Origin: a virus
Length of the DNA: 64,000 nucleotides
IMG/VR virus record: IMGVR_UViG_3300037549_000096
Direction: 5' to 3' (one strand)
The notes beneath the pieces are model-generated. The model saw only the letters and a program-made list of their open reading frames with translations, had not been told where the DNA came from and made no database searches. Positions within the stretch are counted from its first letter, which is position 1, and every line of letters starts with the position of its first letter. The position numbers and the translations under genes are program-made. Positions 1-64,000 of this stretch are shown piece after piece.

Positions 1-291
1 GATAAGGGATTAGATAAAATTAAACGTAATTTAGCTAGTGGTCTTTCTTTAACAACAGAAGAGTTTAATGTTTATTCAAGTAAATTATTTAATATGGATA
101 AAGGGTTAGATGATACTATTAGAAAACAATATGAACAAAATCTAAAAGATGCTCAAGATCCTTCGGGAGCAGCTATTGAAACATTAAACCATATATTAAC
201 AAAAGTATATAATACAATGTCTGGTCACTCAGAAGCTAATACAGCTAAAGCTGGTGGTATAGTTGAAGCGTGGGACAAAAAGAAGAAATAA
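1..291 (+). CDS. C-terminal part of a gene entering from the left (possibly tape-measure-like)
   Basis: Frame is open from base 1 through the 94..291 ORF; TAA overlaps next ATG (TAATG at 289-293); product guess rests on context only. Confidence 0.5.
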   Translation, partial: DKGLDKIKRNLASGLSLTTEEFNVYSSKLFNMDKGLDDTIRKQYEQNLKDAQDPSGAAIETLNHILTKVYNTMSGHSEANTAKAGGIVEAWDKKKK

Positions 292-878
292 TGTCGGATA
301 ATGTAAATCAAGATATAGCTAAAAGAATATTAACAGAGCTTAACGCTCCGTTAAATGAGGCTAATCTTAAATTCTTAAATTCTTGGATGGCACAGGAAGG
401 TACTAAAGCTAAATATAATCCATTATCTTCAACGTTAACTGTTCCAGGTTCAACTAATTTTAATAAGAATAATGGTTATCCTGTACAGAATTATCCAGAT
501 ATAGAAACTGGCGCAAAAGCAATAGCTCGTACAATCTCTAGAGGATATCCAGAAATAAAAACAGGTTTAAGAACTGGTGATCCTTCTAAAATTGTGTTTT
601 CTAAAGAATTTCAAAAATGGTCAGGTACAACTGACGATTCATACTCTCAGGCTATAGCAAAACGATTAGGTATTCAAGGTAGTGGTTCTGTAGTATCGAC
701 TGATCCATATAAATCTAAAAAAGAACAAAAACCTGCTTCTGATTCATTTTTTGACCAATTTGGAAAACTAGAACCTATTTTAAAAAGTTTTCAAGCATTA
801 CCACAGGAAAAAATAAATGGATTAGGTAAATTTTTATTAAACGCTGGTAAAGGCAAATTAATTAATCCATTTAAATAG
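291..878 (+). CDS. Lysozyme/transglycosylase-like tail-associated protein
   Basis: WMAQEGTKAKYNPL...NFN...VQNYPDIETGAKAIARTI resembles a lysozyme-fold domain with candidate catalytic Glu; ATG 291 is coupled to the upstream stop. Confidence 0.55.
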   Translation: MSDNVNQDIAKRILTELNAPLNEANLKFLNSWMAQEGTKAKYNPLSSTLTVPGSTNFNKNNGYPVQNYPDIETGAKAIARTISRGYPEIKTGLRTGDPSKIVFSKEFQKWSGTTDDSYSQAIAKRLGIQGSGSVVSTDPYKSKKEQKPASDSFFDQFGKLEPILKSFQALPQEKINGLGKFLLNAGKGKLINPFK

Positions 879-886
879 GATATAAA

Positions 887-1624
887 ATGGCAGAGCCAAA
901 TCAAGATGCTATTAATACGGCTGTGGGTTTAATATCAGCTAGAGGTTTACAAACTATTGCTTTAAATTCTTTAGATATTAATTCTATATCTAGTAGTATT
1001 AATGTTAATCAAACTATGCCTTCTCCTACAGAAGCTAAGTTGTCTTCTACCGATTTTGCTTATAGGTATATGTCGTTAGATTCAACACAATCTTCAGAAG
1101 ATGGTTCTGATATAGCTTATTTAAGAGTCTTAAAATTTGTTAATGGAATGTTTGGTAAACAAGTATTTCCTATAAACTCTAATGGTAGTTTATCTAATTA
1201 TCAAGATTTTATTGTTACTAATACAAGTTCTGGAATGATAGAAAAAGCACAATTAATTAAAACTAATAAGACATTACAAATTTATGCTTTTGATTCACAA
1301 GTAGAAGTTTTAAATATACAAGGTGTATTAAAATCTACTATTGAAAATAATTGGGATATGGCGATGGTATTATTATGGGACGATTTACTTAGATTAACAA
1401 AATTAATTCAATTAGGATTAATAGTAGAGTTTGGTTATCAATCTAATGTATATTGGGGTTATCCGTTAAATTTTCAATATCAAAAATCTTCTAATATGCA
1501 ATATCTTGTATCTTACTCAATGCAGTTTGTTATTCTTAAAAGATCTGCTTTATTAAAAAATTCTATTCAATCGAAAATGATGAATGATTTAGCTCGACAG
1601 ATTAATACAGCGATTAATTCTTAA
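887..1624 (+). CDS. Putative tail/baseplate structural protein
   Basis: AGGA RBS; beta-rich C-half; lies between lysozyme-like and hub-like genes. Confidence 0.45.
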   Translation: MAEPNQDAINTAVGLISARGLQTIALNSLDINSISSSINVNQTMPSPTEAKLSSTDFAYRYMSLDSTQSSEDGSDIAYLRVLKFVNGMFGKQVFPINSNGSLSNYQDFIVTNTSSGMIEKAQLIKTNKTLQIYAFDSQVEVLNIQGVLKSTIENNWDMAMVLLWDDLLRLTKLIQLGLIVEFGYQSNVYWGYPLNFQYQKSSNMQYLVSYSMQFVILKRSALLKNSIQSKMMNDLARQINTAINS

Positions 1625-1633
1625 AGAGAAACT

Positions 1634-3784
1634 ATGTCATTTGTAACAGGTAATCCTCAATGGGTTTGTTTTATTAACGGTCTTGAGGTTCCTATTATAG
1701 CAGCTTCTACAACTACTCAATCGGGTGGTTTAGCTTCTGCTCAAATTACAATGGCTTATTCTCCGTTTTTATCTAAACTTCCTAAACATACTAAGATTAC
1801 ATTATTTTCTTTAGATTTAAATAGCAATAACGAACCATTGTTAGAATTTGATGGAACGATTCAGGGTATATCATGGCGACAAGATAAAGTTTCTGGTAAT
1901 ACTGGATTGTTTGTAATGGCTCAAACAGATGGATTAATATGGTCTGAACGAGAAAAATTTAATTTTTATATTGATGGAGGTTTTAGTCAAGCTCGATTAT
2001 TACAAACAACTAAAACTTATGAATCAAATAATTCTACATCAACGAGTCCAGTTACGGACCCTTTAGCATATATACTTAATTCAAACAATAACGACGCAGG
2101 TGAAGTAGTTTTATTATTATTAACTCATACATTTGAATTTAGTCAAGGTAATGTAGGTAAAATTAATTATACAGATTGTGGCTGGCATTTAACTAAAGAT
2201 AAAAATACTATTGATGAAGATGCTTCGGTAGATCCTTTATATTATGCTAATTATATTAAAAAATTCTATGAAGCTTTTAATGTTACTAGAAAATTATGCA
2301 GACTACCAATGCCTGATTCCTGGAAAAAAGCATTTCAGTTACAATACACTTGGTTATTGCTAACTAAACAAATACAACCCTTAGAAGGTAAAGTAAACTT
2401 CTGGAATTATGTAACTTATATTTGTGATATGTTTAATTTTGAAGTTTATGATATACCTGATGCTACGATGGCGACTATTTCCTCTTCTGATATAAATCAT
2501 ATTAATAATCATGGAAGTGGTAACAAAAATGGTCAATCGGTTCTTTCTGAGTATTTAATTAAACCTAAAACTCCGTTTGGTCCAATACCTTACTGTAATG
2601 TTGTTTTTCCTGATCAAGTTTTAGATAAGAGTTTCTTTAAAAATTATCAGAATGAAACCACTAGATGCTATACAGTTGTATCTACGTTTCCTGGTGCTAT
2701 TTCTACTCAAACAGCGGGTTTAGCTTATTCTGGATATACTGCACCTTATTTTCCTGATGATACGAATAATTATTTTGGATCATTTAATACTAAAATTCCT
2801 ATGTTTGATGCTTCTTCTACAGATAAACAATTCTTATTAAGAAGCGCATACGAAGATGAGTTTGGTGTAGCTTCAAAAGAGGTTATACTTCCTGATATTT
2901 TATCTAGACTTCTTACGACTATACCTAAAACTTTACCACAAGGTATGACACAGCAGGAATTTCTACAAAAGAATCAAGCTACATTACAAAATATGATGAA
3001 TGCTGAGTTTTTTACATCTTATACTGATAAGGTTTCTTTTACATTACAAGTAACTCCTGATGTTAATGTGGTTCCTGGTATGTCTATGTTAGTGTTAGAT
3101 GAAAATGATGATCATATGGTAGCTTATTGTTATGGTCGTGAAAAAATATGGGATAAAAACGGTCAACAAGTTATTAATTTAAAGTTAATGTATCCTCGAC
3201 ATTATTCATTACAAGCTGGGTTTGCTAATAATTATTTAAATACACTCGATCCTGTTTATTATAATTCTTCTTATAAACAAGATTTATCTATTTTATCGCA
3301 ATATATTGGTTGTGGTTTTCTAGATCAAAATAAGACTATTATACAAAACATTAATGAAATTATGACTAACTGGAATCAAATAGGTAAAAATACACCTTTA
3401 TTAACAAAAAGTGCTTTATATAAAAGAACACGTACTGCTTACTCTCAATATTTAAGTTTTTATAATGTTACTAGTCCTATTAAATATGATACCAATAATA
3501 GTTTTAACAAAATGGATCAAAATTTAATAATTCAATGGGATATTTCTACGACTATTGCTAACGCTCCTGCTTTACAATGGTCATGGGCTAAAGAAGGCTA
3601 TCAAAACAGACAAGATACAACTTGGTTAAACACAGCAAGTGATGGCACTTATTATCCTCCATGTTATAATCCTCCTTACAACGAGCTTAACACTCCCGGC
3701 CCCATCAAAGTCTCTCCTTACATCGCTGGTATCGTGAACTGTCATAATCGTTATTTAATGCAAGTTGGAAATAATATCTCATAA
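1634..3784 (+). CDS. Putative baseplate hub protein
   Basis: 716 aa; N-term CFINGLEVPI..ASAQITM..LLEFDGTI and C-term DVNVVPGMSMLV resemble hub (gp27/VgrG-like) proteins. Confidence 0.5.
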   Translation: MSFVTGNPQWVCFINGLEVPIIAASTTTQSGGLASAQITMAYSPFLSKLPKHTKITLFSLDLNSNNEPLLEFDGTIQGISWRQDKVSGNTGLFVMAQTDGLIWSEREKFNFYIDGGFSQARLLQTTKTYESNNSTSTSPVTDPLAYILNSNNNDAGEVVLLLLTHTFEFSQGNVGKINYTDCGWHLTKDKNTIDEDASVDPLYYANYIKKFYEAFNVTRKLCRLPMPDSWKKAFQLQYTWLLLTKQIQPLEGKVNFWNYVTYICDMFNFEVYDIPDATMATISSSDINHINNHGSGNKNGQSVLSEYLIKPKTPFGPIPYCNVVFPDQVLDKSFFKNYQNETTRCYTVVSTFPGAISTQTAGLAYSGYTAPYFPDDTNNYFGSFNTKIPMFDASSTDKQFLLRSAYEDEFGVASKEVILPDILSRLLTTIPKTLPQGMTQQEFLQKNQATLQNMMNAEFFTSYTDKVSFTLQVTPDVNVVPGMSMLVLDENDDHMVAYCYGREKIWDKNGQQVINLKLMYPRHYSLQAGFANNYLNTLDPVYYNSSYKQDLSILSQYIGCGFLDQNKTIIQNINEIMTNWNQIGKNTPLLTKSALYKRTRTAYSQYLSFYNVTSPIKYDTNNSFNKMDQNLIIQWDISTTIANAPALQWSWAKEGYQNRQDTTWLNTASDGTYYPPCYNPPYNELNTPGPIKVSPYIAGIVNCHNRYLMQVGNNIS

Positions 3785-3793
3785 GGATAACAA

Positions 3794-4066
3794 ATGTTTG
3801 ATATGATGACTCCAATTTCTCAAGCTAAAAAAGGAGATATCATTCTTCTTAAGAAATTGACTGAGGCTCAAGGTTATATTATCGATCATACTGTTCCTTT
3901 ATATTTTATAGAATTAGAAAAAGAGAAACAGTATGTGAAAGCTTCGTTAGATCCTGCTTTTGAAAAAGAAATTAAACTATCATTAAGAGCAATTAAACAA
4001 ATTACGTCACCCCTTGGAGTCTTTGTTTATAAAGCTGATCCAAGAGATATTGTTTATGGTCAATAA
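3794..4066 (+). CDS. Hypothetical protein
   Basis: AAGGA RBS, 90 aa. Confidence 0.6.
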   Translation: MFDMMTPISQAKKGDIILLKKLTEAQGYIIDHTVPLYFIELEKEKQYVKASLDPAFEKEIKLSLRAIKQITSPLGVFVYKADPRDIVYGQ

Positions 4067-4069
4067 AGT

Positions 4070-4092
4070 AAAACAAGCTTAACGCTTGTTTT
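4070..4092 (+). terminator. Intrinsic terminator
   Basis: AAAACAAGC-TTAAC-GCTTGTTTT hairpin just after the stop. Confidence 0.65.
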
Positions 4093-4109
4093 GTATACAT
4101 AAAAATCGC

Positions 4110-4138
4110 TTGACTTTCTTATTATGTAGTGCTATGCT
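4110..4138 (+). promoter_or_regulatory. Sigma70-like promoter with extended -10
   Basis: TTGACT-17 bp-TATGCT with TGn, upstream of the RNR N-half. Confidence 0.65.
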
Positions 4139-4164
4139 TTATATCCAATGTGAGAGGAATATAA

Positions 4165-5340
4165 ATGAAAGACGTTAATACCTTCTTTTCGAGAGAAATC
4201 GATCCTGGAATGGGCATGGCAGTAGCCAAACGTACCTATTTAAGAAAAAATGAGTGTTGGGCCGATGTAGCAATGAGAGTTTCTGAAGGTAATGCGTCTT
4301 TAGTACCGACTACTAGAGAAGAACAATTAGAATTAACGAAAGCTATTGCTAAAGCCTCTTTTCTTCCTGCTGGTAGACATTTACAGCATGGTGATCATAC
4401 TCAGAAAGACAGAAATATTGAAGTATTTAGTAATTGTTCAACTGCTAATTCTTCATTTATTAAGTTTTATTTACTTCTAAATGGTAGCGGTGTCGGAAGA
4501 ATGTATAACAATGACCTTATGTTGATTGATTGGCGTAATATGCCAGAGGTTATTATTATACTTAGTCCTGATCATCCTGATTTTAAAGAATTTATTGAAA
4601 CGATTTATCGTTCAAAGATTGATCAGACTCTTAGTAAGCTTGATCAGTTTGAACAAGGTTTTAATTTATACGTAAAAGACATTGAAAGAATTAATCCTTA
4701 CAATCAAAATAACGTACATTACGATGTAGAAGATTCACGCGAAGGTTGGGCAAAGGGTTTAGAGTTACTTGAAGTGATGGCTTATGAAAAACGGTCTAAT
4801 TCTCAATTAGTTTTAGATTTATCTAATGTAAGAGAACGAGGTAAACCTATTGGCGGAATGCAGAAACGTCCCGCGAGCGGCCCAGCACCATTAGCTTATG
4901 CTTATTGGAAGACTTCTCTCATTCGTAAAAATATCTTTACTTATTATGATGAATATTTAAAGCAAGAAATCTTCCGTGACCTCGGACCCATTGATCCGTG
5001 GTTCCAAACGATTCTGATAGATCACTATCAATCTGAATGCGTAGCAAACGGTGGCGCTAGACGGTCTGCTCGTATTTCGGTGAAGGTATGGACTGATTTA
5101 GGAATTTTAGATTTTATCAATCTTAAGCATAACTTCTTAAATAGTAATGGTGAATCAATTCTTTGGTCATCTAACAACAGCGTAGGAGTTGATTCAGAAT
5201 TTTGGGATTCTATTAAAGATGAAACTAGTCAAGCATATATTGTTTACCAAGCTATTATAGATGCTTCTTATGGTCATGGAACCGGCGAACCTGGTTTAAT
5301 TAATTTAGATAAATTAACAGCAAATGAGAGTGGAATATGA
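4165..5340 (+). CDS. nrdJ: Class II (AdoCbl) ribonucleotide reductase, N-terminal half of a split gene
   Basis: Motifs LPAGRHL, FSNCS, NGSGVG, DSREGW, ASGPAPL, GGARRSA, GEPGLI; ends before NPCGE. Confidence 0.85.
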   Translation: MKDVNTFFSREIDPGMGMAVAKRTYLRKNECWADVAMRVSEGNASLVPTTREEQLELTKAIAKASFLPAGRHLQHGDHTQKDRNIEVFSNCSTANSSFIKFYLLLNGSGVGRMYNNDLMLIDWRNMPEVIIILSPDHPDFKEFIETIYRSKIDQTLSKLDQFEQGFNLYVKDIERINPYNQNNVHYDVEDSREGWAKGLELLEVMAYEKRSNSQLVLDLSNVRERGKPIGGMQKRPASGPAPLAYAYWKTSLIRKNIFTYYDEYLKQEIFRDLGPIDPWFQTILIDHYQSECVANGGARRSARISVKVWTDLGILDFINLKHNFLNSNGESILWSSNNSVGVDSEFWDSIKDETSQAYIVYQAIIDASYGHGTGEPGLINLDKLTANESGI

Positions 5341-5609
5341 AAATGGATTCACATCCTGAGATTATTAAGATCAAATCAACTCAAATTGAAATGATTAATA
5401 ATTTCACAGGATTTAAATCTAAACCTAAGAGTGTTAAAGAGTCTATTATTATATTATTAAGACAATATAATATGTTAAATACTCGTGATGTTGAATTTGC
5501 TTTATCTCCTTATTTTCATTCAAGTGAAGTAGGTTTTGCGCTTAATGATTTAGTGTTTAACAGAATTGTTAAAAGCGATATGATAAAGGATATTTTATCA
5601 TTGAGGTAA
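5337..5609 (+). CDS. Hypothetical protein (possible winged helix)
   Basis: ATGA overlap with the nrdJ-N stop. Confidence 0.5.
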   Translation: MKMDSHPEIIKIKSTQIEMINNFTGFKSKPKSVKESIIILLRQYNMLNTRDVEFALSPYFHSSEVGFALNDLVFNRIVKSDMIKDILSLR

Positions 5610-5612
5610 ATC

Positions 5613-5816
5613 ATGTATGTTATTAATTATCAATGGGCGAAACTTTCTCCAATCAAATATGTTAATCCACATATAGGAAGTATAGTCTTTGGTGGTGATA
5701 AATGGGAAGCGATACCTCGTTTTTATTATGAAGAATCAAGAACAAAGTTTACTTCTCTAAAAGAAGCAATTAATTGGATGGAGGGATTACATGTTAACCA
5801 AAGCGCAAGCATCTAA
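5613..5816 (+). CDS. Hypothetical protein
   Basis: GAGG RBS, 67 aa. Confidence 0.55.
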   Translation: MYVINYQWAKLSPIKYVNPHIGSIVFGGDKWEAIPRFYYEESRTKFTSLKEAINWMEGLHVNQSASI

Positions 5817-6015
5817 TCACTATTATACAATTCTTTTACCTGAAAAATTTGAAGATGTTTGTAATAAACTTGAAGACTCATATAAGAAAATCGTTACGAA
5901 CAACTCTTTAAATAAACCTATTAAATTAATTTCTCATAATGGTATTGAGTATAAATTTAATCTTCCAATAGAATTAAGAGCATTCATCCTTGGTTTAAGT
6001 TTTAAAAAGGATTGA
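5791..6015 (+). CDS. Hypothetical protein
   Basis: GGAGG RBS, 74 aa. Confidence 0.55.
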   Translation: MLTKAQASNHYYTILLPEKFEDVCNKLEDSYKKIVTNNSLNKPIKLISHNGIEYKFNLPIELRAFILGLSFKKD

Positions 6016-6016
6016 T

Positions 6017-6190
6017 ATGACTTTTCTTGTTAATCTAATTAAGAAGATCATTAATTGGTTATTAAGTCTGTTTGGGTATAGTAACTTAGCTAAACCTTAT
6101 GTAACTTTAACGGTAGGATCATCTTATCGTAAAACCGCAGAGCAAGTAATACTAACCTTGGGTATTTCACAAAGAAAACCCACTAACTAA
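6017..6190 (+). CDS. 57-aa protein with amphipathic N-terminus (not in ORF track)
   Basis: AAGGA RBS; MTFLVNLIKKIINWLLSLFGYSNLAKPYVTLTVGSSYRKTAEQVILTLGISQRKPTN*; fills the gap. Confidence 0.6.
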   Translation: MTFLVNLIKKIINWLLSLFGYSNLAKPYVTLTVGSSYRKTAEQVILTLGISQRKPTN

Positions 6191-6201
6191 AGGAGCCTAA
6201 C

Positions 6202-6537
6202 ATGGCTACTAGCAATCTTCCTTATTCGGATCAAGTAATCGTTACCGCTACGTTCTTTGATGGCGTAACTCCTACTCCGAAAGAAGCTCCAGTTACTAAT
6301 GTAACTGCTACTATCGATGATACCGCTATTGCAACCATTGGCGTTGTTATTCAAGTTAGTCCTTCTCAGTATACTGTAGAAGTTATTGCTGTTGGTGCTT
6401 TAGGAAATGCAGTTTTAACTATCTCAGGTACTAATTCACAGGGTCAAGTCGTTAGTGCTACTCAGGATTTTAGTGTTGTTGAAAGTCCTGCTGCTTCTGT
6501 TGTTATTGTTGTTGGTACTCCCGTAGCTAAGTCATAA
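6202..6537 (+). CDS. Ig-like beta-sandwich protein
   Basis: AAGGAG RBS; V/T-rich strands, DDTAIATI..VIAVGALGNAVLTISG pattern typical of Ig-like domains. Confidence 0.6.
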   Translation: MATSNLPYSDQVIVTATFFDGVTPTPKEAPVTNVTATIDDTAIATIGVVIQVSPSQYTVEVIAVGALGNAVLTISGTNSQGQVVSATQDFSVVESPAASVVIVVGTPVAKS

Positions 6538-6545
6538 TTCAATGA

Positions 6546-6572
6546 TGGTGGAGAGATAATATCTCTCCACCA
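6546..6572 (+). terminator. Stem-loop / terminator
   Basis: TGGTGGAGAGAT-AAT-ATCTCTCCACCA perfect 12-bp inverted repeat. Confidence 0.6.
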
Positions 6573-6595
6573 ATCGTTTATTTCATGGAGTTAAA

Positions 6596-7030
6596 ATGTT
6601 AGTTGAGTTTATTCCTTTAGTTCATAACCCATTGCCGTTATTTTATGCGACATTATTAAGCTCTGGTATCGATCTTAGAGCTTATGTTAAGAGTCGTACT
6701 CTTACAGTTTATCCTAATCAAAGAGTTATTGTTGAGACTGGTTATAAATGTAAGTTAGATCCAGGTTTTGAAGGTCAGATTCGTTCTCGTAGTGGATTAG
6801 CTGCTAATAATGGTGTGATTGTTTTAAATGCGCCTGGAACGATTGACGCTGATTATGATGGACCTATTAAAGTAATTCTCTATAATACATCACCTGATCC
6901 ATTTCAGATTCAACACGGTGATCGAATTGCTCAGTTTGTCATCGTTCCGGTAGTAAGAGAAGATACTTATATGCCATTAGATGTAATTGAACGTGGAACT
7001 GGTGGCTTAGGATCTACGGGTGTAAAATGA
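6596..7030 (+). CDS. dut: Trimeric dUTPase
   Basis: SGIDLRA, RSRSGLA, GTIDADYDG, GDRIAQ, RGTGGLGSTG motifs. Confidence 0.95.
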   Translation: MLVEFIPLVHNPLPLFYATLLSSGIDLRAYVKSRTLTVYPNQRVIVETGYKCKLDPGFEGQIRSRSGLAANNGVIVLNAPGTIDADYDGPIKVILYNTSPDPFQIQHGDRIAQFVIVPVVREDTYMPLDVIERGTGGLGSTGVK

Positions 7031-7410
7031 ATGCAGTAGATTGGCGAGGATTGGAACGTATTATTATCGTATTAGCTGCGATGATTATTTCAATCCTTGG
7101 TTATCTATTATTCAAAGCAGGTATTACTAGCTATAATACAGTAGATGTAAAAACGTCGTTTGGTAAAATCATTATTTCAGGTACAGGTCCAGGTTTAAGT
7201 TTCATGATTTTTAGTGTATTTGTTTTAATTTATGCTATTAAAAGTGGTGGTGCTAGTGTTGTAACAGATGCTAAACTAAATCAAGTTACTGAAAGTTTAG
7301 ATACTCTTAAAAAATCGCATGAAAATTTAAAGACTCAAGTGTTAGGTAATAGTCAAGAGTTAAAATCAATAGAAACGTTAAAATCAGTTCGTCAACCACA
7401 GGAGAAATAA
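7027..7410 (+). CDS. Membrane protein, two TM segments plus coiled coil
   Basis: Two hydrophobic stretches and a heptad-like C-terminus. Confidence 0.6.
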   Translation: MNAVDWRGLERIIIVLAAMIISILGYLLFKAGITSYNTVDVKTSFGKIIISGTGPGLSFMIFSVFVLIYAIKSGGASVVTDAKLNQVTESLDTLKKSHENLKTQVLGNSQELKSIETLKSVRQPQEK

Positions 7411-7411
7411 C

Positions 7412-7867
7412 ATGGAAACTTACGTTGTCGGTTTTTGTTTTAATGAAGATAAATCCGAAGTAGCACTTATTAAGAAAACGCATCCAGAATGGCAGGCCGG
7501 GCTTTTCAATGGAATTGGAGGTCATGTTAATGAAGACGAAACACCTTTAGAAGCAATGCAACGAGAATTTAAAGAAGAAGCTGGTGTTGATACTGTTCTT
7601 ATTGATTGGCATTTATTTGCTGAGTTATCTGGTGATTATTTCCATTTATATTGTTTTAATTGTTTTGATGATGAAATTTTCAAAAACATTAAAACTTGCA
7701 CCGATGAATTTATTATACCGTTCCCTACAGCTTGTATTAAAATTAGAGATTCTAGATTCATTTCTAATCTATCCTGGTTATTAGGTATTTGTCTTGATGA
7801 AGATATGTCACGGATTAATGTACAAGCTACTTACGAAAATCTTGAAGCGTTAACCCAGGAGCGATAA
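7412..7867 (+). CDS. Nudix hydrolase
   Basis: Nudix box GGHVNEDETPLEAMQREFKEEAGV. Confidence 0.9.
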   Translation: METYVVGFCFNEDKSEVALIKKTHPEWQAGLFNGIGGHVNEDETPLEAMQREFKEEAGVDTVLIDWHLFAELSGDYFHLYCFNCFDDEIFKNIKTCTDEFIIPFPTACIKIRDSRFISNLSWLLGICLDEDMSRINVQATYENLEALTQER

Positions 7868-8211
7868 TGTCTATGATGGCTCTTGATTTTGACGGAACGC
7901 TTTGTGTTCATGCTTTTCCTGAAATTGGCGAAGTATTAGAGCAACATCTAAAAGTTCATGAAAGAGTTAGAAAGTTTAAAGAAAATGGTGGAATAGTCAT
8001 TCTCTGGACTTGTCGAGACGATAAAGAAGAAAGAGCTTATCTCACTGAAGCTGTTGAATGGTGTAAAAAACATAATATTCCTATTGATTATGCTAATTGT
8101 TATCCTAATCCTGGTTGGAGTGGTTTTGAGATTGGTGAAATAATCCCTTGTCGAAAAGTTTGTGCTGATGTTTATATTGATGATAAATGTTTGCATGTAG
8201 ATCATTGTTAA
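7867..8211 (+). CDS. HAD-superfamily phosphatase-like protein
   Basis: DFDGTL, ILWTCR, K..ADVYIDDK motifs. Confidence 0.8.
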   Translation: MSMMALDFDGTLCVHAFPEIGEVLEQHLKVHERVRKFKENGGIVILWTCRDDKEERAYLTEAVEWCKKHNIPIDYANCYPNPGWSGFEIGEIIPCRKVCADVYIDDKCLHVDHC

Positions 8212-8217
8212 GGGGAA

Positions 8218-8571
8218 GTGATGAATCGTGATCAGTTTAATAAATTAATCGATGAAACGTTTACTAAAATTAAAAATTTAAGCAATACTAAAGGTGAAGA
8301 ATATAGCGGACAGGAAGACGCTTTAGCTAATTTTAAACGTAATGCTGAAAGAATGGGTCTTGATCCTCTTCAAGTATGGTTCGTTTATACAGCTAAACAT
8401 TTTGATTCAGTTTCTACATTCATTAAAGATATTGCAAGTAATAAAGTAAGAAATTATAGTGAACCGATTGATGGTAGAGCCGATGATCTTATTGTTTATT
8501 TCTTAATTTTCAAAGCACTTTATAAAGAAAAACTAGAGCAGAATACTAAGGCTTTATCGGAGATTAGATAA
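8218..8571 (+). CDS. DUF1599/nucleotide-modification-associated helical protein
   Basis: KGEEYS..DALANF...E.I..R.DDLIVY pattern. Confidence 0.55.
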   Translation: MMNRDQFNKLIDETFTKIKNLSNTKGEEYSGQEDALANFKRNAERMGLDPLQVWFVYTAKHFDSVSTFIKDIASNKVRNYSEPIDGRADDLIVYFLIFKALYKEKLEQNTKALSEIR

Positions 8572-8575
8572 TAAA

Positions 8576-9433
8576 ATGTTATTACCTTTTAAATGGGTTG
8601 GTCTTAGTTTTAATAATTGTGAAATTATTAAACCTATTGATTTATCTAAAATTAAAGGTAAAGATTTTTATGAATGTAAATGTTATTGTGGAAAAGCTTT
8701 TAACGTTAGACCTTATGATTTAAGTTATAATAGAGTCAAATCATGTGGTTGTTTAAAAAGAAAGATCGTTAGTGATTTAGGTAAAAGTTTTAGAAAATAT
8801 AATTATTATAATTTTATTAATGAACAAACTAAAGCTCAAATACTTAGACCTGTAGATCCATTAAAAGAAAATAACATAGACGAATGGATTTGTTTATGCC
8901 CTTATCATGATCCGCCAGTAGAATTTATTAATATTCCTAGTAGTATTATATCTGGTGTAACTAAATCATGCGGTTGTCTTGCTCCTAAAAAAGCTAGTGA
9001 ACGTTTTATTTTATTTAATAAACAACAAAAATTAAATCGACATTTATTTAAAAATAAATGTATTTCTAAAAATATTTTAATACGTAATTTAATATATAAT
9101 CCAATAAAACATTTAATTTATAAACTTCATAAAACATGTGCATTATGTAATATAAACAAAACTGCTAATATTCATCATATTATCCCATTACATACAATTG
9201 ATCATAACGATATTACTACTTATTTAATAGCTTATGATATAAATAATCTAATTGGTTTATGTAAAGACTGTCATTGGTTAGCGCATGATTATGATGTTTA
9301 TTGTATTGATAAACCTATTCAGAAAGAATTACAAAATTTAGTAAAATCAAGAAAAGTTTCTAATAAATTAATGTTAGAATATAATAATATAATAGAAATA
9401 AGAATTAAACCCTATCTTAATAAATTAATATAA
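8576..9433 (+). CDS. HNH homing endonuclease
   Basis: CxCG..KSCGCL repeats; CALC..IHHIIP..NLIGLCKDCH; paralog of 47289..48374. Confidence 0.85.
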   Translation: MLLPFKWVGLSFNNCEIIKPIDLSKIKGKDFYECKCYCGKAFNVRPYDLSYNRVKSCGCLKRKIVSDLGKSFRKYNYYNFINEQTKAQILRPVDPLKENNIDEWICLCPYHDPPVEFINIPSSIISGVTKSCGCLAPKKASERFILFNKQQKLNRHLFKNKCISKNILIRNLIYNPIKHLIYKLHKTCALCNINKTANIHHIIPLHTIDHNDITTYLIAYDINNLIGLCKDCHWLAHDYDVYCIDKPIQKELQNLVKSRKVSNKLMLEYNNIIEIRIKPYLNKLI

Positions 9434-9441
9434 GATAGTTG

Positions 9442-9470
9442 TTGACATTTTATTTAATTTATGCGATACT
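9442..9470 (+). promoter_or_regulatory. Sigma70-like promoter with extended -10
   Basis: TTGACA-17 bp-GATACT with TGn, upstream of the RNR C-half. Confidence 0.7.
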
Positions 9471-9494
9471 TGTTATCACTCTTTGAGGTAGCTC

Positions 9495-10553
9495 ATGATT
9501 GAATCTAAGAAATACAAACTATCAGAAAGCGCGAAATCATATTATGAACAACTTTATAAACAAGTAAGTGAGTCAAAATATAAATATCTTACTAATCCTT
9601 GTGGTGAGATTACCTTAAGAGCTTCTGGTGGCTATTGTATTATATCTGACATAGTTCCTTTTCATTGTGATACGTTAGAGGAAGTATTAGATGTTGGTAG
9701 AATTGCCGCTAGATTCTTAATTCGTGTTAATACAATGGATTCACTTTATAGTGATGAAACTAAACGAACTAATCGTATTAGTGTTTGTATTACTGGTATT
9801 CATGAATTCGCTTGGAAGTTCTTTGGATTAGGTTTTAGAGACATTTTAAATCCTGATTGGAATAAAGCATTTTGGCAATTCATCAATAAACTTGGTAGAG
9901 CTATTGAAGAAGCAGCAAAAGCTTATTGTTTAGAACTTGGAATTGAATGTCCTCATACTTATTTAGCGATTAAACCTTCCGGTTCTGTGTCTAAACTATT
10001 CGCTCTTACCGAAGGCGCGCATTTACCTTCAATGGTAGCATATATGCGTTGGGTTCAATTCCAGAATGGTGATCCTTTAATTCAAAAATATATGGATCGT
10101 GGTTATCCTGTACTTCCGTGTAACTCTTATCCTAATATGACAAGAGTTGGATTTCCTACCGTTCCTGCTATTACTAAATTAGGAATGGGTGATAAATTAG
10201 TAACAGCTAATGAAGCTACGCCAGAAGAACAGTATCAATATCTTATGTTATTAGAAAAACACTGGCTTGGAGAAGGTAACAACCAGATTTCATATACGCT
10301 TAAATTTAATAAAGATAAAGTAACCCGCGAAGAATTTAGCGAAATGCTGGAAAAATATCAGTCACAGATTAGGTGCTGCGCTGTTATGCCCTCTGTTAAC
10401 GAAGAAGAATTGAAGTCACGTTATGAGTATCTTCCTGAAGAAAGTATTACTATGTCTGACCTTTTGAATATTATATCTAACATTAACGATCCTGATATGG
10501 ATCAAGTGTTAGATCCAGAGACTTTAGTTTGTGCAGGTGCATGTCCTTTATAG
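9495..10553 (+). CDS. nrdJ: Class II ribonucleotide reductase, C-terminal half of a split gene
   Basis: TNPCGEI (thiyl radical Cys), GGYC, KPSGSVSKL, C-terminal CAGAC; own GAGG RBS; in-frame TAG two codons upstream. Confidence 0.88.
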   Translation: MIESKKYKLSESAKSYYEQLYKQVSESKYKYLTNPCGEITLRASGGYCIISDIVPFHCDTLEEVLDVGRIAARFLIRVNTMDSLYSDETKRTNRISVCITGIHEFAWKFFGLGFRDILNPDWNKAFWQFINKLGRAIEEAAKAYCLELGIECPHTYLAIKPSGSVSKLFALTEGAHLPSMVAYMRWVQFQNGDPLIQKYMDRGYPVLPCNSYPNMTRVGFPTVPAITKLGMGDKLVTANEATPEEQYQYLMLLEKHWLGEGNNQISYTLKFNKDKVTREEFSEMLEKYQSQIRCCAVMPSVNEEELKSRYEYLPEESITMSDLLNIISNINDPDMDQVLDPETLVCAGACPL

Positions 10554-10587
10554 GTTTATGAAATTGTTTTTTAGCTATTTAACACCA

Positions 10588-10615
10588 AAAGAGCCGAATT
10601 TATCTTCGGCTCTTT
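10588..10615 (+). terminator. Intrinsic terminator
   Basis: AAAGAGCCGAA-6 nt-TTCGGCTCTTT. Confidence 0.75.
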
Positions 10616-10641
10616 GCATATCTAAACTACTATGATATAAT
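10613..10641 (+). promoter_or_regulatory. Extended -10 promoter
   Basis: TGATATAAT at 10633-10641 with TTTGCA/TTGCAT 16-17 bp upstream. Confidence 0.6.
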
Positions 10642-10658
10642 TGATTCAGGAGTACATT

Positions 10659-10985
10659 ATGATTGTTAAATTAGCTGGATTTATTCCGAAAGCTACTGGA
10701 TTTATACCTAAAGCAATTGAAGGATTAGGATTATCTAATCTATCTAAAAAGTTAGCCGGGAATCCAGGTTTAGTTAGTAAGATTCAGAATGCATCTTTAA
10801 TTCCGACTATCGCTTTAGGTGATGGTGCCGTGAAAGCTATGGACGCAAAACCTGGAGAGTCAAAAATAAAAGCATTTGGTAAAGGTGCTGCTCAAGGTGC
10901 ATTTGCTGGTGCGCTTATTGGTGGTGCAGATCAATTAGTAAATACTTTAGCTCATCATGGCGCTACTAAATTAATAGCTAAATAA
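10659..10985 (+). CDS. MIVKLA-tagged glycine-zipper protein
   Basis: AGGAG RBS before ATG 10659; starts MIVKLA; GFIPKA occurs twice; GKGAAQGAFAGALIGG. Confidence 0.75.
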   Translation: MIVKLAGFIPKATGFIPKAIEGLGLSNLSKKLAGNPGLVSKIQNASLIPTIALGDGAVKAMDAKPGESKIKAFGKGAAQGAFAGALIGGADQLVNTLAHHGATKLIAK

Positions 10986-10999
10986 GGTATTAAACCTAA

Positions 11000-12445
11000 A
11001 TGAGTGATCTTTTTTGTTCTACACTTAATGAATTAAGACTAACTTCTGTTAGTGGATTAGATAATCTTACAACCGCTTATGTAGGTACATTAAGAAGTCT
11101 TTTTATATGGGTTAATAATGAAGGCGGTACAGATGATAATCAAACTGTTATCACTCCTTCTAATAATCCACCTTCAGGAAGATGGATTTGTCCACAAGCT
11201 CCTATAATTCCTAATCAAACAACACCTTGGAACTTAGTAGATAAAACTGGATCTAAACTAAGTGATCTTAGTATTAGATCTGCTACTGATTTAGACTCAG
11301 GTACAATACATTATTTACGTTTACCTGATGGTGTTCCTTATTTTAATCCTGCTCCACCTTTAATGATTTTAACTACAGATAATAGTGGTAATTATCAGTT
11401 AACACATATTAACGTTTCTCAGTTAGATGGTTTAGTTCCTTTTGGTAAAATTGATTGGACTAATTTTGATCCTAATACTATTGGAGCCGAATCTTTAATA
11501 GTATTTAATCCTAATCAGTTTGATGTAGATGCTTTTAATAATGTATCTATTAAATTAATGTCGAATAATCAAGCAGGTTTAGCGATTCCAGGCGAAGGAA
11601 TTATATCAGATACTCAAGGAAGAATTAATGTTATATATGGAACAGGCCCTAGTCAAGCTTTAGAAGGTACTACTCCTTTAGGCGGTGATTTAAGTGGCGA
11701 ACATTCTACTGCTGTAGTTGATGCTTTACGTAATGTTCCATTAACTTTCTTTTTTAATGAATTAGAAGATAAAGATGGTTATATTTTAAGATTAAATAGT
11801 TCTAACCATAGTACGCCGTTCTTTTATCTTTCTCCTGGTGGTAGTGGTGGTAACGGTAATGTCTTTAGTATTGAATTTAATTGTTCTACTCCAATTGCAG
11901 AGATTGGACAAACTGTTTCTAATCTTTTATTTAATGCTGCTTATAGTGGAACTGTAACAAGTGCTACTCTGACTGATACATTAGGACATTCTACTAATTT
12001 AACAAGCCCTTATACTTCGGTTGTTTCACCTTATTCATTTACTGAAAATACACAAACAAGCATTACATTTACTTTATCTATCTTAGATTCAGAAAGCGCA
12101 AGCCATGAAGCAACTACAGAAGTTTCTTGGTTGCCACGAATTTATTGGGGATCATATATAGCTACTACTGATTATATAAGTTTAATCAACGGTCTACAAT
12201 ATTCGCAATTAGCCTCAACCCGTAATGGCAGTTTCACAGCAAATCCTGGTTTAAGTGAATATATTTATTATGCTGTACCTTCTAGTTTTGGGTCTGCTAT
12301 TCTAAGTGTTGGTGATATTGTGGGCGGGATTGAATGTATTGCCTCTTCAATTATGATTACTAATTCGTATGGAATTACAATTCCATACGATATTTATAAG
12401 TCAGATAATGTTGGGTTAGGTCAAACAACAGTGGTGGTTAACTAA
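11000..12445 (+). CDS. Tail fibre/structural protein
   Basis: DDNQTVITP..GRW motif, LGGDLSG fibre motif, beta-rich C-terminal domain. Confidence 0.65.
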   Translation: MSDLFCSTLNELRLTSVSGLDNLTTAYVGTLRSLFIWVNNEGGTDDNQTVITPSNNPPSGRWICPQAPIIPNQTTPWNLVDKTGSKLSDLSIRSATDLDSGTIHYLRLPDGVPYFNPAPPLMILTTDNSGNYQLTHINVSQLDGLVPFGKIDWTNFDPNTIGAESLIVFNPNQFDVDAFNNVSIKLMSNNQAGLAIPGEGIISDTQGRINVIYGTGPSQALEGTTPLGGDLSGEHSTAVVDALRNVPLTFFFNELEDKDGYILRLNSSNHSTPFFYLSPGGSGGNGNVFSIEFNCSTPIAEIGQTVSNLLFNAAYSGTVTSATLTDTLGHSTNLTSPYTSVVSPYSFTENTQTSITFTLSILDSESASHEATTEVSWLPRIYWGSYIATTDYISLINGLQYSQLASTRNGSFTANPGLSEYIYYAVPSSFGSAILSVGDIVGGIECIASSIMITNSYGITIPYDIYKSDNVGLGQTTVVVN

Positions 12446-13075
12446 ATGCCTATTCCGATTATTGCCGAATTAGTTCCTAAGAATGCAGGGCAATTTGCTC
12501 TTTTAGATGATTCTAATATAAGAGGCGGTTTAAGAGTTTGTGCATTATTAAATGATCGTGATAATATTTCAGACGATAAACGTAAAGAAGGAATGCTTGT
12601 TTATGTAATTGAAACAGGATTAATGTATTCTTTAGCTCATGATTTAGTTTCATGGAATCCGGCTTCAGGTTCAGGTGATATTAGCGCATTGGTTTTAACC
12701 GCAGTATTAGCTGGTTATACTTTAGGCTCAGATGGAACTAGTTTACTTTCAACCGATACAATACTTCATGCATTTCAAAAGATTCAAGTTCAAATAAATA
12801 ACAAACAAAGAAAACCTGTAGTATCTCATGTAACTGGAACAACAGTTCTTGATGCATCAACTGATATTTTAATTATAAACTCAGTTGTTAATTGTGATGT
12901 TTTTTTACCTTCTATTTCTGGTAATACATCTTATCGTACTAAAAGTATAGGTTCAGGTATCGCTACCTTAAGACCAAATGGTTTAAATACGGTCGAAAAT
13001 TTACCTTCCTATAGTATCCTAACTAAAAACGCTTTTGATCTTGTATCTTATTCTAATAACTGGTATATTCTCTAA
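12446..13075 (+). CDS. Tail fibre-associated protein
   Basis: RKEGMLVYV domain; shares the TDTILHAFQKIQVQIN module with 13088. Confidence 0.6.
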   Translation: MPIPIIAELVPKNAGQFALLDDSNIRGGLRVCALLNDRDNISDDKRKEGMLVYVIETGLMYSLAHDLVSWNPASGSGDISALVLTAVLAGYTLGSDGTSLLSTDTILHAFQKIQVQINNKQRKPVVSHVTGTTVLDASTDILIINSVVNCDVFLPSISGNTSYRTKSIGSGIATLRPNGLNTVENLPSYSILTKNAFDLVSYSNNWYIL

Positions 13076-13087
13076 GGAGAGACTCTC

Positions 13088-15778
13088 ATGGCTTATATTT
13101 TAAATAGTCCCGTATTTACGGGTAATCCTCAAGCTCCTACTCCTTTAACTGCGGATAATAGCACTAGTCTCGCTACTACTGCATTCGTTAAAGCACAAGG
13201 TTACGGATTAGGTTCTGTAACCGCCATTGGCGTAACTACAGCTAACGGAGTGTCAGGTTCATCTTCGGGTGGATCTACACCTAACTTAACGATTACATTA
13301 GGCGCGATTACTCCGACTAATGTAAATGGTTTAACTTTAACTGCTAACGCAACTGGTTTCCAGATCGCTGGTGGTACGACTAGTAAAACATTGATTGTTC
13401 AGAATAACCTTACTCTCGCTGGTACAGATTTAGCAACTTTGAATATTGGTGGTGGTGGTACTTTAGGTAGTGCTGCTTATACTGCTTCTTCTGCTTATCA
13501 ACCTGTAGCTACTAATTTAACTAGTATTGGTTCATTAGCTAACTCTGCTGGTGTTTTATATAATAATGGTTCTGGAACATTTACTTATGCTGTTTTAGGT
13601 GGAACTGCTCAAGCTGATGCAGGTGCAGGAAGTAATGGAACTGGAACTGCTGTTGCTTTAGCTAATCACGTTCACCCTCTTAGTACTGCTTATGAACCAG
13701 CTTTAGGTAATCCTGGAACTAATGGCTGGATTTTATCTTCAACTACAGCCGGAGTTAGAAGCTGGATAGCGATGACAGCGGGTTTCTCTAACCCAATGAC
13801 AACAACTGGCGATATAATGATCGCTAATCCAACAACTACCGCAGTTAGATTAGGTATTGGTACAACTGGATATGTTTTGACTGTTGTTGGTGGTTTACCT
13901 GCATGGTCTAACACTCCTACCTTAACTGGTACAAATTTTAGTGGTATTGGTAATAGTGCATTAACTAACAATACGGTTACAATTGGCTCTACTTCAGTTG
14001 CTCTTGGTGCTACTGTTACTACGTTTGTTGGTTTAGTATCTGTAACTTCTACTACGTTTGTTGGTGCTTTAACTGGTAACGCTTCAACTTCAACATCATT
14101 AGCAGGTGGTTCTACTGGTGCTTTAGTTTATCAAAGTGGTGCTGGCGCCACAGCTTTCTTAGCTGCTGGTACTTCTTCACAAGTCTTAGTTGGTGGTGCT
14201 TCACTTCCCGCTTGGTCTAATACACCTACATTAACTGGTACTAATTTTACTGGTATTCCCGAATCTGCCGTAACTAACTTAACAACTGACTTAAGTAATA
14301 GAGTATTAATTTCTTCTGTTGGTGTTGCTAATGGCGTTGCTTCACTTGACTCTGGTGGTCATGTACCTTTAGCTCAATTACCTACTGCTATTCAAGGCGC
14401 TTTACAGTATCAAGGTACTTGGAATGCCTCTACAAACACTTCTCCTGCTTTAGCTTCAGGTGTTGGTACTAAAGGTTATTATTATAAAGTATCAGTAGCA
14501 GGTACTACTACTATTGATACTGTCTCTAACTGGAATGTTGGAGATATGATCGTATTCGATGGAACTACCTGGGATAAGATAGATGGTCCTGCTGAAGCTG
14601 TTATTAGCGTTAACGGTTCTATTGGTGCTGTAACGGTAGCAGCAACTAACCAGACCATGTATTTAGGTACTACTGCTTTAACTATTAACGCTACTACTGG
14701 TACACAAAATACTATAGCCGGTATGACTTCAATTACATCAACAACTTTTGTTGGTGCTTTAACTGGTAATGCTTCTACAGCTACTTCATTAAGCGCGGGT
14801 GCTACTGGTTCATTACCTTATCAGTCTGGTGCGGGTGTTACTGCTTATTTAGCAGCGGGTACAGCTTCTCAAGTCTTAATTGGTGGCGCTTCATTACCTG
14901 CCTGGACTAATACTCCTACTTTAACAGGTACTAACTTCACAGGTATTCCTGGTACTGCTATTAATAGTATTGTTGCTACAGCTACATTAGCTTCTACTTC
15001 TACTATAGCTAATGATAATGCTACTAATGCTTCTATGTATCTTACCTGGGTTACTGCTACTACAGGTTCTTTAGCTCTTAAGACTACTACTGCTATTGCC
15101 GTTAATCCTTCGACTGGTATTTTAAGTGCTACTGGCTTTGCTGGTTCTGGTTCTGGTTTAACTTCATTAACTGCTGGTAATTTAAGTGGTACTATTCCTT
15201 CAGGTGTTTTAGGTAACTCTACTGTTTATATTGGTACGACCGCAGTAGCCTTAAATAGAGCCTCTGCCGCTTTAGTTCTCACTGGTATTACTTCAATTGA
15301 TGGTTCTGCTGCTTCTATTAGTGGTAACTTAACTGGTGACGTAACTTCGGTAGGTATGACTACTAGTTTAGCTGCTTCTGTTGTAATGGGTAAAACCTTA
15401 ACTGGTTATAGTGCTGGATCTGATTATACTCAATTAGCTTCTACTGATACATTATTACAAGCTTATCAAAAATTACAATATCAAATTAATGTTAGTATTC
15501 TTCAAGGTATTTCTACTAAGACTACTACTTATAACCCTGTAGTTGTGACTGATAAATTTATTCGTTTAGATGCTACTGGTGGTGCATTTAACGTTACTTT
15601 AATGGCCGCGCCTCCTACTGGTTATTGGTGCGTATTTAAGAAGATTGATTCTACCGCTAATGCGATTACTATTTCTGGTAATGGTAAAACAATTGATGGT
15701 AATGCTTCTGTTACTATTTCTGCTCAATATAATGCATTAGAACTTCAATACAATGGTACAACTTGGGATATCCTGTAA
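13088..15778 (+). CDS. Long tail fibre protein
   Basis: G/T/S/A-rich; PTP..ADNSTSLATTAFV; YQGTWNASTN..GDMIVFDG..WDKID; ~75-aa internal duplication. Confidence 0.8.
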   Translation: MAYILNSPVFTGNPQAPTPLTADNSTSLATTAFVKAQGYGLGSVTAIGVTTANGVSGSSSGGSTPNLTITLGAITPTNVNGLTLTANATGFQIAGGTTSKTLIVQNNLTLAGTDLATLNIGGGGTLGSAAYTASSAYQPVATNLTSIGSLANSAGVLYNNGSGTFTYAVLGGTAQADAGAGSNGTGTAVALANHVHPLSTAYEPALGNPGTNGWILSSTTAGVRSWIAMTAGFSNPMTTTGDIMIANPTTTAVRLGIGTTGYVLTVVGGLPAWSNTPTLTGTNFSGIGNSALTNNTVTIGSTSVALGATVTTFVGLVSVTSTTFVGALTGNASTSTSLAGGSTGALVYQSGAGATAFLAAGTSSQVLVGGASLPAWSNTPTLTGTNFTGIPESAVTNLTTDLSNRVLISSVGVANGVASLDSGGHVPLAQLPTAIQGALQYQGTWNASTNTSPALASGVGTKGYYYKVSVAGTTTIDTVSNWNVGDMIVFDGTTWDKIDGPAEAVISVNGSIGAVTVAATNQTMYLGTTALTINATTGTQNTIAGMTSITSTTFVGALTGNASTATSLSAGATGSLPYQSGAGVTAYLAAGTASQVLIGGASLPAWTNTPTLTGTNFTGIPGTAINSIVATATLASTSTIANDNATNASMYLTWVTATTGSLALKTTTAIAVNPSTGILSATGFAGSGSGLTSLTAGNLSGTIPSGVLGNSTVYIGTTAVALNRASAALVLTGITSIDGSAASISGNLTGDVTSVGMTTSLAASVVMGKTLTGYSAGSDYTQLASTDTLLQAYQKLQYQINVSILQGISTKTTTYNPVVVTDKFIRLDATGGAFNVTLMAAPPTGYWCVFKKIDSTANAITISGNGKTIDGNASVTISAQYNALELQYNGTTWDIL

Positions 15779-15781
15779 ACA

Positions 15782-16822
15782 ATGGCTTATATTGTAAATA
15801 GCCCAACGTTTAGCGGGACTGTTACAAGTCTTGGGCCTATTTCGTTAGCGGCTTCCCAAGGTATAGTAGTTGCATCTGGCGCTCCAGGTGTGACTACTAA
15901 TACCTTATATCAAATTGCAGGAACGTTATATTTTAACGGTAATTCTGTTGGTGGTATTGGTGCTTCTTATAGTCAAACAATTGGTAATGGAGCTTTAACT
16001 TCTATTGTTGTTACTCATGGTTTGGGGACTACAGATATAAATGTAACTGTTTGGGAATTAGGTGGTAGTAAACGAAACGTAACTGCTGCTATTGAAATAC
16101 AAAATACTAGTTCTACTCAAATTACTTTAATATTTGCTACTGCTCCTGCTACTAATTCATTACGTGTAGATATTACACCTTTAGGTACTTCTGGTAGTTA
16201 TACGTTAACAGATGACACGGCAACAAATGCTACTTATTACCCAGTAGTAGCTACGGCTTCTGGTGGTTCTACTTTAAAAACTTCATCAACTAAGTTAAGT
16301 TATAATCCATCTACTGGAAATCTCGTATCCACAAGTCATAATAGTGTAGTTATTACTCCACCTGCCACTACTGCTACTTTAACTTTAGCAAATAACTCTT
16401 CTTTAATTACTTCTGGAGCTTATTCTACTACTCTTACGGTTACGGGTACAACTACTTTAACTTTACCTACTAGTGGCACTCTCGCTACTACTTCACAAAT
16501 ACAAGGTGTTACAACTGTAAGTTTTGCTTCTACGATTAATCTAGATTTAACTACTATTCCAGGTCCAGTAGCTAGAATAACTTTAACAGGAACATGTACT
16601 ATAAATATCACTAATGGATCTGATGGTCAAAAAGTATTATTAGAATTACTTCAAAATGGAACGGGAACATACGTGGTTACATTAGGAACTGGTTGGGCTT
16701 ACGGGACTGATATTACAAGTTATACTAATACATTAACAGCCAGTAAGCGAGATATTTTAGGATTAGAATATAATTCATCACTTTCAAAAGCTATGTTAAT
16801 CGCTGTAGCTCACGGATATTAA
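15782..16822 (+). CDS. Tail fibre protein
   Basis: N-term MAYIVNSP matches 13088; shares modules with 17502. Confidence 0.7.
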   Translation: MAYIVNSPTFSGTVTSLGPISLAASQGIVVASGAPGVTTNTLYQIAGTLYFNGNSVGGIGASYSQTIGNGALTSIVVTHGLGTTDINVTVWELGGSKRNVTAAIEIQNTSSTQITLIFATAPATNSLRVDITPLGTSGSYTLTDDTATNATYYPVVATASGGSTLKTSSTKLSYNPSTGNLVSTSHNSVVITPPATTATLTLANNSSLITSGAYSTTLTVTGTTTLTLPTSGTLATTSQIQGVTTVSFASTINLDLTTIPGPVARITLTGTCTINITNGSDGQKVLLELLQNGTGTYVVTLGTGWAYGTDITSYTNTLTASKRDILGLEYNSSLSKAMLIAVAHGY

Positions 16823-16823
16823 T

Positions 16824-17492
16824 ATGGCGATAGCTCTTAGACATTCTTATATAACAAGATCAGTTAAAGTTCAATCTGGTGTAGCTGTTACTGTAGGTGA
16901 TATTATTGTAGTTTTTTTAGGTGGTGCTTCTTCAGTTAATATTACGTCAAGTTGTGCTGATAATTCTAGTGGTGGAACGAATACTTATACTAAACAAACA
17001 GGAACTTATGGATATTTGTTTACTAATGCAGGAATGAGTATTGATGTTTTTACCGCAAAAGCAAAAGCTACTGAAACTCTAACTATTACCGTTACTTCAA
17101 CATTACCTACAGCAGATGATATAGCTGTTCAAGTGATTTCTGGTGCAGCCGCTTCTTCTTATGTAGAAAGTATTGCTTATCAAGATTGTGTCTCTGGTGG
17201 AGGTACATCTTTTACTGGCGCTTCTATTACTACTACAAATGCTAATGATTATTTAGCTTGTTTTTGGGATGCAGATTATAACGGTGTTACCTGGACTGAA
17301 AACGGAGCAGGTTTTACTATTGATAGTCAATCGGTAACTGGAGTTAATAGTTATAGAGTAGTATCTTCTATAGGAACTTATGCAGATAAAGTAACAACAG
17401 GTGCTAATACTCAAGAACCCGCCTGTGTTATGTTAGCTATTAAAGCTGCTGGCTCTAGTTATGATGCTACAAAAATGTTAGCTTGTTTTTAA
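16824..17492 (+). CDS. Fibre tip / receptor-binding beta protein
   Basis: GDIIVV..DNS.G.NTYT beta-sandwich pattern within the fibre cluster. Confidence 0.55.
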   Translation: MAIALRHSYITRSVKVQSGVAVTVGDIIVVFLGGASSVNITSSCADNSSGGTNTYTKQTGTYGYLFTNAGMSIDVFTAKAKATETLTITVTSTLPTADDIAVQVISGAAASSYVESIAYQDCVSGGGTSFTGASITTTNANDYLACFWDADYNGVTWTENGAGFTIDSQSVTGVNSYRVVSSIGTYADKVTTGANTQEPACVMLAIKAAGSSYDATKMLACF

Positions 17493-17501
17493 GGTGTAAT
17501 T

Positions 17502-20500
17502 ATGGCTTTAGCGCAATTACAAGTATCTGATCCTATTTCTACTACCGGATTAACGATAGTAGGTACTACTACAGGAATTATTATACCTTCAGGCGTTCCT
17601 TCTAATGGCACAACTAATGCTTTATATCAAGTAAGTGGAAGTTTATATTTTAATGGTTCAGTTTTAGGCGGCGGTTCCGTAACTCTTACAGACGACAATT
17701 CAACAAATGCTACTTATTATCCAGTTATCGCTACTACGGCTGGCGGATCTACCTTAAAAACAAGTTCTACTAAAATAAGCTTTAATCCTTCAACTGGTAA
17801 TCTTGTAATTGGTGGACCTTTAACTTTAGCCGCTTCACAAGGTATTACTTTACCTAGTGGGGCTCCTGGAACTACTACTAATGCTTTATATAGTGTTAGT
17901 GGAACTTTATACTTTAACGGAACTGCTATTACTGGTGGTACTGGCTTGACTAACCCAATGACAACATTGGGAGATTTTATTTATGGTGGCGCTTCTGGTG
18001 CAGGAACTAGATTAGCTGGTAATATTACGGCTAGACAGCAAATGTTAGTTCAAATGGGAACTGGTACAGTTTCAGCGGCTCCATATTGGATTAATACACC
18101 TGAAATTATTATTACCGGAATGGACCCTACAGGCGCAACTGATTCGACTTCCGCTATCAATACAGCTATAACCGCACTACCCACAAATGGCGGAACATTA
18201 AGAATACCTGATCCTGGTCCAACTGGGTTTTATAGTTTTAATTTAGTATTAACTAAAACTGGTGTAACTATTATTGGTCCTGGAATGTCAAATTCAGGGA
18301 CTAATGGTGGTGGTGCGCCTGTCAGATATTGTCAAGCTTATAATACAACATTACCTGTAATACAAATAGGTAATGATACTTTATCTGTATATACTGATAG
18401 TTGTCATTTAAGAGATTTTTGTTTTTATGGTGGAAATAATAGTAGTCAATATGGATTAACTCTTACAGGCGGCTGTATAGCGGCTTGTTGTGAAGATATT
18501 CAAATTATTAATTTTAGTAATCAGGGCCTTACAATTAAAAATGAAGACGTTACAGAATGTGAATATAGCAAGTTTTATAATCTTCGTATTAACTCAAATA
18601 TAGCTGGTGCTGTTGGTTTAGCTATTTTAGATAAACATGTATCTGGTACTGGCTGGACTAGTGCTATAGATATTATTGGTTTTAGTATTCAGGCTGTTAG
18701 TTATCAAATACTTTGTGATTCAACTCAAGCTAATTTAACAAATGGTTATATCCAAAGTGGTGTTAGCGGTTCTAGCATCATGATTAAAAATTCATATTCT
18801 GGTGCTAATATTCAATATATTGGTTTAGTTTGTGAAAATGTTAATCAAGATGCTGTTGGAACTGGCAATTATAACGTTGGAACTACAGTTAATATTCCAA
18901 CTATAAACTCAACAAATCTACAAGAGTCATCTTGGATATCAGGAGACTTTAGTTCTGGTGGAAATACTTTTGTAGCTCCTATTACTACTACTGGAAGTAT
19001 TACTGGAGGTCTTAAAGCATTAACGGTAGCTAGTGCTACTGGTATTTATGCTGGCAAAGCTGTAATGGTGGTTGGAGCAGGCCCAAACTACCTTAACTTT
19101 GTTTCTTTTGTACAAAGTATTTCAGGAACTACGTTAACATTATTTGATGCCGCTAATTATACAGTAGCAGGAGCTACAGTATATGTAGGAGATATAACTG
19201 GTTTTGAAGCACATTCAATGTTTAATAATAGTGCTGGTTATGTAGGATTTTATCCATTAAATAAAGCTGGTATTAATACAAGTAATGCTCCTATTTTATA
19301 CCAAACAGCTTGTCCTCGGTTAACCGCAGATCAACCCGGTCAAATTGGTCCATGGAATCAATACGGTAATGTGATTTTTGAACAAGGATTATATAATTTT
19401 TATTTATTAGAACAAATAGGAACAGCCGCTACACCTACCTCTATTACTCAATCTGGTTATACTGTAACTGTAACAATGGGGTCTTATGCTGCTCCCGGCG
19501 ATATTGTTGTTATCGGAGGCGTAAAAGAACGTGGTATCAATGGAACTTGGGTAGTTCAAACCGTTCCTGGTGGTTATCAAAACAATTTTACATTTACATG
19601 TAATTTTAGCCAAACATTAGCGGGTGTTACAGGTGTCCCTTTAGTAACAATCTATAAATCTACTAGTTTTGGTGGATCACAAGATGCAGATAATCACCCT
19701 GGATCAATCAATATACCTAGTGGTGAAAAATCAGGTATCTGGTTTAGTAATCCTACTGTAGCTGGTGGTAATTTAGCTAAAACATTATATCAAGACGCTG
19801 GATCAAGTAATTTCTATTTAATGACTCCAGATGCTACTAATGGTATTTTAAATCTTTGGGCCGGGACCGCAATAACAACAGGACCAGTTTTAAATATAGG
19901 TGATTCAGGCGGAACTGTTTTTAGTGTAAGTGGATTAGGTCAAGTTACAGCTAATGGTGCTATTAACAAAGTAACGATTACAGCACCTACTACTTCAGCT
20001 ACATTAACTTTAATTACAGGATCTACTTTAGCTACAAGCACAGCGGCATCCTTAACATTAGCTCTTTCTACTGTAGCTACAACTGTAACTACAATTCCTT
20101 CCGGTACACATAGTTTAGCTATTACAGATGCAGCTAATACATTCTCTGGATTACAAACATTTAGTAATGGTATTACTGTAAATAACACTACTATAACTGC
20201 CCCACAATCTACAGCTTCTCTCGCGTCTTTAACTCTTCCTTTAGGTTCTGCGTCTTACACTGGTGGAACTTTAGGAACAATCTGGAATGATTATACTAGA
20301 CAGACTTTAGGAGTTAATGTAGGAGCTTCTGGTTATCCATTAGTCAATTATTGGTCTGGTGTGATTTGGACTAAAACCGCAGCAACTACTCTATCTAACT
20401 GGACAACCGCAGCTACTATATTAGGTGCCGCCGGTACAGGTGTAGGCACTCTTACTCTTCCTGCTAACTTCTTTGTTGTTGGTAAGACTATTAGATTAAC

Positions 20501-20870
20501 TCTAAAAGGTTATCTAGGTACTTATACTTCTGCTCCTACTTTAAACATACAAACGACACTTGGCGGATCTGCTGTATCATCTTCTGGTGCAGTTAGTTTA
20601 ACTACTGTAAGTATGAGTATTAGAGGTTGGTCTTTAGAGTATTTATTTACATGTAGAACAACTGGGTCATCTGGTACAGTTATTGGAACCGGAGAATTTA
20701 TATGGTCTAATAGTGCAACATTATTTAGTTGCATACCAGTATTATCATCTACTGCTACTACTATTAATACAACAACCGTACAAGCTATAGACGTTACTAT
20801 GGCTTGTTCATCTGCAAATGCTAGTAATACTGTAGTATGTACAGTAGCCACTGTAGAAGTATTAAACTAA
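17502..20870 (+). CDS. Tail fibre/tailspike with pectate-lyase-like beta-helix
   Basis: DPTGATDSTSAINTAI..GGTLRIP start-of-helix motif followed by beta-helix-like repeats; 1122 aa. Confidence 0.75.
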   Translation: MALAQLQVSDPISTTGLTIVGTTTGIIIPSGVPSNGTTNALYQVSGSLYFNGSVLGGGSVTLTDDNSTNATYYPVIATTAGGSTLKTSSTKISFNPSTGNLVIGGPLTLAASQGITLPSGAPGTTTNALYSVSGTLYFNGTAITGGTGLTNPMTTLGDFIYGGASGAGTRLAGNITARQQMLVQMGTGTVSAAPYWINTPEIIITGMDPTGATDSTSAINTAITALPTNGGTLRIPDPGPTGFYSFNLVLTKTGVTIIGPGMSNSGTNGGGAPVRYCQAYNTTLPVIQIGNDTLSVYTDSCHLRDFCFYGGNNSSQYGLTLTGGCIAACCEDIQIINFSNQGLTIKNEDVTECEYSKFYNLRINSNIAGAVGLAILDKHVSGTGWTSAIDIIGFSIQAVSYQILCDSTQANLTNGYIQSGVSGSSIMIKNSYSGANIQYIGLVCENVNQDAVGTGNYNVGTTVNIPTINSTNLQESSWISGDFSSGGNTFVAPITTTGSITGGLKALTVASATGIYAGKAVMVVGAGPNYLNFVSFVQSISGTTLTLFDAANYTVAGATVYVGDITGFEAHSMFNNSAGYVGFYPLNKAGINTSNAPILYQTACPRLTADQPGQIGPWNQYGNVIFEQGLYNFYLLEQIGTAATPTSITQSGYTVTVTMGSYAAPGDIVVIGGVKERGINGTWVVQTVPGGYQNNFTFTCNFSQTLAGVTGVPLVTIYKSTSFGGSQDADNHPGSINIPSGEKSGIWFSNPTVAGGNLAKTLYQDAGSSNFYLMTPDATNGILNLWAGTAITTGPVLNIGDSGGTVFSVSGLGQVTANGAINKVTITAPTTSATLTLITGSTLATSTAASLTLALSTVATTVTTIPSGTHSLAITDAANTFSGLQTFSNGITVNNTTITAPQSTASLASLTLPLGSASYTGGTLGTIWNDYTRQTLGVNVGASGYPLVNYWSGVIWTKTAATTLSNWTTAATILGAAGTGVGTLTLPANFFVVGKTIRLTLKGYLGTYTSAPTLNIQTTLGGSAVSSSGAVSLTTVSMSIRGWSLEYLFTCRTTGSSGTVIGTGEFIWSNSATLFSCIPVLSSTATTINTTTVQAIDVTMACSSANASNTVVCTVATVEVLN

Positions 20871-20879
20871 AGGAATAAT

Positions 20880-21326
20880 ATGTCTCTTCAAGAATTACAA
20901 ACAATTCTAAATACTGCTGAAACTGCAATGAATTTAGCAGATCAAGCGCATTCAGAAGCTATTCAAGCATATAATTTAGCTTTAGCTAATTATAATACAG
21001 CATTAACTCAAGGTATTCAATCTGGTACTGTTGGTTCTATATCTTCTGTTACTACTTTACTTTTAACGGAAAGAAATGCTGGTATTCAATCAGTCGCTAC
21101 TTTTTTAAAAGCTAATCCTACCGCTACTCAGGCTCAAGTTATCGCTAATTGGACAGGTGCAGCTACAGTAGCTACAGGATTACCTTCTTTACTTCAAGAT
21201 CCGACTCAATTATGTAATATTTATACTAATAATTTACATCAATTAGGTGCAATTCCTGACACTACATGGCAATCATTTATTAATTGGATTATCGCAACTC
21301 CTATTGAAGAGATTTTAGCTGATTAG
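20880..21326 (+). CDS. Hypothetical protein, possible fibre assembly factor
   Basis: AAGGA RBS; follows the fibre gene. Confidence 0.45.
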   Translation: MSLQELQTILNTAETAMNLADQAHSEAIQAYNLALANYNTALTQGIQSGTVGSISSVTTLLLTERNAGIQSVATFLKANPTATQAQVIANWTGAATVATGLPSLLQDPTQLCNIYTNNLHQLGAIPDTTWQSFINWIIATPIEEILAD

Positions 21327-21334
21327 ATTTTTAT

Positions 21335-21363
21335 TTGACAAACGTGTATACATGTGATAAGAT
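21335..21363 (+). promoter_or_regulatory. Sigma70-like promoter with extended -10
   Basis: TTGACA-17 bp-TAAGAT with TGn. Confidence 0.7.
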
Positions 21364-21425
21364 ATACTTCTCAACTCAGTAGTATCAACTACTGTCAACC
21401 ATAACCCACGTTCAACGGAGTTAAC

Positions 21426-21725
21426 GTGAAAATCGACTTTATGCAAGAACTTAAAGACTTTGCCGGGGAACCTCTTCAGTTACAGAAAGACGGACCCAAT
21501 CTTACACTCAAGGAAGCTATTACTATCTCTATTAGATCAGCATTACAGGAAGACGCTCATGCGCCTCTTGCTGATAAGATCGCTTTAGATCGTATTGGCG
21601 AACTGGTTTATCAAGATGGTGGAGAAATTGATACTGGTCAAGCAACAATCATTAAAGAACGTATCGCTAAGGTGTTTACTGCGCCTGCTGTAAGTGGGGC
21701 TGTAAAGAGAGCTATCGAAGGTTAA
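21426..21725 (+). CDS. Hypothetical protein (possible tail chaperone)
   Basis: GGAG RBS, GTG start. Confidence 0.5.
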   Translation: MKIDFMQELKDFAGEPLQLQKDGPNLTLKEAITISIRSALQEDAHAPLADKIALDRIGELVYQDGGEIDTGQATIIKERIAKVFTAPAVSGAVKRAIEG

Positions 21726-21746
21726 GAATTAAATACAATGAAAACG

Positions 21747-21774
21747 AAAAAGGGAAACTTCGGTTTCCTTTTTT
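21747..21774 (+). terminator. Intrinsic terminator with UUCG loop
   Basis: AAAAAGGGAAAC-TTCG-GTTTCCTTTTTT. Confidence 0.85.
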
Positions 21775-21782
21775 CATTTTAG

Positions 21783-21812
21783 TTGCCAAACTTCTATTTT
21801 TCGTGTTAAGAT
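21783..21812 (+). promoter_or_regulatory. Sigma70-like promoter with extended -10
   Basis: TTGCCA-18 bp-TAAGAT with TGn. Confidence 0.55.
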
Positions 21813-21845
21813 ACTAATACACTGTTCATCAAAGGAGAACACTCT

Positions 21846-22322
21846 ATGTCAATCGCCGGAACACAACACTTCTCTCAAACAGAAGTAGAACACAGTGATT
21901 ATGCAATAGAGCATAACATTGATAATACACTTCCTGAAGAATTAGAAGGAAACGCACAAAGACAATGTGAATTCTTGGAAGAACTTCGATCCTTACTTTC
22001 TGGTCATTATGGTCAGGATGTAAAGATTTTTACTTCTAGTTTCTATCGTGGTCCTAAACTTAATCATGCTATTGGTGGCGTTGAAACTTCACAGCATATG
22101 AAGGGTCAAGCTACTGACTTACATACGAGCGTTGGAACATTAGATGAAGTTTTTGAATTTATCGAAGAATCAGATCTTCAGTTTGATCAATTAATTGAAG
22201 AATCAGATAAAGAAGGTCATAGATGGATTCATATTAGTACTCCTGATGATGGTGTTGAACCTCGTCGTGAAGTATTAAAAGGTGAAAAAGGACAAAGACT
22301 CACAAGAGTCGCATTAGGATAA
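21846..22322 (+). CDS. Peptidase M15A-type endolysin
   Basis: SFYRGPKLN.AIGG..TSQHMKGQATD..FDQLI.E..WIHIS zinc-peptidase motifs. Confidence 0.88.
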   Translation: MSIAGTQHFSQTEVEHSDYAIEHNIDNTLPEELEGNAQRQCEFLEELRSLLSGHYGQDVKIFTSSFYRGPKLNHAIGGVETSQHMKGQATDLHTSVGTLDEVFEFIEESDLQFDQLIEESDKEGHRWIHISTPDDGVEPRREVLKGEKGQRLTRVALG

Positions 22323-22323
22323 T

Positions 22324-23268
22324 ATGATAATCAAACTTGCATTTGATCCTTTAACTATTGGTGCTGGTTTAGCTTTAGCTAAAGGTATTCCTACAGCTAT
22401 TGGTGCTGCAATTGGTAATCAAATGCATGATATTCCTCATTTTATTTCTTCTAAATCTAATAGATTTGGTAAATTTATACAACGAAGTGTAATCGCTGAT
22501 TCGATTATAGCGGCAAAGAAAGGTACAGAAGGTAAAATTTATGCAAATCGTAAATTAGGGCCTACTGCTTTCTTTGCCGGTATTCCAGGTCTTAATTTAG
22601 GCGGCGCTCCACAAGAAGGTAAATCTATTGCTGTAATGGAAGCGAATTTACTTGGCGCTAATATTCCTGGTCTAAAACATGCTTTTAAAGGTAATAAATT
22701 AAAAGTTAATCGTATTAAGGGCGCATTAGGTTTTGCTAGAGGTATTGATAGAAGTGCTGGTGCTGCTCAAATAGTTATTCCTACTGGAATGGGTATTAAA
22801 GGTTTTAATGACGAATATAAACGAAGTGGTGATTTTAAAGCCGCAAGTAAAAAAGGTTTAATCGGAGCCGCTACAGGTGGTGTCATTGCTGCTGGCTTAG
22901 AAATTCCTCGTAGATTAGCCTCTACTGGTTCTAAACTTCATAATACATTATCAAAAGATAATGGTTATGGATATAAACTTTTAGAAGAAGCTGCTGTTCA
23001 TGCTGAAAAATCTATGAATCGTCCTAAATTATTAAATTATTCACATCATTTTTATGCAACTCCTGAAGAAAATCTTAAAGGTATTACAGGTAAAGTATTT
23101 GGTAATAATTGGCAACGGTTATTAGGGCAGAAACGAGCTAAAGGTTATGATCCTATTAAGGGTTATGACTATGGCGAAACAAGTGAAGCTGGTCCTATTT
23201 CTTCTACTATTGATAAACTAGATCATTTAAAAAGAAAAATAGAACGAACAATAAAGAAACCATTCTAA
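22324..23268 (+). CDS. MIIKLA-tagged basic glycine-zipper protein
   Basis: Starts MIIKLA; GLIGAATGGVIAAG. Confidence 0.75.
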   Translation: MIIKLAFDPLTIGAGLALAKGIPTAIGAAIGNQMHDIPHFISSKSNRFGKFIQRSVIADSIIAAKKGTEGKIYANRKLGPTAFFAGIPGLNLGGAPQEGKSIAVMEANLLGANIPGLKHAFKGNKLKVNRIKGALGFARGIDRSAGAAQIVIPTGMGIKGFNDEYKRSGDFKAASKKGLIGAATGGVIAAGLEIPRRLASTGSKLHNTLSKDNGYGYKLLEEAAVHAEKSMNRPKLLNYSHHFYATPEENLKGITGKVFGNNWQRLLGQKRAKGYDPIKGYDYGETSEAGPISSTIDKLDHLKRKIERTIKKPF

Positions 23269-23732
23269 TGATTATTAAATTAGCTGAATCAACTCTAGAA
23301 AAAGCCAAACACGAACTCGACTTGATCGGGATGACAGCTAATAATAAAGATGAAATGAACAAGGATATGCGTAAGCATATTCTTGAAATTATCAAAACTT
23401 TTAGTAAGCAGGGACATTCAGGATTTTCAGCTAATTATGCAATTGGTATTTTATCTAAACTTTTACAGCATAAACCTTTAAGTCCATTAACAGGTAACGA
23501 TAATGAATGGGAAGATGTATCCGTAATGTCTCAGTGTAAAAACAAAGATAAATGGTATCAGAATAAACGTGCATCAAATGTATTTAAAGAAATTAAGAAT
23601 GGCAAAGTTTTTACTTATGACATATATGGTAAAAGTTTTGTAGATAAAGATGGCATTTCTTATTCTAATAAGAATAGTAAAGTCAAAGTTAAATTTCCTT
23701 ATACACCTAAAACCGAAGTCATAAAGGAGTAA
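23268..23732 (+). CDS. MIIKLA-tagged phage protein (GHSGFSA motif)
   Basis: Starts MIIKLA; TAATG coupling; QGHSGFSA..PLSPLTG..EW..QNKR. Confidence 0.75.
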   Translation: MIIKLAESTLEKAKHELDLIGMTANNKDEMNKDMRKHILEIIKTFSKQGHSGFSANYAIGILSKLLQHKPLSPLTGNDNEWEDVSVMSQCKNKDKWYQNKRASNVFKEIKNGKVFTYDIYGKSFVDKDGISYSNKNSKVKVKFPYTPKTEVIKE

Positions 23733-23734
23733 TT

Positions 23735-23914
23735 ATGTTTAAACTCATTTTAACTCATGCTTTAGCTACTGGTGTTGGTGGTGGTTTAGGTATGTTACTT
23801 AAATCATGGCTTTCAAGAAAATCTACCGCTTTATTAGCTGAATTAAAAACTAAGGCTAAGATTGAAGGCAATGACGCTAAGGATGCTATCTTAGTAAAAC
23901 TCAAAAATCTATGA
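23735..23914 (+). CDS. 59-aa single-TM protein, holin candidate (not in ORF track)
   Basis: AAGGAG RBS; MFKLILTHALATGVGGGLGMLLKSWLSRK...; lies near the endolysin. Confidence 0.5.
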   Translation: MFKLILTHALATGVGGGLGMLLKSWLSRKSTALLAELKTKAKIEGNDAKDAILVKLKNL

Positions 23915-24219
23915 TTTGTTTATCTATTTTATTATCTGTAACACATATTTATCCTTCTATGCCTATTATTCCTTTGCCTAATATTAAATTAGATATTAAT
24001 CTTAATGAATTAGTGTTATTTATTGAAAAAAATATGAAAGATAAAGAAATTAGCATTGAAGTAGAAGATGAAAATTTTAATGAAGTTTATTCAAGTACAT
24101 TTTTAAAACTAATTATTAGAACTTCAACTTATTTTGAAAATCAAGGTTATACAGTAATGATAACTGATACAAAAAATCCTCATATTATTTCTTTTACTAT
24201 TTCTAAAAAGAACAAATGA
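23911..24219 (+). CDS. Hypothetical protein
   Basis: ATGA coupling on both sides. Confidence 0.5.
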   Translation: MICLSILLSVTHIYPSMPIIPLPNIKLDINLNELVLFIEKNMKDKEISIEVEDENFNEVYSSTFLKLIIRTSTYFENQGYTVMITDTKNPHIISFTISKKNK

Positions 24220-24884
24220 ATAACATCGAACTATATCAACAATCTCAATCACCACAACTCGCTCAATTACTCTTGGACGAAAATAGAGATACTATAAATA
24301 AACATGTAAATAAATGGAAAGGTGTTCTTCCTGATATAGTTATTCAAAAACATGCAGAAAAATATGCTTTAGATGCTTTTAAGACATATGATCCATCTAA
24401 AGGTGCATCACTTCATACACATATGTTTAATCATCTTAGTAAATTATCACGATTAAATTATGACAATCAGAATGTAGTTAAGATTCCTGAACATCAGATT
24501 CTTCAAATTCGTAATTACCATGATTCAGTTGCTCATTTAACTGATCAATTAGGATATGCGCCAAGTCATGAAGAAATTGCTGATCATATGATACTTCCAG
24601 TATCACATGTAAAACGATTATCTGAAAATGTTAATCGAAAGGATTATACTTATGATTCAGATCATGAAGATTTGCAGCAAAGAGATATCGAATCTAATCC
24701 TAAATCTCTTTATATTCAAGATGTTTTTAGCCATCTTAACAAAAAACAAAAACAACAATTCCAAGATCTTACTGGATTTAATGGTGCGCCGATTTTAAAA
24801 CCTAGTGAGTTTGGTAAGAAACATAACATGAAACCGTTTGAAGTTTCTAGAGTGAAAATGACGTTAGCTAAGAAGTTTAAATAG
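24216..24884 (+). CDS. Phage sigma-70 family RNA polymerase sigma factor
   Basis: Region 2 AFKTYDPSKGASLHTH, VVKIP, region 3 QLGYAPSHEEIADHM, C-terminal HTH EFGKKHNMKPFEVSRV. Confidence 0.8.
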   Translation: MNNIELYQQSQSPQLAQLLLDENRDTINKHVNKWKGVLPDIVIQKHAEKYALDAFKTYDPSKGASLHTHMFNHLSKLSRLNYDNQNVVKIPEHQILQIRNYHDSVAHLTDQLGYAPSHEEIADHMILPVSHVKRLSENVNRKDYTYDSDHEDLQQRDIESNPKSLYIQDVFSHLNKKQKQQFQDLTGFNGAPILKPSEFGKKHNMKPFEVSRVKMTLAKKFK

Positions 24885-24893
24885 GAGTAAATA

Positions 24894-25289
24894 ATGGCTA
24901 CTACCTTTAATAAATCGATTCAACCTCTTGATGGTAACTGGATTGTTACTTTTAGTATTGCCTCTAAAGATCCAGACGATTACACCTTGGCTCAACAATA
25001 TGGTGATCTTGATTTAGAGTTTGCTAATAAGTATGTTGATCCTCTTGATAATACTTTTTCTTTTACAATTCTTAAATCTAATAGATCAATTTGGTCGGAT
25101 ATATTATTAAACAAACTTCCTAATATTGAATATAAGTTTGTCTTTGATGATGCGTCCATCGTATCGGCCACTCGATATCGACAAGCTGTGATTTATGCCA
25201 ATACTGTACAAGCGGCATTGATAGCGGCTCTTACCGTGTTGAGAGCTATGCCAGCTACTCCCCCTGTAACTTCTACTTTTACGGTGTAA
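24894..25289 (+). CDS. Hypothetical (probably structural) protein
   Basis: AGGAG RBS. Confidence 0.55.
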   Translation: MATTFNKSIQPLDGNWIVTFSIASKDPDDYTLAQQYGDLDLEFANKYVDPLDNTFSFTILKSNRSIWSDILLNKLPNIEYKFVFDDASIVSATRYRQAVIYANTVQAALIAALTVLRAMPATPPVTSTFTV

Positions 25290-25291
25290 AC

Positions 25292-25498
25292 ATGATTGCT
25301 AAATTAGCAGGACGACAACAGTACAAACCTTTAGCTGATTTAGCTAAAGAAATGGCAAAAGAAACTTCGCCACTTCCTAAAGTAGAACCTTCTTCTATTA
25401 TTAAGAATTTTAAAAACAAGAAAGCTTTAGCTATTGGTGCCGGTGTTGCTGCTTTAGGTGGTGGTGCTTTAGCTTATCTTAAGAGTAAGAAGAAATGA
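25292..25498 (+). CDS. MIAKLA-tagged protein with C-terminal glycine-rich TM
   Basis: ALAIGAGVAALGGGALAYLKSKKK. Confidence 0.7.
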   Translation: MIAKLAGRQQYKPLADLAKEMAKETSPLPKVEPSSIIKNFKNKKALAIGAGVAALGGGALAYLKSKKK

Positions 25499-25746
25499 TT
25501 ATTAAATTAGCTAATCAATGTAATCAATGCGAACAACATCGAGTACAATTAGCCGGTGTTGGTGTAGCTGCATTAGGTGGAACTAAACCTTCTATGATAG
25601 CTAAAAAATTTAGTTATGGATGGTCGCCAGCTTATCAAGATACATTAAATCTTAGAAAAAAGTATGATAAGTTATTAAAGTCTTTACCTGAAAAAGAACA
25701 ATTAAAACATATGGACCCATCTGTTAGAAAGGCTTTAAGGAAATGA
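25495..25746 (+). CDS. MIIKLA-tagged small protein
   Basis: ATGA coupling; VQLAGVGVAALGG..YGWSPAYQD. Confidence 0.7.
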   Translation: MIIKLANQCNQCEQHRVQLAGVGVAALGGTKPSMIAKKFSYGWSPAYQDTLNLRKKYDKLLKSLPEKEQLKHMDPSVRKALRK

Positions 25747-25892
25747 TTATTAAACTAGCTCTCTTAGCTATTAAGAAAGTTCCTAAAGCGTTACAAAACC
25801 AAGAGCAAGCTCTTGATTTTGCAAACAAAGTAGTTCACGTTTCAAGACCCGATCCTGGTAAAATGAAATCACCAATTAGGATTATTGATTAA
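25743..25892 (+). CDS. MIIKLA-tagged 49-aa protein (not in ORF track)
   Basis: MIIKLALLAIKKVPKALQNQEQALDFANKVVHVSRPDPGKMKSPIRIID*; ATGA and TAATG coupling. Confidence 0.75.
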   Translation: MIIKLALLAIKKVPKALQNQEQALDFANKVVHVSRPDPGKMKSPIRIID

Positions 25893-26311
25893 TGGCTTAT
25901 GCTGATTTTTCAGAAATCTATGTAGCTTGGCTCCAGAGTCAGTTAGATTATATTGATGGTCAACCTTATTCTAATTTATCAGTTAGCATAGATCCGACTT
26001 ATGAAATTACAGCATTTAAAAATTCAGTTGATGTAAATCAACAGAAAATCTTTCATAATGCCGCAGATGATCAAGTTGGCTATTTACGTTGTATGAAAGA
26101 GATTGCAAAAAATCCTTCAGATTATTTAAATGAATATAAAGAATATCTTAAATTTGAAATGAATGTAGTTCAATCTAGTTCTCAAAAAATAGAAAACACT
26201 CACAATGTTCAAGATAATTCTAATAAGACTACTTTAAACTTTTACGCTACATTCTCTCCAGATATTTTAGCTCATTTAGCTACATATAACCCAATGAGGA
26301 TATTTAGTTGA
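25892..26311 (+). CDS. Hypothetical protein, baseplate region
   Basis: Coupled ORF upstream of wedge genes. Confidence 0.5.
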   Translation: MAYADFSEIYVAWLQSQLDYIDGQPYSNLSVSIDPTYEITAFKNSVDVNQQKIFHNAADDQVGYLRCMKEIAKNPSDYLNEYKEYLKFEMNVVQSSSQKIENTHNVQDNSNKTTLNFYATFSPDILAHLATYNPMRIFS

Positions 26312-26733
26312 GAGAAATAGAAACAGCTTTATTAGATCCGGTTACAGGATTATGCACATTCGCTTTAACGAATATGCGTCCTGTTTCTGGAATTAAATTA
26401 TTAGTAGCTAAAGTTTCTAAAAAGATACTTTCCAGTACCTTCGCTACAAGTATTTTTACTTATTATGGATTAGATTTACAAAAAATTCCTTATTACGCTA
26501 TTTCTAATACTGATACTGATACTATCAAAACAATGTTAAGTGCTAGTTTAGAAAATATTGCTGTTTCTATTCAAGATAATACTTCTAACTTAGCTTTAGC
26601 TACAGAACAATTAGCTTCTCTGACTTTACAAGACTTGTTATACGATAGTACGAATAATCAAATTGTTATTAAGATTTTAATTACACCAGTTAAAGGTGAT
26701 TCTCAATCATTATTATTCCCATTGGCGGTTTAA
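26308..26733 (+). CDS. Baseplate wedge subunit (gp25-like)
   Basis: 141 aa, directly before the baseplate-J-like gene; SGIKLLV..V.K.IL and EQLASLTL pattern. Confidence 0.5.
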   Translation: MREIETALLDPVTGLCTFALTNMRPVSGIKLLVAKVSKKILSSTFATSIFTYYGLDLQKIPYYAISNTDTDTIKTMLSASLENIAVSIQDNTSNLALATEQLASLTLQDLLYDSTNNQIVIKILITPVKGDSQSLLFPLAV

Positions 26734-28478
26734 TGGATGCTTCAGACGTTCGACAATTTTTTGTAGCTTCTTTACAGAATAGTCAAGATCTTTCAGATCT
26801 TGATACTTCTCCAGATTCTAATTTTGATGATCTGGTTATTAAACCACATATGTTATTTTCTCAAGCTCTATTTAATTATATCGCAGATTATAAAGCTACG
26901 ATTTCATTAGGTAATTTAGCTAATATGACAATGCCGCAATTAACGGCAATTGCTTCACGATTATTAGTTACTCCAAATACAGGGTCTACATTATCTCTAC
27001 AAATTGCTATTTTCTTAAACGCTAACAATAATACTCCATTACAAGTATTACAAAGCGATTCATTTAGAACATCAGACGGAACTACATTTAATCCTATTCA
27101 AACATATGTATTTGTACCAACCAACTTACCTACAGTTACGATTAATGGTCAAACTTTATATGTAGCTTCTATTACGACTGTTTCACAAAACGCTTCTAAA
27201 CAAATTACAGCAAATCAAATCACATCTTGGACAATTAATCATCCAGCATTAGTTAATGTTACTAATCTTGGTTCTTCTCCTGCGCCTGTATTAGCCGATA
27301 CTAATGCTCAATTAATTACCAAGATGCAAAATGCTGGATTCACAAGGAATTTAATTAATAGACCATCTATTTTCAATGCATTGACCAAAGCATTTCCGAA
27401 TAATATGATTTCTGTTTATTCGGTAGGTTATGGTGATCCTGAAATGCAACGTGATATTGTTCCTGCTGGACAAGCGTGGAGTTTTCATGTTGGGGGAACG
27501 ATTGATGTTTATGTGAACACAGCTTTACAGCCATGTATTATTACTGCGACTGGTTCTAGAATTGCAGGTAATATATATCGTGTCATTCTGAAACGATATA
27601 AAGGTTATGATGTTAATGCTACAGATAATTCTAATCCTCATCCTGGCTTATTATATGGATGGGAGTTAGTTGAATTACCTGATAACTCTATGCCTGGTAT
27701 TTCGACGCTTCCTGTATTGCCATTCTTATATATTGATTTTACAAGTAGAACTTTAAGTATTACTGATAATGAGAGCCAGCTTTCATTTAATCAAGGTATT
27801 ATTCAAACTGATAGTACTACTTTAGATTACAAAGTTAATATAGTTAATCTTAATTCTGCAAATTTAAGATTTTCAATCTATGAACAAATTGAATTAGACT
27901 TCTATTTATCACAAGATGTTGGTGATAGTCCTACCTTTACTATTCCATACTTTACAATGAATTCATTAGAAGATGTTCAAGACTATATTTCTGAACCACA
28001 AACTATATTTCATTGTGCTGATACTTTAATTAAATCATTTATTCCGATTGAAATTCGTGATTTTAGTATTAAATATGATAAAAACTATTCAGTAGACGTT
28101 GCAGGTTTAACGATATCGCTTTGCAATATCATTAATAACTGGAATAGTCCTGAACATATTCGTATGTCTACACTCTTGTCAAATGTTCCGGTTCCTGTCA
28201 GAATAGGAGAGTTAGGCGAAGATTTTCCGATCAATGCAGATTTGATTACACCTGACAATTATATTACGGCTGTTCCTTCTCAATTAGATAGTGATGTTTA
28301 TGCAACATTACCAACTTACGTAGAAGTCGTACAACATAACATTGATGGTTCTGAATATCATTTTGTTACAACTGATCAAATTTGCTCAATTGAAAAACCT
28401 CAATTATCTTCGACTCGTAGAACTGTAAAATATTTCATTCAACCTGAGAATCTTCACTTTGTTCCATCATCTTGGTAG
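26733..28478 (+). CDS. Baseplate J-like wedge protein
   Basis: SPDSNFDDLVIKP, VGYGDPEMQRD..HVGGTIDVYV. Confidence 0.7.
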   Translation: MDASDVRQFFVASLQNSQDLSDLDTSPDSNFDDLVIKPHMLFSQALFNYIADYKATISLGNLANMTMPQLTAIASRLLVTPNTGSTLSLQIAIFLNANNNTPLQVLQSDSFRTSDGTTFNPIQTYVFVPTNLPTVTINGQTLYVASITTVSQNASKQITANQITSWTINHPALVNVTNLGSSPAPVLADTNAQLITKMQNAGFTRNLINRPSIFNALTKAFPNNMISVYSVGYGDPEMQRDIVPAGQAWSFHVGGTIDVYVNTALQPCIITATGSRIAGNIYRVILKRYKGYDVNATDNSNPHPGLLYGWELVELPDNSMPGISTLPVLPFLYIDFTSRTLSITDNESQLSFNQGIIQTDSTTLDYKVNIVNLNSANLRFSIYEQIELDFYLSQDVGDSPTFTIPYFTMNSLEDVQDYISEPQTIFHCADTLIKSFIPIEIRDFSIKYDKNYSVDVAGLTISLCNIINNWNSPEHIRMSTLLSNVPVPVRIGELGEDFPINADLITPDNYITAVPSQLDSDVYATLPTYVEVVQHNIDGSEYHFVTTDQICSIEKPQLSSTRRTVKYFIQPENLHFVPSSW

Positions 28479-28486
28479 GTTAATTA

Positions 28487-28666
28487 ATGCCACCTATTAA
28501 ACGGTTTGATGAAAAGAATTTAACTCCCGTTAAGGAAACATCGGTTTCCTTTGGAGTAAAGAATCATGTTGTTAAAAATCCAAATACGAGTTTAACTGGT
28601 ATTAGTTATATCAAAAAAATCGCATCTTTCATAAATAATTCTGATTTATATAAAAAGGGGAAGTAA
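28487..28666 (+). CDS. 59-aa basic protein (not in ORF track)
   Basis: MPPIKRFDEK...YIKKIASFINNSDLYKKGK*; fills the gap. Confidence 0.55.
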   Translation: MPPIKRFDEKNLTPVKETSVSFGVKNHVVKNPNTSLTGISYIKKIASFINNSDLYKKGK

Positions 28667-28667
28667 A

Positions 28668-29423
28668 ATGACTTTATCGGCTGAAGAAATCATCAAGGAA
28701 GCTGAGTTAGCTATTCAAGTTGAAGCTGGTAAAGCTTTAGAAAAGAAAGCCGGTGAAACAGTAATTGAAATTTTAGAACAACGTAAAAAAGATGGACTTG
28801 ATAAAGTAGCGGAAAATACTACTGTATCATTTGAAGGTACTGTAAGTGTTGAAGGTTTTAGTAAAGAAGCCGATGAAAAACCTAGTGATGTTGTAAGTAT
28901 TAAAAGTTTTGATAAAGTAGCTTTAGATTTAACCGCTTTAAAAACTCCTTTAATGGCGTTAGGTAAAGGTATTTTAGCTAATCAAGGTGTTCGTAATATA
29001 GCAGTTGGTAGTGCGATTGGTGCTGCTGGTGGTGCGTTAGCTAATAAGAACGATAGAATGGGTGGTGCTATTAAAGGTGGTTTATTAGGCGGTATTGGTG
29101 GTGCTGCTGTTAGTGCTGGAACTAGACCTTTAGCTAAATCAATTCCTGGTGCTTTAGGTAATGCTAAAATAGTAGCACCTACACCGATTAGACAGTTTAG
29201 TAATACAATGGGTTTAACTAATCCTGCTACATTTAAACAAACAGATCGTATTGCTAAAACTATAATTCCTAATAAAGCTGAACCTATTACTCATAGTGGC
29301 CCTACTATCGGTCAAGGACTTCAAGATAGTCTTAAAAATTTTAAAACTAGACTATTCGGACCCAAACCTTCTGGTCAAGTTTTTAACCCTAATTTTGCTA
29401 GTGAAGCTATGAGTGGTAAATGA
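28668..29423 (+). CDS. Glycine-zipper protein with acidic K-x-A-rich N-terminal segment
   Basis: IIKEA, EKKA, DKVA, SKEA, DKVA, then GSAIGAAGGALA..GGAIKGGLLGGIGG. Confidence 0.7.
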   Translation: MTLSAEEIIKEAELAIQVEAGKALEKKAGETVIEILEQRKKDGLDKVAENTTVSFEGTVSVEGFSKEADEKPSDVVSIKSFDKVALDLTALKTPLMALGKGILANQGVRNIAVGSAIGAAGGALANKNDRMGGAIKGGLLGGIGGAAVSAGTRPLAKSIPGALGNAKIVAPTPIRQFSNTMGLTNPATFKQTDRIAKTIIPNKAEPITHSGPTIGQGLQDSLKNFKTRLFGPKPSGQVFNPNFASEAMSGK

Positions 29424-29764
29424 TTATTAAACTCGCCACTTTTACCGCAGAAGAAGAAACCCAGCTTCGTAAGAAGTTGGCAGATCCTTCTCAAATAAAA
29501 TCTAAACAAGTTCTACTTAATTACGCTCATCCCGCTACTATTTTAGGTGGTGCTACAGGTGGTTTTATTGGTTCTGAAGTAGGTGATAAGGTATTTGGTG
29601 GTAAGCATATGACTGAAATGTTACATACTCCATTAGGTAAGACTGGACCTGGAATTACTTCTAGATTTGCGAAGAATCTCTTTCGTGGTGGTTTAGGCGC
29701 TGTAGGTGCTGGTATTGGCGCTTATGGAGTGCAAAAGTTTAGAGAACACAAGGAATCAAAATGA
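29420..29764 (+). CDS. MIIKLA-tagged glycine-zipper protein
   Basis: Tag; ILGGATGGFIG; GGLGAVGAGIGAYG. Confidence 0.8.
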   Translation: MIIKLATFTAEEETQLRKKLADPSQIKSKQVLLNYAHPATILGGATGGFIGSEVGDKVFGGKHMTEMLHTPLGKTGPGITSRFAKNLFRGGLGAVGAGIGAYGVQKFREHKESK

Positions 29765-29985
29765 TTATTAAACTAGCTGAAATCTTCAATATCCCATTAA
29801 AACAACAAAATGAATCAGCTAAACCTAACTTTACTCCAATTCATTTAACTAATGAAGTAAAGAAATTCCATCCTGCTTCCACTACTTCTAACAACCCTTT
29901 AATTCAAAACGCCAAGAAAGAAGCTTGTTCTGGTGTTCCGAAAACTAAGTGGTGGAAGAAGATGGAAAAAGCACAATTGAACTAA
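29761..29985 (+). CDS. MIIKLA-tagged small protein
   Basis: Tag; ATGA coupling. Confidence 0.75.
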   Translation: MIIKLAEIFNIPLKQQNESAKPNFTPIHLTNEVKKFHPASTTSNNPLIQNAKKEACSGVPKTKWWKKMEKAQLN

Positions 29986-29994
29986 AGGGATAAT

Positions 29995-30300
29995 ATGATT
30001 ATTAAACTAGCCAGTCTTACTAAAGATGAAAAATTTCAGATTAGAAACACTTTATCAGAAGAAGAAAACAAAATGCCTAAAGCTCTTAAACGTGCGCTTT
30101 GGGGTGGTTTATTAACTACCCCTATTGGGGTTGTTCCCGGTGCTGTTGTAGGTGGTCTTTCTGGTCATTTTGCAGACAAGAAACGTAAGGCTCAATTTAA
30201 GGAATTACGTAGAGCTTTATCTAATAATGAAATGCATCCTGAAGCTTCTCATATTTTAAAATCATATAGTAAAGAATATAAAAAATCTTTAAAGAAATAA
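29995..30300 (+). CDS. MIIKLA-tagged glycine-zipper protein
   Basis: Tag; ALWGGLLTTPIGVVPGAVVGGLSG. Confidence 0.8.
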   Translation: MIIKLASLTKDEKFQIRNTLSEEENKMPKALKRALWGGLLTTPIGVVPGAVVGGLSGHFADKKRKAQFKELRRALSNNEMHPEASHILKSYSKEYKKSLKK

Positions 30301-30302
30301 TC

Positions 30303-31592
30303 ATGATCATTAAACTAGCTACATTCAAACAAGCTATTCGTCCTCTTATGAGAAATAAGGGAATAGTTGGTCTACATATTTTAAACGGTACAGTTATTGG
30401 TGCTTCTATTGGTAATAATAGTAATAAAGAAAAACATCTTTATGGTTTTAAACGTAATAAAAATGGTTCTTTTTATCGTAAACCTGAAACGAATACAGGA
30501 AAACGTATTTTAACAGGTGCGATTATTGGCGCATTTGGCGGATTGGGTACTGGAGCATTTACAGCTAAATCTATGGATGGTAGTACAAAAATGTATAGAG
30601 ATTATGCACGACAATTTAAACAACAATTTAAGAGTGGTTATCATACGCCTCCACCTAGAAAACCTAAAACAGCTACTACAGATGATATTAAATCATTCTT
30701 TAAAACTCACGCAAATATTACTCATACTAATATCAAAACTAAAAAAGAAGCAACTAATCATTATCGTAATGCAGCACGAATTCATCATCCAGACGCAGGT
30801 GGTAAAGTAGAAAACTTTCAGAAATTAGAAACTGATTGGAGTAAAGTTAAAACCTCACCTTGGTTTGAAAAGTTAGCTGCTATCATAAACAGAACACGAA
30901 ATAATTCAATAGAACATGATATAGCTCAAATACAATATGGTGGTTATTCTATCTCTGGCAATGGTAATATTAATGTTATGAATCCTAGAAGAAAATTTAA
31001 TAGATTAATGAGTCCTTTTCATAGTGTTTTTGATAATTCTCAAGCAGTTAAAGATGGTCATAAAATTGGTGTATTACACGAATTGTCAGAACGTAAATAT
31101 TTTAAACAACTAGAAAAAGATAAAAATATTAATCCTCGTTCATTCGTTGGCGCTCAAATTCAACGTAAGTTTATGGGAACACCTACAGGCGCTCATGTTA
31201 GTTTAGCTGTTTTAGGTGAAGAAAGTAATAACTTAAATAGAATTACTAGTGAAAAAGTAAAAGAACGTGTAAAGAAAATGCGTTACATGACTGGTGAAAA
31301 TGATTTACTTAAAAATATTACTGGAAAAACTTATGGTAAACATATTTTTACGCCTGAAGATTTAGAAAAATTACATAATACTTCTACAAAAGCTAAATCT
31401 CCGTTTAAAGTAGGATCTAAATCTTTAATTGGTGGTGTAGCAGGTGCAGTTTTAGCTCCAATGTTAGTTAAAAAGAAATATAAAGCCGAAGATGTTCAAG
31501 GTAAGAGAATTGGTGCTGCTATTTTAGGTGGTGTTGCAGGTGCTAGTGCCGAGAAATTCATTAGAACAAATATACTTAAGCTACATAAGTAG
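30303..31592 (+). CDS. MIIKLA-tagged multidomain protein (Gly zippers, J-domain-like HPD, internal EKLA)
   Basis: YRNAARIHHPDAGG..FQKL; WFEKLAA; VLHELSE; Gly zippers at both ends. Confidence 0.8.
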   Translation: MIIKLATFKQAIRPLMRNKGIVGLHILNGTVIGASIGNNSNKEKHLYGFKRNKNGSFYRKPETNTGKRILTGAIIGAFGGLGTGAFTAKSMDGSTKMYRDYARQFKQQFKSGYHTPPPRKPKTATTDDIKSFFKTHANITHTNIKTKKEATNHYRNAARIHHPDAGGKVENFQKLETDWSKVKTSPWFEKLAAIINRTRNNSIEHDIAQIQYGGYSISGNGNINVMNPRRKFNRLMSPFHSVFDNSQAVKDGHKIGVLHELSERKYFKQLEKDKNINPRSFVGAQIQRKFMGTPTGAHVSLAVLGEESNNLNRITSEKVKERVKKMRYMTGENDLLKNITGKTYGKHIFTPEDLEKLHNTSTKAKSPFKVGSKSLIGGVAGAVLAPMLVKKKYKAEDVQGKRIGAAILGGVAGASAEKFIRTNILKLHK

Positions 31593-31600
31593 GAGATATC

Positions 31601-31900
31601 ATGTTAGGCAAACTTGCCGCAGTAAAAATTACTAAAACTCAATACAATGAGTTAGATTTATCTTGGCGATTAAAAGAAAATAAAATCAAAGATGAATTAA
31701 AACCGTGTATTGCTAAACTTTTAGAATCACTTTCTAATAAGAAAGAGTTTTCTGTTAGCATTGGTAATGAAACGTTTAAAATTGATCCTAGTAAATTTTA
31801 TCTTTCTGATTTACGAATGGAAACTCGCAATAATTCTATGTTACGTCAAGACCATAATATAACTACAGGTGATTGCGCTAAAGCTGAAAGTTGTGGTTAA
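31601..31900 (+). CDS. MLGKLA-tagged protein
   Basis: AGGAG RBS; variant tag. Confidence 0.7.
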   Translation: MLGKLAAVKITKTQYNELDLSWRLKENKIKDELKPCIAKLLESLSNKKEFSVSIGNETFKIDPSKFYLSDLRMETRNNSMLRQDHNITTGDCAKAESCG

Positions 31901-31903
31901 TAT

Positions 31904-32092
31904 ATGATTATTAAATTAGCGCAAAATGTACATGAAAAAATTATGAAAGAATTTGGTTTTAATATTAAACCAAAACATTTTGAAGGTATGGGTGAATTAG
32001 ATACTGTAGAATATGCTATGTCTTTAGATAAAAGAAAATTGCAACATTCTATTAAAAATTTAAAGAATTATAAAAAAGAGTGTGGAATATGA
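31904..32092 (+). CDS. MIIKLA-tagged small protein
   Basis: Tag. Confidence 0.75.
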   Translation: MIIKLAQNVHEKIMKEFGFNIKPKHFEGMGELDTVEYAMSLDKRKLQHSIKNLKNYKKECGI

Positions 32093-32244
32093 TTATCAAA
32101 CTAGCTTCCATCACAATTCCTGATTCTCATTTAAAATCAGATCATAAAGAACTTGAGTCTATGAAAGCTAAAGCTAAAGGTATTTTAACTGATGTAATAG
32201 CTATGGAAAAAGATGATGCTAAAGCTAAAAAGGCGGGGAAGTAA
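32089..32244 (+). CDS. MIIKLA-tagged 51-aa protein (not in ORF track)
   Basis: MIIKLASITIPDSHLKSDHKELESMKAKAKGILTDVIAMEKDDAKAKKAGK*; coupled on both sides. Confidence 0.75.
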   Translation: MIIKLASITIPDSHLKSDHKELESMKAKAKGILTDVIAMEKDDAKAKKAGK

Positions 32245-32525
32245 TGATTATTAAACTAGCATTACTAAATGATTTAAGATCATTCTTAGGAACTACAGCC
32301 GGTAAGAGAACGGCTTTAGGTGCTGCTATTGGAGCTACTGCTGGAGCTATTCATCGTGATGATAATAGAACTCACGGCGCTAGTGTTGGAGCAGTATTAG
32401 GTGGATTAGGTGGATTAGCTGCACATGAAACTGGGTTAACTGATTTAGTTAAAAATAAAGTATTAGATGGTGTTAAGAACTTTAAAAAAGTGCCTGTTCC
32501 TAAAAAGAAATGGTATCAATCATGA
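32244..32525 (+). CDS. MIIKLA-tagged glycine-zipper protein
   Basis: Tag; ALGAAIGATAGA..GASVGAVLGGLGG. Confidence 0.8.
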   Translation: MIIKLALLNDLRSFLGTTAGKRTALGAAIGATAGAIHRDDNRTHGASVGAVLGGLGGLAAHETGLTDLVKNKVLDGVKNFKKVPVPKKKWYQS

Positions 32526-32713
32526 TTATTAAACTAGCTGCTATCGGTGCTGGGTTTGCTAGACTTGAACAATTAGGTTTAGCTGCAAAAGCTGTACAAA
32601 AGTATTCAGGATCTAGTTGGCTTAAAAATGCTCCTAAAGTATTACCAGAAATTAAAAAAGTAGTATCAGAAGTTCCAAAGGTTATTCCCACTAATCCGTG
32701 GAGTAAGAGGTAA
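32522..32713 (+). CDS. MIIKLA-tagged small basic protein
   Basis: Likely start ATG 32522 (ATGA overlap) gives MIIKLAAIG. Confidence 0.75.
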   Translation: MIIKLAAIGAGFARLEQLGLAAKAVQKYSGSSWLKNAPKVLPEIKKVVSEVPKVIPTNPWSKR

Positions 32714-32717
32714 ATTA

Positions 32718-33548
32718 ATGTCAAATACTGTTAATCATCCAGAATTATATGTTCATCTTTATCCTGAAGTAGTAAAATTATATACTGAAGAAAATTTAAC
32801 AGCTAAACAAATATCTGAAAAACTTAATATAGGAGCTACTACAGTTAATAGAATTTTAAAACGTAATAATATAGATATGAATAGAATTTATCATAATAAA
32901 TATTATTTTAATGAGAATGCTTTTGATTCTAATAATCCTGAAACAGCTTATTGGATAGGATTTTTATTAACAGATGGATGTGTTCATGAATATACTACTA
33001 AACATTGCTCACCTTGTATAACCTTACAATTAAAAGAAAGTGATAAATCTATTCTTGAAGAATATGCTAAATTTTTAGAATATCAAGGACTAATTACTCA
33101 AGATAAAATTAAACGATGGAAAATATCAATTAATTCTTATAAATTAGCAGAAGATTTAATTAAGTTTAATGTTACTCCAAGAAAAACCTTTTATGCTAAA
33201 GCGCCAGAAATTTTTGAAGATAATAATCTATTTTGGCGTGGTGTAATGGACGGTGATGGAAGTATGTGGTCAGGAGAAAAAGGAATTTTAAGAATAAATT
33301 TAACATCTGCTTCTTTAGATTTAATAGAACAGTTTCAAGAATATTGTAATAATATTTTAGATAATTCTTCTAACGTAAATATTACTTCTTTCTTTACTAA
33401 AGAAGAAAATGAAATGTATAGGGTTGTTTATACAGGAAATTTTGCTTTAAGAATTTTAGATATAATATATAAAGATAATGGACCTAAATTAGATAGAAAA
33501 TATAATAAATATATTAGTTATAAGGAAAATAACTATGCCTTGGTCTAA
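32718..33548 (+). CDS. Free-standing LAGLIDADG homing endonuclease with N-terminal HTH
   Basis: YWIGFLLTDGCV and FWRGVMDGDGSM; HTH AKQISEKLNIGATTVNRIL. Confidence 0.85.
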   Translation: MSNTVNHPELYVHLYPEVVKLYTEENLTAKQISEKLNIGATTVNRILKRNNIDMNRIYHNKYYFNENAFDSNNPETAYWIGFLLTDGCVHEYTTKHCSPCITLQLKESDKSILEEYAKFLEYQGLITQDKIKRWKISINSYKLAEDLIKFNVTPRKTFYAKAPEIFEDNNLFWRGVMDGDGSMWSGEKGILRINLTSASLDLIEQFQEYCNNILDNSSNVNITSFFTKEENEMYRVVYTGNFALRILDIIYKDNGPKLDRKYNKYISYKENNYALV

Positions 33549-33720
33549 AGAAAATCCTCCCGAAGCTGTTAAATTTTTTAAACCATCTATTCAAAAACAT
33601 GCAATTAGAATAGCTAATGCTATTTTGGAAAAAACTAATAATGAATCTTTAGCAATTGCTACTGGTATTAAAAAAGCAAAGGAATTACATATTAAATCAT
33701 TCAAAAAATCAACAAAATGA
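33535..33720 (+). CDS. DUF2188/YdaT (ChaB-like) small protein
   Basis: MPWS..PP.....AIRIANAIL....E..AIATG pattern. Confidence 0.6.
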   Translation: MPWSKENPPEAVKFFKPSIQKHAIRIANAILEKTNNESLAIATGIKKAKELHIKSFKKSTK

Positions 33721-33736
33721 TTTACAGATAATCATA

Positions 33737-33745
33737 TGGTATACT
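33737..33745 (+). promoter_or_regulatory. Extended -10 element upstream of RNAP
   Basis: TGGTATACT; no good -35. Confidence 0.45.
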
Positions 33746-33747
33746 GT

Positions 33748-33779
33748 AAGGGTCGCATAGCTGTGACCCTTTCTTGTTT
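33748..33779 (+). terminator. Stem-loop / terminator
   Basis: AAGGGTCGCA-TAGC-TGTGACCCTT (one G-U pair), then a T-rich run. Confidence 0.6.
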
Positions 33780-33790
33780 AGGATTAAACA

Positions 33791-36700
33791 ATGTTAGAAG
33801 CATCAGAAATTATTAACAACATGAAACAAGGTATCAAAGAATCAATTGATTCTTTAGGTAAGATAGAAGCTGGCGGTAAAACTCTTGAATTTCAAAATGT
33901 GCATTTTGAGGATCATGATCCTCGTATTTCTGTAGACTTTGAAAAGCATAAACAAGCTAAACTTCATAATAAAACTTTAGGTATTGGTGTTTACGCAGAT
34001 GCTCATGTAACTGAAAATGGTAATACTTCTGTTGAAAAAGTAAAAATTGGTAATATGCCAGTTCCTACTTCAACGGGTGATTTTATCGTTGATGGTAATT
34101 CGTATAATATTGATTATCAGTTTAGACTTAAACCCGGTGCATATCTAAGAAAAAAGCAGAATGGTGAAATTGAAACCCATATCAATCCGATAGGGTTTCC
34201 TAATGCTAGAGTTACGATTGACCCTAAAACTTTAGGTCTTAGTGTAGGTATAGGTCAGGCTAATATTAACGCATTAGCTTTCTTACATGCTTTAGACGTT
34301 ACTACTGCTGAACAAGAACACATCCTTGGATCTGATATTTATAAAGCAAATTTAAATAAGTTAAACTTAGATAAAGAATTATCTAAACTTGAACAATCAA
34401 TTTCAAAAGGTGAAAAATTAGATAAAGGTCAATTATCTAAACTTCTTAAAGAGAAACTTGATACTGCTAAACTTGATCCAAGAGTTACCGGGATTACACT
34501 AGGAAAGCCCTTCAAAGACTTAGGGGCTGGCACTATCAAAGCAATTATACAAAAGACAATAGCTGGTTCTAAGGGTTTGGTAGAACCTGACGAACGTGAT
34601 GCTATGGCTTTTAAAAATGTATTTGCAGTAGATGATTTTGTTAAAGAACGTTTAAGTGGTCGAAATAAATACCAATTAGCATGGCAGGTTAAATCAGCAC
34701 TTGTTAAAGATAAACCGATTAAAGAATCCCTTTCTTCAAAATTCTTAGACTCAATGATTCATCCTTTGTTTACTTCTTCAGCTATTTCTGAGTTTTCTTC
34801 TAGAACTAATCAACTTCAACAATTAGGTGCGTTCCGCAAAGTCACTTCTACAGGTGAAGGCGGAATTATGAACGAACAAGCTATTACTACCGATATGCAA
34901 GCTGTTCATCCTACTCAAGCTTATTTTGTAGATCCTTTAAATACGCCCGAATCACAAAAAGCTGGTATTGCTGTTCAATTTACTCATGACGTTGAAATTA
35001 AAGATCATGAAGCTCATGCTCCATTTATTAATACTAAAACAGGTAAACGAGAATTAAAATCATCTATTGACTTATTTAATGAACATGTTTTACTGCCTGG
35101 TGCCGCTTCTCCAGATGGAACGATAGCAGCTATTCATAAGGGTAAACAAATTCAGGTTAAGCCCGAACAGATCACCTATAAACCTATTCACATTCATCAA
35201 GCATTTTCAGAAGGTGCTTTGATTGCGCCTGCTTTAAATTATAATCAAGGTTCTCGCGCTTCTATGAGAACTAGACACGCTGCACAAGCCGTATCTTTAG
35301 TAGATCGTGAAGCTCCCTTAGTTCAATCACTTCATCCAAGTGGTAGTACTTATGAACAAGAAGTAGCTAAGAAGATGGCGTTAATTGCGCCTGAAGATTT
35401 AACTTTCGTAGAAAAGAAAAATGATCGATTATTCTTTAAAACAAAAGATAATAAATTAGTAGATTCAGCTTTCTGGAATCATGATGTTGGAACGAATAAA
35501 TCTTTTATTAATCACGAAACTGATCATTTAACTCCTGGGATGAAGTTCACTCAAGGACAAATTATTGCTGATAGTAATTTTACGAAGAATGGAACTTTGG
35601 CATTAGGTAAGAATTTAAAAACTGCCTATATGCCCTGGCATGGTTTGAATTTTGAAGATGGTATTATTGTATCTGAATCAGGTGCTAAAAAGTTAACTTC
35701 TCAACATATGGCTCAACATGATTTTGACGTTCATAATGGCGTTACGAGAATGTCAAAAGCCGCTTATTTAGCTATGTTCCCTGGTAAATATACCAAAGAA
35801 CAATTAGATAAATTAGATGAAAATGGCGTAGCAAAACAAGGTATTGTTTTACAACCCGGCGATCCCATGCATTTAAAGATAGATAAACATCAAGGAACTA
35901 AAGAAGATGCTATCTTGGGTAGATTACATAAATCTTTAGTAAGTCCTTATAGGGATCATTCAGAAGTTTGGACTCATGTAACTCCTGGTACAGTAGTTGA
36001 CTCTGTATTAGATAAAACATTCGGTAAAATTAATGTTAAATATGAAGCCCCTGCACAAGTTGGTGATAAATTAGCTAATCGACACGGTGCTAAAGGTGTG
36101 ATATCTGCCATTATTCCTGATATTGAAATGCCTCAAAACAAAAAGAATGAAGTAACTGATGTTATTATTTCTCCTATGTCAGTTATTAGTCGTATGTCGA
36201 TGGGTCAGATTTTAGAAACTGCTGCTAGTAAGATTGCTAAAAAAACAGGTGAAACTTATAAGATTGGATCTTTTGATAATAAGGATCATGTTAGTCGGAT
36301 TCAACATGATTTAGCTAAACATAAACTATCTGATACTGAAGAACTTTTTGATAAACAAACAGGTCATTCATATGGAAAGATTTTAACTGGTTATCCTATT
36401 ATGCAAAAGTTGTTCAAATTGTCTCACGGCAATTTATCAGCTAGAGAATTAGGCGCATATGATTCAGATCATCAACCTATGCGGGGTGGTGATACTGGAT
36501 CTAAAGCTATTGATCAATTAACTCTTTACGGATTACTAGCTCATGGTCATCGTAATATCTTAAATGAAATTTCTACAGTTAAGGGTGATTATAATCCTGA
36601 TTTTTGGCAACGATTACAAATGGGATTACCATTACCTAAACCACAAACTCCGTTTGTTTATAAAAAATTTGAAGGTTTATTAGCTGCGTCTGGTGTTAAC

Positions 36701-39700
36701 GTTCGTCAAGATGGAAGTCAAAAGATTTTAGCTCCATTTACCGATAAAGATACAGACGCCATTGCTGGTGAAAATCATATTCAGAATTTTAAAATGTTGA
36801 ATTATGATATGGAGCCAGTTAAAGGTGGTTTATTTGATACTCAAATTACTGGTGGAATGAAAGGTACTAAATGGGCTAAATTTACTTTACCTAATGCAAT
36901 ACCTAATCCTTTATTTGAAACAGCTATTAAGAATATTTTAACAATAGATGATAAAACATTTAAAGGATTGCTTAATCACACTGTTAACGTAAATGGCAAA
37001 ACTGGTCATGAAGCTTTTGAGTCAATGTTAGGTAATATTCAAGTAAAACAGGAAATTGATTCTACTAAACAAGCTTTAAAAACAGCTACTAAAACAGGTA
37101 AAGATAAGTATCTTAAGAAGTTAAAACTTCTTAAAGCTCTTGAATCACAAAAACTGCATCCTAAAGATGCTTATATGATGAGTAAAGTCCCTGTGGTTCC
37201 CCCACAGTTTAGACCTGTTATTCAATTACCAAATGGTTCTTTATCTAAATCTAGTTTAAATATTCTTTATCGTGATGCTGGCTTAGTCGCTGGATCTATT
37301 AAGGAGCATGGGTTAGATGGAGATTTATATTCTGCTCTGTATCATTCTGTGGGTGCTATACAAGGCGTTAAAGACCCTATTAGCCCTCAAGCACAAAAAC
37401 AAAATGTTAAAGGAGCAATCCAGATCATTACAGGGTCTACTCCAAAGACCGGATTCTTCCAGTCTAAAGTAATTCGTAAACAACAAGACTTATCAGCCAG
37501 AGCTACGATAGCCTTGGATAATAATCTACATATGGATCAAATATCTATTCCTATAGATATGGCTAAATCAATTTATAAACCATTTGCAACTAAATTATTA
37601 ATTGATCAAGGTTATTCAGCTAAAGATGCTCATGACCATATTGATAAGTGGTCACATATTGGTAAAATTGCTATTATGAATGAAATGAATCAACGTCCGA
37701 TCATGATGAATCGTGCGCCTTCACTTCATCGTTTTTCAATTATGTCATTTAAGCCTACAGTTAATACTACTGATTCTACTGTATTAATTCCTGGTCTAAT
37801 CGTTAAACCATTTGGCGCTGACTTTGATGGTGATACCGTCATGCTTCATGTGCCTGTAGGTGAAAAAGCTAGAAAAGAAGCATTAAAGATGCTTCCTTCT
37901 AATAATTTATATAATGCTAAAGCTATGGACTTAAATTATACTCCTGATCAAGAATCGATCATGGGTTTACATTTAATGTCACATACTGCTAATGGTCGTA
38001 AATACTTTAATTCTTTATTACCTGCTTCTGTATCTAAAGTTACAGGTATTATGAAGAAAGAAGACATACATCAACGATTAGCTGAAGTAGCTGCTAAACA
38101 CCCTCATGAATATAATACTATTGCTACTAAGTTAAAAGAAGAAGGTGACAAGTTTGCAACATTGGCTGGTTTCTCAATTGGTTTGAAAGATATGAAACCA
38201 GTCAATGGAGAAAATGTTAAAAAGATTTATTCTAAAGCTATGCTTAAGCCTGGAGATAAATTAAAAAATCTTTTAGAAGCAGATGATTTTATTAAGAATC
38301 ATTCAACTGATGATAAAACTAATAATTATGTTAAAATGGTTACTTCACAATCCAAGGGAAATAAAGAGAATTTAAAACAGATTCTCTTTGCTCCTGGTAT
38401 TATGAAAGATCATAATGATCAGCCTATTCTTAGACCAGTTATGTCTAATTATGGTTCTGGAGTCGATTTTGCTGATTTCTGGACCGCTGGTTATGGCGCT
38501 CGTAAGGGTACTTTAGATCGGCAAATGTCAACCGCTAGACCTGGTGCTTTAAATAAGGAAATCGTTAATACATCAATGGCTATTGTTGTGTCGGAGAATG
38601 ATTGTGGTACGACAAATGGTATCTCTATTTCTGCAAAAGATCCTCACGTTCTTGGAAGATATGATGCTGAGTCTGGCAAACTTATTACGAAAGACTTATT
38701 AAAGAATAAAAAAGATATTATTGTACGTTCGCCTATTACTTGTGAAGCTACAAGAGGCGTTTGTAAGAAGTGTTATGGTCATGATGAATTTGGATCGATG
38801 CCAGATATAGGCCGGAATGTGGGTATTGTGTCGGCTCAAGCGATGTCAGAACCATTAACGCAAGCAGCTATGAAAACCTTTCATATGGGCGGAACGGTTT
38901 CAGGGGGCGGAGGGGCGTTTGGAGGGTTTGAAACGATTGAGCGGTTCTTAAAGGCTCCTAAAACTTTTAAAAACAAAGCTGTCTTAGCTAGAGAAGATGG
39001 AATAATTCATAGTATTAACCCTGGTGCTGCTGGTGGTTTTAATATTATGATTAATGAACAAGAACATTTCATTCATCCAGATGCTTCAGGTGAGTTATTA
39101 GTTAGAAAAGGACAAAAAGTAAATCGAGGCGATTTACTTAATGTAGGTATACCTCATCCTGAAGAAGCTTTAGATATATTAGGACCAATCAAAGGTAGTC
39201 ATTTAGTAGTTGATACGCTTCATAAACTTTATAAAGCGAGTGATATTAAAATCAATCGCCGTAATTTAGAAACAGTTATAAGAGGATTAACTGGTTTTGC
39301 TAAAGTGACTGATCCAGGTACATCTAAAACGTATGTCGAAAATGATGTAACTTCATTATCTAACGTTATGAAGTTTAATAAAGAAGCGAATAAATCTATG
39401 TCCTTGCCAATCCAGGAAAGTCATGGGATGATATTATCTGAGTCAATTGCAGGCATTAAGGCAGGTACTTCTCTTGACTTTAATCATTTGAAACATTTGG
39501 AAAAAGCTGGTCATAAACATATCGATGTTTATCACCAACCTATTCAATTTGATAGAATTTATATCGGAACTGATAAAGCCCCTAACAAATCTACCGATTG
39601 GTTAGGTGGTTTGAGCTTCAGATATCTTAAGAGAGGTATTGAAACTGGAGCTATGCATAGTCATATGTCTGATACTCATGGGTATCATCCTATGGCACCA

Positions 39701-39745
39701 TTTGTAACAGGCGAATTACAACATCATTCAGATGGTACTTACTAA
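33791..39745 (+). CDS. rpoBC: Single-chain fused beta-beta' DNA-directed RNA polymerase
   Basis: Beta: TPESQKAG, AYMPWHGLNFEDGI, GDKLANRHGAKGV, SVISRM. Beta': VPVVPPQFRP, NRAPSLHR, ADFDGD, GARKG..D, RSPITC..GVCKKCYG, SEPLTQAAMKTFHMGG. Confidence 0.95.
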   Translation: MLEASEIINNMKQGIKESIDSLGKIEAGGKTLEFQNVHFEDHDPRISVDFEKHKQAKLHNKTLGIGVYADAHVTENGNTSVEKVKIGNMPVPTSTGDFIVDGNSYNIDYQFRLKPGAYLRKKQNGEIETHINPIGFPNARVTIDPKTLGLSVGIGQANINALAFLHALDVTTAEQEHILGSDIYKANLNKLNLDKELSKLEQSISKGEKLDKGQLSKLLKEKLDTAKLDPRVTGITLGKPFKDLGAGTIKAIIQKTIAGSKGLVEPDERDAMAFKNVFAVDDFVKERLSGRNKYQLAWQVKSALVKDKPIKESLSSKFLDSMIHPLFTSSAISEFSSRTNQLQQLGAFRKVTSTGEGGIMNEQAITTDMQAVHPTQAYFVDPLNTPESQKAGIAVQFTHDVEIKDHEAHAPFINTKTGKRELKSSIDLFNEHVLLPGAASPDGTIAAIHKGKQIQVKPEQITYKPIHIHQAFSEGALIAPALNYNQGSRASMRTRHAAQAVSLVDREAPLVQSLHPSGSTYEQEVAKKMALIAPEDLTFVEKKNDRLFFKTKDNKLVDSAFWNHDVGTNKSFINHETDHLTPGMKFTQGQIIADSNFTKNGTLALGKNLKTAYMPWHGLNFEDGIIVSESGAKKLTSQHMAQHDFDVHNGVTRMSKAAYLAMFPGKYTKEQLDKLDENGVAKQGIVLQPGDPMHLKIDKHQGTKEDAILGRLHKSLVSPYRDHSEVWTHVTPGTVVDSVLDKTFGKINVKYEAPAQVGDKLANRHGAKGVISAIIPDIEMPQNKKNEVTDVIISPMSVISRMSMGQILETAASKIAKKTGETYKIGSFDNKDHVSRIQHDLAKHKLSDTEELFDKQTGHSYGKILTGYPIMQKLFKLSHGNLSARELGAYDSDHQPMRGGDTGSKAIDQLTLYGLLAHGHRNILNEISTVKGDYNPDFWQRLQMGLPLPKPQTPFVYKKFEGLLAASGVNVRQDGSQKILAPFTDKDTDAIAGENHIQNFKMLNYDMEPVKGGLFDTQITGGMKGTKWAKFTLPNAIPNPLFETAIKNILTIDDKTFKGLLNHTVNVNGKTGHEAFESMLGNIQVKQEIDSTKQALKTATKTGKDKYLKKLKLLKALESQKLHPKDAYMMSKVPVVPPQFRPVIQLPNGSLSKSSLNILYRDAGLVAGSIKEHGLDGDLYSALYHSVGAIQGVKDPISPQAQKQNVKGAIQIITGSTPKTGFFQSKVIRKQQDLSARATIALDNNLHMDQISIPIDMAKSIYKPFATKLLIDQGYSAKDAHDHIDKWSHIGKIAIMNEMNQRPIMMNRAPSLHRFSIMSFKPTVNTTDSTVLIPGLIVKPFGADFDGDTVMLHVPVGEKARKEALKMLPSNNLYNAKAMDLNYTPDQESIMGLHLMSHTANGRKYFNSLLPASVSKVTGIMKKEDIHQRLAEVAAKHPHEYNTIATKLKEEGDKFATLAGFSIGLKDMKPVNGENVKKIYSKAMLKPGDKLKNLLEADDFIKNHSTDDKTNNYVKMVTSQSKGNKENLKQILFAPGIMKDHNDQPILRPVMSNYGSGVDFADFWTAGYGARKGTLDRQMSTARPGALNKEIVNTSMAIVVSENDCGTTNGISISAKDPHVLGRYDAESGKLITKDLLKNKKDIIVRSPITCEATRGVCKKCYGHDEFGSMPDIGRNVGIVSAQAMSEPLTQAAMKTFHMGGTVSGGGGAFGGFETIERFLKAPKTFKNKAVLAREDGIIHSINPGAAGGFNIMINEQEHFIHPDASGELLVRKGQKVNRGDLLNVGIPHPEEALDILGPIKGSHLVVDTLHKLYKASDIKINRRNLETVIRGLTGFAKVTDPGTSKTYVENDVTSLSNVMKFNKEANKSMSLPIQESHGMILSESIAGIKAGTSLDFNHLKHLEKAGHKHIDVYHQPIQFDRIYIGTDKAPNKSTDWLGGLSFRYLKRGIETGAMHSHMSDTHGYHPMAPFVTGELQHHSDGTY

Positions 39746-39759
39746 CTGGAGAAAGTTAA

Positions 39760-41604
39760 ATGTTAAAAGAAGCTTTTATTACTGATATGTTTCCTACTGA
39801 ACAAAAGGTTAGGCTTTCTGAGAATTCAGCAGCTTGGCCCGAAACTATCAATTCTTTAATTTTACGTAAATATCCTGAATTAGCTAATTATATTGATAAA
39901 ATTGTCTTTAGTCATTTAGATAAGATTAAAGGTAATTCTATTGGATATGTTACGACGATTAATAATATTTTTAAAATTCCATTTGTCGTAGATAAGTTTA
40001 CTCTTAGTCCTCTTGATGTTTTTATTAAGGGTAATGTTTATGGTCATCTTTCAACTGATTCTATTAAAAAGTTAGTATCGAATTCTTGGCCTTTTAAACA
40101 AGTTAGCAAGAATGATTTTGTACAATTAAAAAAGTTAGCGGCTACAAGTCTTACTGATATTGATGTTGAAACTATTACAAAAAATCCAGAACTTGTTAAA
40201 TTAGCTGAAGAATTAGCTAATGAATACCCTGAAGTAATTATTAATTTAAGTACGAATTTAGATAATGTACAAATATTGAAACAAGCTGGTCTTGATCCTT
40301 ATGGTCATGAAAAAGTAGCTGCTTTAGAATTAAATCATACTAGAACTGGTATTATTTTACAACATTTTGGCAAAGTAGATGAAACGCTTTCTTTAGGTGA
40401 ATGTGCAGCTAGATTCGGGGAAGAGAAAGTAGCACAAGTTTTATATCATGGTTATATTCCTACTGTACTTCGTGAAATCATGGTTAAGACAGCCGATGAA
40501 CTTAATCCTATTCAATTTAAATTTGATGTTAACTTACCTAGAACAGTAAATATCGCTGACGGTGTTGGTGGTTTCGTTCGTGGTAATATGTATGAACTTA
40601 GAGATATTAAAACTCCAAATAGAAAAGAAGGTCATATTTTCTTAAGTACTCGCGCTAAAGATCCTGTTTATATGACAATCTTTACGCCTCCTGCTAAAGA
40701 CCGTATTTATTCAATTGCAGAACGAGCTACTTTAGGTGATATCGTAGATGATCTTTCTAGGTCTTCTGGTAAGGCGGGACAAGCTTTAGCTATCTTATTA
40801 GGTGATATCGTTTATGGTCCCTTTGATTTAATCACTGAAGCTGTTAACGGAAATACTCATATTCTCTCTATTAAAGATGGTTATGAATATGATTCTAAAC
40901 GTATTCATATTACTAATGATGTTAAATCAATCGTTGTTGAAGGTGATGAGATTTACGTGCCTAAACATGCGAAAGTTTTATGTTTAGGTGAACCTTATCA
41001 AATGGAGCATCCATTACACAAAGCCGCTGCTCTTGCTGTAACGGTAGCTGTTTCTCCTGATAAGCAATCTTATAATATTATCGATGCAGGTGTAAGCGGA
41101 TTACCTGCTGGATCTTTACAGAATATTAAGAAAACTAAAGCAACGACAGCTTTAATGCATTGCGGATTGAGCGAAGTGGAAGCTAAACAGGCTCTTTCTA
41201 ATGCAGCGACTACTGGTGTTCATAAATTTAACGCTACTCCTACTGCTACTCAATCTGAAACTCAAACTAGAGATGAAGTACAATCATTATCTAGTAAGAA
41301 AATTTTAGAGAAGAAAGCTGAAATGATTCGTAAGATTATGGAAAAATCAGAGTTTATTAAAATAGCCATGAATTACGGAGATGAAGAAAGTGTGGATATG
41401 GCACTTGGTCTTAATTTAGTAACTCCTACTAGCGTCAAAAAATATCGTATTTTGATTCCGAAAATTGAAGATACGATTGACGGTTTGAGTAAATTACTTA
41501 TGGCAAAACGTGTAGGTGGTTCTATAATTCCTTTAGACGAAGGTAAGCTTACCTCCGCTATTTCAGATCTTCATACCGTCATGTGTGAACTCACCGGGAT
41601 CTAG
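39760..41604 (+). CDS. Large hypothetical protein rich in K-x-A motifs (putative head/internal protein)
   Basis: GGAG RBS; MLKEA, KKLA, VKLA, LKQA, EKVA x2, VKTA, HKAA, EKKA, IKIA. Confidence 0.6.
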   Translation: MLKEAFITDMFPTEQKVRLSENSAAWPETINSLILRKYPELANYIDKIVFSHLDKIKGNSIGYVTTINNIFKIPFVVDKFTLSPLDVFIKGNVYGHLSTDSIKKLVSNSWPFKQVSKNDFVQLKKLAATSLTDIDVETITKNPELVKLAEELANEYPEVIINLSTNLDNVQILKQAGLDPYGHEKVAALELNHTRTGIILQHFGKVDETLSLGECAARFGEEKVAQVLYHGYIPTVLREIMVKTADELNPIQFKFDVNLPRTVNIADGVGGFVRGNMYELRDIKTPNRKEGHIFLSTRAKDPVYMTIFTPPAKDRIYSIAERATLGDIVDDLSRSSGKAGQALAILLGDIVYGPFDLITEAVNGNTHILSIKDGYEYDSKRIHITNDVKSIVVEGDEIYVPKHAKVLCLGEPYQMEHPLHKAAALAVTVAVSPDKQSYNIIDAGVSGLPAGSLQNIKKTKATTALMHCGLSEVEAKQALSNAATTGVHKFNATPTATQSETQTRDEVQSLSSKKILEKKAEMIRKIMEKSEFIKIAMNYGDEESVDMALGLNLVTPTSVKKYRILIPKIEDTIDGLSKLLMAKRVGGSIIPLDEGKLTSAISDLHTVMCELTGI

Positions 41605-42475
41605 CTTGCAGAAATCTCCTTTTGGAAAAGCTCTATTATATTTGGCTGTGGTTGAATGCAAGATTAATTTCGAGCAACCTAGCCTCATGGAGTTTGTTCA
41701 AAAGTTGAGTATGTATTTCCCATTTATATCTATTGATTCTCCCTTTGGTTATGTTCAAGATCGTTTAGATCGCATTAGTAACTTACCTGCTACGATTATT
41801 AGAGGTAATTACAATAAACAGGCACTACTAAAATTTCTAAAAGAAACTGATCTAATTAATTTACATGAACTTCTACCTAGACAACAATTTCAAGATTTAC
41901 TTTATGACGTAGATTTGCGACGTAAAGTAGATGGTATGTCTTTATGTGGTTTTCGGCATCAAGAGATAGAACTTGAAATTAAACAATATATTACCGATAT
42001 TGATCCAGTAGTTGTTAAAACGTATCTTAATTGTTTTGCTGATTTTTCTAATATGACTTATGACGAAAAACGAAACTTTGTTATTAATACTTTTGAAGAA
42101 CCTGCCGAAAAAATAACATATGTAAAGTGTTTAGAAAATAAATCTAGGGATATAATTAGAGCATATCTAGGTGTTAATACAAGAGTTTTTAATCCAATTG
42201 AAATGATTAATAGATATGCTCAGATTATTACTATTAAAATTAATGAGGGATTAAGAGAAAGTGATGAAGTTAAGTTACAGGGTTATATCAAATTAGGACT
42301 TAGATCAGCGGAAACATTAGATAAATTTGGTGTTGGTAATAAAGATGCTGCTGAATTGTTACTTGCTGCATTAGCTAAAAAGCCAGAAGAAATAGGATTG
42401 AATACACCTAAACCAATGTCAGTAGAACAACTAGAAGATATGTACTTAGAGCAACAAAAACCACCAGTGATGTAA
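41585..42475 (+). CDS. Hypothetical protein
   Basis: 296-aa ORF; start uncertain. Confidence 0.6.
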   Translation: MNSPGSSLQKSPFGKALLYLAVVECKINFEQPSLMEFVQKLSMYFPFISIDSPFGYVQDRLDRISNLPATIIRGNYNKQALLKFLKETDLINLHELLPRQQFQDLLYDVDLRRKVDGMSLCGFRHQEIELEIKQYITDIDPVVVKTYLNCFADFSNMTYDEKRNFVINTFEEPAEKITYVKCLENKSRDIIRAYLGVNTRVFNPIEMINRYAQIITIKINEGLRESDEVKLQGYIKLGLRSAETLDKFGVGNKDAAELLLAALAKKPEEIGLNTPKPMSVEQLEDMYLEQQKPPVM

Positions 42476-42497
42476 AATGACCAATATCTAAAAAAAT

Positions 42498-42530
42498 AAT
42501 AAGCCCCTAATTGTTAGGGGCTTATTTCTT
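42498..42530 (+). terminator. Intrinsic terminator
   Basis: AATAAGCCCCTAA-TTG-TTAGGGGCTTATT then TCTT. Confidence 0.8.
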
Positions 42531-42542
42531 TAAGGAGTTTTA

Positions 42543-42749
42543 ATGTCAAAGAACGATCTTAAGAATATAGCTTTTGATTATGAATGTTCAACACCATGCA
42601 AAACATGTAGAAAACGAACATCGTGCTTAGTCCGACCAAAAGAAGGAAAATGCACAAGCCACGAAGAAGGAACTCCTTGGGTGATGCCATATAGGGAACC
42701 TGTAATAAAAGATCCGATTGAAGAAATTATCTATAAGCGAAACTTATAA
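42543..42749 (+). CDS. Small Cys-rich protein
   Basis: AAGGAG RBS; C..PCKTC..C..C. Confidence 0.6.
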   Translation: MSKNDLKNIAFDYECSTPCKTCRKRTSCLVRPKEGKCTSHEEGTPWVMPYREPVIKDPIEEIIYKRNL

Positions 42750-42882
42750 ACTTCGATCTTCTTACCATTTTCAATTCGCGTTTCAATAGGCTTATCAATT
42801 TCGATTGGTTTAACCTCCACTGGCTTAGGTTTATTTACAACCTTAGCTAGTGGAGGTTTTGGTTTATTTCCATATCGATATC

Positions 42883-43602
42883 TCACCATTTTGTTTTCTT
42901 AGTCCTTTTGCAATGAAGAATTTGATTATCTCCAATATTAAATCCATACCAAATAAAATTATCTGGTCCCATAAACCAAACATGTGTTTTCTTTCCGCCC
43001 CAATTATGTTTTGTTTCATAAAAACGGAAAGAACGAAATAAAATTGTTGTAAATAAAAGAATTTTAATAAAATTAGATGATACTGGATGTTTACCTTGAG
43101 CAGATAATTCATTAAAATAATTTGTAATATCTTTTTGAGTAGCGTAATTCATATATAATGTAATTTTACCAGTTTCGACCATTCGTTCTTTAGTTTTCTT
43201 ATCAGCACATTCAGGGCAAATTAAATTATTACCATCAATCGCATAAGATACAAATGTATCTTTTGGAATATGCTTCATTTGTTTACATTCTTGACAAATA
43301 AACTTAGTAGGTCGTTCACCTGTCTTATTCATATATAAATTCCAATCGCCACTATGACGAAGGGGGTGAAGCATGGCATCTTCTTCTGTTAAACACCAAT
43401 CTTGCTTATTTGTTTCTGTAATATATCCAGAATTATAAAGTCCATGTTTAATTGGAATCTCAAAACGTTCAGGTGATCGTTTCCATAACTTGCAAGCACC
43501 ATTAACTCTAGCGCGTAGTGGTAAGTTATCAGAACCGCGTAAGTCTTGATGATAAACCGTATTTCGATAGGTTAACTGTTTTGCCTCTTCAACATTTATC
43601 AT
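42883..43602 (-). CDS. Hypothetical protein with CxxC..CxxC
   Basis: 239 aa; last clear gene of the minus-strand arm. Confidence 0.65.
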   Translation of the reverse strand: MINVEEAKQLTYRNTVYHQDLRGSDNLPLRARVNGACKLWKRSPERFEIPIKHGLYNSGYITETNKQDWCLTEEDAMLHPLRHSGDWNLYMNKTGERPTKFICQECKQMKHIPKDTFVSYAIDGNNLICPECADKKTKERMVETGKITLYMNYATQKDITNYFNELSAQGKHPVSSNFIKILLFTTILFRSFRFYETKHNWGGKKTHVWFMGPDNFIWYGFNIGDNQILHCKRTKKTKW

Positions 43603-43834
43603 ATAGTTTTCTTCCTAAAAGAGCTATACCTTTACCTAATAATGTAAAAATAATAACTAAAGGCCAAACTACAGTTATCACAAACAATAATCCTTGTTCT
43701 AAATTATCTCTACTTTCAAATAACATAGAAAGCCAATTAAACTTCATGTGTAAAGTTTTAATAATAAAAGCCCCAGCTACTAAATATAAACTAAAATAAC
43801 AAGTTATACCTACTATATGTAATAAAACATTCAT
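43589..43834 (-). CDS. Two-TM membrane protein
   Basis: Two hydrophobic helices; ATG 43834 lies just after a direct-repeat copy. Confidence 0.55.
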   Translation of the reverse strand: MNVLLHIVGITCYFSLYLVAGAFIIKTLHMKFNWLSMLFESRDNLEQGLLFVITVVWPLVIIFTLLGKGIALLGRKLYDKC

Positions 43835-43837
43835 GTT

Positions 43838-44022
43838 ATACACCCTAATTCTCTAATTCAACTTTAACACCTTTAACTCTTTTATGAGCTACGGTAAACG
43901 TATTATTCAAATAATATTCTTCAGCTTCTTTTAAAGTTGCATTGATGCCAGTATAAAGATAATTACCATCTTCAAATGTAACTTTAATATGAATCATATC
44001 ATACACCCTAATTCTCTAATTC
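43838..44022. repeat. 22-bp perfect direct repeat (43838-43859 and 44001-44022)
   Basis: ATACACCCTAATTCTCTAATTC present twice, 163 bp apart. Confidence 0.9.
43845..43997 (-). CDS. 50-aa protein (not in ORF track), similar to 44687..44869
   Basis: MIHIKVTFEDGNYLYTGINATLKEAEEYYLNNTFTVAHKRVKGVKVELEN*. Confidence 0.65.
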   Translation of the reverse strand: MIHIKVTFEDGNYLYTGINATLKEAEEYYLNNTFTVAHKRVKGVKVELEN

Positions 44023-44460
44023 TAAAATTACATTTATCACAAGTGTATAATTTAGATCGTTCTACCATAATTCCATTACATCCAATAGAGGGACAAGAAA
44101 ATTCATTTAACAATGTAGCTAATGCACGAGCTTGATTAATATCAGAATTAGCAAAACAATCAGATAAAATATTAGTAGTAAAAGCCATTCCATCACGTAA
44201 AATTTTTAATCTAGTTTGATCTAATCTAACCCATTGTCTCCAAAGACTTAAATATTCTTCCCATAAATTACATTCTCTAATAGGTGGTTTACCTTTTCCT
44301 AATTTCCAATTTCTACCACCTGGATCATAACCTTTTACATCACATTGATAATGTTGCTCAATAGAACGTCCATCTGATAAAATAGCGTAAAAAGCTGAAT
44401 ATCTTTATCACCTTTGGAGGATACTTCATAACCATTATAACGTTGCCAAATATATTTCAT
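43994..44460 (-). pseudogene. Frameshifted phage gene
   Basis: MKYIWQRYNGYEVSSKGDK, then in the -1 frame RYSAFYA..DGRSIEQHYQCDVKGY..GKGKPP..NQARALA; apparent 1-nt deletion near 44404. Confidence 0.65.
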
Positions 44461-44684
44461 GGAATAAAACCACAAACAATAACTTTAGTGTCAGGTTCTA
44501 CTTGATCAACTGGAAATTCAGTTAATGCATCTTTATCTTCTAATGAATTAATAAAGTCACAAGCTGCATTAGAACAGTCAGCACTATTAATGTATTGATT
44601 ATTGAATTCTGAAAAATCACCTTCTTTTACAAAGAATTTAATATCATTCAAACCCATTGAATCATAAATGACGATGGTTTTCAT
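44457..44684 (-). CDS. Hypothetical protein
   Basis: Likely start MKTIVIY. Confidence 0.55.
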   Translation of the reverse strand: MKTIVIYDSMGLNDIKFFVKEGDFSEFNNQYINSADCSNAACDFINSLEDKDALTEFPVDQVEPDTKVIVCGFIP

Positions 44685-44686
44685 TT

Positions 44687-44869
44687 CTAAGTCCCTTCTG
44701 GAATCGACCATAATAGTTTTACATCAACTATTTTGTCTTTATCAGGTATGTTATCGCCTAAGTTATTTGGATGATTAAGATAATAATCTTTTACTTCTTC
44801 AAAAGTTTTTCTAGTAGAAGTTGTCCAGTATTTATAACCATCTTTAAATATGATGTGAATCCCCATCAT
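44687..44869 (-). CDS. Hypothetical protein
   Basis: Similar to 43845..43997. Confidence 0.55.
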   Translation of the reverse strand: MMGIHIIFKDGYKYWTTSTRKTFEEVKDYYLNHPNNLGDNIPDKDKIVDVKLLWSIPEGT

Positions 44870-45095
44870 TGTACATTCCTAAATAGATTTTATGACGCCA
44901 AGTTTGAAATACAAAACCATTGTTCATTGTTTTAGGAAATATAAATTCTATTGAACGGCCTCTAATTCCATATAATCCTGACTTTGGATAAATCATATGA
45001 TTTTTAAATGATTGTTGATGTTTTTGAACATCATCATATAATTCTGAAGCAAATTCGTAGTCTTCCCACCATTTCATCATACGTAATCCGAACAT
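44844..45095 (-). CDS. Hypothetical protein
   Basis: Tiles the operon; start uncertain. Confidence 0.45.
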   Translation of the reverse strand: MFGLRMMKWWEDYEFASELYDDVQKHQQSFKNHMIYPKSGLYGIRGRSIEFIFPKTMNNGFVFQTWRHKIYLGMYNDGDSHHI

Positions 45096-45334
45096 TTATG
45101 GTTTAAATAAACGATAGGTAATAACTCCACTGTGCAATCCTTAAATTCTGGATTTCCTCGTAACCAATGTTCTACCATATTTTTATTAGTATTGCATTGT
45201 GGAGAAGTGTGATTAGGTTTAAAGAATAAAACATTTCTATCTTTAGTTACAATCCACCAAGACTCTTGATAACAAATACGATTTGGTTTTGGAAATAAAA
45301 TATCACTTAAAGGAACTTCATAAAACCTATTCAT
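45077..45334 (-). CDS. Hypothetical protein
   Basis: AAGG RBS; SPQCN motif. Confidence 0.55.
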   Translation of the reverse strand: MNRFYEVPLSDILFPKPNRICYQESWWIVTKDRNVLFFKPNHTSPQCNTNKNMVEHWLRGNPEFKDCTVELLPIVYLNHKCSDYV

Positions 45335-45347
45335 ACATTAACCTTAT

Positions 45348-45569
45348 TCAACTATTCTTAACTTGAGTCATTGCCCAATCTAATCTTTCAGGTTCCATAT
45401 TATCTACTACGTAATTAATATCTAATTTTAAAGTATCTTCAACAGAGCGTTTTCCGTTATTACGTCCATACATTAATTTGAAATTATTAAGTTCATGTTC
45501 TGTTAATTGAGATAACCCATCTTTAATAATTTGTCGAGCAATGGATTGTAGTTCACTGTTCATCTTCAT
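45348..45569 (-). CDS. Hypothetical protein
   Basis: AGGAG RBS. Confidence 0.55.
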   Translation of the reverse strand: MKMNSELQSIARQIIKDGLSQLTEHELNNFKLMYGRNNGKRSVEDTLKLDINYVVDNMEPERLDWAMTQVKNS

Positions 45570-45768
45570 TCTCCTGTTCGCCTTCGAGAACTTTTATACT
45601 TTTAATTAAAGATAAACATGCAGATCTAGATTGTCCATTACTATTTTTTCTCCATAATTGACCAGCTATTATTCTGCATGTAGACAATACATCTTGTTGT
45701 ATACCTAAAATCACTTCCTCTGGAGGTCTTGTCTTTAATTCTTCTAGCCAAAAATCAACATTTAACAT
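45553..45768 (-). CDS. Hypothetical protein
   Basis: Likely start MLNVDFW, just after the upstream stop. Confidence 0.45.
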   Translation of the reverse strand: MLNVDFWLEELKTRPPEEVILGIQQDVLSTCRIIAGQLWRKNSNGQSRSACLSLIKSIKVLEGEQENEDEQ

Positions 45769-45769
45769 A

Positions 45770-45973
45770 TTAAGACCTAGTAAACACAGGACCAGGAAGT
45801 AAAGGTGAAATGAAAGTTTTCTTACACGTAGGACAAATGTAAGGAACTTGTGGCGGGTTAGAAGTAACATTAAATGGACCAGATTGTTGTAATTCTGTAT
45901 TAATACATGTATCACAGTAACAAATATTCATTGATACAGTAACAGGAATACTTTTGATTACGGGTGCTGACAT
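45770..45973 (-). CDS. Zn-ribbon small protein
   Basis: GGAGG RBS; CDTC..CPTC. Confidence 0.6.
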   Translation of the reverse strand: MSAPVIKSIPVTVSMNICYCDTCINTELQQSGPFNVTSNPPQVPYICPTCKKTFISPLLPGPVFTRS

Positions 45974-46177
45974 TTAATCCTCCAAATAAGAATCGTGAAT
46001 TTCCCAAGCCTCAAAAACAAGATAGTCATTATCTTGTTTGGCTTCTGTAAAATTTCTACAACCTCGATTAACGTCTAAAGTAGGAAAACGTTGACGAGCT
46101 TCTACTATATTTTCAAATTCAAATTCACCATTTCTAGTGATAACTCTAACCTTGGTTAGAGTCTCTCTAAAAGACAT
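45974..46177 (-). CDS. Hypothetical protein
   Basis: AGGAG RBS. Confidence 0.55.
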   Translation of the reverse strand: MSFRETLTKVRVITRNGEFEFENIVEARQRFPTLDVNRGCRNFTEAKQDNDYLVFEAWEIHDSYLED

Positions 46178-46178
46178 T

Positions 46179-46775
46179 TTATTCTTCTCCTAATTCTTTA
46201 ACTTCTAAAATTACACTACCGGGATGAGCTAATTTAGTTAATATTTTAGCATGTTCTATATTTTGTGCTTCACATAAAAATTGTTCCTTTAACCCTTCAC
46301 TTCCCCATGTAAAATTAACCGCATAAGGAAATGTTTTATGAGGATCTTGCACTTCTTCTTGTTCTGCAAAACTTTCAACCATTAAAGCTTCATTAAGATA
46401 TTCTTCCATCATATGACGCATAACTGTTAAGAATGTTTGAAATCCAGTTTCTTTTTCTTCTACAAATACTTCTTCGATATCAACAGGTTCATTAAATCCA
46501 TCACCAGTTGTTTTTAATATAAGAATTTCGTGTCTAAAACCTTTACGTTTCATTGTTCCAGGCATAATAATAGTTGCAACATCATATTCATGATTAAATT
46601 TAATGATTCTAAACCAACCAAAATCAATACCACAAATTGCTAATTCACCATAACCTTCGATATCTATTGATTTAATAGTTAACCAACGAAGAGTTTCAGG
46701 TATATCTAAAATCTTAATATATTTTTTAAATTCTTTCTCTAATGGATTAATTGATTGTGTGTGAAGTTCGCTCAT
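46179..46775 (-). CDS. Hypothetical protein
   Basis: 198 aa, AAGG RBS. Confidence 0.6.
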   Translation of the reverse strand: MSELHTQSINPLEKEFKKYIKILDIPETLRWLTIKSIDIEGYGELAICGIDFGWFRIIKFNHEYDVATIIMPGTMKRKGFRHEILILKTTGDGFNEPVDIEEVFVEEKETGFQTFLTVMRHMMEEYLNEALMVESFAEQEEVQDPHKTFPYAVNFTWGSEGLKEQFLCEAQNIEHAKILTKLAHPGSVILEVKELGEE

Positions 46776-46782
46776 GTTAACC

Positions 46783-47097
46783 TTAAAAATAAAGATTTAT
46801 GTTATTTTTTAAACTGTTAGTTATTTTATTAAAAATTTGATCTTTAATTTCTGTTAATCGCTTAGGATTATTTTTTAAAAAATCAACAATAGTAGGTAGG
46901 TCAATATTATTACTTCTATTATAGTAAATTTGATATTTTAATTTTTCACGAAACTTTTTTTGTTTTCCTTCTTTTTGATATCTATTAAAATTAACTAATT
47001 TAATCTCTAATTCTTCATTAATATAAAATTCGTATTCATCTTTAATAATTTTATCATCTAATTTAGTTTCAAATTCACATATAACTTTCATTTGCAA
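46783..47097 (-). CDS. Hypothetical protein
   Basis: Tiles the operon. Confidence 0.5.
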   Translation of the reverse strand: MQMKVICEFETKLDDKIIKDEYEFYINEELEIKLVNFNRYQKEGKQKKFREKLKYQIYYNRSNNIDLPTIVDFLKNNPKRLTEIKDQIFNKITNSLKNNINLYF

Positions 47098-47288
47098 CTC
47101 GTAAAATGTAAACCTGCGATATAAGTAGGAGATTGACCTACTTTTTTAATAGGTTTATCACTAATATAAGTAAGAAGCGCATTGCATTTATTACAAAAAA
47201 CAATACCTTCTCTAAATCTATGACCCGGAATATGATTGTTAGATTTAGCTATTTCGATAGCTTGTTTGTGTTCTTGTAGAAGATCCAT
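47088..47288 (-). CDS. Hypothetical protein
   Basis: AAGGAG RBS supplied by the 3' end of the HNH gene. Confidence 0.55.
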   Translation of the reverse strand: MDLLQEHKQAIEIAKSNNHIPGHRFREGIVFCNKCNALLTYISDKPIKKVGQSPTYIAGLHFTSCK

Positions 47289-48374
47289 TTATTTCTCCTT
47301 ATTTTTGAGGTAATTATCCAACCAGGGTTCAATTTTAGTTTTAACAATTTCGTTATATTCATCAAGTAAATTTTGAGGAATAATACGATTGTTTGCTATT
47401 GATTGAAGTTCTTTTTGAATATCGGGGTCAACATGAAAAGTTGAATAATTATGAGCTTTTTTATGACATTTATTACATAATGTAATTAAATTTTTAACAT
47501 CATAAACTAGTTTTAAAGATTCTTTATTATTATAATTGGTTTTAGAAACCATTTGAATATGATGAACTTCAAAATTTTCATTTTTAACATTACATTTTTT
47601 GCATATAAAATTATCTAATTTTAAAATTAGAAATTTAATCGGATTTACTAAAGATGCTCTAATTAATAAAGACTCTATCGTAGCATACTGTTCTTCTTTT
47701 AAACCTTTACTTATTCGTTGTTTAATATGATATTTTTTGAGTCTTTTAATAGCGTTTTTACGTTTTAAACATCCACAAGAGGTTGTTGTTCCGTTGAATA
47801 TATTACTGGCTTGAGCTATAAATTCAACTTGTGGATCATGATATGGACATAAACAAACCCAATTATCATTACATGAATCATTTTCAATATTTAATGGTTC
47901 TATAATTAAAACTTTAGTTTTAGAATTTAAATAATTATAATAATTATATTTTCTTTTATTTATTCCGGTTTGTTTCATAGATTTTAAAAAATTACACTTA
48001 CATGATGTAGTTTTACCTTTTAAAGCATTAACTGAAGTTTCAAATATTTTTCCACAATGACATTTTATCTTCCATTGATCATTACATGTTATATGATTTT
48101 GATTAATTGGTTCTAGAATAGTGCAGTTATGAAATATCTGTCCTATCCAGTTTATTTTTCTAGCTTCTTGTATTTTTGTTAAATGTTTTTCTAGTATACA
48201 ACTACATGATTTAGTTTGTCCTGATTTTAAATCCGCTGCTCTACTTTCAAAATAATTACCACAATGACATTTAATTAACCATAAGCTTTGACCTGTAACG
48301 CAATTCTCATCAACTGGTTCAAGTATCTTACAGTTGTTGAAAACTTGTCCTTTCCAGTTGATGAGTTTTGGCAT
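47289..48374 (-). CDS. HNH homing endonuclease
   Basis: Three Cys-rich repeats (CHCG/CLCP..SCxC); CKKC..EVHHI..NLITLCNKCHKKAH. Confidence 0.85.
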   Translation of the reverse strand: MPKLINWKGQVFNNCKILEPVDENCVTGQSLWLIKCHCGNYFESRAADLKSGQTKSCSCILEKHLTKIQEARKINWIGQIFHNCTILEPINQNHITCNDQWKIKCHCGKIFETSVNALKGKTTSCKCNFLKSMKQTGINKRKYNYYNYLNSKTKVLIIEPLNIENDSCNDNWVCLCPYHDPQVEFIAQASNIFNGTTTSCGCLKRKNAIKRLKKYHIKQRISKGLKEEQYATIESLLIRASLVNPIKFLILKLDNFICKKCNVKNENFEVHHIQMVSKTNYNNKESLKLVYDVKNLITLCNKCHKKAHNYSTFHVDPDIQKELQSIANNRIIPQNLLDEYNEIVKTKIEPWLDNYLKNKEK

Positions 48375-48377
48375 ATT
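48303..48377. repeat. 75-bp dispersed repeat with internal inverted repeat (other copy at 57953-58027)
   Basis: 72/75 identity; contains CTCATCAACTGG...CCAGTTGATGAG. Confidence 0.9.
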
Positions 48378-49651
48378 TAATCTCCAGAAAGTCGAAACTT
48401 TACAGCATTAGGATGTCTATATGACACATTATCTTTTGTCATTCCTTGATGTTTTATTTCTAGTCTTTGATCAATAAACTTGTGCTGGTGAGTCCAGATA
48501 TATTCAAGTTCTGCATCTGTAATATTACCAGTAGCACAATCAAATTCTCGATCTTCATCATCTATACAATTAAAAGAACCCAATACATCATCTTGTGTTT
48601 TTGATTCTTTCAAACCTACTACAGTTACTTCTTTATCAAGCCAAGGTTTATGTTTTAAAGTAAATGGTGATCTTTTTGACCCTGAAGATGGAAGATAAAC
48701 ATGATCTAATGTTTTAGCAACAATTCCTTCATATCCTTGTGAAAGAAAGTGTTCATAATAATTATCTACAGTATTTAACCAATCTTGTTCATTAGTAAAA
48801 CTACCAATATTTATACTTTCTACTAATCTTACTGATAATTGATCCTTAGACGATAGAGATTCAACAAATCCCTTGACTCTACTATAACATGTCTCATAAG
48901 TATCAGTATGTTTTTCTGATTCCCATTGTAAAATATCATAAATACCAAATAGAGTATAGATAGCTTCTTTACATTGTTTACCATTTTTACGTCTAATCGC
49001 GCCAGTAGCTTCAAGCGAATCTTTATATTCCACTTCTCCATCAAAAACAACGTTTCCTTGATATTTATTAAGAATATCAACTATATGTTGTAATGCGGTA
49101 TTTTCATGACCTCCCCTTGATAATAATTTTGTTAAATTATGTTTAATACCTATAATTCTATTTCCGTCAATTTTAGGCTGTAAAAACCAAGCCTTATTGA
49201 ATGAAATTTTACCTTTAGCTTTTTTAAGTGCTAGACAAAGATGAACTTTAAATTGTGGAACGAAAAAATGTTCACTTCTCTTATTTAAATCAGTTAACCC
49301 AATGCCTATCCTTGGATTACTTTGGAGTATGTCACAAAACATACTAAACTGATAATCGTTTAAACGATTACCAAAATTGCAGCAAGCATTAATAGCTGCA
49401 TTTCCTGTTAAAGTTCTATTTGCAAGTTTTTCTAAAAGTGATTCTAATTCTTCATTAGATGGAGTTTCTAAAGTAGAATCGTAAAGTCTAAGTTCTGGTA
49501 AGCGTACTACAGAAACCAAAAAAGTAACCATCGGATCAAAGATCATTTTAAGAATCCGACCGCAACCATTAGTAACGCAGTTATCGATTAACATTGCTTT
49601 ATCTGTTTTGGTTGGTGCGTCAGCAATGTCATATAGGTCGTCGATGATCAT
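48377..49651 (-). CDS. lig: ATP-dependent DNA ligase
   Basis: QPKIDGNR (motif I), FDGEV, EGIVAK, LKHKP, C-terminal OB-fold RHP. Confidence 0.9.
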   Translation of the reverse strand: MIIDDLYDIADAPTKTDKAMLIDNCVTNGCGRILKMIFDPMVTFLVSVVRLPELRLYDSTLETPSNEELESLLEKLANRTLTGNAAINACCNFGNRLNDYQFSMFCDILQSNPRIGIGLTDLNKRSEHFFVPQFKVHLCLALKKAKGKISFNKAWFLQPKIDGNRIIGIKHNLTKLLSRGGHENTALQHIVDILNKYQGNVVFDGEVEYKDSLEATGAIRRKNGKQCKEAIYTLFGIYDILQWESEKHTDTYETCYSRVKGFVESLSSKDQLSVRLVESINIGSFTNEQDWLNTVDNYYEHFLSQGYEGIVAKTLDHVYLPSSGSKRSPFTLKHKPWLDKEVTVVGLKESKTQDDVLGSFNCIDDEDREFDCATGNITDAELEYIWTHQHKFIDQRLEIKHQGMTKDNVSYRHPNAVKFRLSGD

Positions 49652-49932
49652 GGTCTTTCCTTTAAATATTTTTCAAACATTAATTGTGTCCAAGCTAAAG
49701 AAGATTTTAATGTTCCTTTTGTAAAAACAGTATGACGAATTTTATCAGTTCCACGTTCATTGAAAAATACATCAGATTTTAAATCATGAATATATTTAAC
49801 ATGATATTTACCGCGAAATGAAGTATCTTGATAAAATCCATTATCAATAAGAATTTTTTGATTACCTACTGGTAAATGTAGAAAATCTGATAATAAATTT
49901 TTACTTTCTATTTTATGTTTTATTCTGGTCAT
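49648..49932 (-). CDS. Hypothetical protein
   Basis: GAGG RBS before MTRIKH. Confidence 0.5.
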   Translation of the reverse strand: MTRIKHKIESKNLLSDFLHLPVGNQKILIDNGFYQDTSFRGKYHVKYIHDLKSDVFFNERGTDKIRHTVFTKGTLKSSLAWTQLMFEKYLKERP

Positions 49933-50030
49933 TTTTAACCTCTTTTTTATCAGAAGTAGCCAAAACATGTTCCGCAGTTTTAGCAATAATTTCAGACCAA
50001 CGTTTAATTTCAACAACTACCTTTTCAAAC

Positions 50031-50315
50031 TTAATTTTCTTCATGTTTAGACCTTTCAGCTACTCTATTATAAACTGATAAACTACTAGTAGAAAATCCA
50101 CAATCAACAAATTTATTAGGAAAATTTTCTTGAAGAAATGCTTCAAATCTTGTTCTTAAATCTTGTGATTCATCCCAGTTGTTAAAAGCGAATTCATCAT
50201 TATTACCTAATCCATTAAAATAACCTAGATTAGTATTGTATGAATCAATGTCTGTATTTGATCTAAATTCATTACAAAAAGCATCGTATTGATTTAAAAA
50301 TTCTGGACTAAACAT
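50031..50315 (-). CDS. Hypothetical protein
   Basis: TAATG coupling. Confidence 0.55.
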   Translation of the reverse strand: MFSPEFLNQYDAFCNEFRSNTDIDSYNTNLGYFNGLGNNDEFAFNNWDESQDLRTRFEAFLQENFPNKFVDCGFSTSSLSVYNRVAERSKHEEN

Positions 50316-50527
50316 TAATCTCTCCCATATTTGCAGACTGTTTTTTCGATTGCGTTAAGAACCATTTCACTACCAATTGTATTCATCATAGCTTTATCTA
50401 AAGCTTCACTAACATCGAAATTAAGACCAAAATCTTCAACTCTAATCCATACTACAGTTTTACCAACTCTAATTGGTTGTGAATCCTTGGACTCACATTT
50501 ATGAGAAGCATATAAAGCGATAGCCAT
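50315..50527 (-). CDS. Hypothetical protein
   Basis: TAATG coupling. Confidence 0.55.
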   Translation of the reverse strand: MAIALYASHKCESKDSQPIRVGKTVVWIRVEDFGLNFDVSEALDKAMMNTIGSEMVLNAIEKTVCKYGRD

Positions 50528-50718
50528 TAATCACCTACTTTAAATACAACTTTTAAAGTTGTGCCATTAGGAAATTCAACCAAAGAACCTTCTTCTAATG
50601 TTTTTTCTATTTCATCTAAAGCATCATAGGTTGGTAATGATATTTTTTGATAATTGTCTGTATGGATTCCTCGTGTTTGTAATTGTGCAACTAATATTTG
50701 ACCTAACATTATTGGCAT
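50527..50718 (-). CDS. Hypothetical protein
   Basis: TAATG coupling, AAGGAG. Confidence 0.55.
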   Translation of the reverse strand: MPIMLGQILVAQLQTRGIHTDNYQKISLPTYDALDEIEKTLEEGSLVEFPNGTTLKVVFKVGD

Positions 50719-51123
50719 TAAATCTCCTTTTGTATAACCGTATCTTTAATTCTTTTAAGTTCTTCTAATTCACTTGTTTTAATAATAGAATATCCAGGTA
50801 CATGTAATTTAGATATGTTCATTACAGGTTTACAAGCAGACCATGATTCTGGACTTGTTAATAATTCTTCTGGAATACCTAATATTTCTGCAAATTTTTG
50901 AGTTTGATTTAATTCTTTCATAGCCTTATTAGTTATATCTTCAGCCCAAGCCATGGCTTTACTTGGGTCTTTATCAGAAGCTTTTGAGGCTTCTTTAAAA
51001 TCTTCAATAACTTGTTCTTTAGTTCCAAATGGATAACAAGTCACGTTCCAAAGAAGTTCCATTAATTCTTCATCTGTATTATTAGGAAAACATTCTTTAG
51101 CGATTTGCAAGATATCTTTCATT
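50718..51123 (-). CDS. Hypothetical protein
   Basis: Likely start MKDILQ after AGGA. Confidence 0.55.
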
Positions 51124-51426
51124 TTATAATCCTGTAAAAGTAATTTCACAACGTTGTTCTTTTTCATCAATTTTAAAAATAAATCTATATTCTTGTTTAC
51201 GAATTTTGATAATTCTAGACCAATTAAAGGAATGTTTTGATTTATCTAATTGTGTAAATTTTAAAAATTTTTTATAAAACTTTAATTCAATTTCATCATA
51301 TTTAGACCATAAAAGCCAATAATTATTCCAAATAGGATTAATACTACCAAGTTGATCAGATAAACTAATTAATTTATTACAATCATCCCAATAATTAACG
51401 TACGGAGAATGGTTCATAAGGAGCAC
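51124..51426 (-). CDS. Hypothetical protein
   Basis: Tiles the operon. Confidence 0.45.
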   Translation of the reverse strand: MLLMNHSPYVNYWDDCNKLISLSDQLGSINPIWNNYWLLWSKYDEIELKFYKKFLKFTQLDKSKHSFNWSRIIKIRKQEYRFIFKIDEKEQRCEITFTGL

Positions 51427-51793
51427 CCTTTTCTATCCACCAAAATGCACCACCTTCGTTCTTTTCATGAAGTAATCTTGCGTTTACTTTGTGAGTAGGT
51501 TTGTGATGTTTTGTATTTTTATTTACTGAATAGGTTTTACCTTTTAAAAGATAAACAAATTCAAGATCACGTTCCATCATTTCATTCCATAAAACCATAT
51601 TAATTTGTGAAAGAGTAGCGCGTCTAGATTGAGCAAATAGATTAGGTAAATCCTTCATTGTTTCTAGAATTCTTCGTTGTAACCAAAATTTATCATATCC
51701 ACAATATCGTGCAGTTCTGTAAGCACTACGTAATCGCTCGATAGCTTTTGTTTCTGTATTGATCGCCGCCTTTAAGGATTGCGCCATGTTCAA
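51395..51793 (-). CDS. Hypothetical protein
   Basis: AAGGAG RBS; start probably at the nearby MAQSLK. Confidence 0.55.
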   Translation of the reverse strand: MNMAQSLKAAINTETKAIERLRSAYRTARYCGYDKFWLQRRILETMKDLPNLFAQSRRATLSQINMVLWNEMMERDLEFVYLLKGKTYSVNKNTKHHKPTHKVNARLLHEKNEGGAFWWIEKGAPYEPFSVR

Positions 51794-52019
51794 ACTCCTT
51801 TATATATTGATCAATTAAAATTAAAAAAAGTTTAAATTGATCTATATCTTCTTCGATTTTAGTTATATCAAGAATATGATTAATTTCATCTTTCAGTCTG
51901 AAAGCATGAGTAATATTTTGAATCGTTCCTTTATTAGAAGCAAATACATATAATGAACTGCTTCCACCACCATGCCATTCATAAGCTAGATTAACGAATT
52001 GTTTTAAGGCTTCTCCCAT
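51726..52019 (-). CDS. Hypothetical protein
   Basis: GAGG RBS; EWHGGGSSSLY. Confidence 0.55.
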   Translation of the reverse strand: MGEALKQFVNLAYEWHGGGSSSLYVFASNKGTIQNITHAFRLKDEINHILDITKIEEDIDQFKLFLILIDQYIKEFEHGAILKGGDQYRNKSYRAIT

Positions 52020-52192
52020 CCGATTACCTCTTTACAGTTGTTACAAATAACTGCACAGTATTTCATTCCTAATTTTTTACGTAACCAGGATTGAACTTGA
52101 CCACGCATGAATGGTTCGCTTAAGTATTTACGACACTTAGGACAACGTTCAATATGTGTTTCATTTCTTAGTTGATCGCATTCAATCGGCAT
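52004..52192 (-). CDS. Zn-finger small protein
   Basis: CPKC..CAVICNNC. Confidence 0.6.
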   Translation of the reverse strand: MPIECDQLRNETHIERCPKCRKYLSEPFMRGQVQSWLRKKLGMKYCAVICNNCKEVIGWEKP

Positions 52193-52490
52193 TGGAACCC
52201 TCTACTTTAGGCCCGAATATTCTAGAGAAATTAAACACAATATCTTTTGTCTTTTCAAAAGACTTGATAGTATCTTGCATTTCACGAAACATATCTTTGA
52301 TAGCGTTAAAATATTGATATAATGTAGTTACATCAATTTCACTTCCTGGTTCAAGATGTTCTAATCCTTCTGCATCTTTACCATACATATTGTTATATAA
52401 AGTTTTTAATTCATGACTTGATACTTCCATAATATATTTTGTATTAGCATTTCCATACTTTTCTTTTTGCGATATTCCTAATACTTTCAT
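52182..52490 (-). CDS. Hypothetical protein
   Basis: ATGA coupling. Confidence 0.55.
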   Translation of the reverse strand: MKVLGISQKEKYGNANTKYIMEVSSHELKTLYNNMYGKDAEGLEHLEPGSEIDVTTLYQYFNAIKDMFREMQDTIKSFEKTKDIVFNFSRIFGPKVEGSNAD

Positions 52491-53074
52491 TTCTTCCTCG
52501 GAAAGAAGTCTTCAAAGTAGTCATCATGCTTACAATTAATACACGCCTTGGCTTTAATAGGTGAATGATGATGACACCATCTACAAAATTTACGATTGAC
52601 CCTAACGTCATTCTTAATCTCTGCTACATTACGTAACATTACACGTAAGTTGGCCCCTGGATGATTACCGTCTGTAACATTAAATTGATCATTAAATAAA
52701 TACTTAGTATCTACTTCAACCCAGCAACCAGCAGCTTCACCTAATTTTTGACGATAACTAGAAGCTTGTGAAGATCCACCAGTTGTTACAGGTTCATCTA
52801 CAATCTTAATCATCATGCGGTTATCATGTGTACAAGTTAAAGCTACAGCGTCACCACCGATATTAATTTCATTAGGATAAGGTTTAGGGATAACTTGCAC
52901 ATACATTCCACAATACTTACAAGTGGAAGTAAAGAATCGTGGCTTATCGTAATGTGAAGCAGGAACATGTTGAACAAAGTTGCCCATTGTATGACAACGC
53001 TTTGTAGCTGACATTATTGCTTGTTCTTTTAATTTACGAATCTTGGTAGGCATTGTCGTTTGGTCCTTTATCAT
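52487..53074 (-). CDS. Cys-rich hypothetical protein
   Basis: CKYC, CRWC..CINC; start probably at MPTKIR. Confidence 0.6.
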   Translation of the reverse strand: MIKDQTTMPTKIRKLKEQAIMSATKRCHTMGNFVQHVPASHYDKPRFFTSTCKYCGMYVQVIPKPYPNEINIGGDAVALTCTHDNRMMIKIVDEPVTTGGSSQASSYRQKLGEAAGCWVEVDTKYLFNDQFNVTDGNHPGANLRVMLRNVAEIKNDVRVNRKFCRWCHHHSPIKAKACINCKHDDYFEDFFPRKK

Positions 53075-53246
53075 CTAAGACATAATTATCGGGAACAACT
53101 TTCCAATAACGAGAAGAGTTTTCATAAAATCCATTATTAATAACTTGAGCAATTCGTTCTGCATGTTCTTTTGTCATTAATGGTAAGTTTAAAAACTTTT
53201 CCATTGGGTAATCACGACCAAAATTATCAGTTTCCACTATTCGCAT
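53034..53246 (-). CDS. Hypothetical protein
   Basis: MRIVETDNFGRDYP. Confidence 0.55.
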   Translation of the reverse strand: MRIVETDNFGRDYPMEKFLNLPLMTKEHAERIAQVINNGFYENSSRYWKVVPDNYVLDDKGPNDNAYQDS

Positions 53247-53472
53247 AGAATTTCCATTCAGTAGAATTACGATTCCAGTTATTTAGAAGTTCATAAAACT
53301 TTTGAATACAATCAGAAGCCATGAACACTTTTTGATGAAAGGTTTCTTTTGTCTTCATATGTATTATCTTATATTCACACAAATAGCCATTTGTATGTTT
53401 AGCTAGTTCTTCATCATGTGTATATCGAATATCATTTTCTTTAACGTAATCTGGATGAGTTATGTTAGACAT
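53227..53472 (-). CDS. Hypothetical protein
   Basis: AAGG RBS. Confidence 0.5.
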   Translation of the reverse strand: MSNITHPDYVKENDIRYTHDEELAKHTNGYLCEYKIIHMKTKETFHQKVFMASDCIQKFYELLNNWNRNSTEWKFYANSGN

Positions 53473-53698
53473 TTGTTTTAACCTTGATGCCTAAAAATGC
53501 TGCATGATCATTTAAATCAATATCGTTTTCAAAAGGACCATAAGTAGCTACAATTTTTTTAGAAGTAGTGTCAATGTGAAGTAAAAATAAACGTTTTACC
53601 ATACCGCACAGATTAGGATTAGGATGAACAGGATCATGTAATAATCCCCAAACTTTCTTTCCTTCAATTACGCCAATGTATTCATGCTTCTTTGTCAT
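53465..53698 (-). CDS. Hypothetical protein
   Basis: ATGA coupling. Confidence 0.5.
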   Translation of the reverse strand: MTKKHEYIGVIEGKKVWGLLHDPVHPNPNLCGMVKRLFLLHIDTTSKKIVATYGPFENDIDLNDHAAFLGIKVKTNV

Positions 53699-53907
53699 TT
53701 TTGCCCCTTACATTTATTTTGAATAATTGTATTGTTACCAATTTCGTTATCATTAATATCAAGTAACATTTTACATTTTTTACATTGTGATCTATGATAA
53801 TTCGGATTCATTGTAGAATATGGTTTCCAAAATCGTTCCATTTCATGACCCTGTATTTCTGCGGCCAATTTAGCTAATCGTTTAAATTCTCTAATGACGG
53901 TCGGCAT
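53695..53907 (-). CDS. Hypothetical protein; N-terminus resembles 52487..53074
   Basis: MPTVIREFKRLA..GHEM..CKKC versus MPTKIRKLKEQA..CHTM..CKYC. Confidence 0.55.
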   Translation of the reverse strand: MPTVIREFKRLAKLAAEIQGHEMERFWKPYSTMNPNYHRSQCKKCKMLLDINDNEIGNNTIIQNKCKGQK

Positions 53908-54632
53908 AATGGATCATCCTTAATTAAATTGTTAGAAATTTTAGTCATATGTATAATAAAATCTTCATAATTCATTTCTCTTTTCATATAATTACATAAT
54001 GTGCAACAAGTTACACAATTATTTAAAATATACCCTAATGTATTATCTTTACGATCTATTCCATTAAAATATATTTCATTTGTAGAATTATGAAGTTTTA
54101 ATTGACGTTTAGGTTCGTCGCCACAATAAAAACATTTATCTTTACAAAATAATAAAAACTCTTCTTTATTTAGAGTAAATTCTAGATTTTTAGAAGAAGC
54201 GTTTCTTTTATATCCGTCAAATAATTTATTCCAACCTGCTAGATTATTTTCTAATCTATGTCCTTTTCCTATATTTTCAGCAGTTAAGCAACCACAATGA
54301 GTAGTGGATTTTCTTTGTATATTTTTACCTAATGCTTCTTTAGTATTACCACAATCACATTGACATAACCAATATTGTTCTCTAGATGTATTTTTATGTA
54401 ATTTTTTAATCACTACCAAATTACCTGATCTTGAACCAATAAGATTAGTTGTTCTACAGTCTTTACATTGAGTTCTATTACCAGCGTTTAATTGAAATGT
54501 CTCTACCGTTACTTCATTCCCACAATCACATTTACATAGCCATGCTCGTTTACCTTCTTTATTTTCCGCTACACATAAAGCTGTAAGTTTACCAAAACGT
54601 TTATTGGTTAAATCATCAGGTAATCCAGTCAT
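53874..54632 (-). CDS. HNH-type homing endonuclease
   Basis: RFGKLT..WLCKCDCGN-type repeat twice; CFYCG..NGIDRKDN..GY..NCVTCC..CN. Confidence 0.85.
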   Translation of the reverse strand: MTGLPDDLTNKRFGKLTALCVAENKEGKRAWLCKCDCGNEVTVETFQLNAGNRTQCKDCRTTNLIGSRSGNLVVIKKLHKNTSREQYWLCQCDCGNTKEALGKNIQRKSTTHCGCLTAENIGKGHRLENNLAGWNKLFDGYKRNASSKNLEFTLNKEEFLLFCKDKCFYCGDEPKRQLKLHNSTNEIYFNGIDRKDNTLGYILNNCVTCCTLCNYMKREMNYEDFIIHMTKISNNLIKDDPLCRPSLENLND

Positions 54633-54634
54633 TT

Positions 54635-55006
54635 CTACCCCTTATTAATCGTAAGTAAATAGAAAGGTTTATTTAGTCTTTGCATAATTTCTAACATATT
54701 TAAAGTTCCTTTACTGTATCCATCATGAATCAAAATTGCTGCATCTGCATAATCCCCCATATCTCTATTACGTTTAAATCCCGCTGTTCTATCTGTTACT
54801 GTTCTATGATTAATAACTTTTTTCCATTCAGGTATGAATTGTGTAATTGGAATTTTATTACGATATGCCCAATTTTCACCTAATCTATCAATTCCAGGCG
54901 CACCACCTGAAACTTCTTCAGTAATAATGAAACCAGAATGAGTAATGGCTAACTCTACGTGCTTGATATCTGTAATCCCTCTTGAACCCGCGATGATTAC
55001 AATCAT
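54635..55006 (-). CDS. DUF2493/YspA-like SLOG family protein
   Basis: IIAGSR..VSGGAPGID..AGFKRN.DM..DGYSKGT.NM. Confidence 0.85.
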   Translation of the reverse strand: MIVIIAGSRGITDIKHVELAITHSGFIITEEVSGGAPGIDRLGENWAYRNKIPITQFIPEWKKVINHRTVTDRTAGFKRNRDMGDYADAAILIHDGYSKGTLNMLEIMQRLNKPFYLLTINKG

Positions 55007-55224
55007 AGATCCATTGCCTTTATTCTAAATAAATATTTACCAATTGGATAATTTGTTGTATGAGCGATTGTGGTTAATGGTTCAGTAGGACTAGTGGTTA
55101 TAGTTATGTTGTTATTTCCAATTTCAAAAACAATAGCAAAACAAAGATTATTTTTATCATCACAATACAAACATTTTAAATCTCTTTCTATTTCGTCAAT
55201 GTGTAATGGAATTAATAGTTTCAT
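55003..55224 (-). CDS. Hypothetical protein
   Basis: AAGGAGG RBS before MKLLIP. Confidence 0.5.
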   Translation of the reverse strand: MKLLIPLHIDEIERDLKCLYCDDKNNLCFAIVFEIGNNNITITTSPTEPLTTIAHTTNYPIGKYLFRIKAMDL

Positions 55225-55343
55225 ATTGATCCGGCCTCCTTGGAACGTTGCAATCAAATTGTTTAATATGCTCTACCTATTCCATTCCAGCATAAAATGG
55301 ATTGCTCACATTAGTGCTCTATCACGTTGAGACAGTTGTTCGA

Positions 55344-55610
55344 TTAACATGGTAAATCCATACACAAATTCATCCATGCGTCAGGCTTTTGTTCTCTAGC
55401 TTGTTTAACTGCATCATATTTTTCAAACATTTCAATAACACGATTCTTAGATACACCTTTGAAAAATCCAATTTCTTCAGAAGGTTCATCACATAATTTA
55501 TATTGTTCAGAAGTCATATCAAAATATTGAGCAAAATATCCATTACAAGGTGCATCAAAACCAAAGATAATGCAATGATTATCATCAATTACTACTTTAT
55601 TTCGTCCCAT
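55344..55610 (-). CDS. Hypothetical protein
   Basis: AAGGA RBS before MGRNK. Confidence 0.55.
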   Translation of the reverse strand: MGRNKVVIDDNHCIIFGFDAPCNGYFAQYFDMTSEQYKLCDEPSEEIGFFKGVSKNRVIEMFEKYDAVKQAREQKPDAWMNLCMDLPC

Positions 55611-55611
55611 A

Positions 55612-56004
55612 TTATGATTCCTTAAGCCACATATCAGATTTAAGAACAATTAATTTAGTTCCACCTTCAAATTCAGGTACGTCAACTAAACAATCTGTTT
55701 CATTAACTTCTACAATAGTACCATCACCACAAACTCTTACACCCCATTCCTCGCTGTCTGTATCAATATGAACTAATTGACCTGTTTCAAAATCATCATC
55801 ATACTTAAAAACATCTTTTAATTCTTCACCTTCTACTTCAAGATAAGGATCACCGTCTTGAAAACCATCACAATCAAACAAGTTTTTATTAATAAGAAGA
55901 TTCGTAGCTTTATAGGCTTCGTCTTTTAAGGTAATAATTACTTCTTGATTAAGTTCCTGTGGAGTCATTTTTAAAATTTGTTTACCTAGATCAGCCCATT
56001 TCAT
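55612..56004 (-). CDS. Hypothetical acidic protein
   Basis: AAGGA RBS. Confidence 0.6.
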   Translation of the reverse strand: MKWADLGKQILKMTPQELNQEVIITLKDEAYKATNLLINKNLFDCDGFQDGDPYLEVEGEELKDVFKYDDDFETGQLVHIDTDSEEWGVRVCGDGTIVEVNETDCLVDVPEFEGGTKLIVLKSDMWLKES

Positions 56005-56007
56005 GAT

Positions 56008-56259
56008 TTATCCTTTCAGTAATGCACTTGTCATAATAACATTAAGATTTCCATTAAATAATGGAAAACCCATTTCAGCTAATTTTAAAATATTTGTACT
56101 TTCTCTTGATCGAACACAAATTCTTCCATCATCTAAAATATGTAAAAGAGGAACATCATTTGCATAAAGAGTAGGTAATTTAGCGCCATAATATTCATCT
56201 AATACTAAAGTTATTACAATTGGTTTAATTACTGGTTCTTCTTTTAAAACAAATCTCAT
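56008..56259 (-). CDS. Hypothetical protein
   Basis: GGAG RBS before MRFVL. Confidence 0.5.
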   Translation of the reverse strand: MRFVLKEEPVIKPIVITLVLDEYYGAKLPTLYANDVPLLHILDDGRICVRSRESTNILKLAEMGFPLFNGNLNVIMTSALLKG

Positions 56260-56260
56260 A

Positions 56261-56536
56261 TTAATCTCCAAGATATTTAATATCAACATCTTTCATCATT
56301 TTTAATTGTTTACCAAACTTAGTATCAATTACAAAATGTTTATCTGAAGTTGAAAAGTCAAGTGCGTCCTGATTATCATTTGTACCAAAAATACAACCCT
56401 TATCAATATCTACAATATAATAACGATAAAGTTTATCTATTGCTTCCATACGTATTCTTAATGCAATTAATTCATTTGCGACAGTAGAATTAGCTTCTAC
56501 TAATTTACCATCAACGAACATAGTTACCATTACCAT
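56261..56536 (-). CDS. Hypothetical protein
   Basis: AGGA RBS. Confidence 0.55.
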   Translation of the reverse strand: MVMVTMFVDGKLVEANSTVANELIALRIRMEAIDKLYRYYIVDIDKGCIFGTNDNQDALDFSTSDKHFVIDTKFGKQLKMMKDVDIKYLGD

Positions 56537-56551
56537 TATATGTCCTATTAA

Positions 56552-56579
56552 GCCTCCCTACTCCTAAGAATAGGGAGGC
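56552..56579 (-). terminator. Stem-loop (terminator or processing site)
   Basis: Minus-strand GCCUCCCUAUUC-UUAG-GAGUAGGGAGGC; the G-U pair forms only on the minus strand. Confidence 0.6.
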
Positions 56580-56592
56580 GATTTAACTTAAT

Positions 56593-56766
56593 TTAATAAG
56601 GCCAAGAGCGAAGTTTAAGAATTAAATCTAACCTATCTTCAGCTTTTTCTACTACCATAAAGAAATGATTGTGACAAGTTGTGTCTTTTTCTTGAAGTTC
56701 TACTTCACAATCTCCTGTTTGAATTAAAGTTGTTTCTAGTTCTTTAATTACTTTTGAAAGTAACAT
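56593..56766 (-). CDS. 57-aa protein (not in ORF track)
   Basis: MLLSKVIKELETTLIQTGDCEV...LRSWPY*. Confidence 0.5.
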   Translation of the reverse strand: MLLSKVIKELETTLIQTGDCEVELQEKDTTCHNHFFMVVEKAEDRLDLILKLRSWPY

Positions 56767-56768
56767 AG

Positions 56769-57770
56769 TTAATCCAAACTAAATGTAGTTACATTAGTAG
56801 CTGCCTTAGTTCTTGCTCCTACCATAGCAAAAGCCTTATCCCAAGCCTTTTGCTTGAAATCAGCACCACTACCGAAGATAACACAATCAGTTGGATCTTT
56901 ACCAAGCTTAGGCATTGTGTAATCCGCAAATTCTACAGCCGCTTGAACAGGCCACCAAGCCGTTCCCTTAACACCAGGAAGTTCTACACCCTTTCCATTC
57001 GCCATATAACCATCGAATGCATCAATTTTCTTAGTACGAATGGTACGTCCACGACCTTCAGCAACATCTTTTTCTTCACCAAAGAGTGCATTTTTATACA
57101 TATTAATAAAATCATCATCAATAATAAACTTTCCAAGTTCATGACACTTATCACCCATGAGCGTAAAGTAATCATTCATTTCTTTCATAATTTTACCAGC
57201 TTCTTCAAGCCGATCTTCAGCGTTAAGTGTATGACGAACCTTAACGATTTGAGTAGAACCTTTACCAAGAGCCATGTTCAATGTATTCTGACATACAACT
57301 CTTATAGGAGTAAACATTACCTGACAAGGACTCGAACCATCATGTGAATTCATTAACATGATATATTGTTCAATCTTATCACCGGCTATTGGAGAGAAAC
57401 TTTTTGGTAATTTAGCTAAAAGCCAGATTCTTTCTCCATCGCCTAAAGCTCCAGCGGTTTGATAAATAGCACCAGCTTCTCCGCCAATAAGAGAATCAAA
57501 AAAATCGAAAGCACGAACATTTTGAATAATTTCATATCTTGCACCAACTACTCCTAATACTTTATTATTATCTGTATTAATTGTAGCAAAACCACCCTTA
57601 CAAAGAGAACCGTCTTGTCTAAGTAATTGTTCTTTAATAACCATGTATCCAAGATCAGCCATTTCAATTGCTTGTGCTGCTGTCATAGCTCCTTCACAAT
57701 GTTTTCCTAATTGGTGCCACGGTTCAGATCCGGTATAGGCCATAGTATCATTATAGAGGTTATGAGCCAT
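56769..57770 (-). CDS. DUF932 (TIGR03299-like) phage/plasmid protein
   Basis: MAHNL..PWHQLG..LGVVGARY..QN..NSHDGS..TPIRVVCQNTL..RHT. Confidence 0.9.
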   Translation of the reverse strand: MAHNLYNDTMAYTGSEPWHQLGKHCEGAMTAAQAIEMADLGYMVIKEQLLRQDGSLCKGGFATINTDNNKVLGVVGARYEIIQNVRAFDFFDSLIGGEAGAIYQTAGALGDGERIWLLAKLPKSFSPIAGDKIEQYIMLMNSHDGSSPCQVMFTPIRVVCQNTLNMALGKGSTQIVKVRHTLNAEDRLEEAGKIMKEMNDYFTLMGDKCHELGKFIIDDDFINMYKNALFGEEKDVAEGRGRTIRTKKIDAFDGYMANGKGVELPGVKGTAWWPVQAAVEFADYTMPKLGKDPTDCVIFGSGADFKQKAWDKAFAMVGARTKAATNVTTFSLD

Positions 57771-58024
57771 TTAATTGTTCCTTTGAAAGTAGATAGTTAT
57801 TTAACCAAGGATTAATCTTTTTAGAAACTATTTCATCATATTGTTGTTGTAAATCTGATGGAATAATTCTACTATTTGCTATTAGATGGTTTTACTTCAA
57901 AATTATCGCCACATTTACATTTTACTATCCAGTTATAACTTCCTCCCGTACGATTCTCATCAACTGGTTCAAGTATCTTACAGTTGTTGAAAACTTGTCC
58001 CTTCCAGTTGATGAGTCTCGGCAT
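57760..58024 (-). pseudogene. Internally deleted HNH endonuclease remnant
   Basis: 5' MPRLINWKGQVFNNCKILEPVDEN.. and, out of frame, 3' IANSRIIP..YDEIV..KINPWLNNYL match the two ends of 47289..48374. Confidence 0.85.
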
Positions 58025-58025
58025 A

Positions 58026-58616
58026 TTACTCCTTTGGATACACTCCTAAAAGTTGTATCAAACTCCACGGAATAAATTCATCTAACCCTAATTGGTTCGC
58101 ATAATATTCTATAACTCTGATAGCTTCTTTTTCAGTATCCACATTCTCAGCTTCAATTTCAACAAATGAAGCTTCGTCATATAAATCTGACTTTGAAGAG
58201 AAAATACGCTGTCTTTTTTTGTCATATTTATATGCGCCTTTTTTAATGTGATGGATAATAGTCTGACTAATAACAGCATCAGGCATACGCCATACTTTAA
58301 TATATTGTTTAAATTCAATCTTCATTTCCCATTTTGCAATTTTAACAAATTCAAGATAATCTTGAATATTAGAATTAGGAGTACGAAGATTAACTTCTGT
58401 TCTTACAAGATTATCTTTAAAATATGTTTTAGCTGTCATTTCAGGAAAGCCGCGATGTGAATCATCACGAATTCTGATCAATCCACCAGGGACTTCATAA
58501 TAACGATCATGTGAAAGACTTCCAAAATACTCTTTACAATTATCAAAAAGAACGGCTTCATTCAATGTGATATCATAAGGAATGTGATACTTACGTTCAA
58601 TTTCAATGTTTCGCAT
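58026..58616 (-). CDS. CYTH (CyaB-like / triphosphate tunnel) protein
   Basis: EIERKY, DRYY, IRIR, TAK, EVNL, FVEIE motifs. Confidence 0.8.
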   Translation of the reverse strand: MRNIEIERKYHIPYDITLNEAVLFDNCKEYFGSLSHDRYYEVPGGLIRIRDDSHRGFPEMTAKTYFKDNLVRTEVNLRTPNSNIQDYLEFVKIAKWEMKIEFKQYIKVWRMPDAVISQTIIHHIKKGAYKYDKKRQRIFSSKSDLYDEASFVEIEAENVDTEKEAIRVIEYYANQLGLDEFIPWSLIQLLGVYPKE

Positions 58617-59205
58617 GTAATTGTAGCCTCAACTCCTCACGAAGTTCTTCATAATCAGGAAAAGAAAGAATCTCTTTCTTTCCAGAGATTTGATCAAACT
58701 TCTCAATAATGAATTCTGATTTAATTGCAAAATAATTCATTCGTGTTATCTCTGTCTTCTCTGAGATAACGTTTTTCTTTTGTTCATGATCATAAGAAAT
58801 TAAATAAGAAATAATCTTACGCCCATTTTGAATGAATTGGGAGAGATTCTTAGGTTTCATAAATTTAACAATGTTCTCTATATGCGTGATAACCGCGCCA
58901 TGAATAGGTGTGGCATCATTCAAATATACTTCTAATGCTTTACCGGCAATGATTGGAACGTCATCATTATCGTCTGAAGGATTGCTAGACGGAGAAGATG
59001 AAGGGCTGCCCGAATTTTTATTAGCAAGATACCTCGTTCCTCTCTTTTCACCAGTCTTCGTTAGATAGTTTTTATTCAATCCGTCAGAAATTAGGTTACG
59101 AACTTCTTCCTTATCCTCAATCTCCAAATATCCTTGAATTTCAGAGAATGACGTTCCTTCTGGTCTGGTTTTAACGAAATCAATTAAGTCAGATAACAGG
59201 CTCAA
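58603..59205 (-). CDS. Winged-helix protein
   Basis: N-terminal wHTH ending KTGEKRGTRY; Ser/Pro linker. Confidence 0.6.
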   Translation of the reverse strand: MSLLSDLIDFVKTRPEGTSFSEIQGYLEIEDKEEVRNLISDGLNKNYLTKTGEKRGTRYLANKNSGSPSSSPSSNPSDDNDDVPIIAGKALEVYLNDATPIHGAVITHIENIVKFMKPKNLSQFIQNGRKIISYLISYDHEQKKNVISEKTEITRMNYFAIKSEFIIEKFDQISGKKEILSFPDYEELREELRLQLHAKH

Positions 59206-60340
59206 CTATAGCTCCTTTCGTTAATTCAAACATTTTTTCACATACTTCTTCTGCATTTTCACTAGTAGTAATTACTTTAACACCGCCTTGTAAAGCATTA
59301 ACAGTACGCAATTCATATTTTTGTGTATCGTTAATAAAGATAATATAAACAGCAGAATTGAAATGTAAAAGTTTGCTTAGTTCATCGATTGGTTGAAAAG
59401 AAAGTCTTTCTTCTTTCTTTTCTTCACGAACTTCTTTAGTAATAGTATCAGCTTTAGAAACTGGAACGTCTTTATGGATATATCGTGAAGTTTTCTTTAC
59501 ACCTTCATGATAAATCTCACCTTCTTCTTCAAGTTCTCTAAGTGCTAGAACGATATCAGTTCTTGCAGTATTGAACTTTTCAATAAGTTGAGGAACAGTT
59601 ACAACTTTAGACGTTGCGATAAATTCTAAAACATTTTGTTTTAAAATTGTATCAGCCTTAGCTTCATCTTCCGTTGTTTCTTCGTCCTCAATACTCATTA
59701 CTTCAAAATAAGCATATTCAGTAGAACGTCTTTCTCCACGAATCTGAATTTCGCCATCATCCATTAATCCGTACAATGCTTGACGAATTTCGTAAGGACT
59801 TGCATCTAAAATAGAATCAAGTTCACTACGCTTGAACCATCTTGGATTAGCTTTAGCGAAGTCAAGAATTTTAGTATTTAATTCTTGATTAATTTCTGGA
59901 GCAACTTCTTCATCTGGTAATTCACTATGTTGTGACCAAATAGAAGATTTTCCATGACCATGAAGATGAATGACACCTTTCTCATCACGCAGGAAAATTA
60001 AAATTTTCCTGAGTATATGTTCTTGATGTTGAGGAAACTTTGTAAATAAATCTGAAGAAGAAAAATCTTTAAGACTTAATACAAATTCTTCAACCTCTTG
60101 AATAAGTTTAGGACTAAGTTCTTCTTCTTTTTCAGCATCATTTAAATTAGGATTTGTAGAATAAAAAGTTCCTCTTTTTACTCCATAAGAGAATACTTTC
60201 TTTTCTTCTACAAGTTCTTTAATAGATTCTTTAATAATATTAAAAGGGACGGCTGGAAAATAACCAGCAGCGTCCCTTGAGGTAAATGATGTTGTATCTT
60301 TTATACTATTTAAAACCGCAATAGCGATTTTACTTGTCAC
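59189..60340 (-). CDS. Tandem winged-helix repeat protein (4 repeats)
   Basis: Repeats end GVKRGTFY, GHGKSSIW, GERRSTEY, GVKKTSRY. Confidence 0.7.
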   Translation of the reverse strand: MTSKIAIAVLNSIKDTTSFTSRDAAGYFPAVPFNIIKESIKELVEEKKVFSYGVKRGTFYSTNPNLNDAEKEEELSPKLIQEVEEFVLSLKDFSSSDLFTKFPQHQEHILRKILIFLRDEKGVIHLHGHGKSSIWSQHSELPDEEVAPEINQELNTKILDFAKANPRWFKRSELDSILDASPYEIRQALYGLMDDGEIQIRGERRSTEYAYFEVMSIEDEETTEDEAKADTILKQNVLEFIATSKVVTVPQLIEKFNTARTDIVLALRELEEEGEIYHEGVKKTSRYIHKDVPVSKADTITKEVREEKKEERLSFQPIDELSKLLHFNSAVYIIFINDTQKYELRTVNALQGGVKVITTSENAEEVCEKMFELTKGAIVEPVI

Positions 60341-61029
60341 AAGCCTTTCTCCTTATAAAACTTCACTCGTTCCATTACACGAATAGGATAACTCATGTTA
60401 GGAGTATTGACTCTTGTGTCTTTTTTACCATAGAGAAGACCCGTGTTAGCTTGTCCCCAAAAATAACTATGAAGACTTATTTCATACGAATCTTCTTTTT
60501 CATAACCCGCTTCCATATGAGCCGCATGTAAATCAGCTAAAAATGAAATACCAACAATTACGTTGGCGACAGGATCAAATAAACTATTTTCTTTATAATC
60601 AATTCGTTCTAGTCTTAAATATGGTCGAGCAGTTGAGGGTAGTATTTGCATCAAACCTTTTGCGTTTGCTTCGGATACTACTTCAGGATTCCAACCACTT
60701 TCTACATCAATAAGACCACAAATCAAAGATACATCCATTTTTTTTAGATCACAAATTGAAATGATTGTTTGAGTTAAAAGCACTTTTGTTTTAATGGTTG
60801 CTTTAGCCCCAATCCTTTCATCAATGATTTTTAAAAGAGTTGTTTGTTGAGAACTTTTCAAAGCAAAAGCTTGAATCACTTTATTTGATGTTACTACTTC
60901 ATCAACTTTTTGATTCATCTTATAAAAACCAAATACCACTCCACCAGCTATTAAAAGAATGATAAGAATTAAATTAACTAAAGTTCCTATGCTCTTAGGA
61001 TGAGAAGATTTAGTAATTTCTTCACTCAT
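60337..61029 (-). CDS. Membrane-anchored lytic transglycosylase (SLT)
   Basis: N-terminal TM; IDVESGWNP..S.ANAKGLMQI; AGGAG RBS before ATG 61029. Confidence 0.88.
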   Translation of the reverse strand: MSEEITKSSHPKSIGTLVNLILIILLIAGGVVFGFYKMNQKVDEVVTSNKVIQAFALKSSQQTTLLKIIDERIGAKATIKTKVLLTQTIISICDLKKMDVSLICGLIDVESGWNPEVVSEANAKGLMQILPSTARPYLRLERIDYKENSLFDPVANVIVGISFLADLHAAHMEAGYEKEDSYEISLHSYFWGQANTGLLYGKKDTRVNTPNMSYPIRVMERVKFYKEKGL

Positions 61030-61049
61030 TATTACTCCTACAATAAAGG

Positions 61050-61673
61050 TTAAGTATGAATCTCCCAAGAACAGCTTTCCGAGTGCCAAATAATGCCACC
61101 GTTCATAAGCTGCTTACCATCCCTGGAAATGACCCAATACAGGCTACGGGGCGCGATATCCTTCATGAAGTATAAGTCTATCGCATCATCATAACCACCG
61201 CTACTATTTTTAGCGATTTGCCTAACCCTATCAAGATAAGGTAAAATTCCTTCTAATTCACAAGTTTCCTTAGCTTGGTCTACAATTGTTTCGTTTACGT
61301 TAGGTTTTGCTTTCTCTAAACTATCTAAGAAAGCTGGAAGCAAATCTAGTTCAATTTCTGGATCTAAGTTTAAAACTTTGTTAAATTCAACGAAAAGTTC
61401 TTTTTCTCTAAAAGGAATATATATTTGCTTACAGTTTTCACTTATATCTACAAAACGTAAAGAAGTTCCTGTAAATTGAAGTAAATGATAATTATCACAA
61501 TAAAACGGACAGAATCCTTTTTCGTTTAACATATGTAAGAGTTCTGCTTGACTGATATAGAAATCTTGATAATAAGGTTGACCTTTTTCTTTATATAGAA
61601 TTCTGAAATTAGTAGAATTTTGTTTTGTGATACTAAATATTTCTAAATGTAAAACTGTTTTAATGTCAGGCAT
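61050..61673 (-). CDS. Hypothetical protein
   Basis: AGGAG RBS; C-terminal MNGGIIWH..WEIHT. Confidence 0.65.
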   Translation of the reverse strand: MPDIKTVLHLEIFSITKQNSTNFRILYKEKGQPYYQDFYISQAELLHMLNEKGFCPFYCDNYHLLQFTGTSLRFVDISENCKQIYIPFREKELFVEFNKVLNLDPEIELDLLPAFLDSLEKAKPNVNETIVDQAKETCELEGILPYLDRVRQIAKNSSGGYDDAIDLYFMKDIAPRSLYWVISRDGKQLMNGGIIWHSESCSWEIHT

Positions 61674-61681
61674 ACATACTC

Positions 61682-62170
61682 CTATAAAACTTCAGCCAGA
61701 AGATCATATACATGCATCTTCTCTGTTTTAGTATTTCTTGAAAAACGGTATTTACCAATAGCGAATACACTATGCTTACAAACGCCATTATATAAATAAG
61801 AATATTGTACATTGATAGCGCGAGCAACAGCAGCTAGATTGTTAAATACACAATTTTTTCCATTGACGGTATTTAAAAGAAGCCATTGATTATGATTATG
61901 ATCATTTTTAATAGGAGTATCATTCTTAGGTACACCCTTAAATCCGGTTAATTTACCTTTAACAAAGGTTTCTGTTTTAATCGGATTATAAGAATTGTGC
62001 GTAATAGTGAATTGGTAATTATTAAAGAATTTTTCAGTCAAAATTTTTTTTTTAATAAAAGCATAAAAATGTTTATTTTGATCAGGAAAATGAATATCAA
62101 GTTCCTTATCTAAAAGTTTATCTTCAAACGAATGCTGTTCTTGAGTACCTTTATTTAAGAGACTATACAT
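61682..62170 (-). CDS. Hypothetical protein with NUMOD1-like HTH
   Basis: GGAG RBS; FNNLAAVARAINV. Confidence 0.5.
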   Translation of the reverse strand: MYSLLNKGTQEQHSFEDKLLDKELDIHFPDQNKHFYAFIKKKILTEKFFNNYQFTITHNSYNPIKTETFVKGKLTGFKGVPKNDTPIKNDHNHNQWLLLNTVNGKNCVFNNLAAVARAINVQYSYLYNGVCKHSVFAIGKYRFSRNTKTEKMHVYDLLAEVL

Positions 62171-62240
62171 TTATACACTCCGTTTTAACTTTCCTGCTAA
62201 ATGAGGAAAATTATCGTTAGATTGTCAAAGAAATTAAAAA

Positions 62241-62462
62241 TTAATTAGCACATTTAGAAAACATATATTTTGTCAAAGCTTTCATGGCTTTCTTTTCTTC
62301 AATTTGGTTTATGTTTAAAAGATCATTTAATTCTTTTTCATTAATACATAATAAATGTTTATCTTGATCTAAAGCAAAAACATATCCGATTCTATTCTCT
62401 TCTGGAATTTTTTCAGCTAATTCAGGAATTAATTCTTTAAGTTTAGCATAAGTTAATAACAT
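62241..62462 (-). CDS. Hypothetical protein
   Basis: TAATG coupling. Confidence 0.5.
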   Translation of the reverse strand: MLLTYAKLKELIPELAEKIPEENRIGYVFALDQDKHLLCINEKELNDLLNINQIEEKKAMKALTKYMFSKCAN

Positions 62463-63091
62463 TAAATTTCACCTAAAATTAATTCCTTAAAATAAGGTAA
62501 TTCTTCGATAGATTTACAAATTACTTCTCTCCATTCAGGCATTCTATGATCTTTGCGATAATAATAAATATTTGCTAAAACTTGATAACTAAATCCACGA
62601 TTACGTCTTTGTAGCCAACCTTCGGGAAGACAAGCTTTAAGAACTTCAATAGGAATTTCTTGGCGTGAACCATATCGCTTTACAAGTTTTTCGATATTAT
62701 TTGTAAATTGTTCCATAACGAATTCAGGAGTATAGTCTACAAACATATCATAAGAAATATCTTTAGATTCTTTTAAAAGCGTGTACATTGTAGATTCAGA
62801 GCTAATCATATCTACGCCAACTGAGTAAGTATCTAATTCAGCCCACACACTCCTTGGCATATTAATATTAAACCAAGCTGTAATACCACGTTGAAACTTA
62901 CCGTGAACTGGACCTTGTTTAAGAAGTTTAACTGCTAATGCGATATCTTTAGACCCAAGTTTAATTCCAGGTGATTTGATATCTCTTGCATAAAGAATTT
63001 CAGAATCACCTTTAGATTTAGTAGGATATCTCATTCCTTCAATAGAAGCAATAAATCCACCAACTTCGATTAAATCAAAACAAACATTCAT
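62462..63091 (-). CDS. Divergent ThyX-like protein
   Basis: HGKF.R....I.MPR..WAELDTY..SESTM..LPEG.LQ.R....SY..L..IY..RKDHRMPEW. Confidence 0.6.
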   Translation of the reverse strand: MNVCFDLIEVGGFIASIEGMRYPTKSKGDSEILYARDIKSPGIKLGSKDIALAVKLLKQGPVHGKFQRGITAWFNINMPRSVWAELDTYSVGVDMISSESTMYTLLKESKDISYDMFVDYTPEFVMEQFTNNIEKLVKRYGSRQEIPIEVLKACLPEGWLQRRNRGFSYQVLANIYYYRKDHRMPEWREVICKSIEELPYFKELILGEI

Positions 63092-63309
63092 TTGTCAAAC
63101 TCCGGTTTAACTCCAGTTACAGGATCATTAATTGCTTCTGTAAAACTTTTATTTAATTCACAAGAACCTTCTTGATAACCTGCTTCACTTACATTTGGAA
63201 AATTAATTTCACCTTCTTTAAACATTGCGATTGCTTTATCTAAAGAATCAGCTTCTACAGTTTGTTCAAAATCATAAGTTTCTGACCACGCTAATCTAAA
63301 TCGAGTCAT
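63088..63309 (-). CDS. Hypothetical protein
   Basis: AGGA RBS; VEADSLDKA. Confidence 0.55.
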   Translation of the reverse strand: MTRFRLAWSETYDFEQTVEADSLDKAIAMFKEGEINFPNVSEAGYQEGSCELNKSFTEAINDPVTGVKPEFDK

Positions 63310-63311
63310 AA

Positions 63312-63911
63312 TTATGTCCTATATTTCCAAGGTTCTTTTACACCACGTTCTTTAGCAGTTTCATCCCATGATCTAGGTTTTTCAGGATACTCATGAGATA
63401 AAACATTACTATCAGGTGGAACTAAGAAACTAATTCCAGATGTAGATTTATCTGGAATTATTCTTTTCCAGAAATTAACATTAATTTGTTCTGGATAATT
63501 CGTGAATTCAGTTTTTTCTATATGAACAATATTTGTACTAATTTTACGTTTACGTAAGTTGCCATATACGTCAACACATGTTAAAAATCCTTCTGAATCT
63601 GCTTCACCAATGTAATGACATTGCCAAGATAAAGCTTCAGACACATCATTAATTAATTCACCTTCTTCATCACGTAAATCTTTAGGATCAATATTTTCAG
63701 CCATGTAAGTAACTGAATATAAAGTCCAAGAATGAAAGTATTTTTGAGCTAATACTTTACAAGCACCCTGTAACATTAATTCGTATTCTTTTGTTTCTTT
63801 CTGCCATCGTTCATATTCTTCTTTAACAATTAGCTGAAATTTTGTATTTTCTTCAGTTACTCGTTTATTTTCGATTTCAGCATCAACAATAACCCTATTA
63901 AGGGTTGTCAA
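63312..63911 (-). CDS. Hypothetical protein
   Basis: 199 aa, TTG start. Confidence 0.55.
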   Translation of the reverse strand: MTTLNRVIVDAEIENKRVTEENTKFQLIVKEEYERWQKETKEYELMLQGACKVLAQKYFHSWTLYSVTYMAENIDPKDLRDEEGELINDVSEALSWQCHYIGEADSEGFLTCVDVYGNLRKRKISTNIVHIEKTEFTNYPEQINVNFWKRIIPDKSTSGISFLVPPDSNVLSHEYPEKPRSWDETAKERGVKEPWKYRT

Positions 63912-64000
63912 TGCTTCCGTATATTCTTCTTCAGAAAGAAATACTTTATCTGCCTCAAGTTGTCCAAGTAGCTGTAAAGCTCTTGAAGCACCGCTATAAT

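Follow-up and report, generated by a model that had tools for sequence, protein, structure and literature searches.

A lake phage represented by the record IMGVR_UViG_3300037549_000096 encodes its sole RNR, of the vitamin-B12 single-chain type, as two genes lying 4.15 kb apart in the 64,000-nucleotide stretch analysed here (the window). Is this a working enzyme made of two chains or a broken gene? The anatomy, inheritance, selection and predicted assembly demonstrated below bear on this question. Since dozens of related uncultured phages have the same cut, maintained under purifying selection, the locus looks like a working two-chain enzyme, not a broken gene. In our view, the two open reading frames (ORFs) are very likely the two chains of one AdoCbl-dependent ribonucleoside-triphosphate reductase (RTPR), translated separately and predicted to assemble noncovalently into the RTPR fold.

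Identity of the two halves

The two ORFs represent the N-half (391 aa) and the C-half (352 aa) of a monomeric class II RNR of the RTPR/NrdJm type:

4165..5340, + strand: RNR N-half, with N-terminal helices, triphosphate loop, Cys91, insertion domain and first half-barrel; end GEPG...LDKLTANESGI
9495..10553, + strand: RNR C-half, with lead-in helix, finger loop, Cys48, second half-barrel, C-terminal domain and redox tail Cys346/Cys350

The N-half ends with ...GEPGLINLDKLTANESGI, followed by a TGA stop, while the C-half starts with MIESKKYKL... and has TNPCGEI as residues 33-39. For both, the best sequence match is the L. leichmannii RTPR (1l1l_A). Residues 33-352 of the C-half align to residues 405-738 of this protein, so that NPC corresponds to Cys408, GGYC to Cys419 and CAGAC to Cys731/736. 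On the NCBIfam RTPR profile (TIGR02505, 724 positions), the N-half covers 29-326 with 81 bits and the C-half 357-681 with 113 bits; each half alone scores below the curated cut-off of 340 bits, which was set for one chain, and RTPR is still the best family for both. NrdJm/RTPR being defined as one polypeptide, the locus departs from its type by consisting of two ORFs 4,154 nt apart, with exactly 11 ORFs between them. The first-pass annotation had described the halves of a class II RNR separated by 4.15 kb and 11 genes, a description with which the coordinates, the ORF count and the RTPR matches agree. No other class I, II or III RNR was found in the 168.6-kb genome (100% complete according to CheckV).

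Catalytic residues and position of the cut

Together, the two halves contain the whole RTPR catalytic set (Cys119, Asn406, Cys408, Glu410, Cys419, Cys731 and Cys736 in L. leichmannii numbering), and we infer enzyme activity for the pair. According to the alignment, Asn34, Cys36 and Glu38 of the C-half, all carried by its finger loop, together with Cys48, Cys346 and Cys350, are equivalent to residues 406, 408, 410, 419, 731 and 736, respectively. Cys91, the sole invariant cysteine of the N-half, appears from its position to be equivalent to Cys119. The catalytic cysteines are therefore on separate chains, as had been proposed: Cys91 is in the N-half and Cys36, Cys48, Cys346 and Cys350 are in the C-half. 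Residues 174-244 of the N-half match the RNR-II insertion domain (PF21995; 35.5 bits against a cut-off of 27), which in monomeric class II RNR mimics the dimer partner. The apical phosphate loop of the N-half reads P-A-G-R at 68-71, Gly70 and Arg71 being invariant across 57 N-halves. The triphosphate-type loop has been described as P-S-G-R, in a study whose assays did not include a Ser-to-Ala variant (PMC8365446).

The break had been placed between GEPG and NPCGE, and it indeed sits 32 residues upstream of the thiyl-radical NPCGE. In the fold, the cut would correspond to a variable surface linker, between the strand that closes the first half-barrel (GEPG) and the helix entering the finger loop (NPCGE). 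Alignment to intact phage RTPR, a check suggested in the first-pass annotation, shows the halves to abut, with 12-39 nt between them, so that only a variable linker of ~10-15 aa is missing. The N-half end ANESGI aligns to QNDEGL, and the starting Met of the C-half aligns to [FV] of [FV]IGSKKY; in the same alignment neither half has an added terminal tail. Because the cut falls between the GEPG strand and the helix leading into the NPCGE finger loop, the active site would be composite. Chain 1 would give Cys91, the phosphate loop and the specificity (insertion) domain, chain 2 would give the radical Cys36, Asn34, Glu38, Cys48 and the redox tail Cys346/Cys350, and every turnover would involve a transient inter-chain disulfide Cys91-Cys48.

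Conservation and selection of the split

Public metagenomes contain ~55 protein clusters of stand-alone N-halves (~14 + 40) and ~36 clusters of stand-alone C-halves (~11 + 25). Both halves are present in all 10 loci read across the cut, and in all 10 the C-half Met occupies one alignment column, that of [FV][IV]GSKKY, with the start motif MI[EG]SxKY. Only 11-15 nt separate the halves in a sister phage lineage, with nothing between them in L001, L007, L039, L067 and L068, whereas in the window's own lineage the gap measures 557 nt in L060, 2,327 in L058, 2,666 in L061, 4,374 in L059 and 4,154 in the window. These larger gaps have few genes in common, and their cargo differs per genome. The kinship of the two lineages is seen in the RNA polymerase (RNAP) encoded at 33791-39745, which is 48-52% identical to the RNAP beside the adjacent halves in L007, L039, L067 and L068. 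On a 54-sequence tree, split forms (n=8) make up one side of a branch with an SH-aLRT of 100, and a single change is needed. The stem of the split clade is long (0.56, followed by another 0.5-0.6). This length could reflect accelerated evolution once the gene was split, and long-branch attraction between the two split subclades could have played some part.

For both halves, dN/dS is 0.02-0.27; dS is saturated (>1) for most pairs, the clean ratio coming only from L001-L039 (dS 0.3), whose C-half alignment crosses inteins. Conservation is 100% at Cys91, Asn34, Cys36, Glu38, Cys48, Cys346 and Cys350, and it reaches at least 95% at 176 positions. Relaxed selection, which according to the first-pass annotation would count against a two-chain enzyme, is thus not seen. 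Could the two ORFs nonetheless be decaying remnants of an insertion-broken RNR gene in a phage that uses the host reductase? Split genes in phage contigs are frequently pseudogenes, and the RTPR of Rhizobium phage L338C is annotated as four overlapping pieces, resembling decay or sequencing error. However, we consider such decay very unlikely here in view of the dN/dS values and the invariant catalytic residues, both halves being full-length in dozens of diverged lineages and each having its own ribosome-binding site (RBS) and a conserved start.

Expression signals and probable separate translation

Each half is preceded by a promoter-like site and has an RBS of the GAGG type ahead of its ATG:

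4110..4138, + strand: promoter-like site before the N-half, TTGACT, 17 nt, TGc TATGCT (consensus match only)
4152..4158, + strand: N-half ribosome-binding site GAGAGGA (read from sequence)
9442..9470, + strand: promoter-like site before the C-half, TTGACA, 17 nt, TGc GATACT (consensus match only)
9485..9489, + strand: C-half ribosome-binding site GAGGT (read from sequence)

The same promoter architecture precedes the N-half in L059 and L061, and a site matching that of the C-half is present in L058 and L060 but not in L059 and L061. A generic sigma-70 scan gave 32 promoter-like matches against 37 expected, which is not above chance. The stricter pattern TTGAC[TA]-17-TGn (-35 plus extended -10), itself derived from the two RNR-half sites, occurs 3 times in 64 kb against 0.5 expected, and two of the three occurrences precede RNR halves. 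Of the earlier proposal that each half has its own RBS and promoter, the RBS part stands, whereas the promoters are consensus matches only.

Alternatively, a single chain might be regained at the RNA or protein level, whether through a split intein, ribosomal bypassing or an intron (giant or trans-splicing). RNR genes are classic intron and intein hosts, fractured NrdJ genes bearing split inteins have been described (PMC2677866), and contiguous inteins between NP and C occur in nine related loci, in three of the nine inside split C-halves. Nevertheless, such rejoining is highly improbable. The first-pass annotation saw neither intein motifs nor an intron, and in agreement with this, Rfam intron families gave no match at E up to 1 in 3800-10900 and no intein family matches the N-half or the C-half. 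The N-half ends at most 6 residues past extein-homologous sequence, and residues 1-32 of the C-half are extein-homologous; with only 6 residues past the last aligned N-half position and such a C-half head, there is no room for an intein. Furthermore, the gap consists of 1-11 tightly packed genes that differ per genome, the N-half stop overlaps the next ATG, and the 11-15 nt spacer of the sister lineage is merely an RBS, with the halves in different frames.

Gap content and the HNH gene

The region between the halves in the window contains the following features:

5337..8571, + strand: ten cargo ORFs, the first overlapping the N-half stop (ATGA); most vary among related genomes
5613..5816, + strand: 67-aa gap gene, common to L058, L059 and L060, where it adjoins the N-half
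6546..6572, + strand: terminator-like hairpin with a 12-bp stem (consensus match only)
6596..7030, + strand: dUTPase (cargo), Pfam PF00692, E 1e-23; homologue in the L061 gap
7412..7867, + strand: NUDIX hydrolase (cargo), Pfam PF00293, E 9e-11
8218..8571, + strand: 117-aa gap gene (phrog_6802), common to L058, L059 and L060
8576..9433, + strand: free-standing HNH endonuclease gene, between the 117-aa gene and the C-half promoter

Judging by its sequence, the hairpin would separate the N-half transcript from later genes. In L058 and L060, the 117-aa gene is immediately 5' of the C-half promoter. Pfam gives the HNH assignment only weakly (E 0.003, under the cut-off), but PHROGs HNH families support it (E 3e-12). 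This gene, which had been noted to abut the C-half and does adjoin its promoter, was the candidate agent of the split. However, it has a GC content of 20-26% compared to ~33% in its neighbours, and it is absent from the same place in all four syntenic relatives (L058-L061), which indicates a later arrival rather than the cause of the split. Its location between the conserved 117-aa gene and the conserved promoter likewise indicates insertion into an already existing gap. No direct repeats flanking the gap were found.

It is therefore extremely unlikely that this HNH endonuclease acted as mobE did in phage Aeh1, splitting the RNR gene here and bringing the gene block along. Its position beside the C-half promoter fits such a scenario, and this is the known route by which Aeh1 nrdA became split (PMC3045599), but relatives that lack an HNH gene in the gap have the same cut, as does the sister lineage with nothing between its halves, and the HNH gene is of foreign GC content and lodged between two conserved elements. 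No closer relative was seen whose RNR gene is intact and whose HNH site is empty.

Predicted structures and assembly

In AF2 models of the separate chains, mean pLDDT is 84.8 for the N-half and 80.8 for the C-half, and the top fold match (Foldseek) is in both cases 1l1l_A (E 3e-12, TMq 0.61 and E 1.6e-17, TMq 0.67, respectively). The finger loop (32-46) of the C-half modelled by itself has low confidence, and neither half model contains a complete barrel. The multimer prediction, another of the checks suggested earlier, gave ipSAE values of 0.89, 0.87 and 0.89 for the N-half + C-half complex, the best of 3 controls reaching 0.00. The complex models have 333-344 contacts, at least 80% of which agree between runs, and a partner pLDDT of at least 84; the predicted interface sets N-half residues 88-96 against the C-half finger loop 31-55. 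The mark used for the complex score was reached by 58 of 80 solved complexes and by 2 of 110 mismatched pairs, counts that hold only roughly because the analysis's own alignments were used. The score may stem from the model's memory of the single-chain PDB entry 1L1L, in which case it shows fold likeness and not binding of these chains.

The halves are unlinked, apparently separately promoted and on long branches, as might be expected had they functionally diverged so that each acts alone or with another partner. This is exceedingly improbable, since the catalytic residues of one active site are conserved across both chains, the halves co-occur in 10/10 loci and neither contains a complete barrel. 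As for an assembly artefact hiding contiguous or adjacent halves, its probability is close to negligible: although the record is a single metagenomic contig and two other contigs break inside or beside the gap, four syntenic relatives, taken from distinct samples and put together by different assemblers (JGI, ENA), have this split too, each with a gap content of its own, full identity (100%) over the 117-aa gene, the HNH gene and the C-half is seen in a Logan contig, and contigs of the 50-200 kb size class carry the N-half (n=3) and the C-half (n=2). In other samples, two contigs match the window at 100% identity, the stretches matched being 8518-17553 and 9398-11413.

Comparison with known systems

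The split NrdJm is a further form of the already known genes-in-pieces RNR. In NrdA-a/mobE/NrdA-b of Aeromonas phage Aeh1 (Friedrich 2007, Crona 2011, PMC3045599), as here, the barrel is made of two unspliced, separately translated chains in a phage setting, with an HNH gene in the gap. In both systems the active-site cysteines are partitioned between chains, so that the redox disulfide is inter-chain. However, the Aeh1 enzyme is class Ia and needs NrdB, whereas the present one is monomeric class II. The Aeh1 cut comes after the thiyl cysteine, Cys431 staying on the first chain, and the enzyme depends on added tails, unique and left by mobE (PMC3045599); here, the cut precedes the thiyl cysteine and there are no tails. 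Finally, Aeh1 is one phage and still carries the agent of its split, while the present split is old and common to two lineages, its halves are up to 4.4 kb apart and its HNH gene is a later passenger. The analogy to Aeh1 drawn in the first-pass annotation thus applies to the two-chain composite active site and not to the cut position, the tails or the HNH gene as the cause.

Class II RNR is also encoded by two genes, as two polypeptides, in the case of NrdJa and NrdJb of Pseudomonas aeruginosa and other Proteobacteria (PMC4520616) and of Thermus phage phiYS40. The phiYS40 nrdJ-a and nrdJ-b are 12 nt apart, much like the 11-15 nt of the sister lineage. Those proteins are of the dimeric NrdJ type, in contrast to NrdJm, and are cut after the barrel and not inside it, 32 residues before NPC. 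NrdJa keeps catalysis and B12 binding (734 aa in P. aeruginosa, 798 aa in phiYS40), NrdJb being a Cys-rich tail domain; in our phiYS40 control the entire PF02867 barrel was in one frame. The split-intein fractured genes NrdJ-1 and NrdJ-2 (Dassa et al. 2009, PMC2677866) are likewise phage class II RNRs broken in two close to the thiyl cysteine, and an endonuclease gene frequently separates the pieces. However, their halves bear IntN and IntC (the latter ending in HN) for protein trans-splicing at NPC, whereas here the cut is 32 residues upstream and there are no intein blocks. Intact phage RTPRs (Tunturiibacter phage Tunturi_5, Rhizobium phage RHph_I4 and ~50 IMG/VR loci) have the same domains and catalytic residues in one ORF of ~690-800 aa, with a linker of 10-15 aa at the position of the cut; identity to them is 42-48% for the isolated phages, rising to 55% among viral contigs (L006).

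Proposed history and possible meaning

We infer both what first cut the gene and how events followed one another. The split would have arisen once, in the ancestor of the two related phage lineages that have a giant RNA polymerase in common, and its likely cause would be the insertion of a mobile element, since lost, at a much-targeted region. At first, the halves would have been neighbouring genes with coupled translation. Later, in the window's lineage, their seam would have become a place of accessory-gene gain and loss and the C-half would have gained its own promoter, the HNH gene probably being the most recent arrival. The earlier reading, in which a class II enzyme of two chains had its gap filled with genes afterwards, is supported by the inheritance of one cut across both lineages, the spacing of 11-15 nt versus 0.56-4.4 kb and the purifying selection.

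It is also possible, albeit rather unlikely, that the cut is useful and not a tolerated scar, the seam between the half-barrels serving as a protected, lineage-wide landing site for swapping accessory genes. The genes swapped at the seam would include nucleotide-metabolism genes. Because activity would need both chains to be made, separate promoters may gate RNR in time or amount. If the cut is indeed useful, the split RTPR would represent a natural two-component switch for a radical enzyme.

Two halves of one class II RNR

The source record, an IMG/VR virus of 168,567 bp that is 100% complete according to CheckV, encodes its ribonucleotide reductase (RNR) in two separate ORFs:

4165-5340, + strand: RNR N-half, 391 aa
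9495-10553, + strand: RNR C-half, 352 aa

Between them lie 4,154 nt with exactly 11 ORFs. For both halves the only PDB sequence match is the Lactobacillus leichmannii ribonucleoside-triphosphate reductase (1l1l_A), the structure of a monomeric B12-dependent class II enzyme (RTPR, or NrdJm). Residues 33-352 of the C-half align with chain residues 405-738, so that TNPCGEI falls on Cys408, the cysteine after it on Cys419 and the CxxxC near the C-terminus on Cys731/736. The two halves divide the NCBIfam RTPR profile between them, the N-half matching positions 29-326 and the C-half positions 357-681, and the class II insertion domain PF21995 scores above cut-off in the N-half. The AF2 models of the single halves are confident (mean pLDDT 84.8 for the N-half and 80.8 for the C-half), and the top fold match of each is again 1l1l_A. 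Active-site residues are divided between the chains: Cys91 resides on the first, whereas Asn34, Cys36, Glu38, Cys48, Cys346 and Cys350 reside on the second. Searches of the genome for any other RNR of class I, II or III (PF02867, PF13597, PF00268) returned nothing beyond the N-half. The first-pass annotation had described a class II RNR in halves 4.15 kb and 11 genes apart with catalytic cysteines on different chains, and the ORF, PDB, profile, insertion-domain and fold results bear out this description in every checkable detail. The split RNR is a real feature.

Position of the cut

Intact relatives encode the enzyme in a single reading frame of roughly 690-800 aa; among them are Tunturiibacter phage Tunturi_5, Rhizobium phage RHph_I4 and some 50 IMG/VR loci. 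Aligned to these proteins the two halves abut, merely 12-39 nt separating the alignments. At the junction the N-half ends with GTGEPG..LDKL followed by ANESGI, which aligns to QNDEGL of the intact proteins, and the Met of the C-half aligns to the first residue of [FV][IV]GSKKYQ. All that the halves lack is a linker of 10-15 residues with little conservation; the junction alignment reveals no extra tail, IntN or IntC at the cut. In the models the N-half chain stops shortly past strand 377-380, and the C-half begins with helix 11-25, followed by finger loop 31-48. Since the finger loop is by definition inserted between barrel strands E and F of RNRs (PMC9669993), these elements together suggest a cut at the seam of the two five-stranded half-barrels.

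We considered three devices that could rejoin the halves, and none of them was retained. For a split intein, no intein family matches either half and both junction ends are homologous to exteins, in agreement with the earlier remark that no intein motifs are visible. For programmed excision, the gap has no flanking direct repeats, and its ORFs have no recombinase family in Pfam and PHROGs scans. As for an intron, scanning 3800-10900 against Rfam with an E limit of 1 yielded just two matches, both at chance level and to unrelated families.

Predicted assembly

Multimer structure prediction, which the first-pass annotation had put forward as a check, gave ipSAE values of 0.89, 0.87 and 0.89, the best of three controls scoring 0.00. 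In the calibration of the tool, scores at this mark were obtained for 58 of 80 solved complexes and for 2 of 110 mismatched pairs, counts that are only rough for the RNR pair because its alignments were custom and not the calibrated ones. The complex has 333-344 contacts, with at least 80% contact agreement between runs and a partner pLDDT of at least 84. In its modelled interface the stretch around Cys91 (N-half residues 88-96) faces finger loop 31-55 of the C-half, and residues 377-388 at the end of the N-half and 2-29 at the start of the C-half also take part. As the single-chain RTPR structure has already been solved, the score may reflect that structure. The prediction indicates that the halves can be arranged as one RTPR fold; it does not extend to their binding.

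The split in two phage lineages

Length-restricted searches with the N-half recovered about 14 clusters of stand-alone N-halves at 60-75% identity (375-411 aa) and a second group of about 40 at 45-51% (334-367 aa); the mirror search recovered about 11 (64-80%) and about 25 (49-60%) clusters of stand-alone C-halves of 350-355 aa. Closer N-halves are carried by four contigs of the window's own lineage (L058-L061), all four with the identical cut and syntenic with the window, having homologous genes of 716 and 90 aa upstream and of 114 and 481 aa downstream. Their gaps measure 2,327 nt (L058), 4,374 nt (L059), 557 nt (L060) and 2,666 nt (L061), and two further contigs end within the cargo after >2.7 kb and >4.1 kb. 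Gap genes vary by genome, QueC, dNMP kinase, dUTPase, NUDIX, methyltransferase and peptidase being among them, and the only recurring ones are a 67-aa gene and a 117-aa gene (phrog_6802). In the window these two occupy 5613-5816 and 8218-8571, respectively; they constitute the entire L060 gap, and neither is present between the halves in the sister lineage described below. Directly after the C-half, the window has an ORF at 10641-10985 with a MIVKLAG start from an internal Met, and each of the four syntenic relatives has a homologue in the corresponding place.

In five other, more distant loci (L001, L007, L039, L067, L068) the halves are adjacent: a spacer of 11-15 nt that contains a GAGGGA-type RBS separates them, and their frames differ. 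The RNR flanks of the nearest IMG/VR matches (L001, L007, L039) are unrelated to those of the window, and their kinship with it is seen only through an RNA polymerase (RNAP) block 30 kb from the window's RNR halves. In the five loci the RNR comes after a 1,995-aa fused RNAP and two more genes, whose homologues in the window are:

33791-39745: RNAP homologue, 48-52% identity to that of the sister lineage
39760-41604 and 41585-42475: homologues of the two genes that follow the RNAP

These loci form a sister phage lineage of the window's. The ORF at 33791-39745 (1,984 aa) looks like a fused beta/beta-prime-like phage RNAP; its homologues in L068 (1,992 aa) and L067 (1,995 aa) bear both Rpb2- and Rpb1-type domains, and its nearest isolated phages are Vibrio phages D181, D148 and D69, at only about 30% identity. 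The split is inherited and not private to the window's genome. It is also worth pointing out a 350-aa protein of a Rhizobium ruizarguesonis plasmid (P0234), annotated as hypothetical, which is related to the C-half and of its size (48% identity, 95% coverage) and may be part of an RTPR from a prophage or phage-plasmid.

Origin and selection

In an unrooted maximum-likelihood tree built from 54 sequences over 752 columns, a branch with SH-aLRT 100 separates the eight split forms from the rest, and the split is explained by a single change, which 0 of 500 label shuffles equalled. A single origin is well supported, although short of proof given the unrooted tree and the long stem of the split clade (0.56). 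Relaxed selection, which the first-pass annotation had named as an argument against a working pair, is not seen: pairwise dN/dS of both halves is 0.02-0.27, and none of the seven catalytic residues varies across the 54 sequences. For the least saturated pair, L001-L039 (dS about 0.3), N-half dN/dS is 0.08. At least 95% conservation is reached at 176 of the window's positions.

Mobile elements around the junction

One of the gap genes is of the HNH endonuclease kind:

8576-9433: HNH gene, PHROGs HNH families, weak Pfam HNH match

Its GC content is 20-26% compared to about 33% for the surroundings, and its place is precisely after the conserved 117-aa gene and before the promoter of the C-half, which is conserved too. 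None of the four syntenic relatives (L058-L061) has an HNH gene at this site. The gene is a late passenger. Contigs from two further samples match the window at 100% identity yet break off beside this gene, which may reflect presence/absence variation in the population. Relatives have HNH genes elsewhere (L058:14669-15439; L059:19100-19504; L061:18038-18919), and their location around the RNR and tail-fibre region differs in each genome, suggesting that free-standing homing endonucleases are moving about.

Inteins occupy the classical NP|C site in nine related loci, in three cases inside a split C-half:

L007:10001-11446, L039:8801-12262, L061:13858-16011; also L025-L028, L030 and L041

These inteins are contiguous (128-369 aa), with the catalytic thiyl cysteine as the +1 residue, and occur both in intact genes and in already split C-halves. 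Their presence in nine loci marks the region as a favoured mobile-element target. L039 has a second insertion further downstream. In Rhizobium phage vB_RleS_L338C (NC_023502 62020-64433) the RTPR annotation consists of four CDS (120, 167, 138 and 390 aa) that abut or overlap, the last beginning about 20 residues upstream of the window's cut point; its close relatives P11VFA and RHph_I4 have a single gene. The four pieces represent either frameshift errors or decay.

Expression signals

An RBS and a promoter had been claimed for each half. GAGG-type RBSs indeed precede both, and the promoters persist as consensus matches:

4110-4138: promoter-like site of the N-half, -35/extended -10 consensus match
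9442-9470: promoter-like site of the C-half, -35/extended -10 consensus match
6546-6572: terminator-like hairpin between the halves, 12-bp stem

The pattern occurs three times in the 64-kb window versus 0.5 expected, two of the three preceding the RNR halves, but it was chosen after seeing these two sites themselves. Because a generic promoter scan of the window showed no enrichment over shuffles, we put the promoters forward only as conserved consensus matches, the N-half site having counterparts in L059 and L061 and that of the C-half in L058 and L060. The N-half stop codon is overlapped by the following ATG. The halves are probably transcribed separately.

Relation to known split RNRs and implications

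To our knowledge, the class Ia RNR of phage Aeh1 is the only characterised one with an active site shared by two unspliced chains. Its NrdA-a/NrdA-b, known from one phage, is cut after the thiyl cysteine and needs mobE-derived tails (PMC3045599). It is the closest in principle to the window's pair, which differs in being a monomeric B12 enzyme without tails or inteins, cut before the radical cysteine. Pseudomonas aeruginosa NrdJa/NrdJb is cut after the barrel, so that catalysis resides on one chain (PMC4520616). The same holds for NrdJ of Thermus phage phiYS40 (798 + 199 aa, 12-nt spacer); we rejected it as a precedent for the same cut, since the window's halves have no match to it and its split is of the NrdJa/b type. 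The NrdJ pieces that Dassa et al. describe as fractured genes are rejoined through split inteins located at NPC (PMC2677866). No description of a split NrdJm/RTPR was found in the literature covered, most subscription journals lying outside it.

Taken together, the window's pair is very probably a functional two-chain RTPR. It adds to the already known theme of RNR genes in pieces, and is distinguished by the enzyme class, the cut before the radical cysteine, the lack of a joining device and persistence in two lineages. This persistence holds with variable cargo unlinking the halves, and the cut has been passed on under purifying selection in many phages, even with the genes kilobases apart.

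Stand-alone C-halves (9495-10553; P0122-P0158) have zero Pfam-A matches and carry the source label 'hypothetical protein', and stand-alone N-halves match only PF21995. Given the lack of C-half matches, virioplankton surveys with the RTPR marker would overlook, mis-size or truncate the split clade. If the pair is active, the RNR barrel would be able to self-assemble from two chains, and designers of split radical enzymes would gain a natural template. Activity would also mean that a mobile-element scar can become a stable gene boundary that later gathers cargo.

Follow-up and report, generated by a model that had tools for sequence, protein, structure and literature searches.

Does a tailed phage carry the two large subunits of an RNA polymerase of bacterial type on one polypeptide, and could the covalent link between them explain how such an enzyme would do without alpha? 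This question is raised by a locus in a 169-kb peat phage (virus record of 168,567 bp, 100% complete by CheckV), of which a stretch of 64,000 nucleotides, the window, was analyzed around the polymerase gene. The first part can be answered directly: the bacterial-type beta and beta′ catalytic core is encoded in one chain of a tailed phage. The gene, its two halves and their active-site motifs are located as follows:

33791..39745, plus strand: beta-beta′ RNA polymerase gene (P0001), a single chain of 1984 aa, defined by its open frame and Pfam matches
33791..36703, plus strand: beta-like half, residues 1-971, from BLASTP, Rpb2_3 and Rpb2_6
36062..36097, plus strand: beta active-site motif GDKLANRHGAKG, residues 758-769, which includes the counterparts of E. 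coli K1065 and K1073
36722..39742, plus strand: beta′-like half, residues 978-1984, from BLASTP and conserved columns
37814..37834, plus strand: catalytic Mg-binding motif GADFDGD, residues 1342-1348, with invariant D1344, D1346 and D1348

The frame contains no internal stops over its 1984 aa, and the Pfam families of beta (Rpb2) come first along it, followed by those of beta′ (Rpb1), in agreement with the motif order in the original prediction. Six Rpb1/Rpb2 families were matched, four of them above their cut-offs: Rpb2_3 at residues 335-402 (34.4 bits, cut-off 21), Rpb2_6 at residues 586-899 (1e-49, 170 bits, cut-off 23.4), Rpb1_2 at residues 1293-1367 (81 bits, cut-off 25.3) and Rpb1_5 at residues 1557-1844 (80 bits, cut-off 28.5). 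Rpb1_1 matched residues 1083-1163 under its cut-off, and Rpb1_4 was also matched in the beta′ half. The NCBIfam equivalog thresholds were missed for both rpoC (380 bits against a cut-off of 963.5) and rpoB (242-257 bits against cut-offs of 801-896). The enzyme had been described as compact, about 765 aa shorter than E. coli beta plus beta′; the arithmetic is correct (2749 - 1984) and the enzyme is indeed a compact single chain, but most of the reduction reflects the absence of E. coli lineage-specific insertions, namely SI1 and SI2 of beta and SI3 of beta′. When P0001 was searched against the genome, only the self-match was returned, indicating a single-copy gene, and DxDGD occurs once among the ORFs of at least 500 aa, in the GADFDGD of the polymerase. 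A hidden second two-barrel polymerase was considered and rejected, as every other ORF of at least 500 aa in the genome lacks a DxDGD-like motif.

By BLASTP, the beta-like half shares 25-30% identity with Salmonella beta in conserved blocks and contains the fork/rifampicin-pocket region (residues 327-355) and a double-psi barrel, while the beta′-like half is 27-32% identical to Salmonella beta′; together, the alignment to the bacterial subunits spans nearly the whole length of the polymerase. The closest solved relatives of the beta′ half are bacterial beta′ chains (E about 1e-75). Its landmarks, namely the clamp helices, NRAPSLH (1307-1313), the bridge helix GARKG (1569-1573) and the trigger-loop MKTFHMGG (1694-1701), occupy columns that are invariant or near-invariant across the family. 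When 30 family members that are 31-80% identical to the polymerase were compared, the DxDGD aspartates, the beta GDK...KG lysines, the bridge helix and the trigger-loop His were present and invariant, and D759, K760 and K768 of the beta active site were invariant in 30/30. A second zinc site (C1605, C1651, C1658 and C1661) is retained in 34 of 36 fused members. Because both double-psi barrels are intact, together with the DxDGD aspartates, the lysines of beta, bridge helix, trigger loop and second zinc site, RNA synthesis would be expected to follow the standard two-metal mechanism. In the rifampicin pocket, in E. coli numbering, D516 corresponds to S337, H526 to A347, S531 to T352 and Q513 to E334; since three key contact residues are replaced, the enzyme should be insensitive to the drug.

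Two further sites lie at and just beyond the boundary between the halves:

36692..36736, plus strand: covalent link between beta and beta′, GVNVRQDGSQKILAP, residues 968-982, a two-stranded hairpin in the model
36848..36874, plus strand: TGGMKGTKW, residues 1020-1028, where bacteria have the beta′ zinc ribbon of about 33 residues and 4 Cys

The junction had been placed near 36690-36760, where LLAASGVNV joins KILAPFTDKD through RQDGSQ, and this position was borne out by mapping residues to nucleotides: LLAASGVNV comprises residues 963-971 (nt 36677-36703), RQDGSQ 972-977 and KILAPFTDKD 978-987 (nt 36722-36751). An AlphaFold2 model of residues 700-1420 (mean pLDDT 85.7, pTM 0.73) contains junction strands at 969-974 and 977-982, where 10-residue blocks have a mean pLDDT of 87-95, and its beta′ portion has solved bacterial and cyanobacterial beta′ chains as structural matches. 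On this model, the last beta strand and the first beta′ strand, which pair between subunits in cellular enzymes, are joined by a tight DG turn. Across 30 family members the junction has a constant length, and G975 and P982 never vary. In the alignment window of the zinc ribbon there are no Cys in 36/36 fused and 7/7 partly split members, against 4-6 Cys in 30/30 bacteria and in the phages Carin-5 and YerA41. From these alignments, the fixed-length junction hairpin and the exact loss of the N-terminal zinc ribbon of beta′ are two shared derived features of the clade, and the zinc ribbon is the one universal bacterial element that the polymerase has lost.

The fused layout is not confined to this genome. 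An RNA-library contig from a different study spans 34376-38128 with zero differences and crosses the junction; the RNA-library contigs are identical to the gene, although they may represent carried-over DNA and expression cannot be ranked from them. At E<=1e-10, 745 proteins fall within the length range of the fusion, 128 of the best 150 representatives of 50%-identity clusters are at least 1900 aa long, and more than 120 such clusters have the fused layout in common. Since independent RNA-library contigs cross the junction and more than 120 clusters have the layout, the junction is not an assembly artefact. The beta part and the N-terminal part of beta′ are kept in one frame in 80/80 IMG/VR loci. 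The fused family, as judged from these sequences, is very large and under constraint. Two candidates for separate full-length beta′ genes (P0121 and P0122) both start within 30 nt of a contig end and are therefore truncated fusions.

ORF maps of 82 related loci nevertheless revealed a sub-clade in which beta′ has been re-split into two genes, at a position where the present polymerase is continuous:

37973..38002, plus strand: re-split position of the Arash/Vibrio-type beta′, residues about 1395-1404

This sub-clade includes cultured myoviruses of 180-187 kb, namely Salmonella phage Arash (Gp206 and Gp216) and Vibrio phages D69, D148 and D181. Their enzymes group with the present polymerase at a support of 100, are about 30-33% identical to it, and have both the beta-to-beta′ junction and the loss of the zinc ribbon. 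They are alpha-less, as here, and Arash encodes a sigma factor. On the other hand, their beta′ is cut near residue 1400, and the remainder is encoded separately, by a gene of about 606 aa at a distance of up to 5 kb. In their records the first protein is entered as "beta subunit" or as "hypothetical", with the fusion unmentioned, and the Arash paper makes no remark on it (PMC10585845). We found no description of a fused beta-beta′ polymerase in tailed phages in the openly accessible literature, reviews included.

The genome also encodes one candidate initiation factor:

24216..24884, plus strand: sole sigma-70-like gene of the genome, 222 aa, from phrog_351, Sigma70_r3 and FliA/WhiG

The original prediction treated this ORF as a sigma factor, and its match to the sigma-70 family is real, but the scores are weak and borderline: 1.1e-8 to the phrog_351 sigma factor, 3.8e-5 to FliA/WhiG, 23.9-25.2 bits to Sigma70_r3 (about at the 25.3-bit cut-off) and 12.6 bits for region 4, with no detection of region 2 by Pfam. 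In complex models, the sigma-like protein paired with beta′ residues 976-1400 at an ipSAE of 0.76 in 3 runs (best control 0.00); 58 of 80 solved complexes attain this mark, as do 2 of 110 mismatched pairs. The runs share at least 46% of contacts, the partner pLDDT is at least 73, and the modelled interface joins beta′ 1143-1200 (the clamp helices) to residues 35-49 and 84-91 of the sigma-like protein. Since sigma region 2 and the clamp helices are a textbook pair, this score may indicate only resemblance to solved holoenzymes, rather than binding. The 222-aa protein could instead redirect the host polymerase.

Taken jointly, we consider it likely that this phage has a complete single-chain core without alpha or omega that uses its own sigma-like factor, is insensitive to rifampicin and works independently of the host. 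We infer that the polymerase is active under these terms: promoter recognition would most likely occur through the small sigma-70-like protein (24216-24884) bound to the beta′ clamp helices, as in bacteria, and the phage genes would probably be transcribed independently of the host enzyme.

The immediate neighbors of the polymerase gene are:

33748..33771, plus strand: GC-rich hairpin (10 bp) and then a T-rich run, 20 nt 5′ of the start codon, from a pattern scan and reading of the sequence
39760..41604, plus strand: conserved companion gene of 614 aa, starting 14 nt past the polymerase stop codon

The motif TTTACA-N13-TGGTATACT stands upstream of the hairpin. Across 69 upstream regions, no convincing shared phage-specific promoter was found and spacings were inconsistent; the words that stood out were GTATAC (10 against 1.2 expected) and TTGAC-like words. 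A BLASTP homologue of the companion occurs 3′ of the polymerase gene in 33 of 83 related loci. The companion belongs to no Pfam, PHROG or NCBIfam family and has no usable Atlas match; its AlphaFold2 model is poor (mean pLDDT 63, pTM 0.37), and a wide structural search with it returned only a generic C-terminal helical hairpin at Z <=8.2, which is the usual background. Matches to tail-protein PHROGs were found at 13088-16822, in the same-strand block as the polymerase gene. This location suggests the possibility that the polymerase is packaged in the capsid and injected for transcription of the early genes, instead of or besides being synthesized after infection. The genome holds only one polymerase of the beta-beta′ type, the Arash polymerase gene adjoins the portal gene, and in the proteomics of Arash virions Gp206 gave the most spectra, with Gp216 and the sigma factor Gp10 also detected at high spectral counts (PMC10585845). 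However, that list counts 116 of 272 proteins as virion-associated (PMC10585845), such that contamination by abundant lysate proteins is possible, and the present polymerase has no MIIKLA at its N-terminus, a putative capsid-targeting tag. We regard delivery in the virion as a possibility that falls somewhat short of probable.

Alpha (PF01000, PF01193) and omega (PF01192) had not been recognized in the window, and their absence extends to the whole 168,567-bp genome, in which HMM searches gave no match at E<=1 while control genomes were positive in 14/14 cases. No alpha homologue was found in the 9 related phage genomes searched, nor in any of the 8 phage genomes examined within the fused clade. 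Given that no phage homologue was found, the core most probably folds and functions in the absence of the alpha/omega platform. Cellular multisubunit polymerases all need an alpha-like platform, and how phage enzymes dispense with alpha is an open question (PMC7598289). According to the original prediction, fusion replaces alpha-mediated assembly, in which case the covalent link would itself act as the assembly platform and make the alpha dimer dispensable. Every member of the clade has the junction, at a constant length, and alpha was missing from all 8 genomes examined; yet alpha is equally missing from Cobetia phage Carin-5 and Yersinia phage YerA41, which have separate sigma, beta′ and beta genes, and from members of the re-split sub-clade (L073, L074, Arash and Vibrio D69), which as a whole cuts beta′ near residue 1400. 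Conversely, alpha is still used by the Helicobacter polymerase, whose subunits are fused naturally, and by E. coli beta::beta′ with an artificial tether. The fragmented phiKZ/AR9 enzymes have also been reported without alpha (PMC7598289). Because alpha is missing from unfused and split phage enzymes and is used by cellular fusions, fusion is neither necessary nor sufficient for its loss; a causal role for the link is thus unsupported and, in our judgment, unlikely.

A hybrid enzyme, in which the phage catalytic chain is completed by a host alpha dimer and/or omega, seems less probable again. It would fit with the lack of a phage alpha or omega and with the bacterial-type best matches of the enzyme. 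However, the chain is no more than 23-28% identical to bacterial beta and beta′, and the family occurs in many habitats, with a few contigs in bins of unrelated organisms (binning of phage contigs being unreliable), such that a conserved interface for host alpha seems unlikely. Furthermore, for the non-virion phiKZ/AR9 enzymes, activity has been reported in the absence of alpha and other additional subunits (PMC7598289).

Phylogenetic analysis placed the 30 sampled bacteria, from many phyla, on one side (support 100), and the 43 junction-bearing phage enzymes formed one clade (support 100) across a long branch. The diversity within the phage clade was greater than that of the sampled bacteria. 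The trees were built without archaeal, eukaryotic, mReC or phiKZ-type sequences and no root was inferred, and the position of the clade outside the bacteria thus holds for the 30 sampled bacteria only. An archaeal outgroup was sought in a Nitrosopumilus-labelled MAG (L139, 5.2 Mb), which contained only a bacterial-type rpoC and therefore provided neither an archaeal sequence nor an archaeal/eukaryotic root. A place within the bacteria, as expected of a recent capture, was not what the trees gave: the clade lies outside the sampled bacteria, and recent capture is thus contradicted. Although the beta-then-beta′ order is that of the bacterial rpoBC operon and fused cellular forms of the Helicobacter/Wolbachia type exist (NCBIfam PRK09603 and PRK14844), recent capture from either source is extremely improbable, given that the best cellular matches are 23-28% identical and spread evenly over many phyla, that the bacteria form one clade across the long branch, that the phage clade is the more diverse, and that the scores (369.5 bits against a cut-off of 5372 for PRK09603; 344.8 against 4632 for PRK14844) are far too low. 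The cellular fused RpoBC proteins of Helicobacter/Campylobacter relatives and Wolbachia have the same one-chain order, but they are about 2840-2890 aa long, compared to 1984 here, and they retain alpha, omega and the zinc ribbon. The phage and cellular beta-beta′ fusions are independent.

In the tree, the closest lineage outside the fused clade was that of Carin-5 and YerA41, whose branch is very long (1.4-1.5). Their enzymes are phage-encoded, bacterial-type and alpha-less like the present polymerase, whereas their genes are separate, in the order sigma, beta′, beta, with beta′ further split in YerA41 and the zinc ribbon kept; directly upstream, Carin-5 has an annotated sigma-factor gene and YerA41 a 636-nt gene annotated as hypothetical. 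The mReC lineage comprises large metagenomic tailed phages with cellular-type beta and beta′ outside the cellular lineages, as here (Weinheimer & Aylward 2020, PMC7481178). The smaller mReC type, with a beta of about 1000 aa and a beta′ of about 905 aa, comes near to 1984 aa, but all entries are two separate proteins of at least 800 aa each, with no chain of about 2000 aa (PMC7481178). Fused members do occur in mReC-source metagenomes (e.g. 3300017989 and 3300018080), unlisted in the mReC catalogue, whose motif filter was NADxDGD (PMC7481178), compared to GADFDGD in the polymerase and NADFDGD in the family consensus. Judged by the published descriptions, a link to the mReC lineage is plausible. 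IMG/VR searches for mReC-type two-gene enzymes with Carin-5 or YerA41 seeds gave no relatives or an alignment that was too divergent. The phiKZ/AR9-type enzymes are also phage-encoded beta/beta′ homologues without alpha or omega (PMC7598289), but they are divided among 4-5 polypeptides and lack a sigma homologue (PMC7598289, PMC7824862), in contrast to the single chain and sigma-like gene found here; the present polymerase matched their PHROGs far more weakly, at 1e-14 to 1e-27, compared to 1e-59 to 1e-86 for the best families. In crAss-like gp66, the tape-measure-fused RNAP of P23-45 and YonO, both barrels also lie on one polypeptide and some are virion-borne, but outside the catalytic motifs they have no detectable likeness to the COG/Pfam beta and beta′ models (PMC7481178).

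These findings have consequences for how such polymerases are recognized. Hundreds of metagenomic proteins, and also those of the cultured phages Arash and Vibrio D69/D148/D181, carry both subunits under the labels "beta", "beta prime" or "hypothetical", and surveys that demand two separate matches, such as the mReC screen, list no fused forms. With both large subunits in one 1984-residue protein, the enzyme may be simpler than any other cellular-type polymerase that uses sigma. We tentatively put forward a wider view, which at present we would not call probable, that the clade represents an autonomous single-chain core of the cellular type that has shed alpha, omega and the zinc ribbon, with no assembly platform, a minimal sigma and possibly delivery in the virion; if true, this would be the smallest complete sigma-dependent transcription machine known. 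With one ORF and one small factor, the system could be expressed and its structure solved, and it is a candidate orthogonal transcription system, probably insensitive to rifampicin, with sigma-type promoters. A widespread one-gene natural form that keeps its dependence on sigma would be a tractable model for how a polymerase functions without alpha.

The beta-then-beta' order read from the sequence was borne out, since the polymerase gene is one uninterrupted frame of 1984 codons (window 33791-39745, plus strand) in which the Pfam domains of the beta part (Rpb2_3 at residues 335-402; Rpb2_6 at 586-899, 1e-49) precede those of the beta' part (Rpb1_1, below the cut-off; Rpb1_2 at 1293-1367; Rpb1_4; Rpb1_5 at 1557-1844). 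Conserved blocks could be aligned by BLASTP with Salmonella beta and beta' at 25-32% identity. The junction also lies where the original prediction had placed it, with LLAASGVNV (963-971) joined to KILAPFTDKD (978-987) through RQDGSQ (972-977). The whole stretch is carried by a single contig in the source peat metagenome, and identical contigs occur in a metatranscriptomic library of another study, one of them (34376-38128) spanning the junction with 0 differences. The junction is no artefact. The 168,567-bp virus record (CheckV completeness 100%) holds 1 copy of the gene. Judged from its sequence, the 1984-aa protein of the peat phage is a genuine RNA polymerase of the bacterial type, conserved and made as a single chain, and it falls among the phage multisubunit-type polymerases, a known kind.

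When the beta' half was used for an exhaustive HMMER search, 2481 matches were obtained at E<=1e-30, and fusion-length proteins numbered 745 at E<=1e-10, mostly of 1975-2110 aa, the longer family proteins bearing intein or LAGLIDADG domains. Among the best 150 representatives of 50%-identity clusters, 128 were at least 1900 aa long with the beta' half at about 1000-2000, and in 92 of these 128 a strict pattern recovered the two catalytic motifs, that of beta ahead of that of beta'. Seemingly separate relatives consisting of beta' only (50% identity) were rejected, being fusions truncated at contig ends. Mapping of the ORFs in 80 IMG/VR loci showed the following architectures:

47/80 loci: a single ORF of 1975-2266 aa
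11/80 loci: likewise one ORF, but longer, in the size range of intein-bearing proteins
3/80 loci: gene interrupted by a contig end, with the junction still covered
8/80 loci: beta plus N-terminal beta' (about 1460-1990 aa), with a separate beta' C-terminal gene, usually of about 606-650 aa, 1-4 kb away
9/80 loci: only the first ORF of a partly split pair visible
2/80 loci: in-frame TGA codons

Beta and the start of beta' share one frame in 80/80 loci, and the partly split type is also found in cultured phages, namely Salmonella phage Arash (Gp206, 1525 aa, and Gp216) and Vibrio phage D69. In the two loci with interrupted frames, all in-frame stops of the polymerase gene are TGA (five in L060:10001-15982, the last near the gene end, and one in L029:9935-16240), which suggests that these phages or their hosts read TGA as a residue. 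Many members reach 2300-3200 aa owing to the inteins PF14890, PF14528 and PF05204 (P0036, P0063, P0078, P0120, L063, L089 and others), which makes the polymerase gene a frequent target of selfish elements; the peat-phage copy has no intein inside, only a free-standing endonuclease upstream. One fused polymerase (P0037, 1985 aa, 39% identical) is on a 79-kb contig deposited as a 'Halobacteriota archaeon' MAG, which is either phage DNA placed in the wrong bin or a sign of archaeal hosts for the family.

Across 30 family members, 31-80% identical to the peat-phage protein, the junction is constant in length, and G975 and P982 are invariant. When residues 700-1420 were modelled with AlphaFold2 (mean pLDDT 85.7, pTM 0.73), the junction folded as a two-stranded hairpin (969-974 and 977-982) whose 10-residue blocks have mean pLDDT values of 87-95, and the beta' part resembled the beta' chains of solved bacterial and cyanobacterial structures (Foldseek E ~1e-25). 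In bacterial enzymes, the equivalents of the two hairpin strands are the strand that ends beta (GINIEL in E. coli) and the one that begins beta' (IKIALASP). We infer that the hairpin is the former inter-subunit strand pair, with the DG turn now closing it.

The same 30 members share an invariant GDK...KG motif (D759, K760 and K768) in beta, and NRAPSLH, D1344, D1346, D1348, the bridge-helix arginine and the trigger-loop histidine H1698 in beta'; the second zinc site retains its four cysteines with almost no variation. Compared to E. coli, beta 225-351 (SI1), 950-1045 (SI2) and 1134-1178 and beta' 943-1134 (SI3) are absent, all of which are also missing in many bacteria. On the other hand, beta' 66-99, the N-terminal zinc ribbon in E. 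coli numbering, and 150-175 are absent from the family and present in all sampled bacteria. The zinc-ribbon window of the alignment contains 4-6 cysteines in 30/30 bacteria, as well as in the unfused phage relatives Carin-5 and YerA41, whereas 36/36 fully fused and 7/7 partly split members have 0, with two or three residues instead. The enzyme is predicted to be insensitive to rifampicin, because the equivalents of E. coli D516, H526, S531 and Q513 in the drug pocket are S337, A347, T352 and E334.

In the GTDB species genomes there was only one true family member, on a contig of 204 kb assigned to the bin of a Bacteroidales MAG; the remaining matches, 23-28% identical, lay in cellular rpoB-rpoC loci distributed evenly among Patescibacteria, Bacillota, Bacteroidota, Planctomycetota, Pseudomonadota, Aquificota and others. 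Trees were built from a concatenated beta and beta' alignment with FastTree (75 rows, 1868 columns) and IQ-TREE (LG+G4; 47 rows, 1802 columns); they are unrooted, without archaeal, eukaryotic, mReC (multisubunit-RNAP-encoding Caudovirales) or phiKZ sequences, and are to be read with their long branches, the differing composition of many rows and the quick searches in mind. In both trees a single branch (support 100) separates the sampled bacteria from the other sequences, and a recent capture from within a bacterial clade, the outcome that would have overturned the original prediction, is excluded on this phylogeny. Both also unite the junction-bearing enzymes in one clade (support 100), with Carin-5 and YerA41, on a long branch, as nearest outgroup. 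Members of this clade have two shared derived characters, the covalent junction and the missing zinc ribbon. The partly split enzymes group together in a single sub-clade (98-99), with the fully fused ones as its sister (91), and the trees do not decide whether the ancestral beta' was whole or split.

Some of the records encountered are misfiled. A 5.2-Mb MAG labelled Nitrosopumilus sp. (genome G001; locus L139, contig CAXQOB010000160.1) has a Planctomycetota-like bacterial rpoB-rpoC and is a mislabelled or contaminated bin. A number of entries classed as phages, for example Bacteriophage sp. MT836236 (L087, MT836236.1), Acinetobacter phage MD-2021a and various 'phage' contigs of Listeria, Staphylococcus and Enterococcus, contain ordinary bacterial rpoB-rpoC genes and reflect contamination of the phage collection by bacterial DNA.

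The mReC are tailed phages whose beta and beta' branch deeply, but each enzyme tabulated for them consists of two proteins (PMC7481178), whereas that of the peat phage is one chain; some of the mReC-source metagenomes also contain fused members. The phiKZ/AR9-type enzymes of jumbo phages likewise lack alpha and omega (PMC7598289), but they are split into several polypeptides and no sigma accompanies them (PMC7598289, PMC7824862). The polymerase scores far below the cut-offs of the cellular fused RpoBC models, and the single-chain enzymes of crAss, P23-45 and YonO have no comparable similarity to beta and beta' (PMC7481178). In Carin-5 (L088:2811-9636) and YerA41 (L169:1065-7775) the sigma-like gene comes first, followed by beta' (split in YerA41) and then beta, opposite to the arrangement in bacteria and in the fused enzymes; every polymerase gene is labelled 'beta subunit' in the record. 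No description of a fused beta-beta' phage family was found in the literature searched.

The lack of recognisable alpha and omega genes in the window extended to the whole 168,567-bp genome, which gave no match to alpha (PF01000, PF01193) or omega (PF01192) at E<=1, with 14/14 controls positive. Alpha was also not found in five more family genomes (91-100% complete, two of the partly split type), nor in Arash, Vibrio D69, Carin-5 and YerA41, in a search that did recover rpoA from a bacterial MAG. The proposal that fusion replaces alpha-mediated assembly is not supported, since the loss of alpha is common to the unfused Carin-5 and YerA41, which argues against it.

The sole sigma-like gene of the genome (24216-24884) matches phrog_351 (1.1e-8) and FliA/WhiG (3.8e-5), with a Sigma70_r3 score at about the cut-off. 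Pfam sigma region 2 was not detected in it, and by eye the protein has a region 2.2-like motif and a C-terminal helix-turn-helix. A complex model with polymerase residues 976-1400 passed a mark reached by 58/80 solved complexes and 2/110 mismatched pairs, with three runs at 0.76-0.77 against 0.00 for the best control, at least 46% of contacts shared between runs and a partner pLDDT of at least 73. The modelled interface joins clamp helices 1143-1200 with sigma-like residues 35-49 and 84-91. Because this interface is canonical and often solved, the pass indicates likeness and is not evidence that the pair binds.

The polymerase gene is flanked by the following features:

32718-33548: LAGLIDADG homing endonuclease gene, directly upstream of the polymerase gene
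33549-33721: open tail of 170 nt past the endonuclease stop, with TGA at 33719-33721
33720-33781: TTTACA-N13-TGGTATACT, then a GC-rich hairpin of 10 bp and a T-rich run that stops 10 nt short of the polymerase start codon
39760-41604: gene for a 614-aa protein, starting 14 nt past the polymerase stop codon

The open tail may be a remnant of a gene interrupted by the endonuclease. The terminator-like hairpin, 20 nt ahead of the start codon, is oddly placed immediately before so large a gene, and may act as an attenuator or be part of a structured 5'-UTR. Upstream of 32522 an RNA-library contig diverges from the window (178 unlike letters), and a strain variant therefore differs in the small-gene block before the endonuclease. 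In the whole genome, the palindrome GTATAC occurs in 10/69 upstream regions against 1.2 expected (for example C1:85149-85184, 8627, 130957 and 162959), with one inverted pair (GGTATACA...TGTATACC), and might serve as a promoter element or as the operator for a regulator of the phage. The 614-aa protein belongs to no known family and modelling gave no usable fold, only its N-terminal domain (residues 15-105) being confident (pLDDT >90) and the remainder poorly modelled; homologues lie 3' of the polymerase gene in 33/83 related loci, and it is a candidate polymerase-associated subunit.

Tail-related genes lie in the same-strand block as the polymerase gene, and in Arash the polymerase gene comes after the portal gene. 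Virion proteomics of Arash gave the most spectra for Gp206 and also detected Gp216 and the sigma factor Gp10, although the list comprised 116 proteins (PMC10585845). Because of this tail-gene context and the Arash proteomics, it is possible that the polymerase is carried in the virion.
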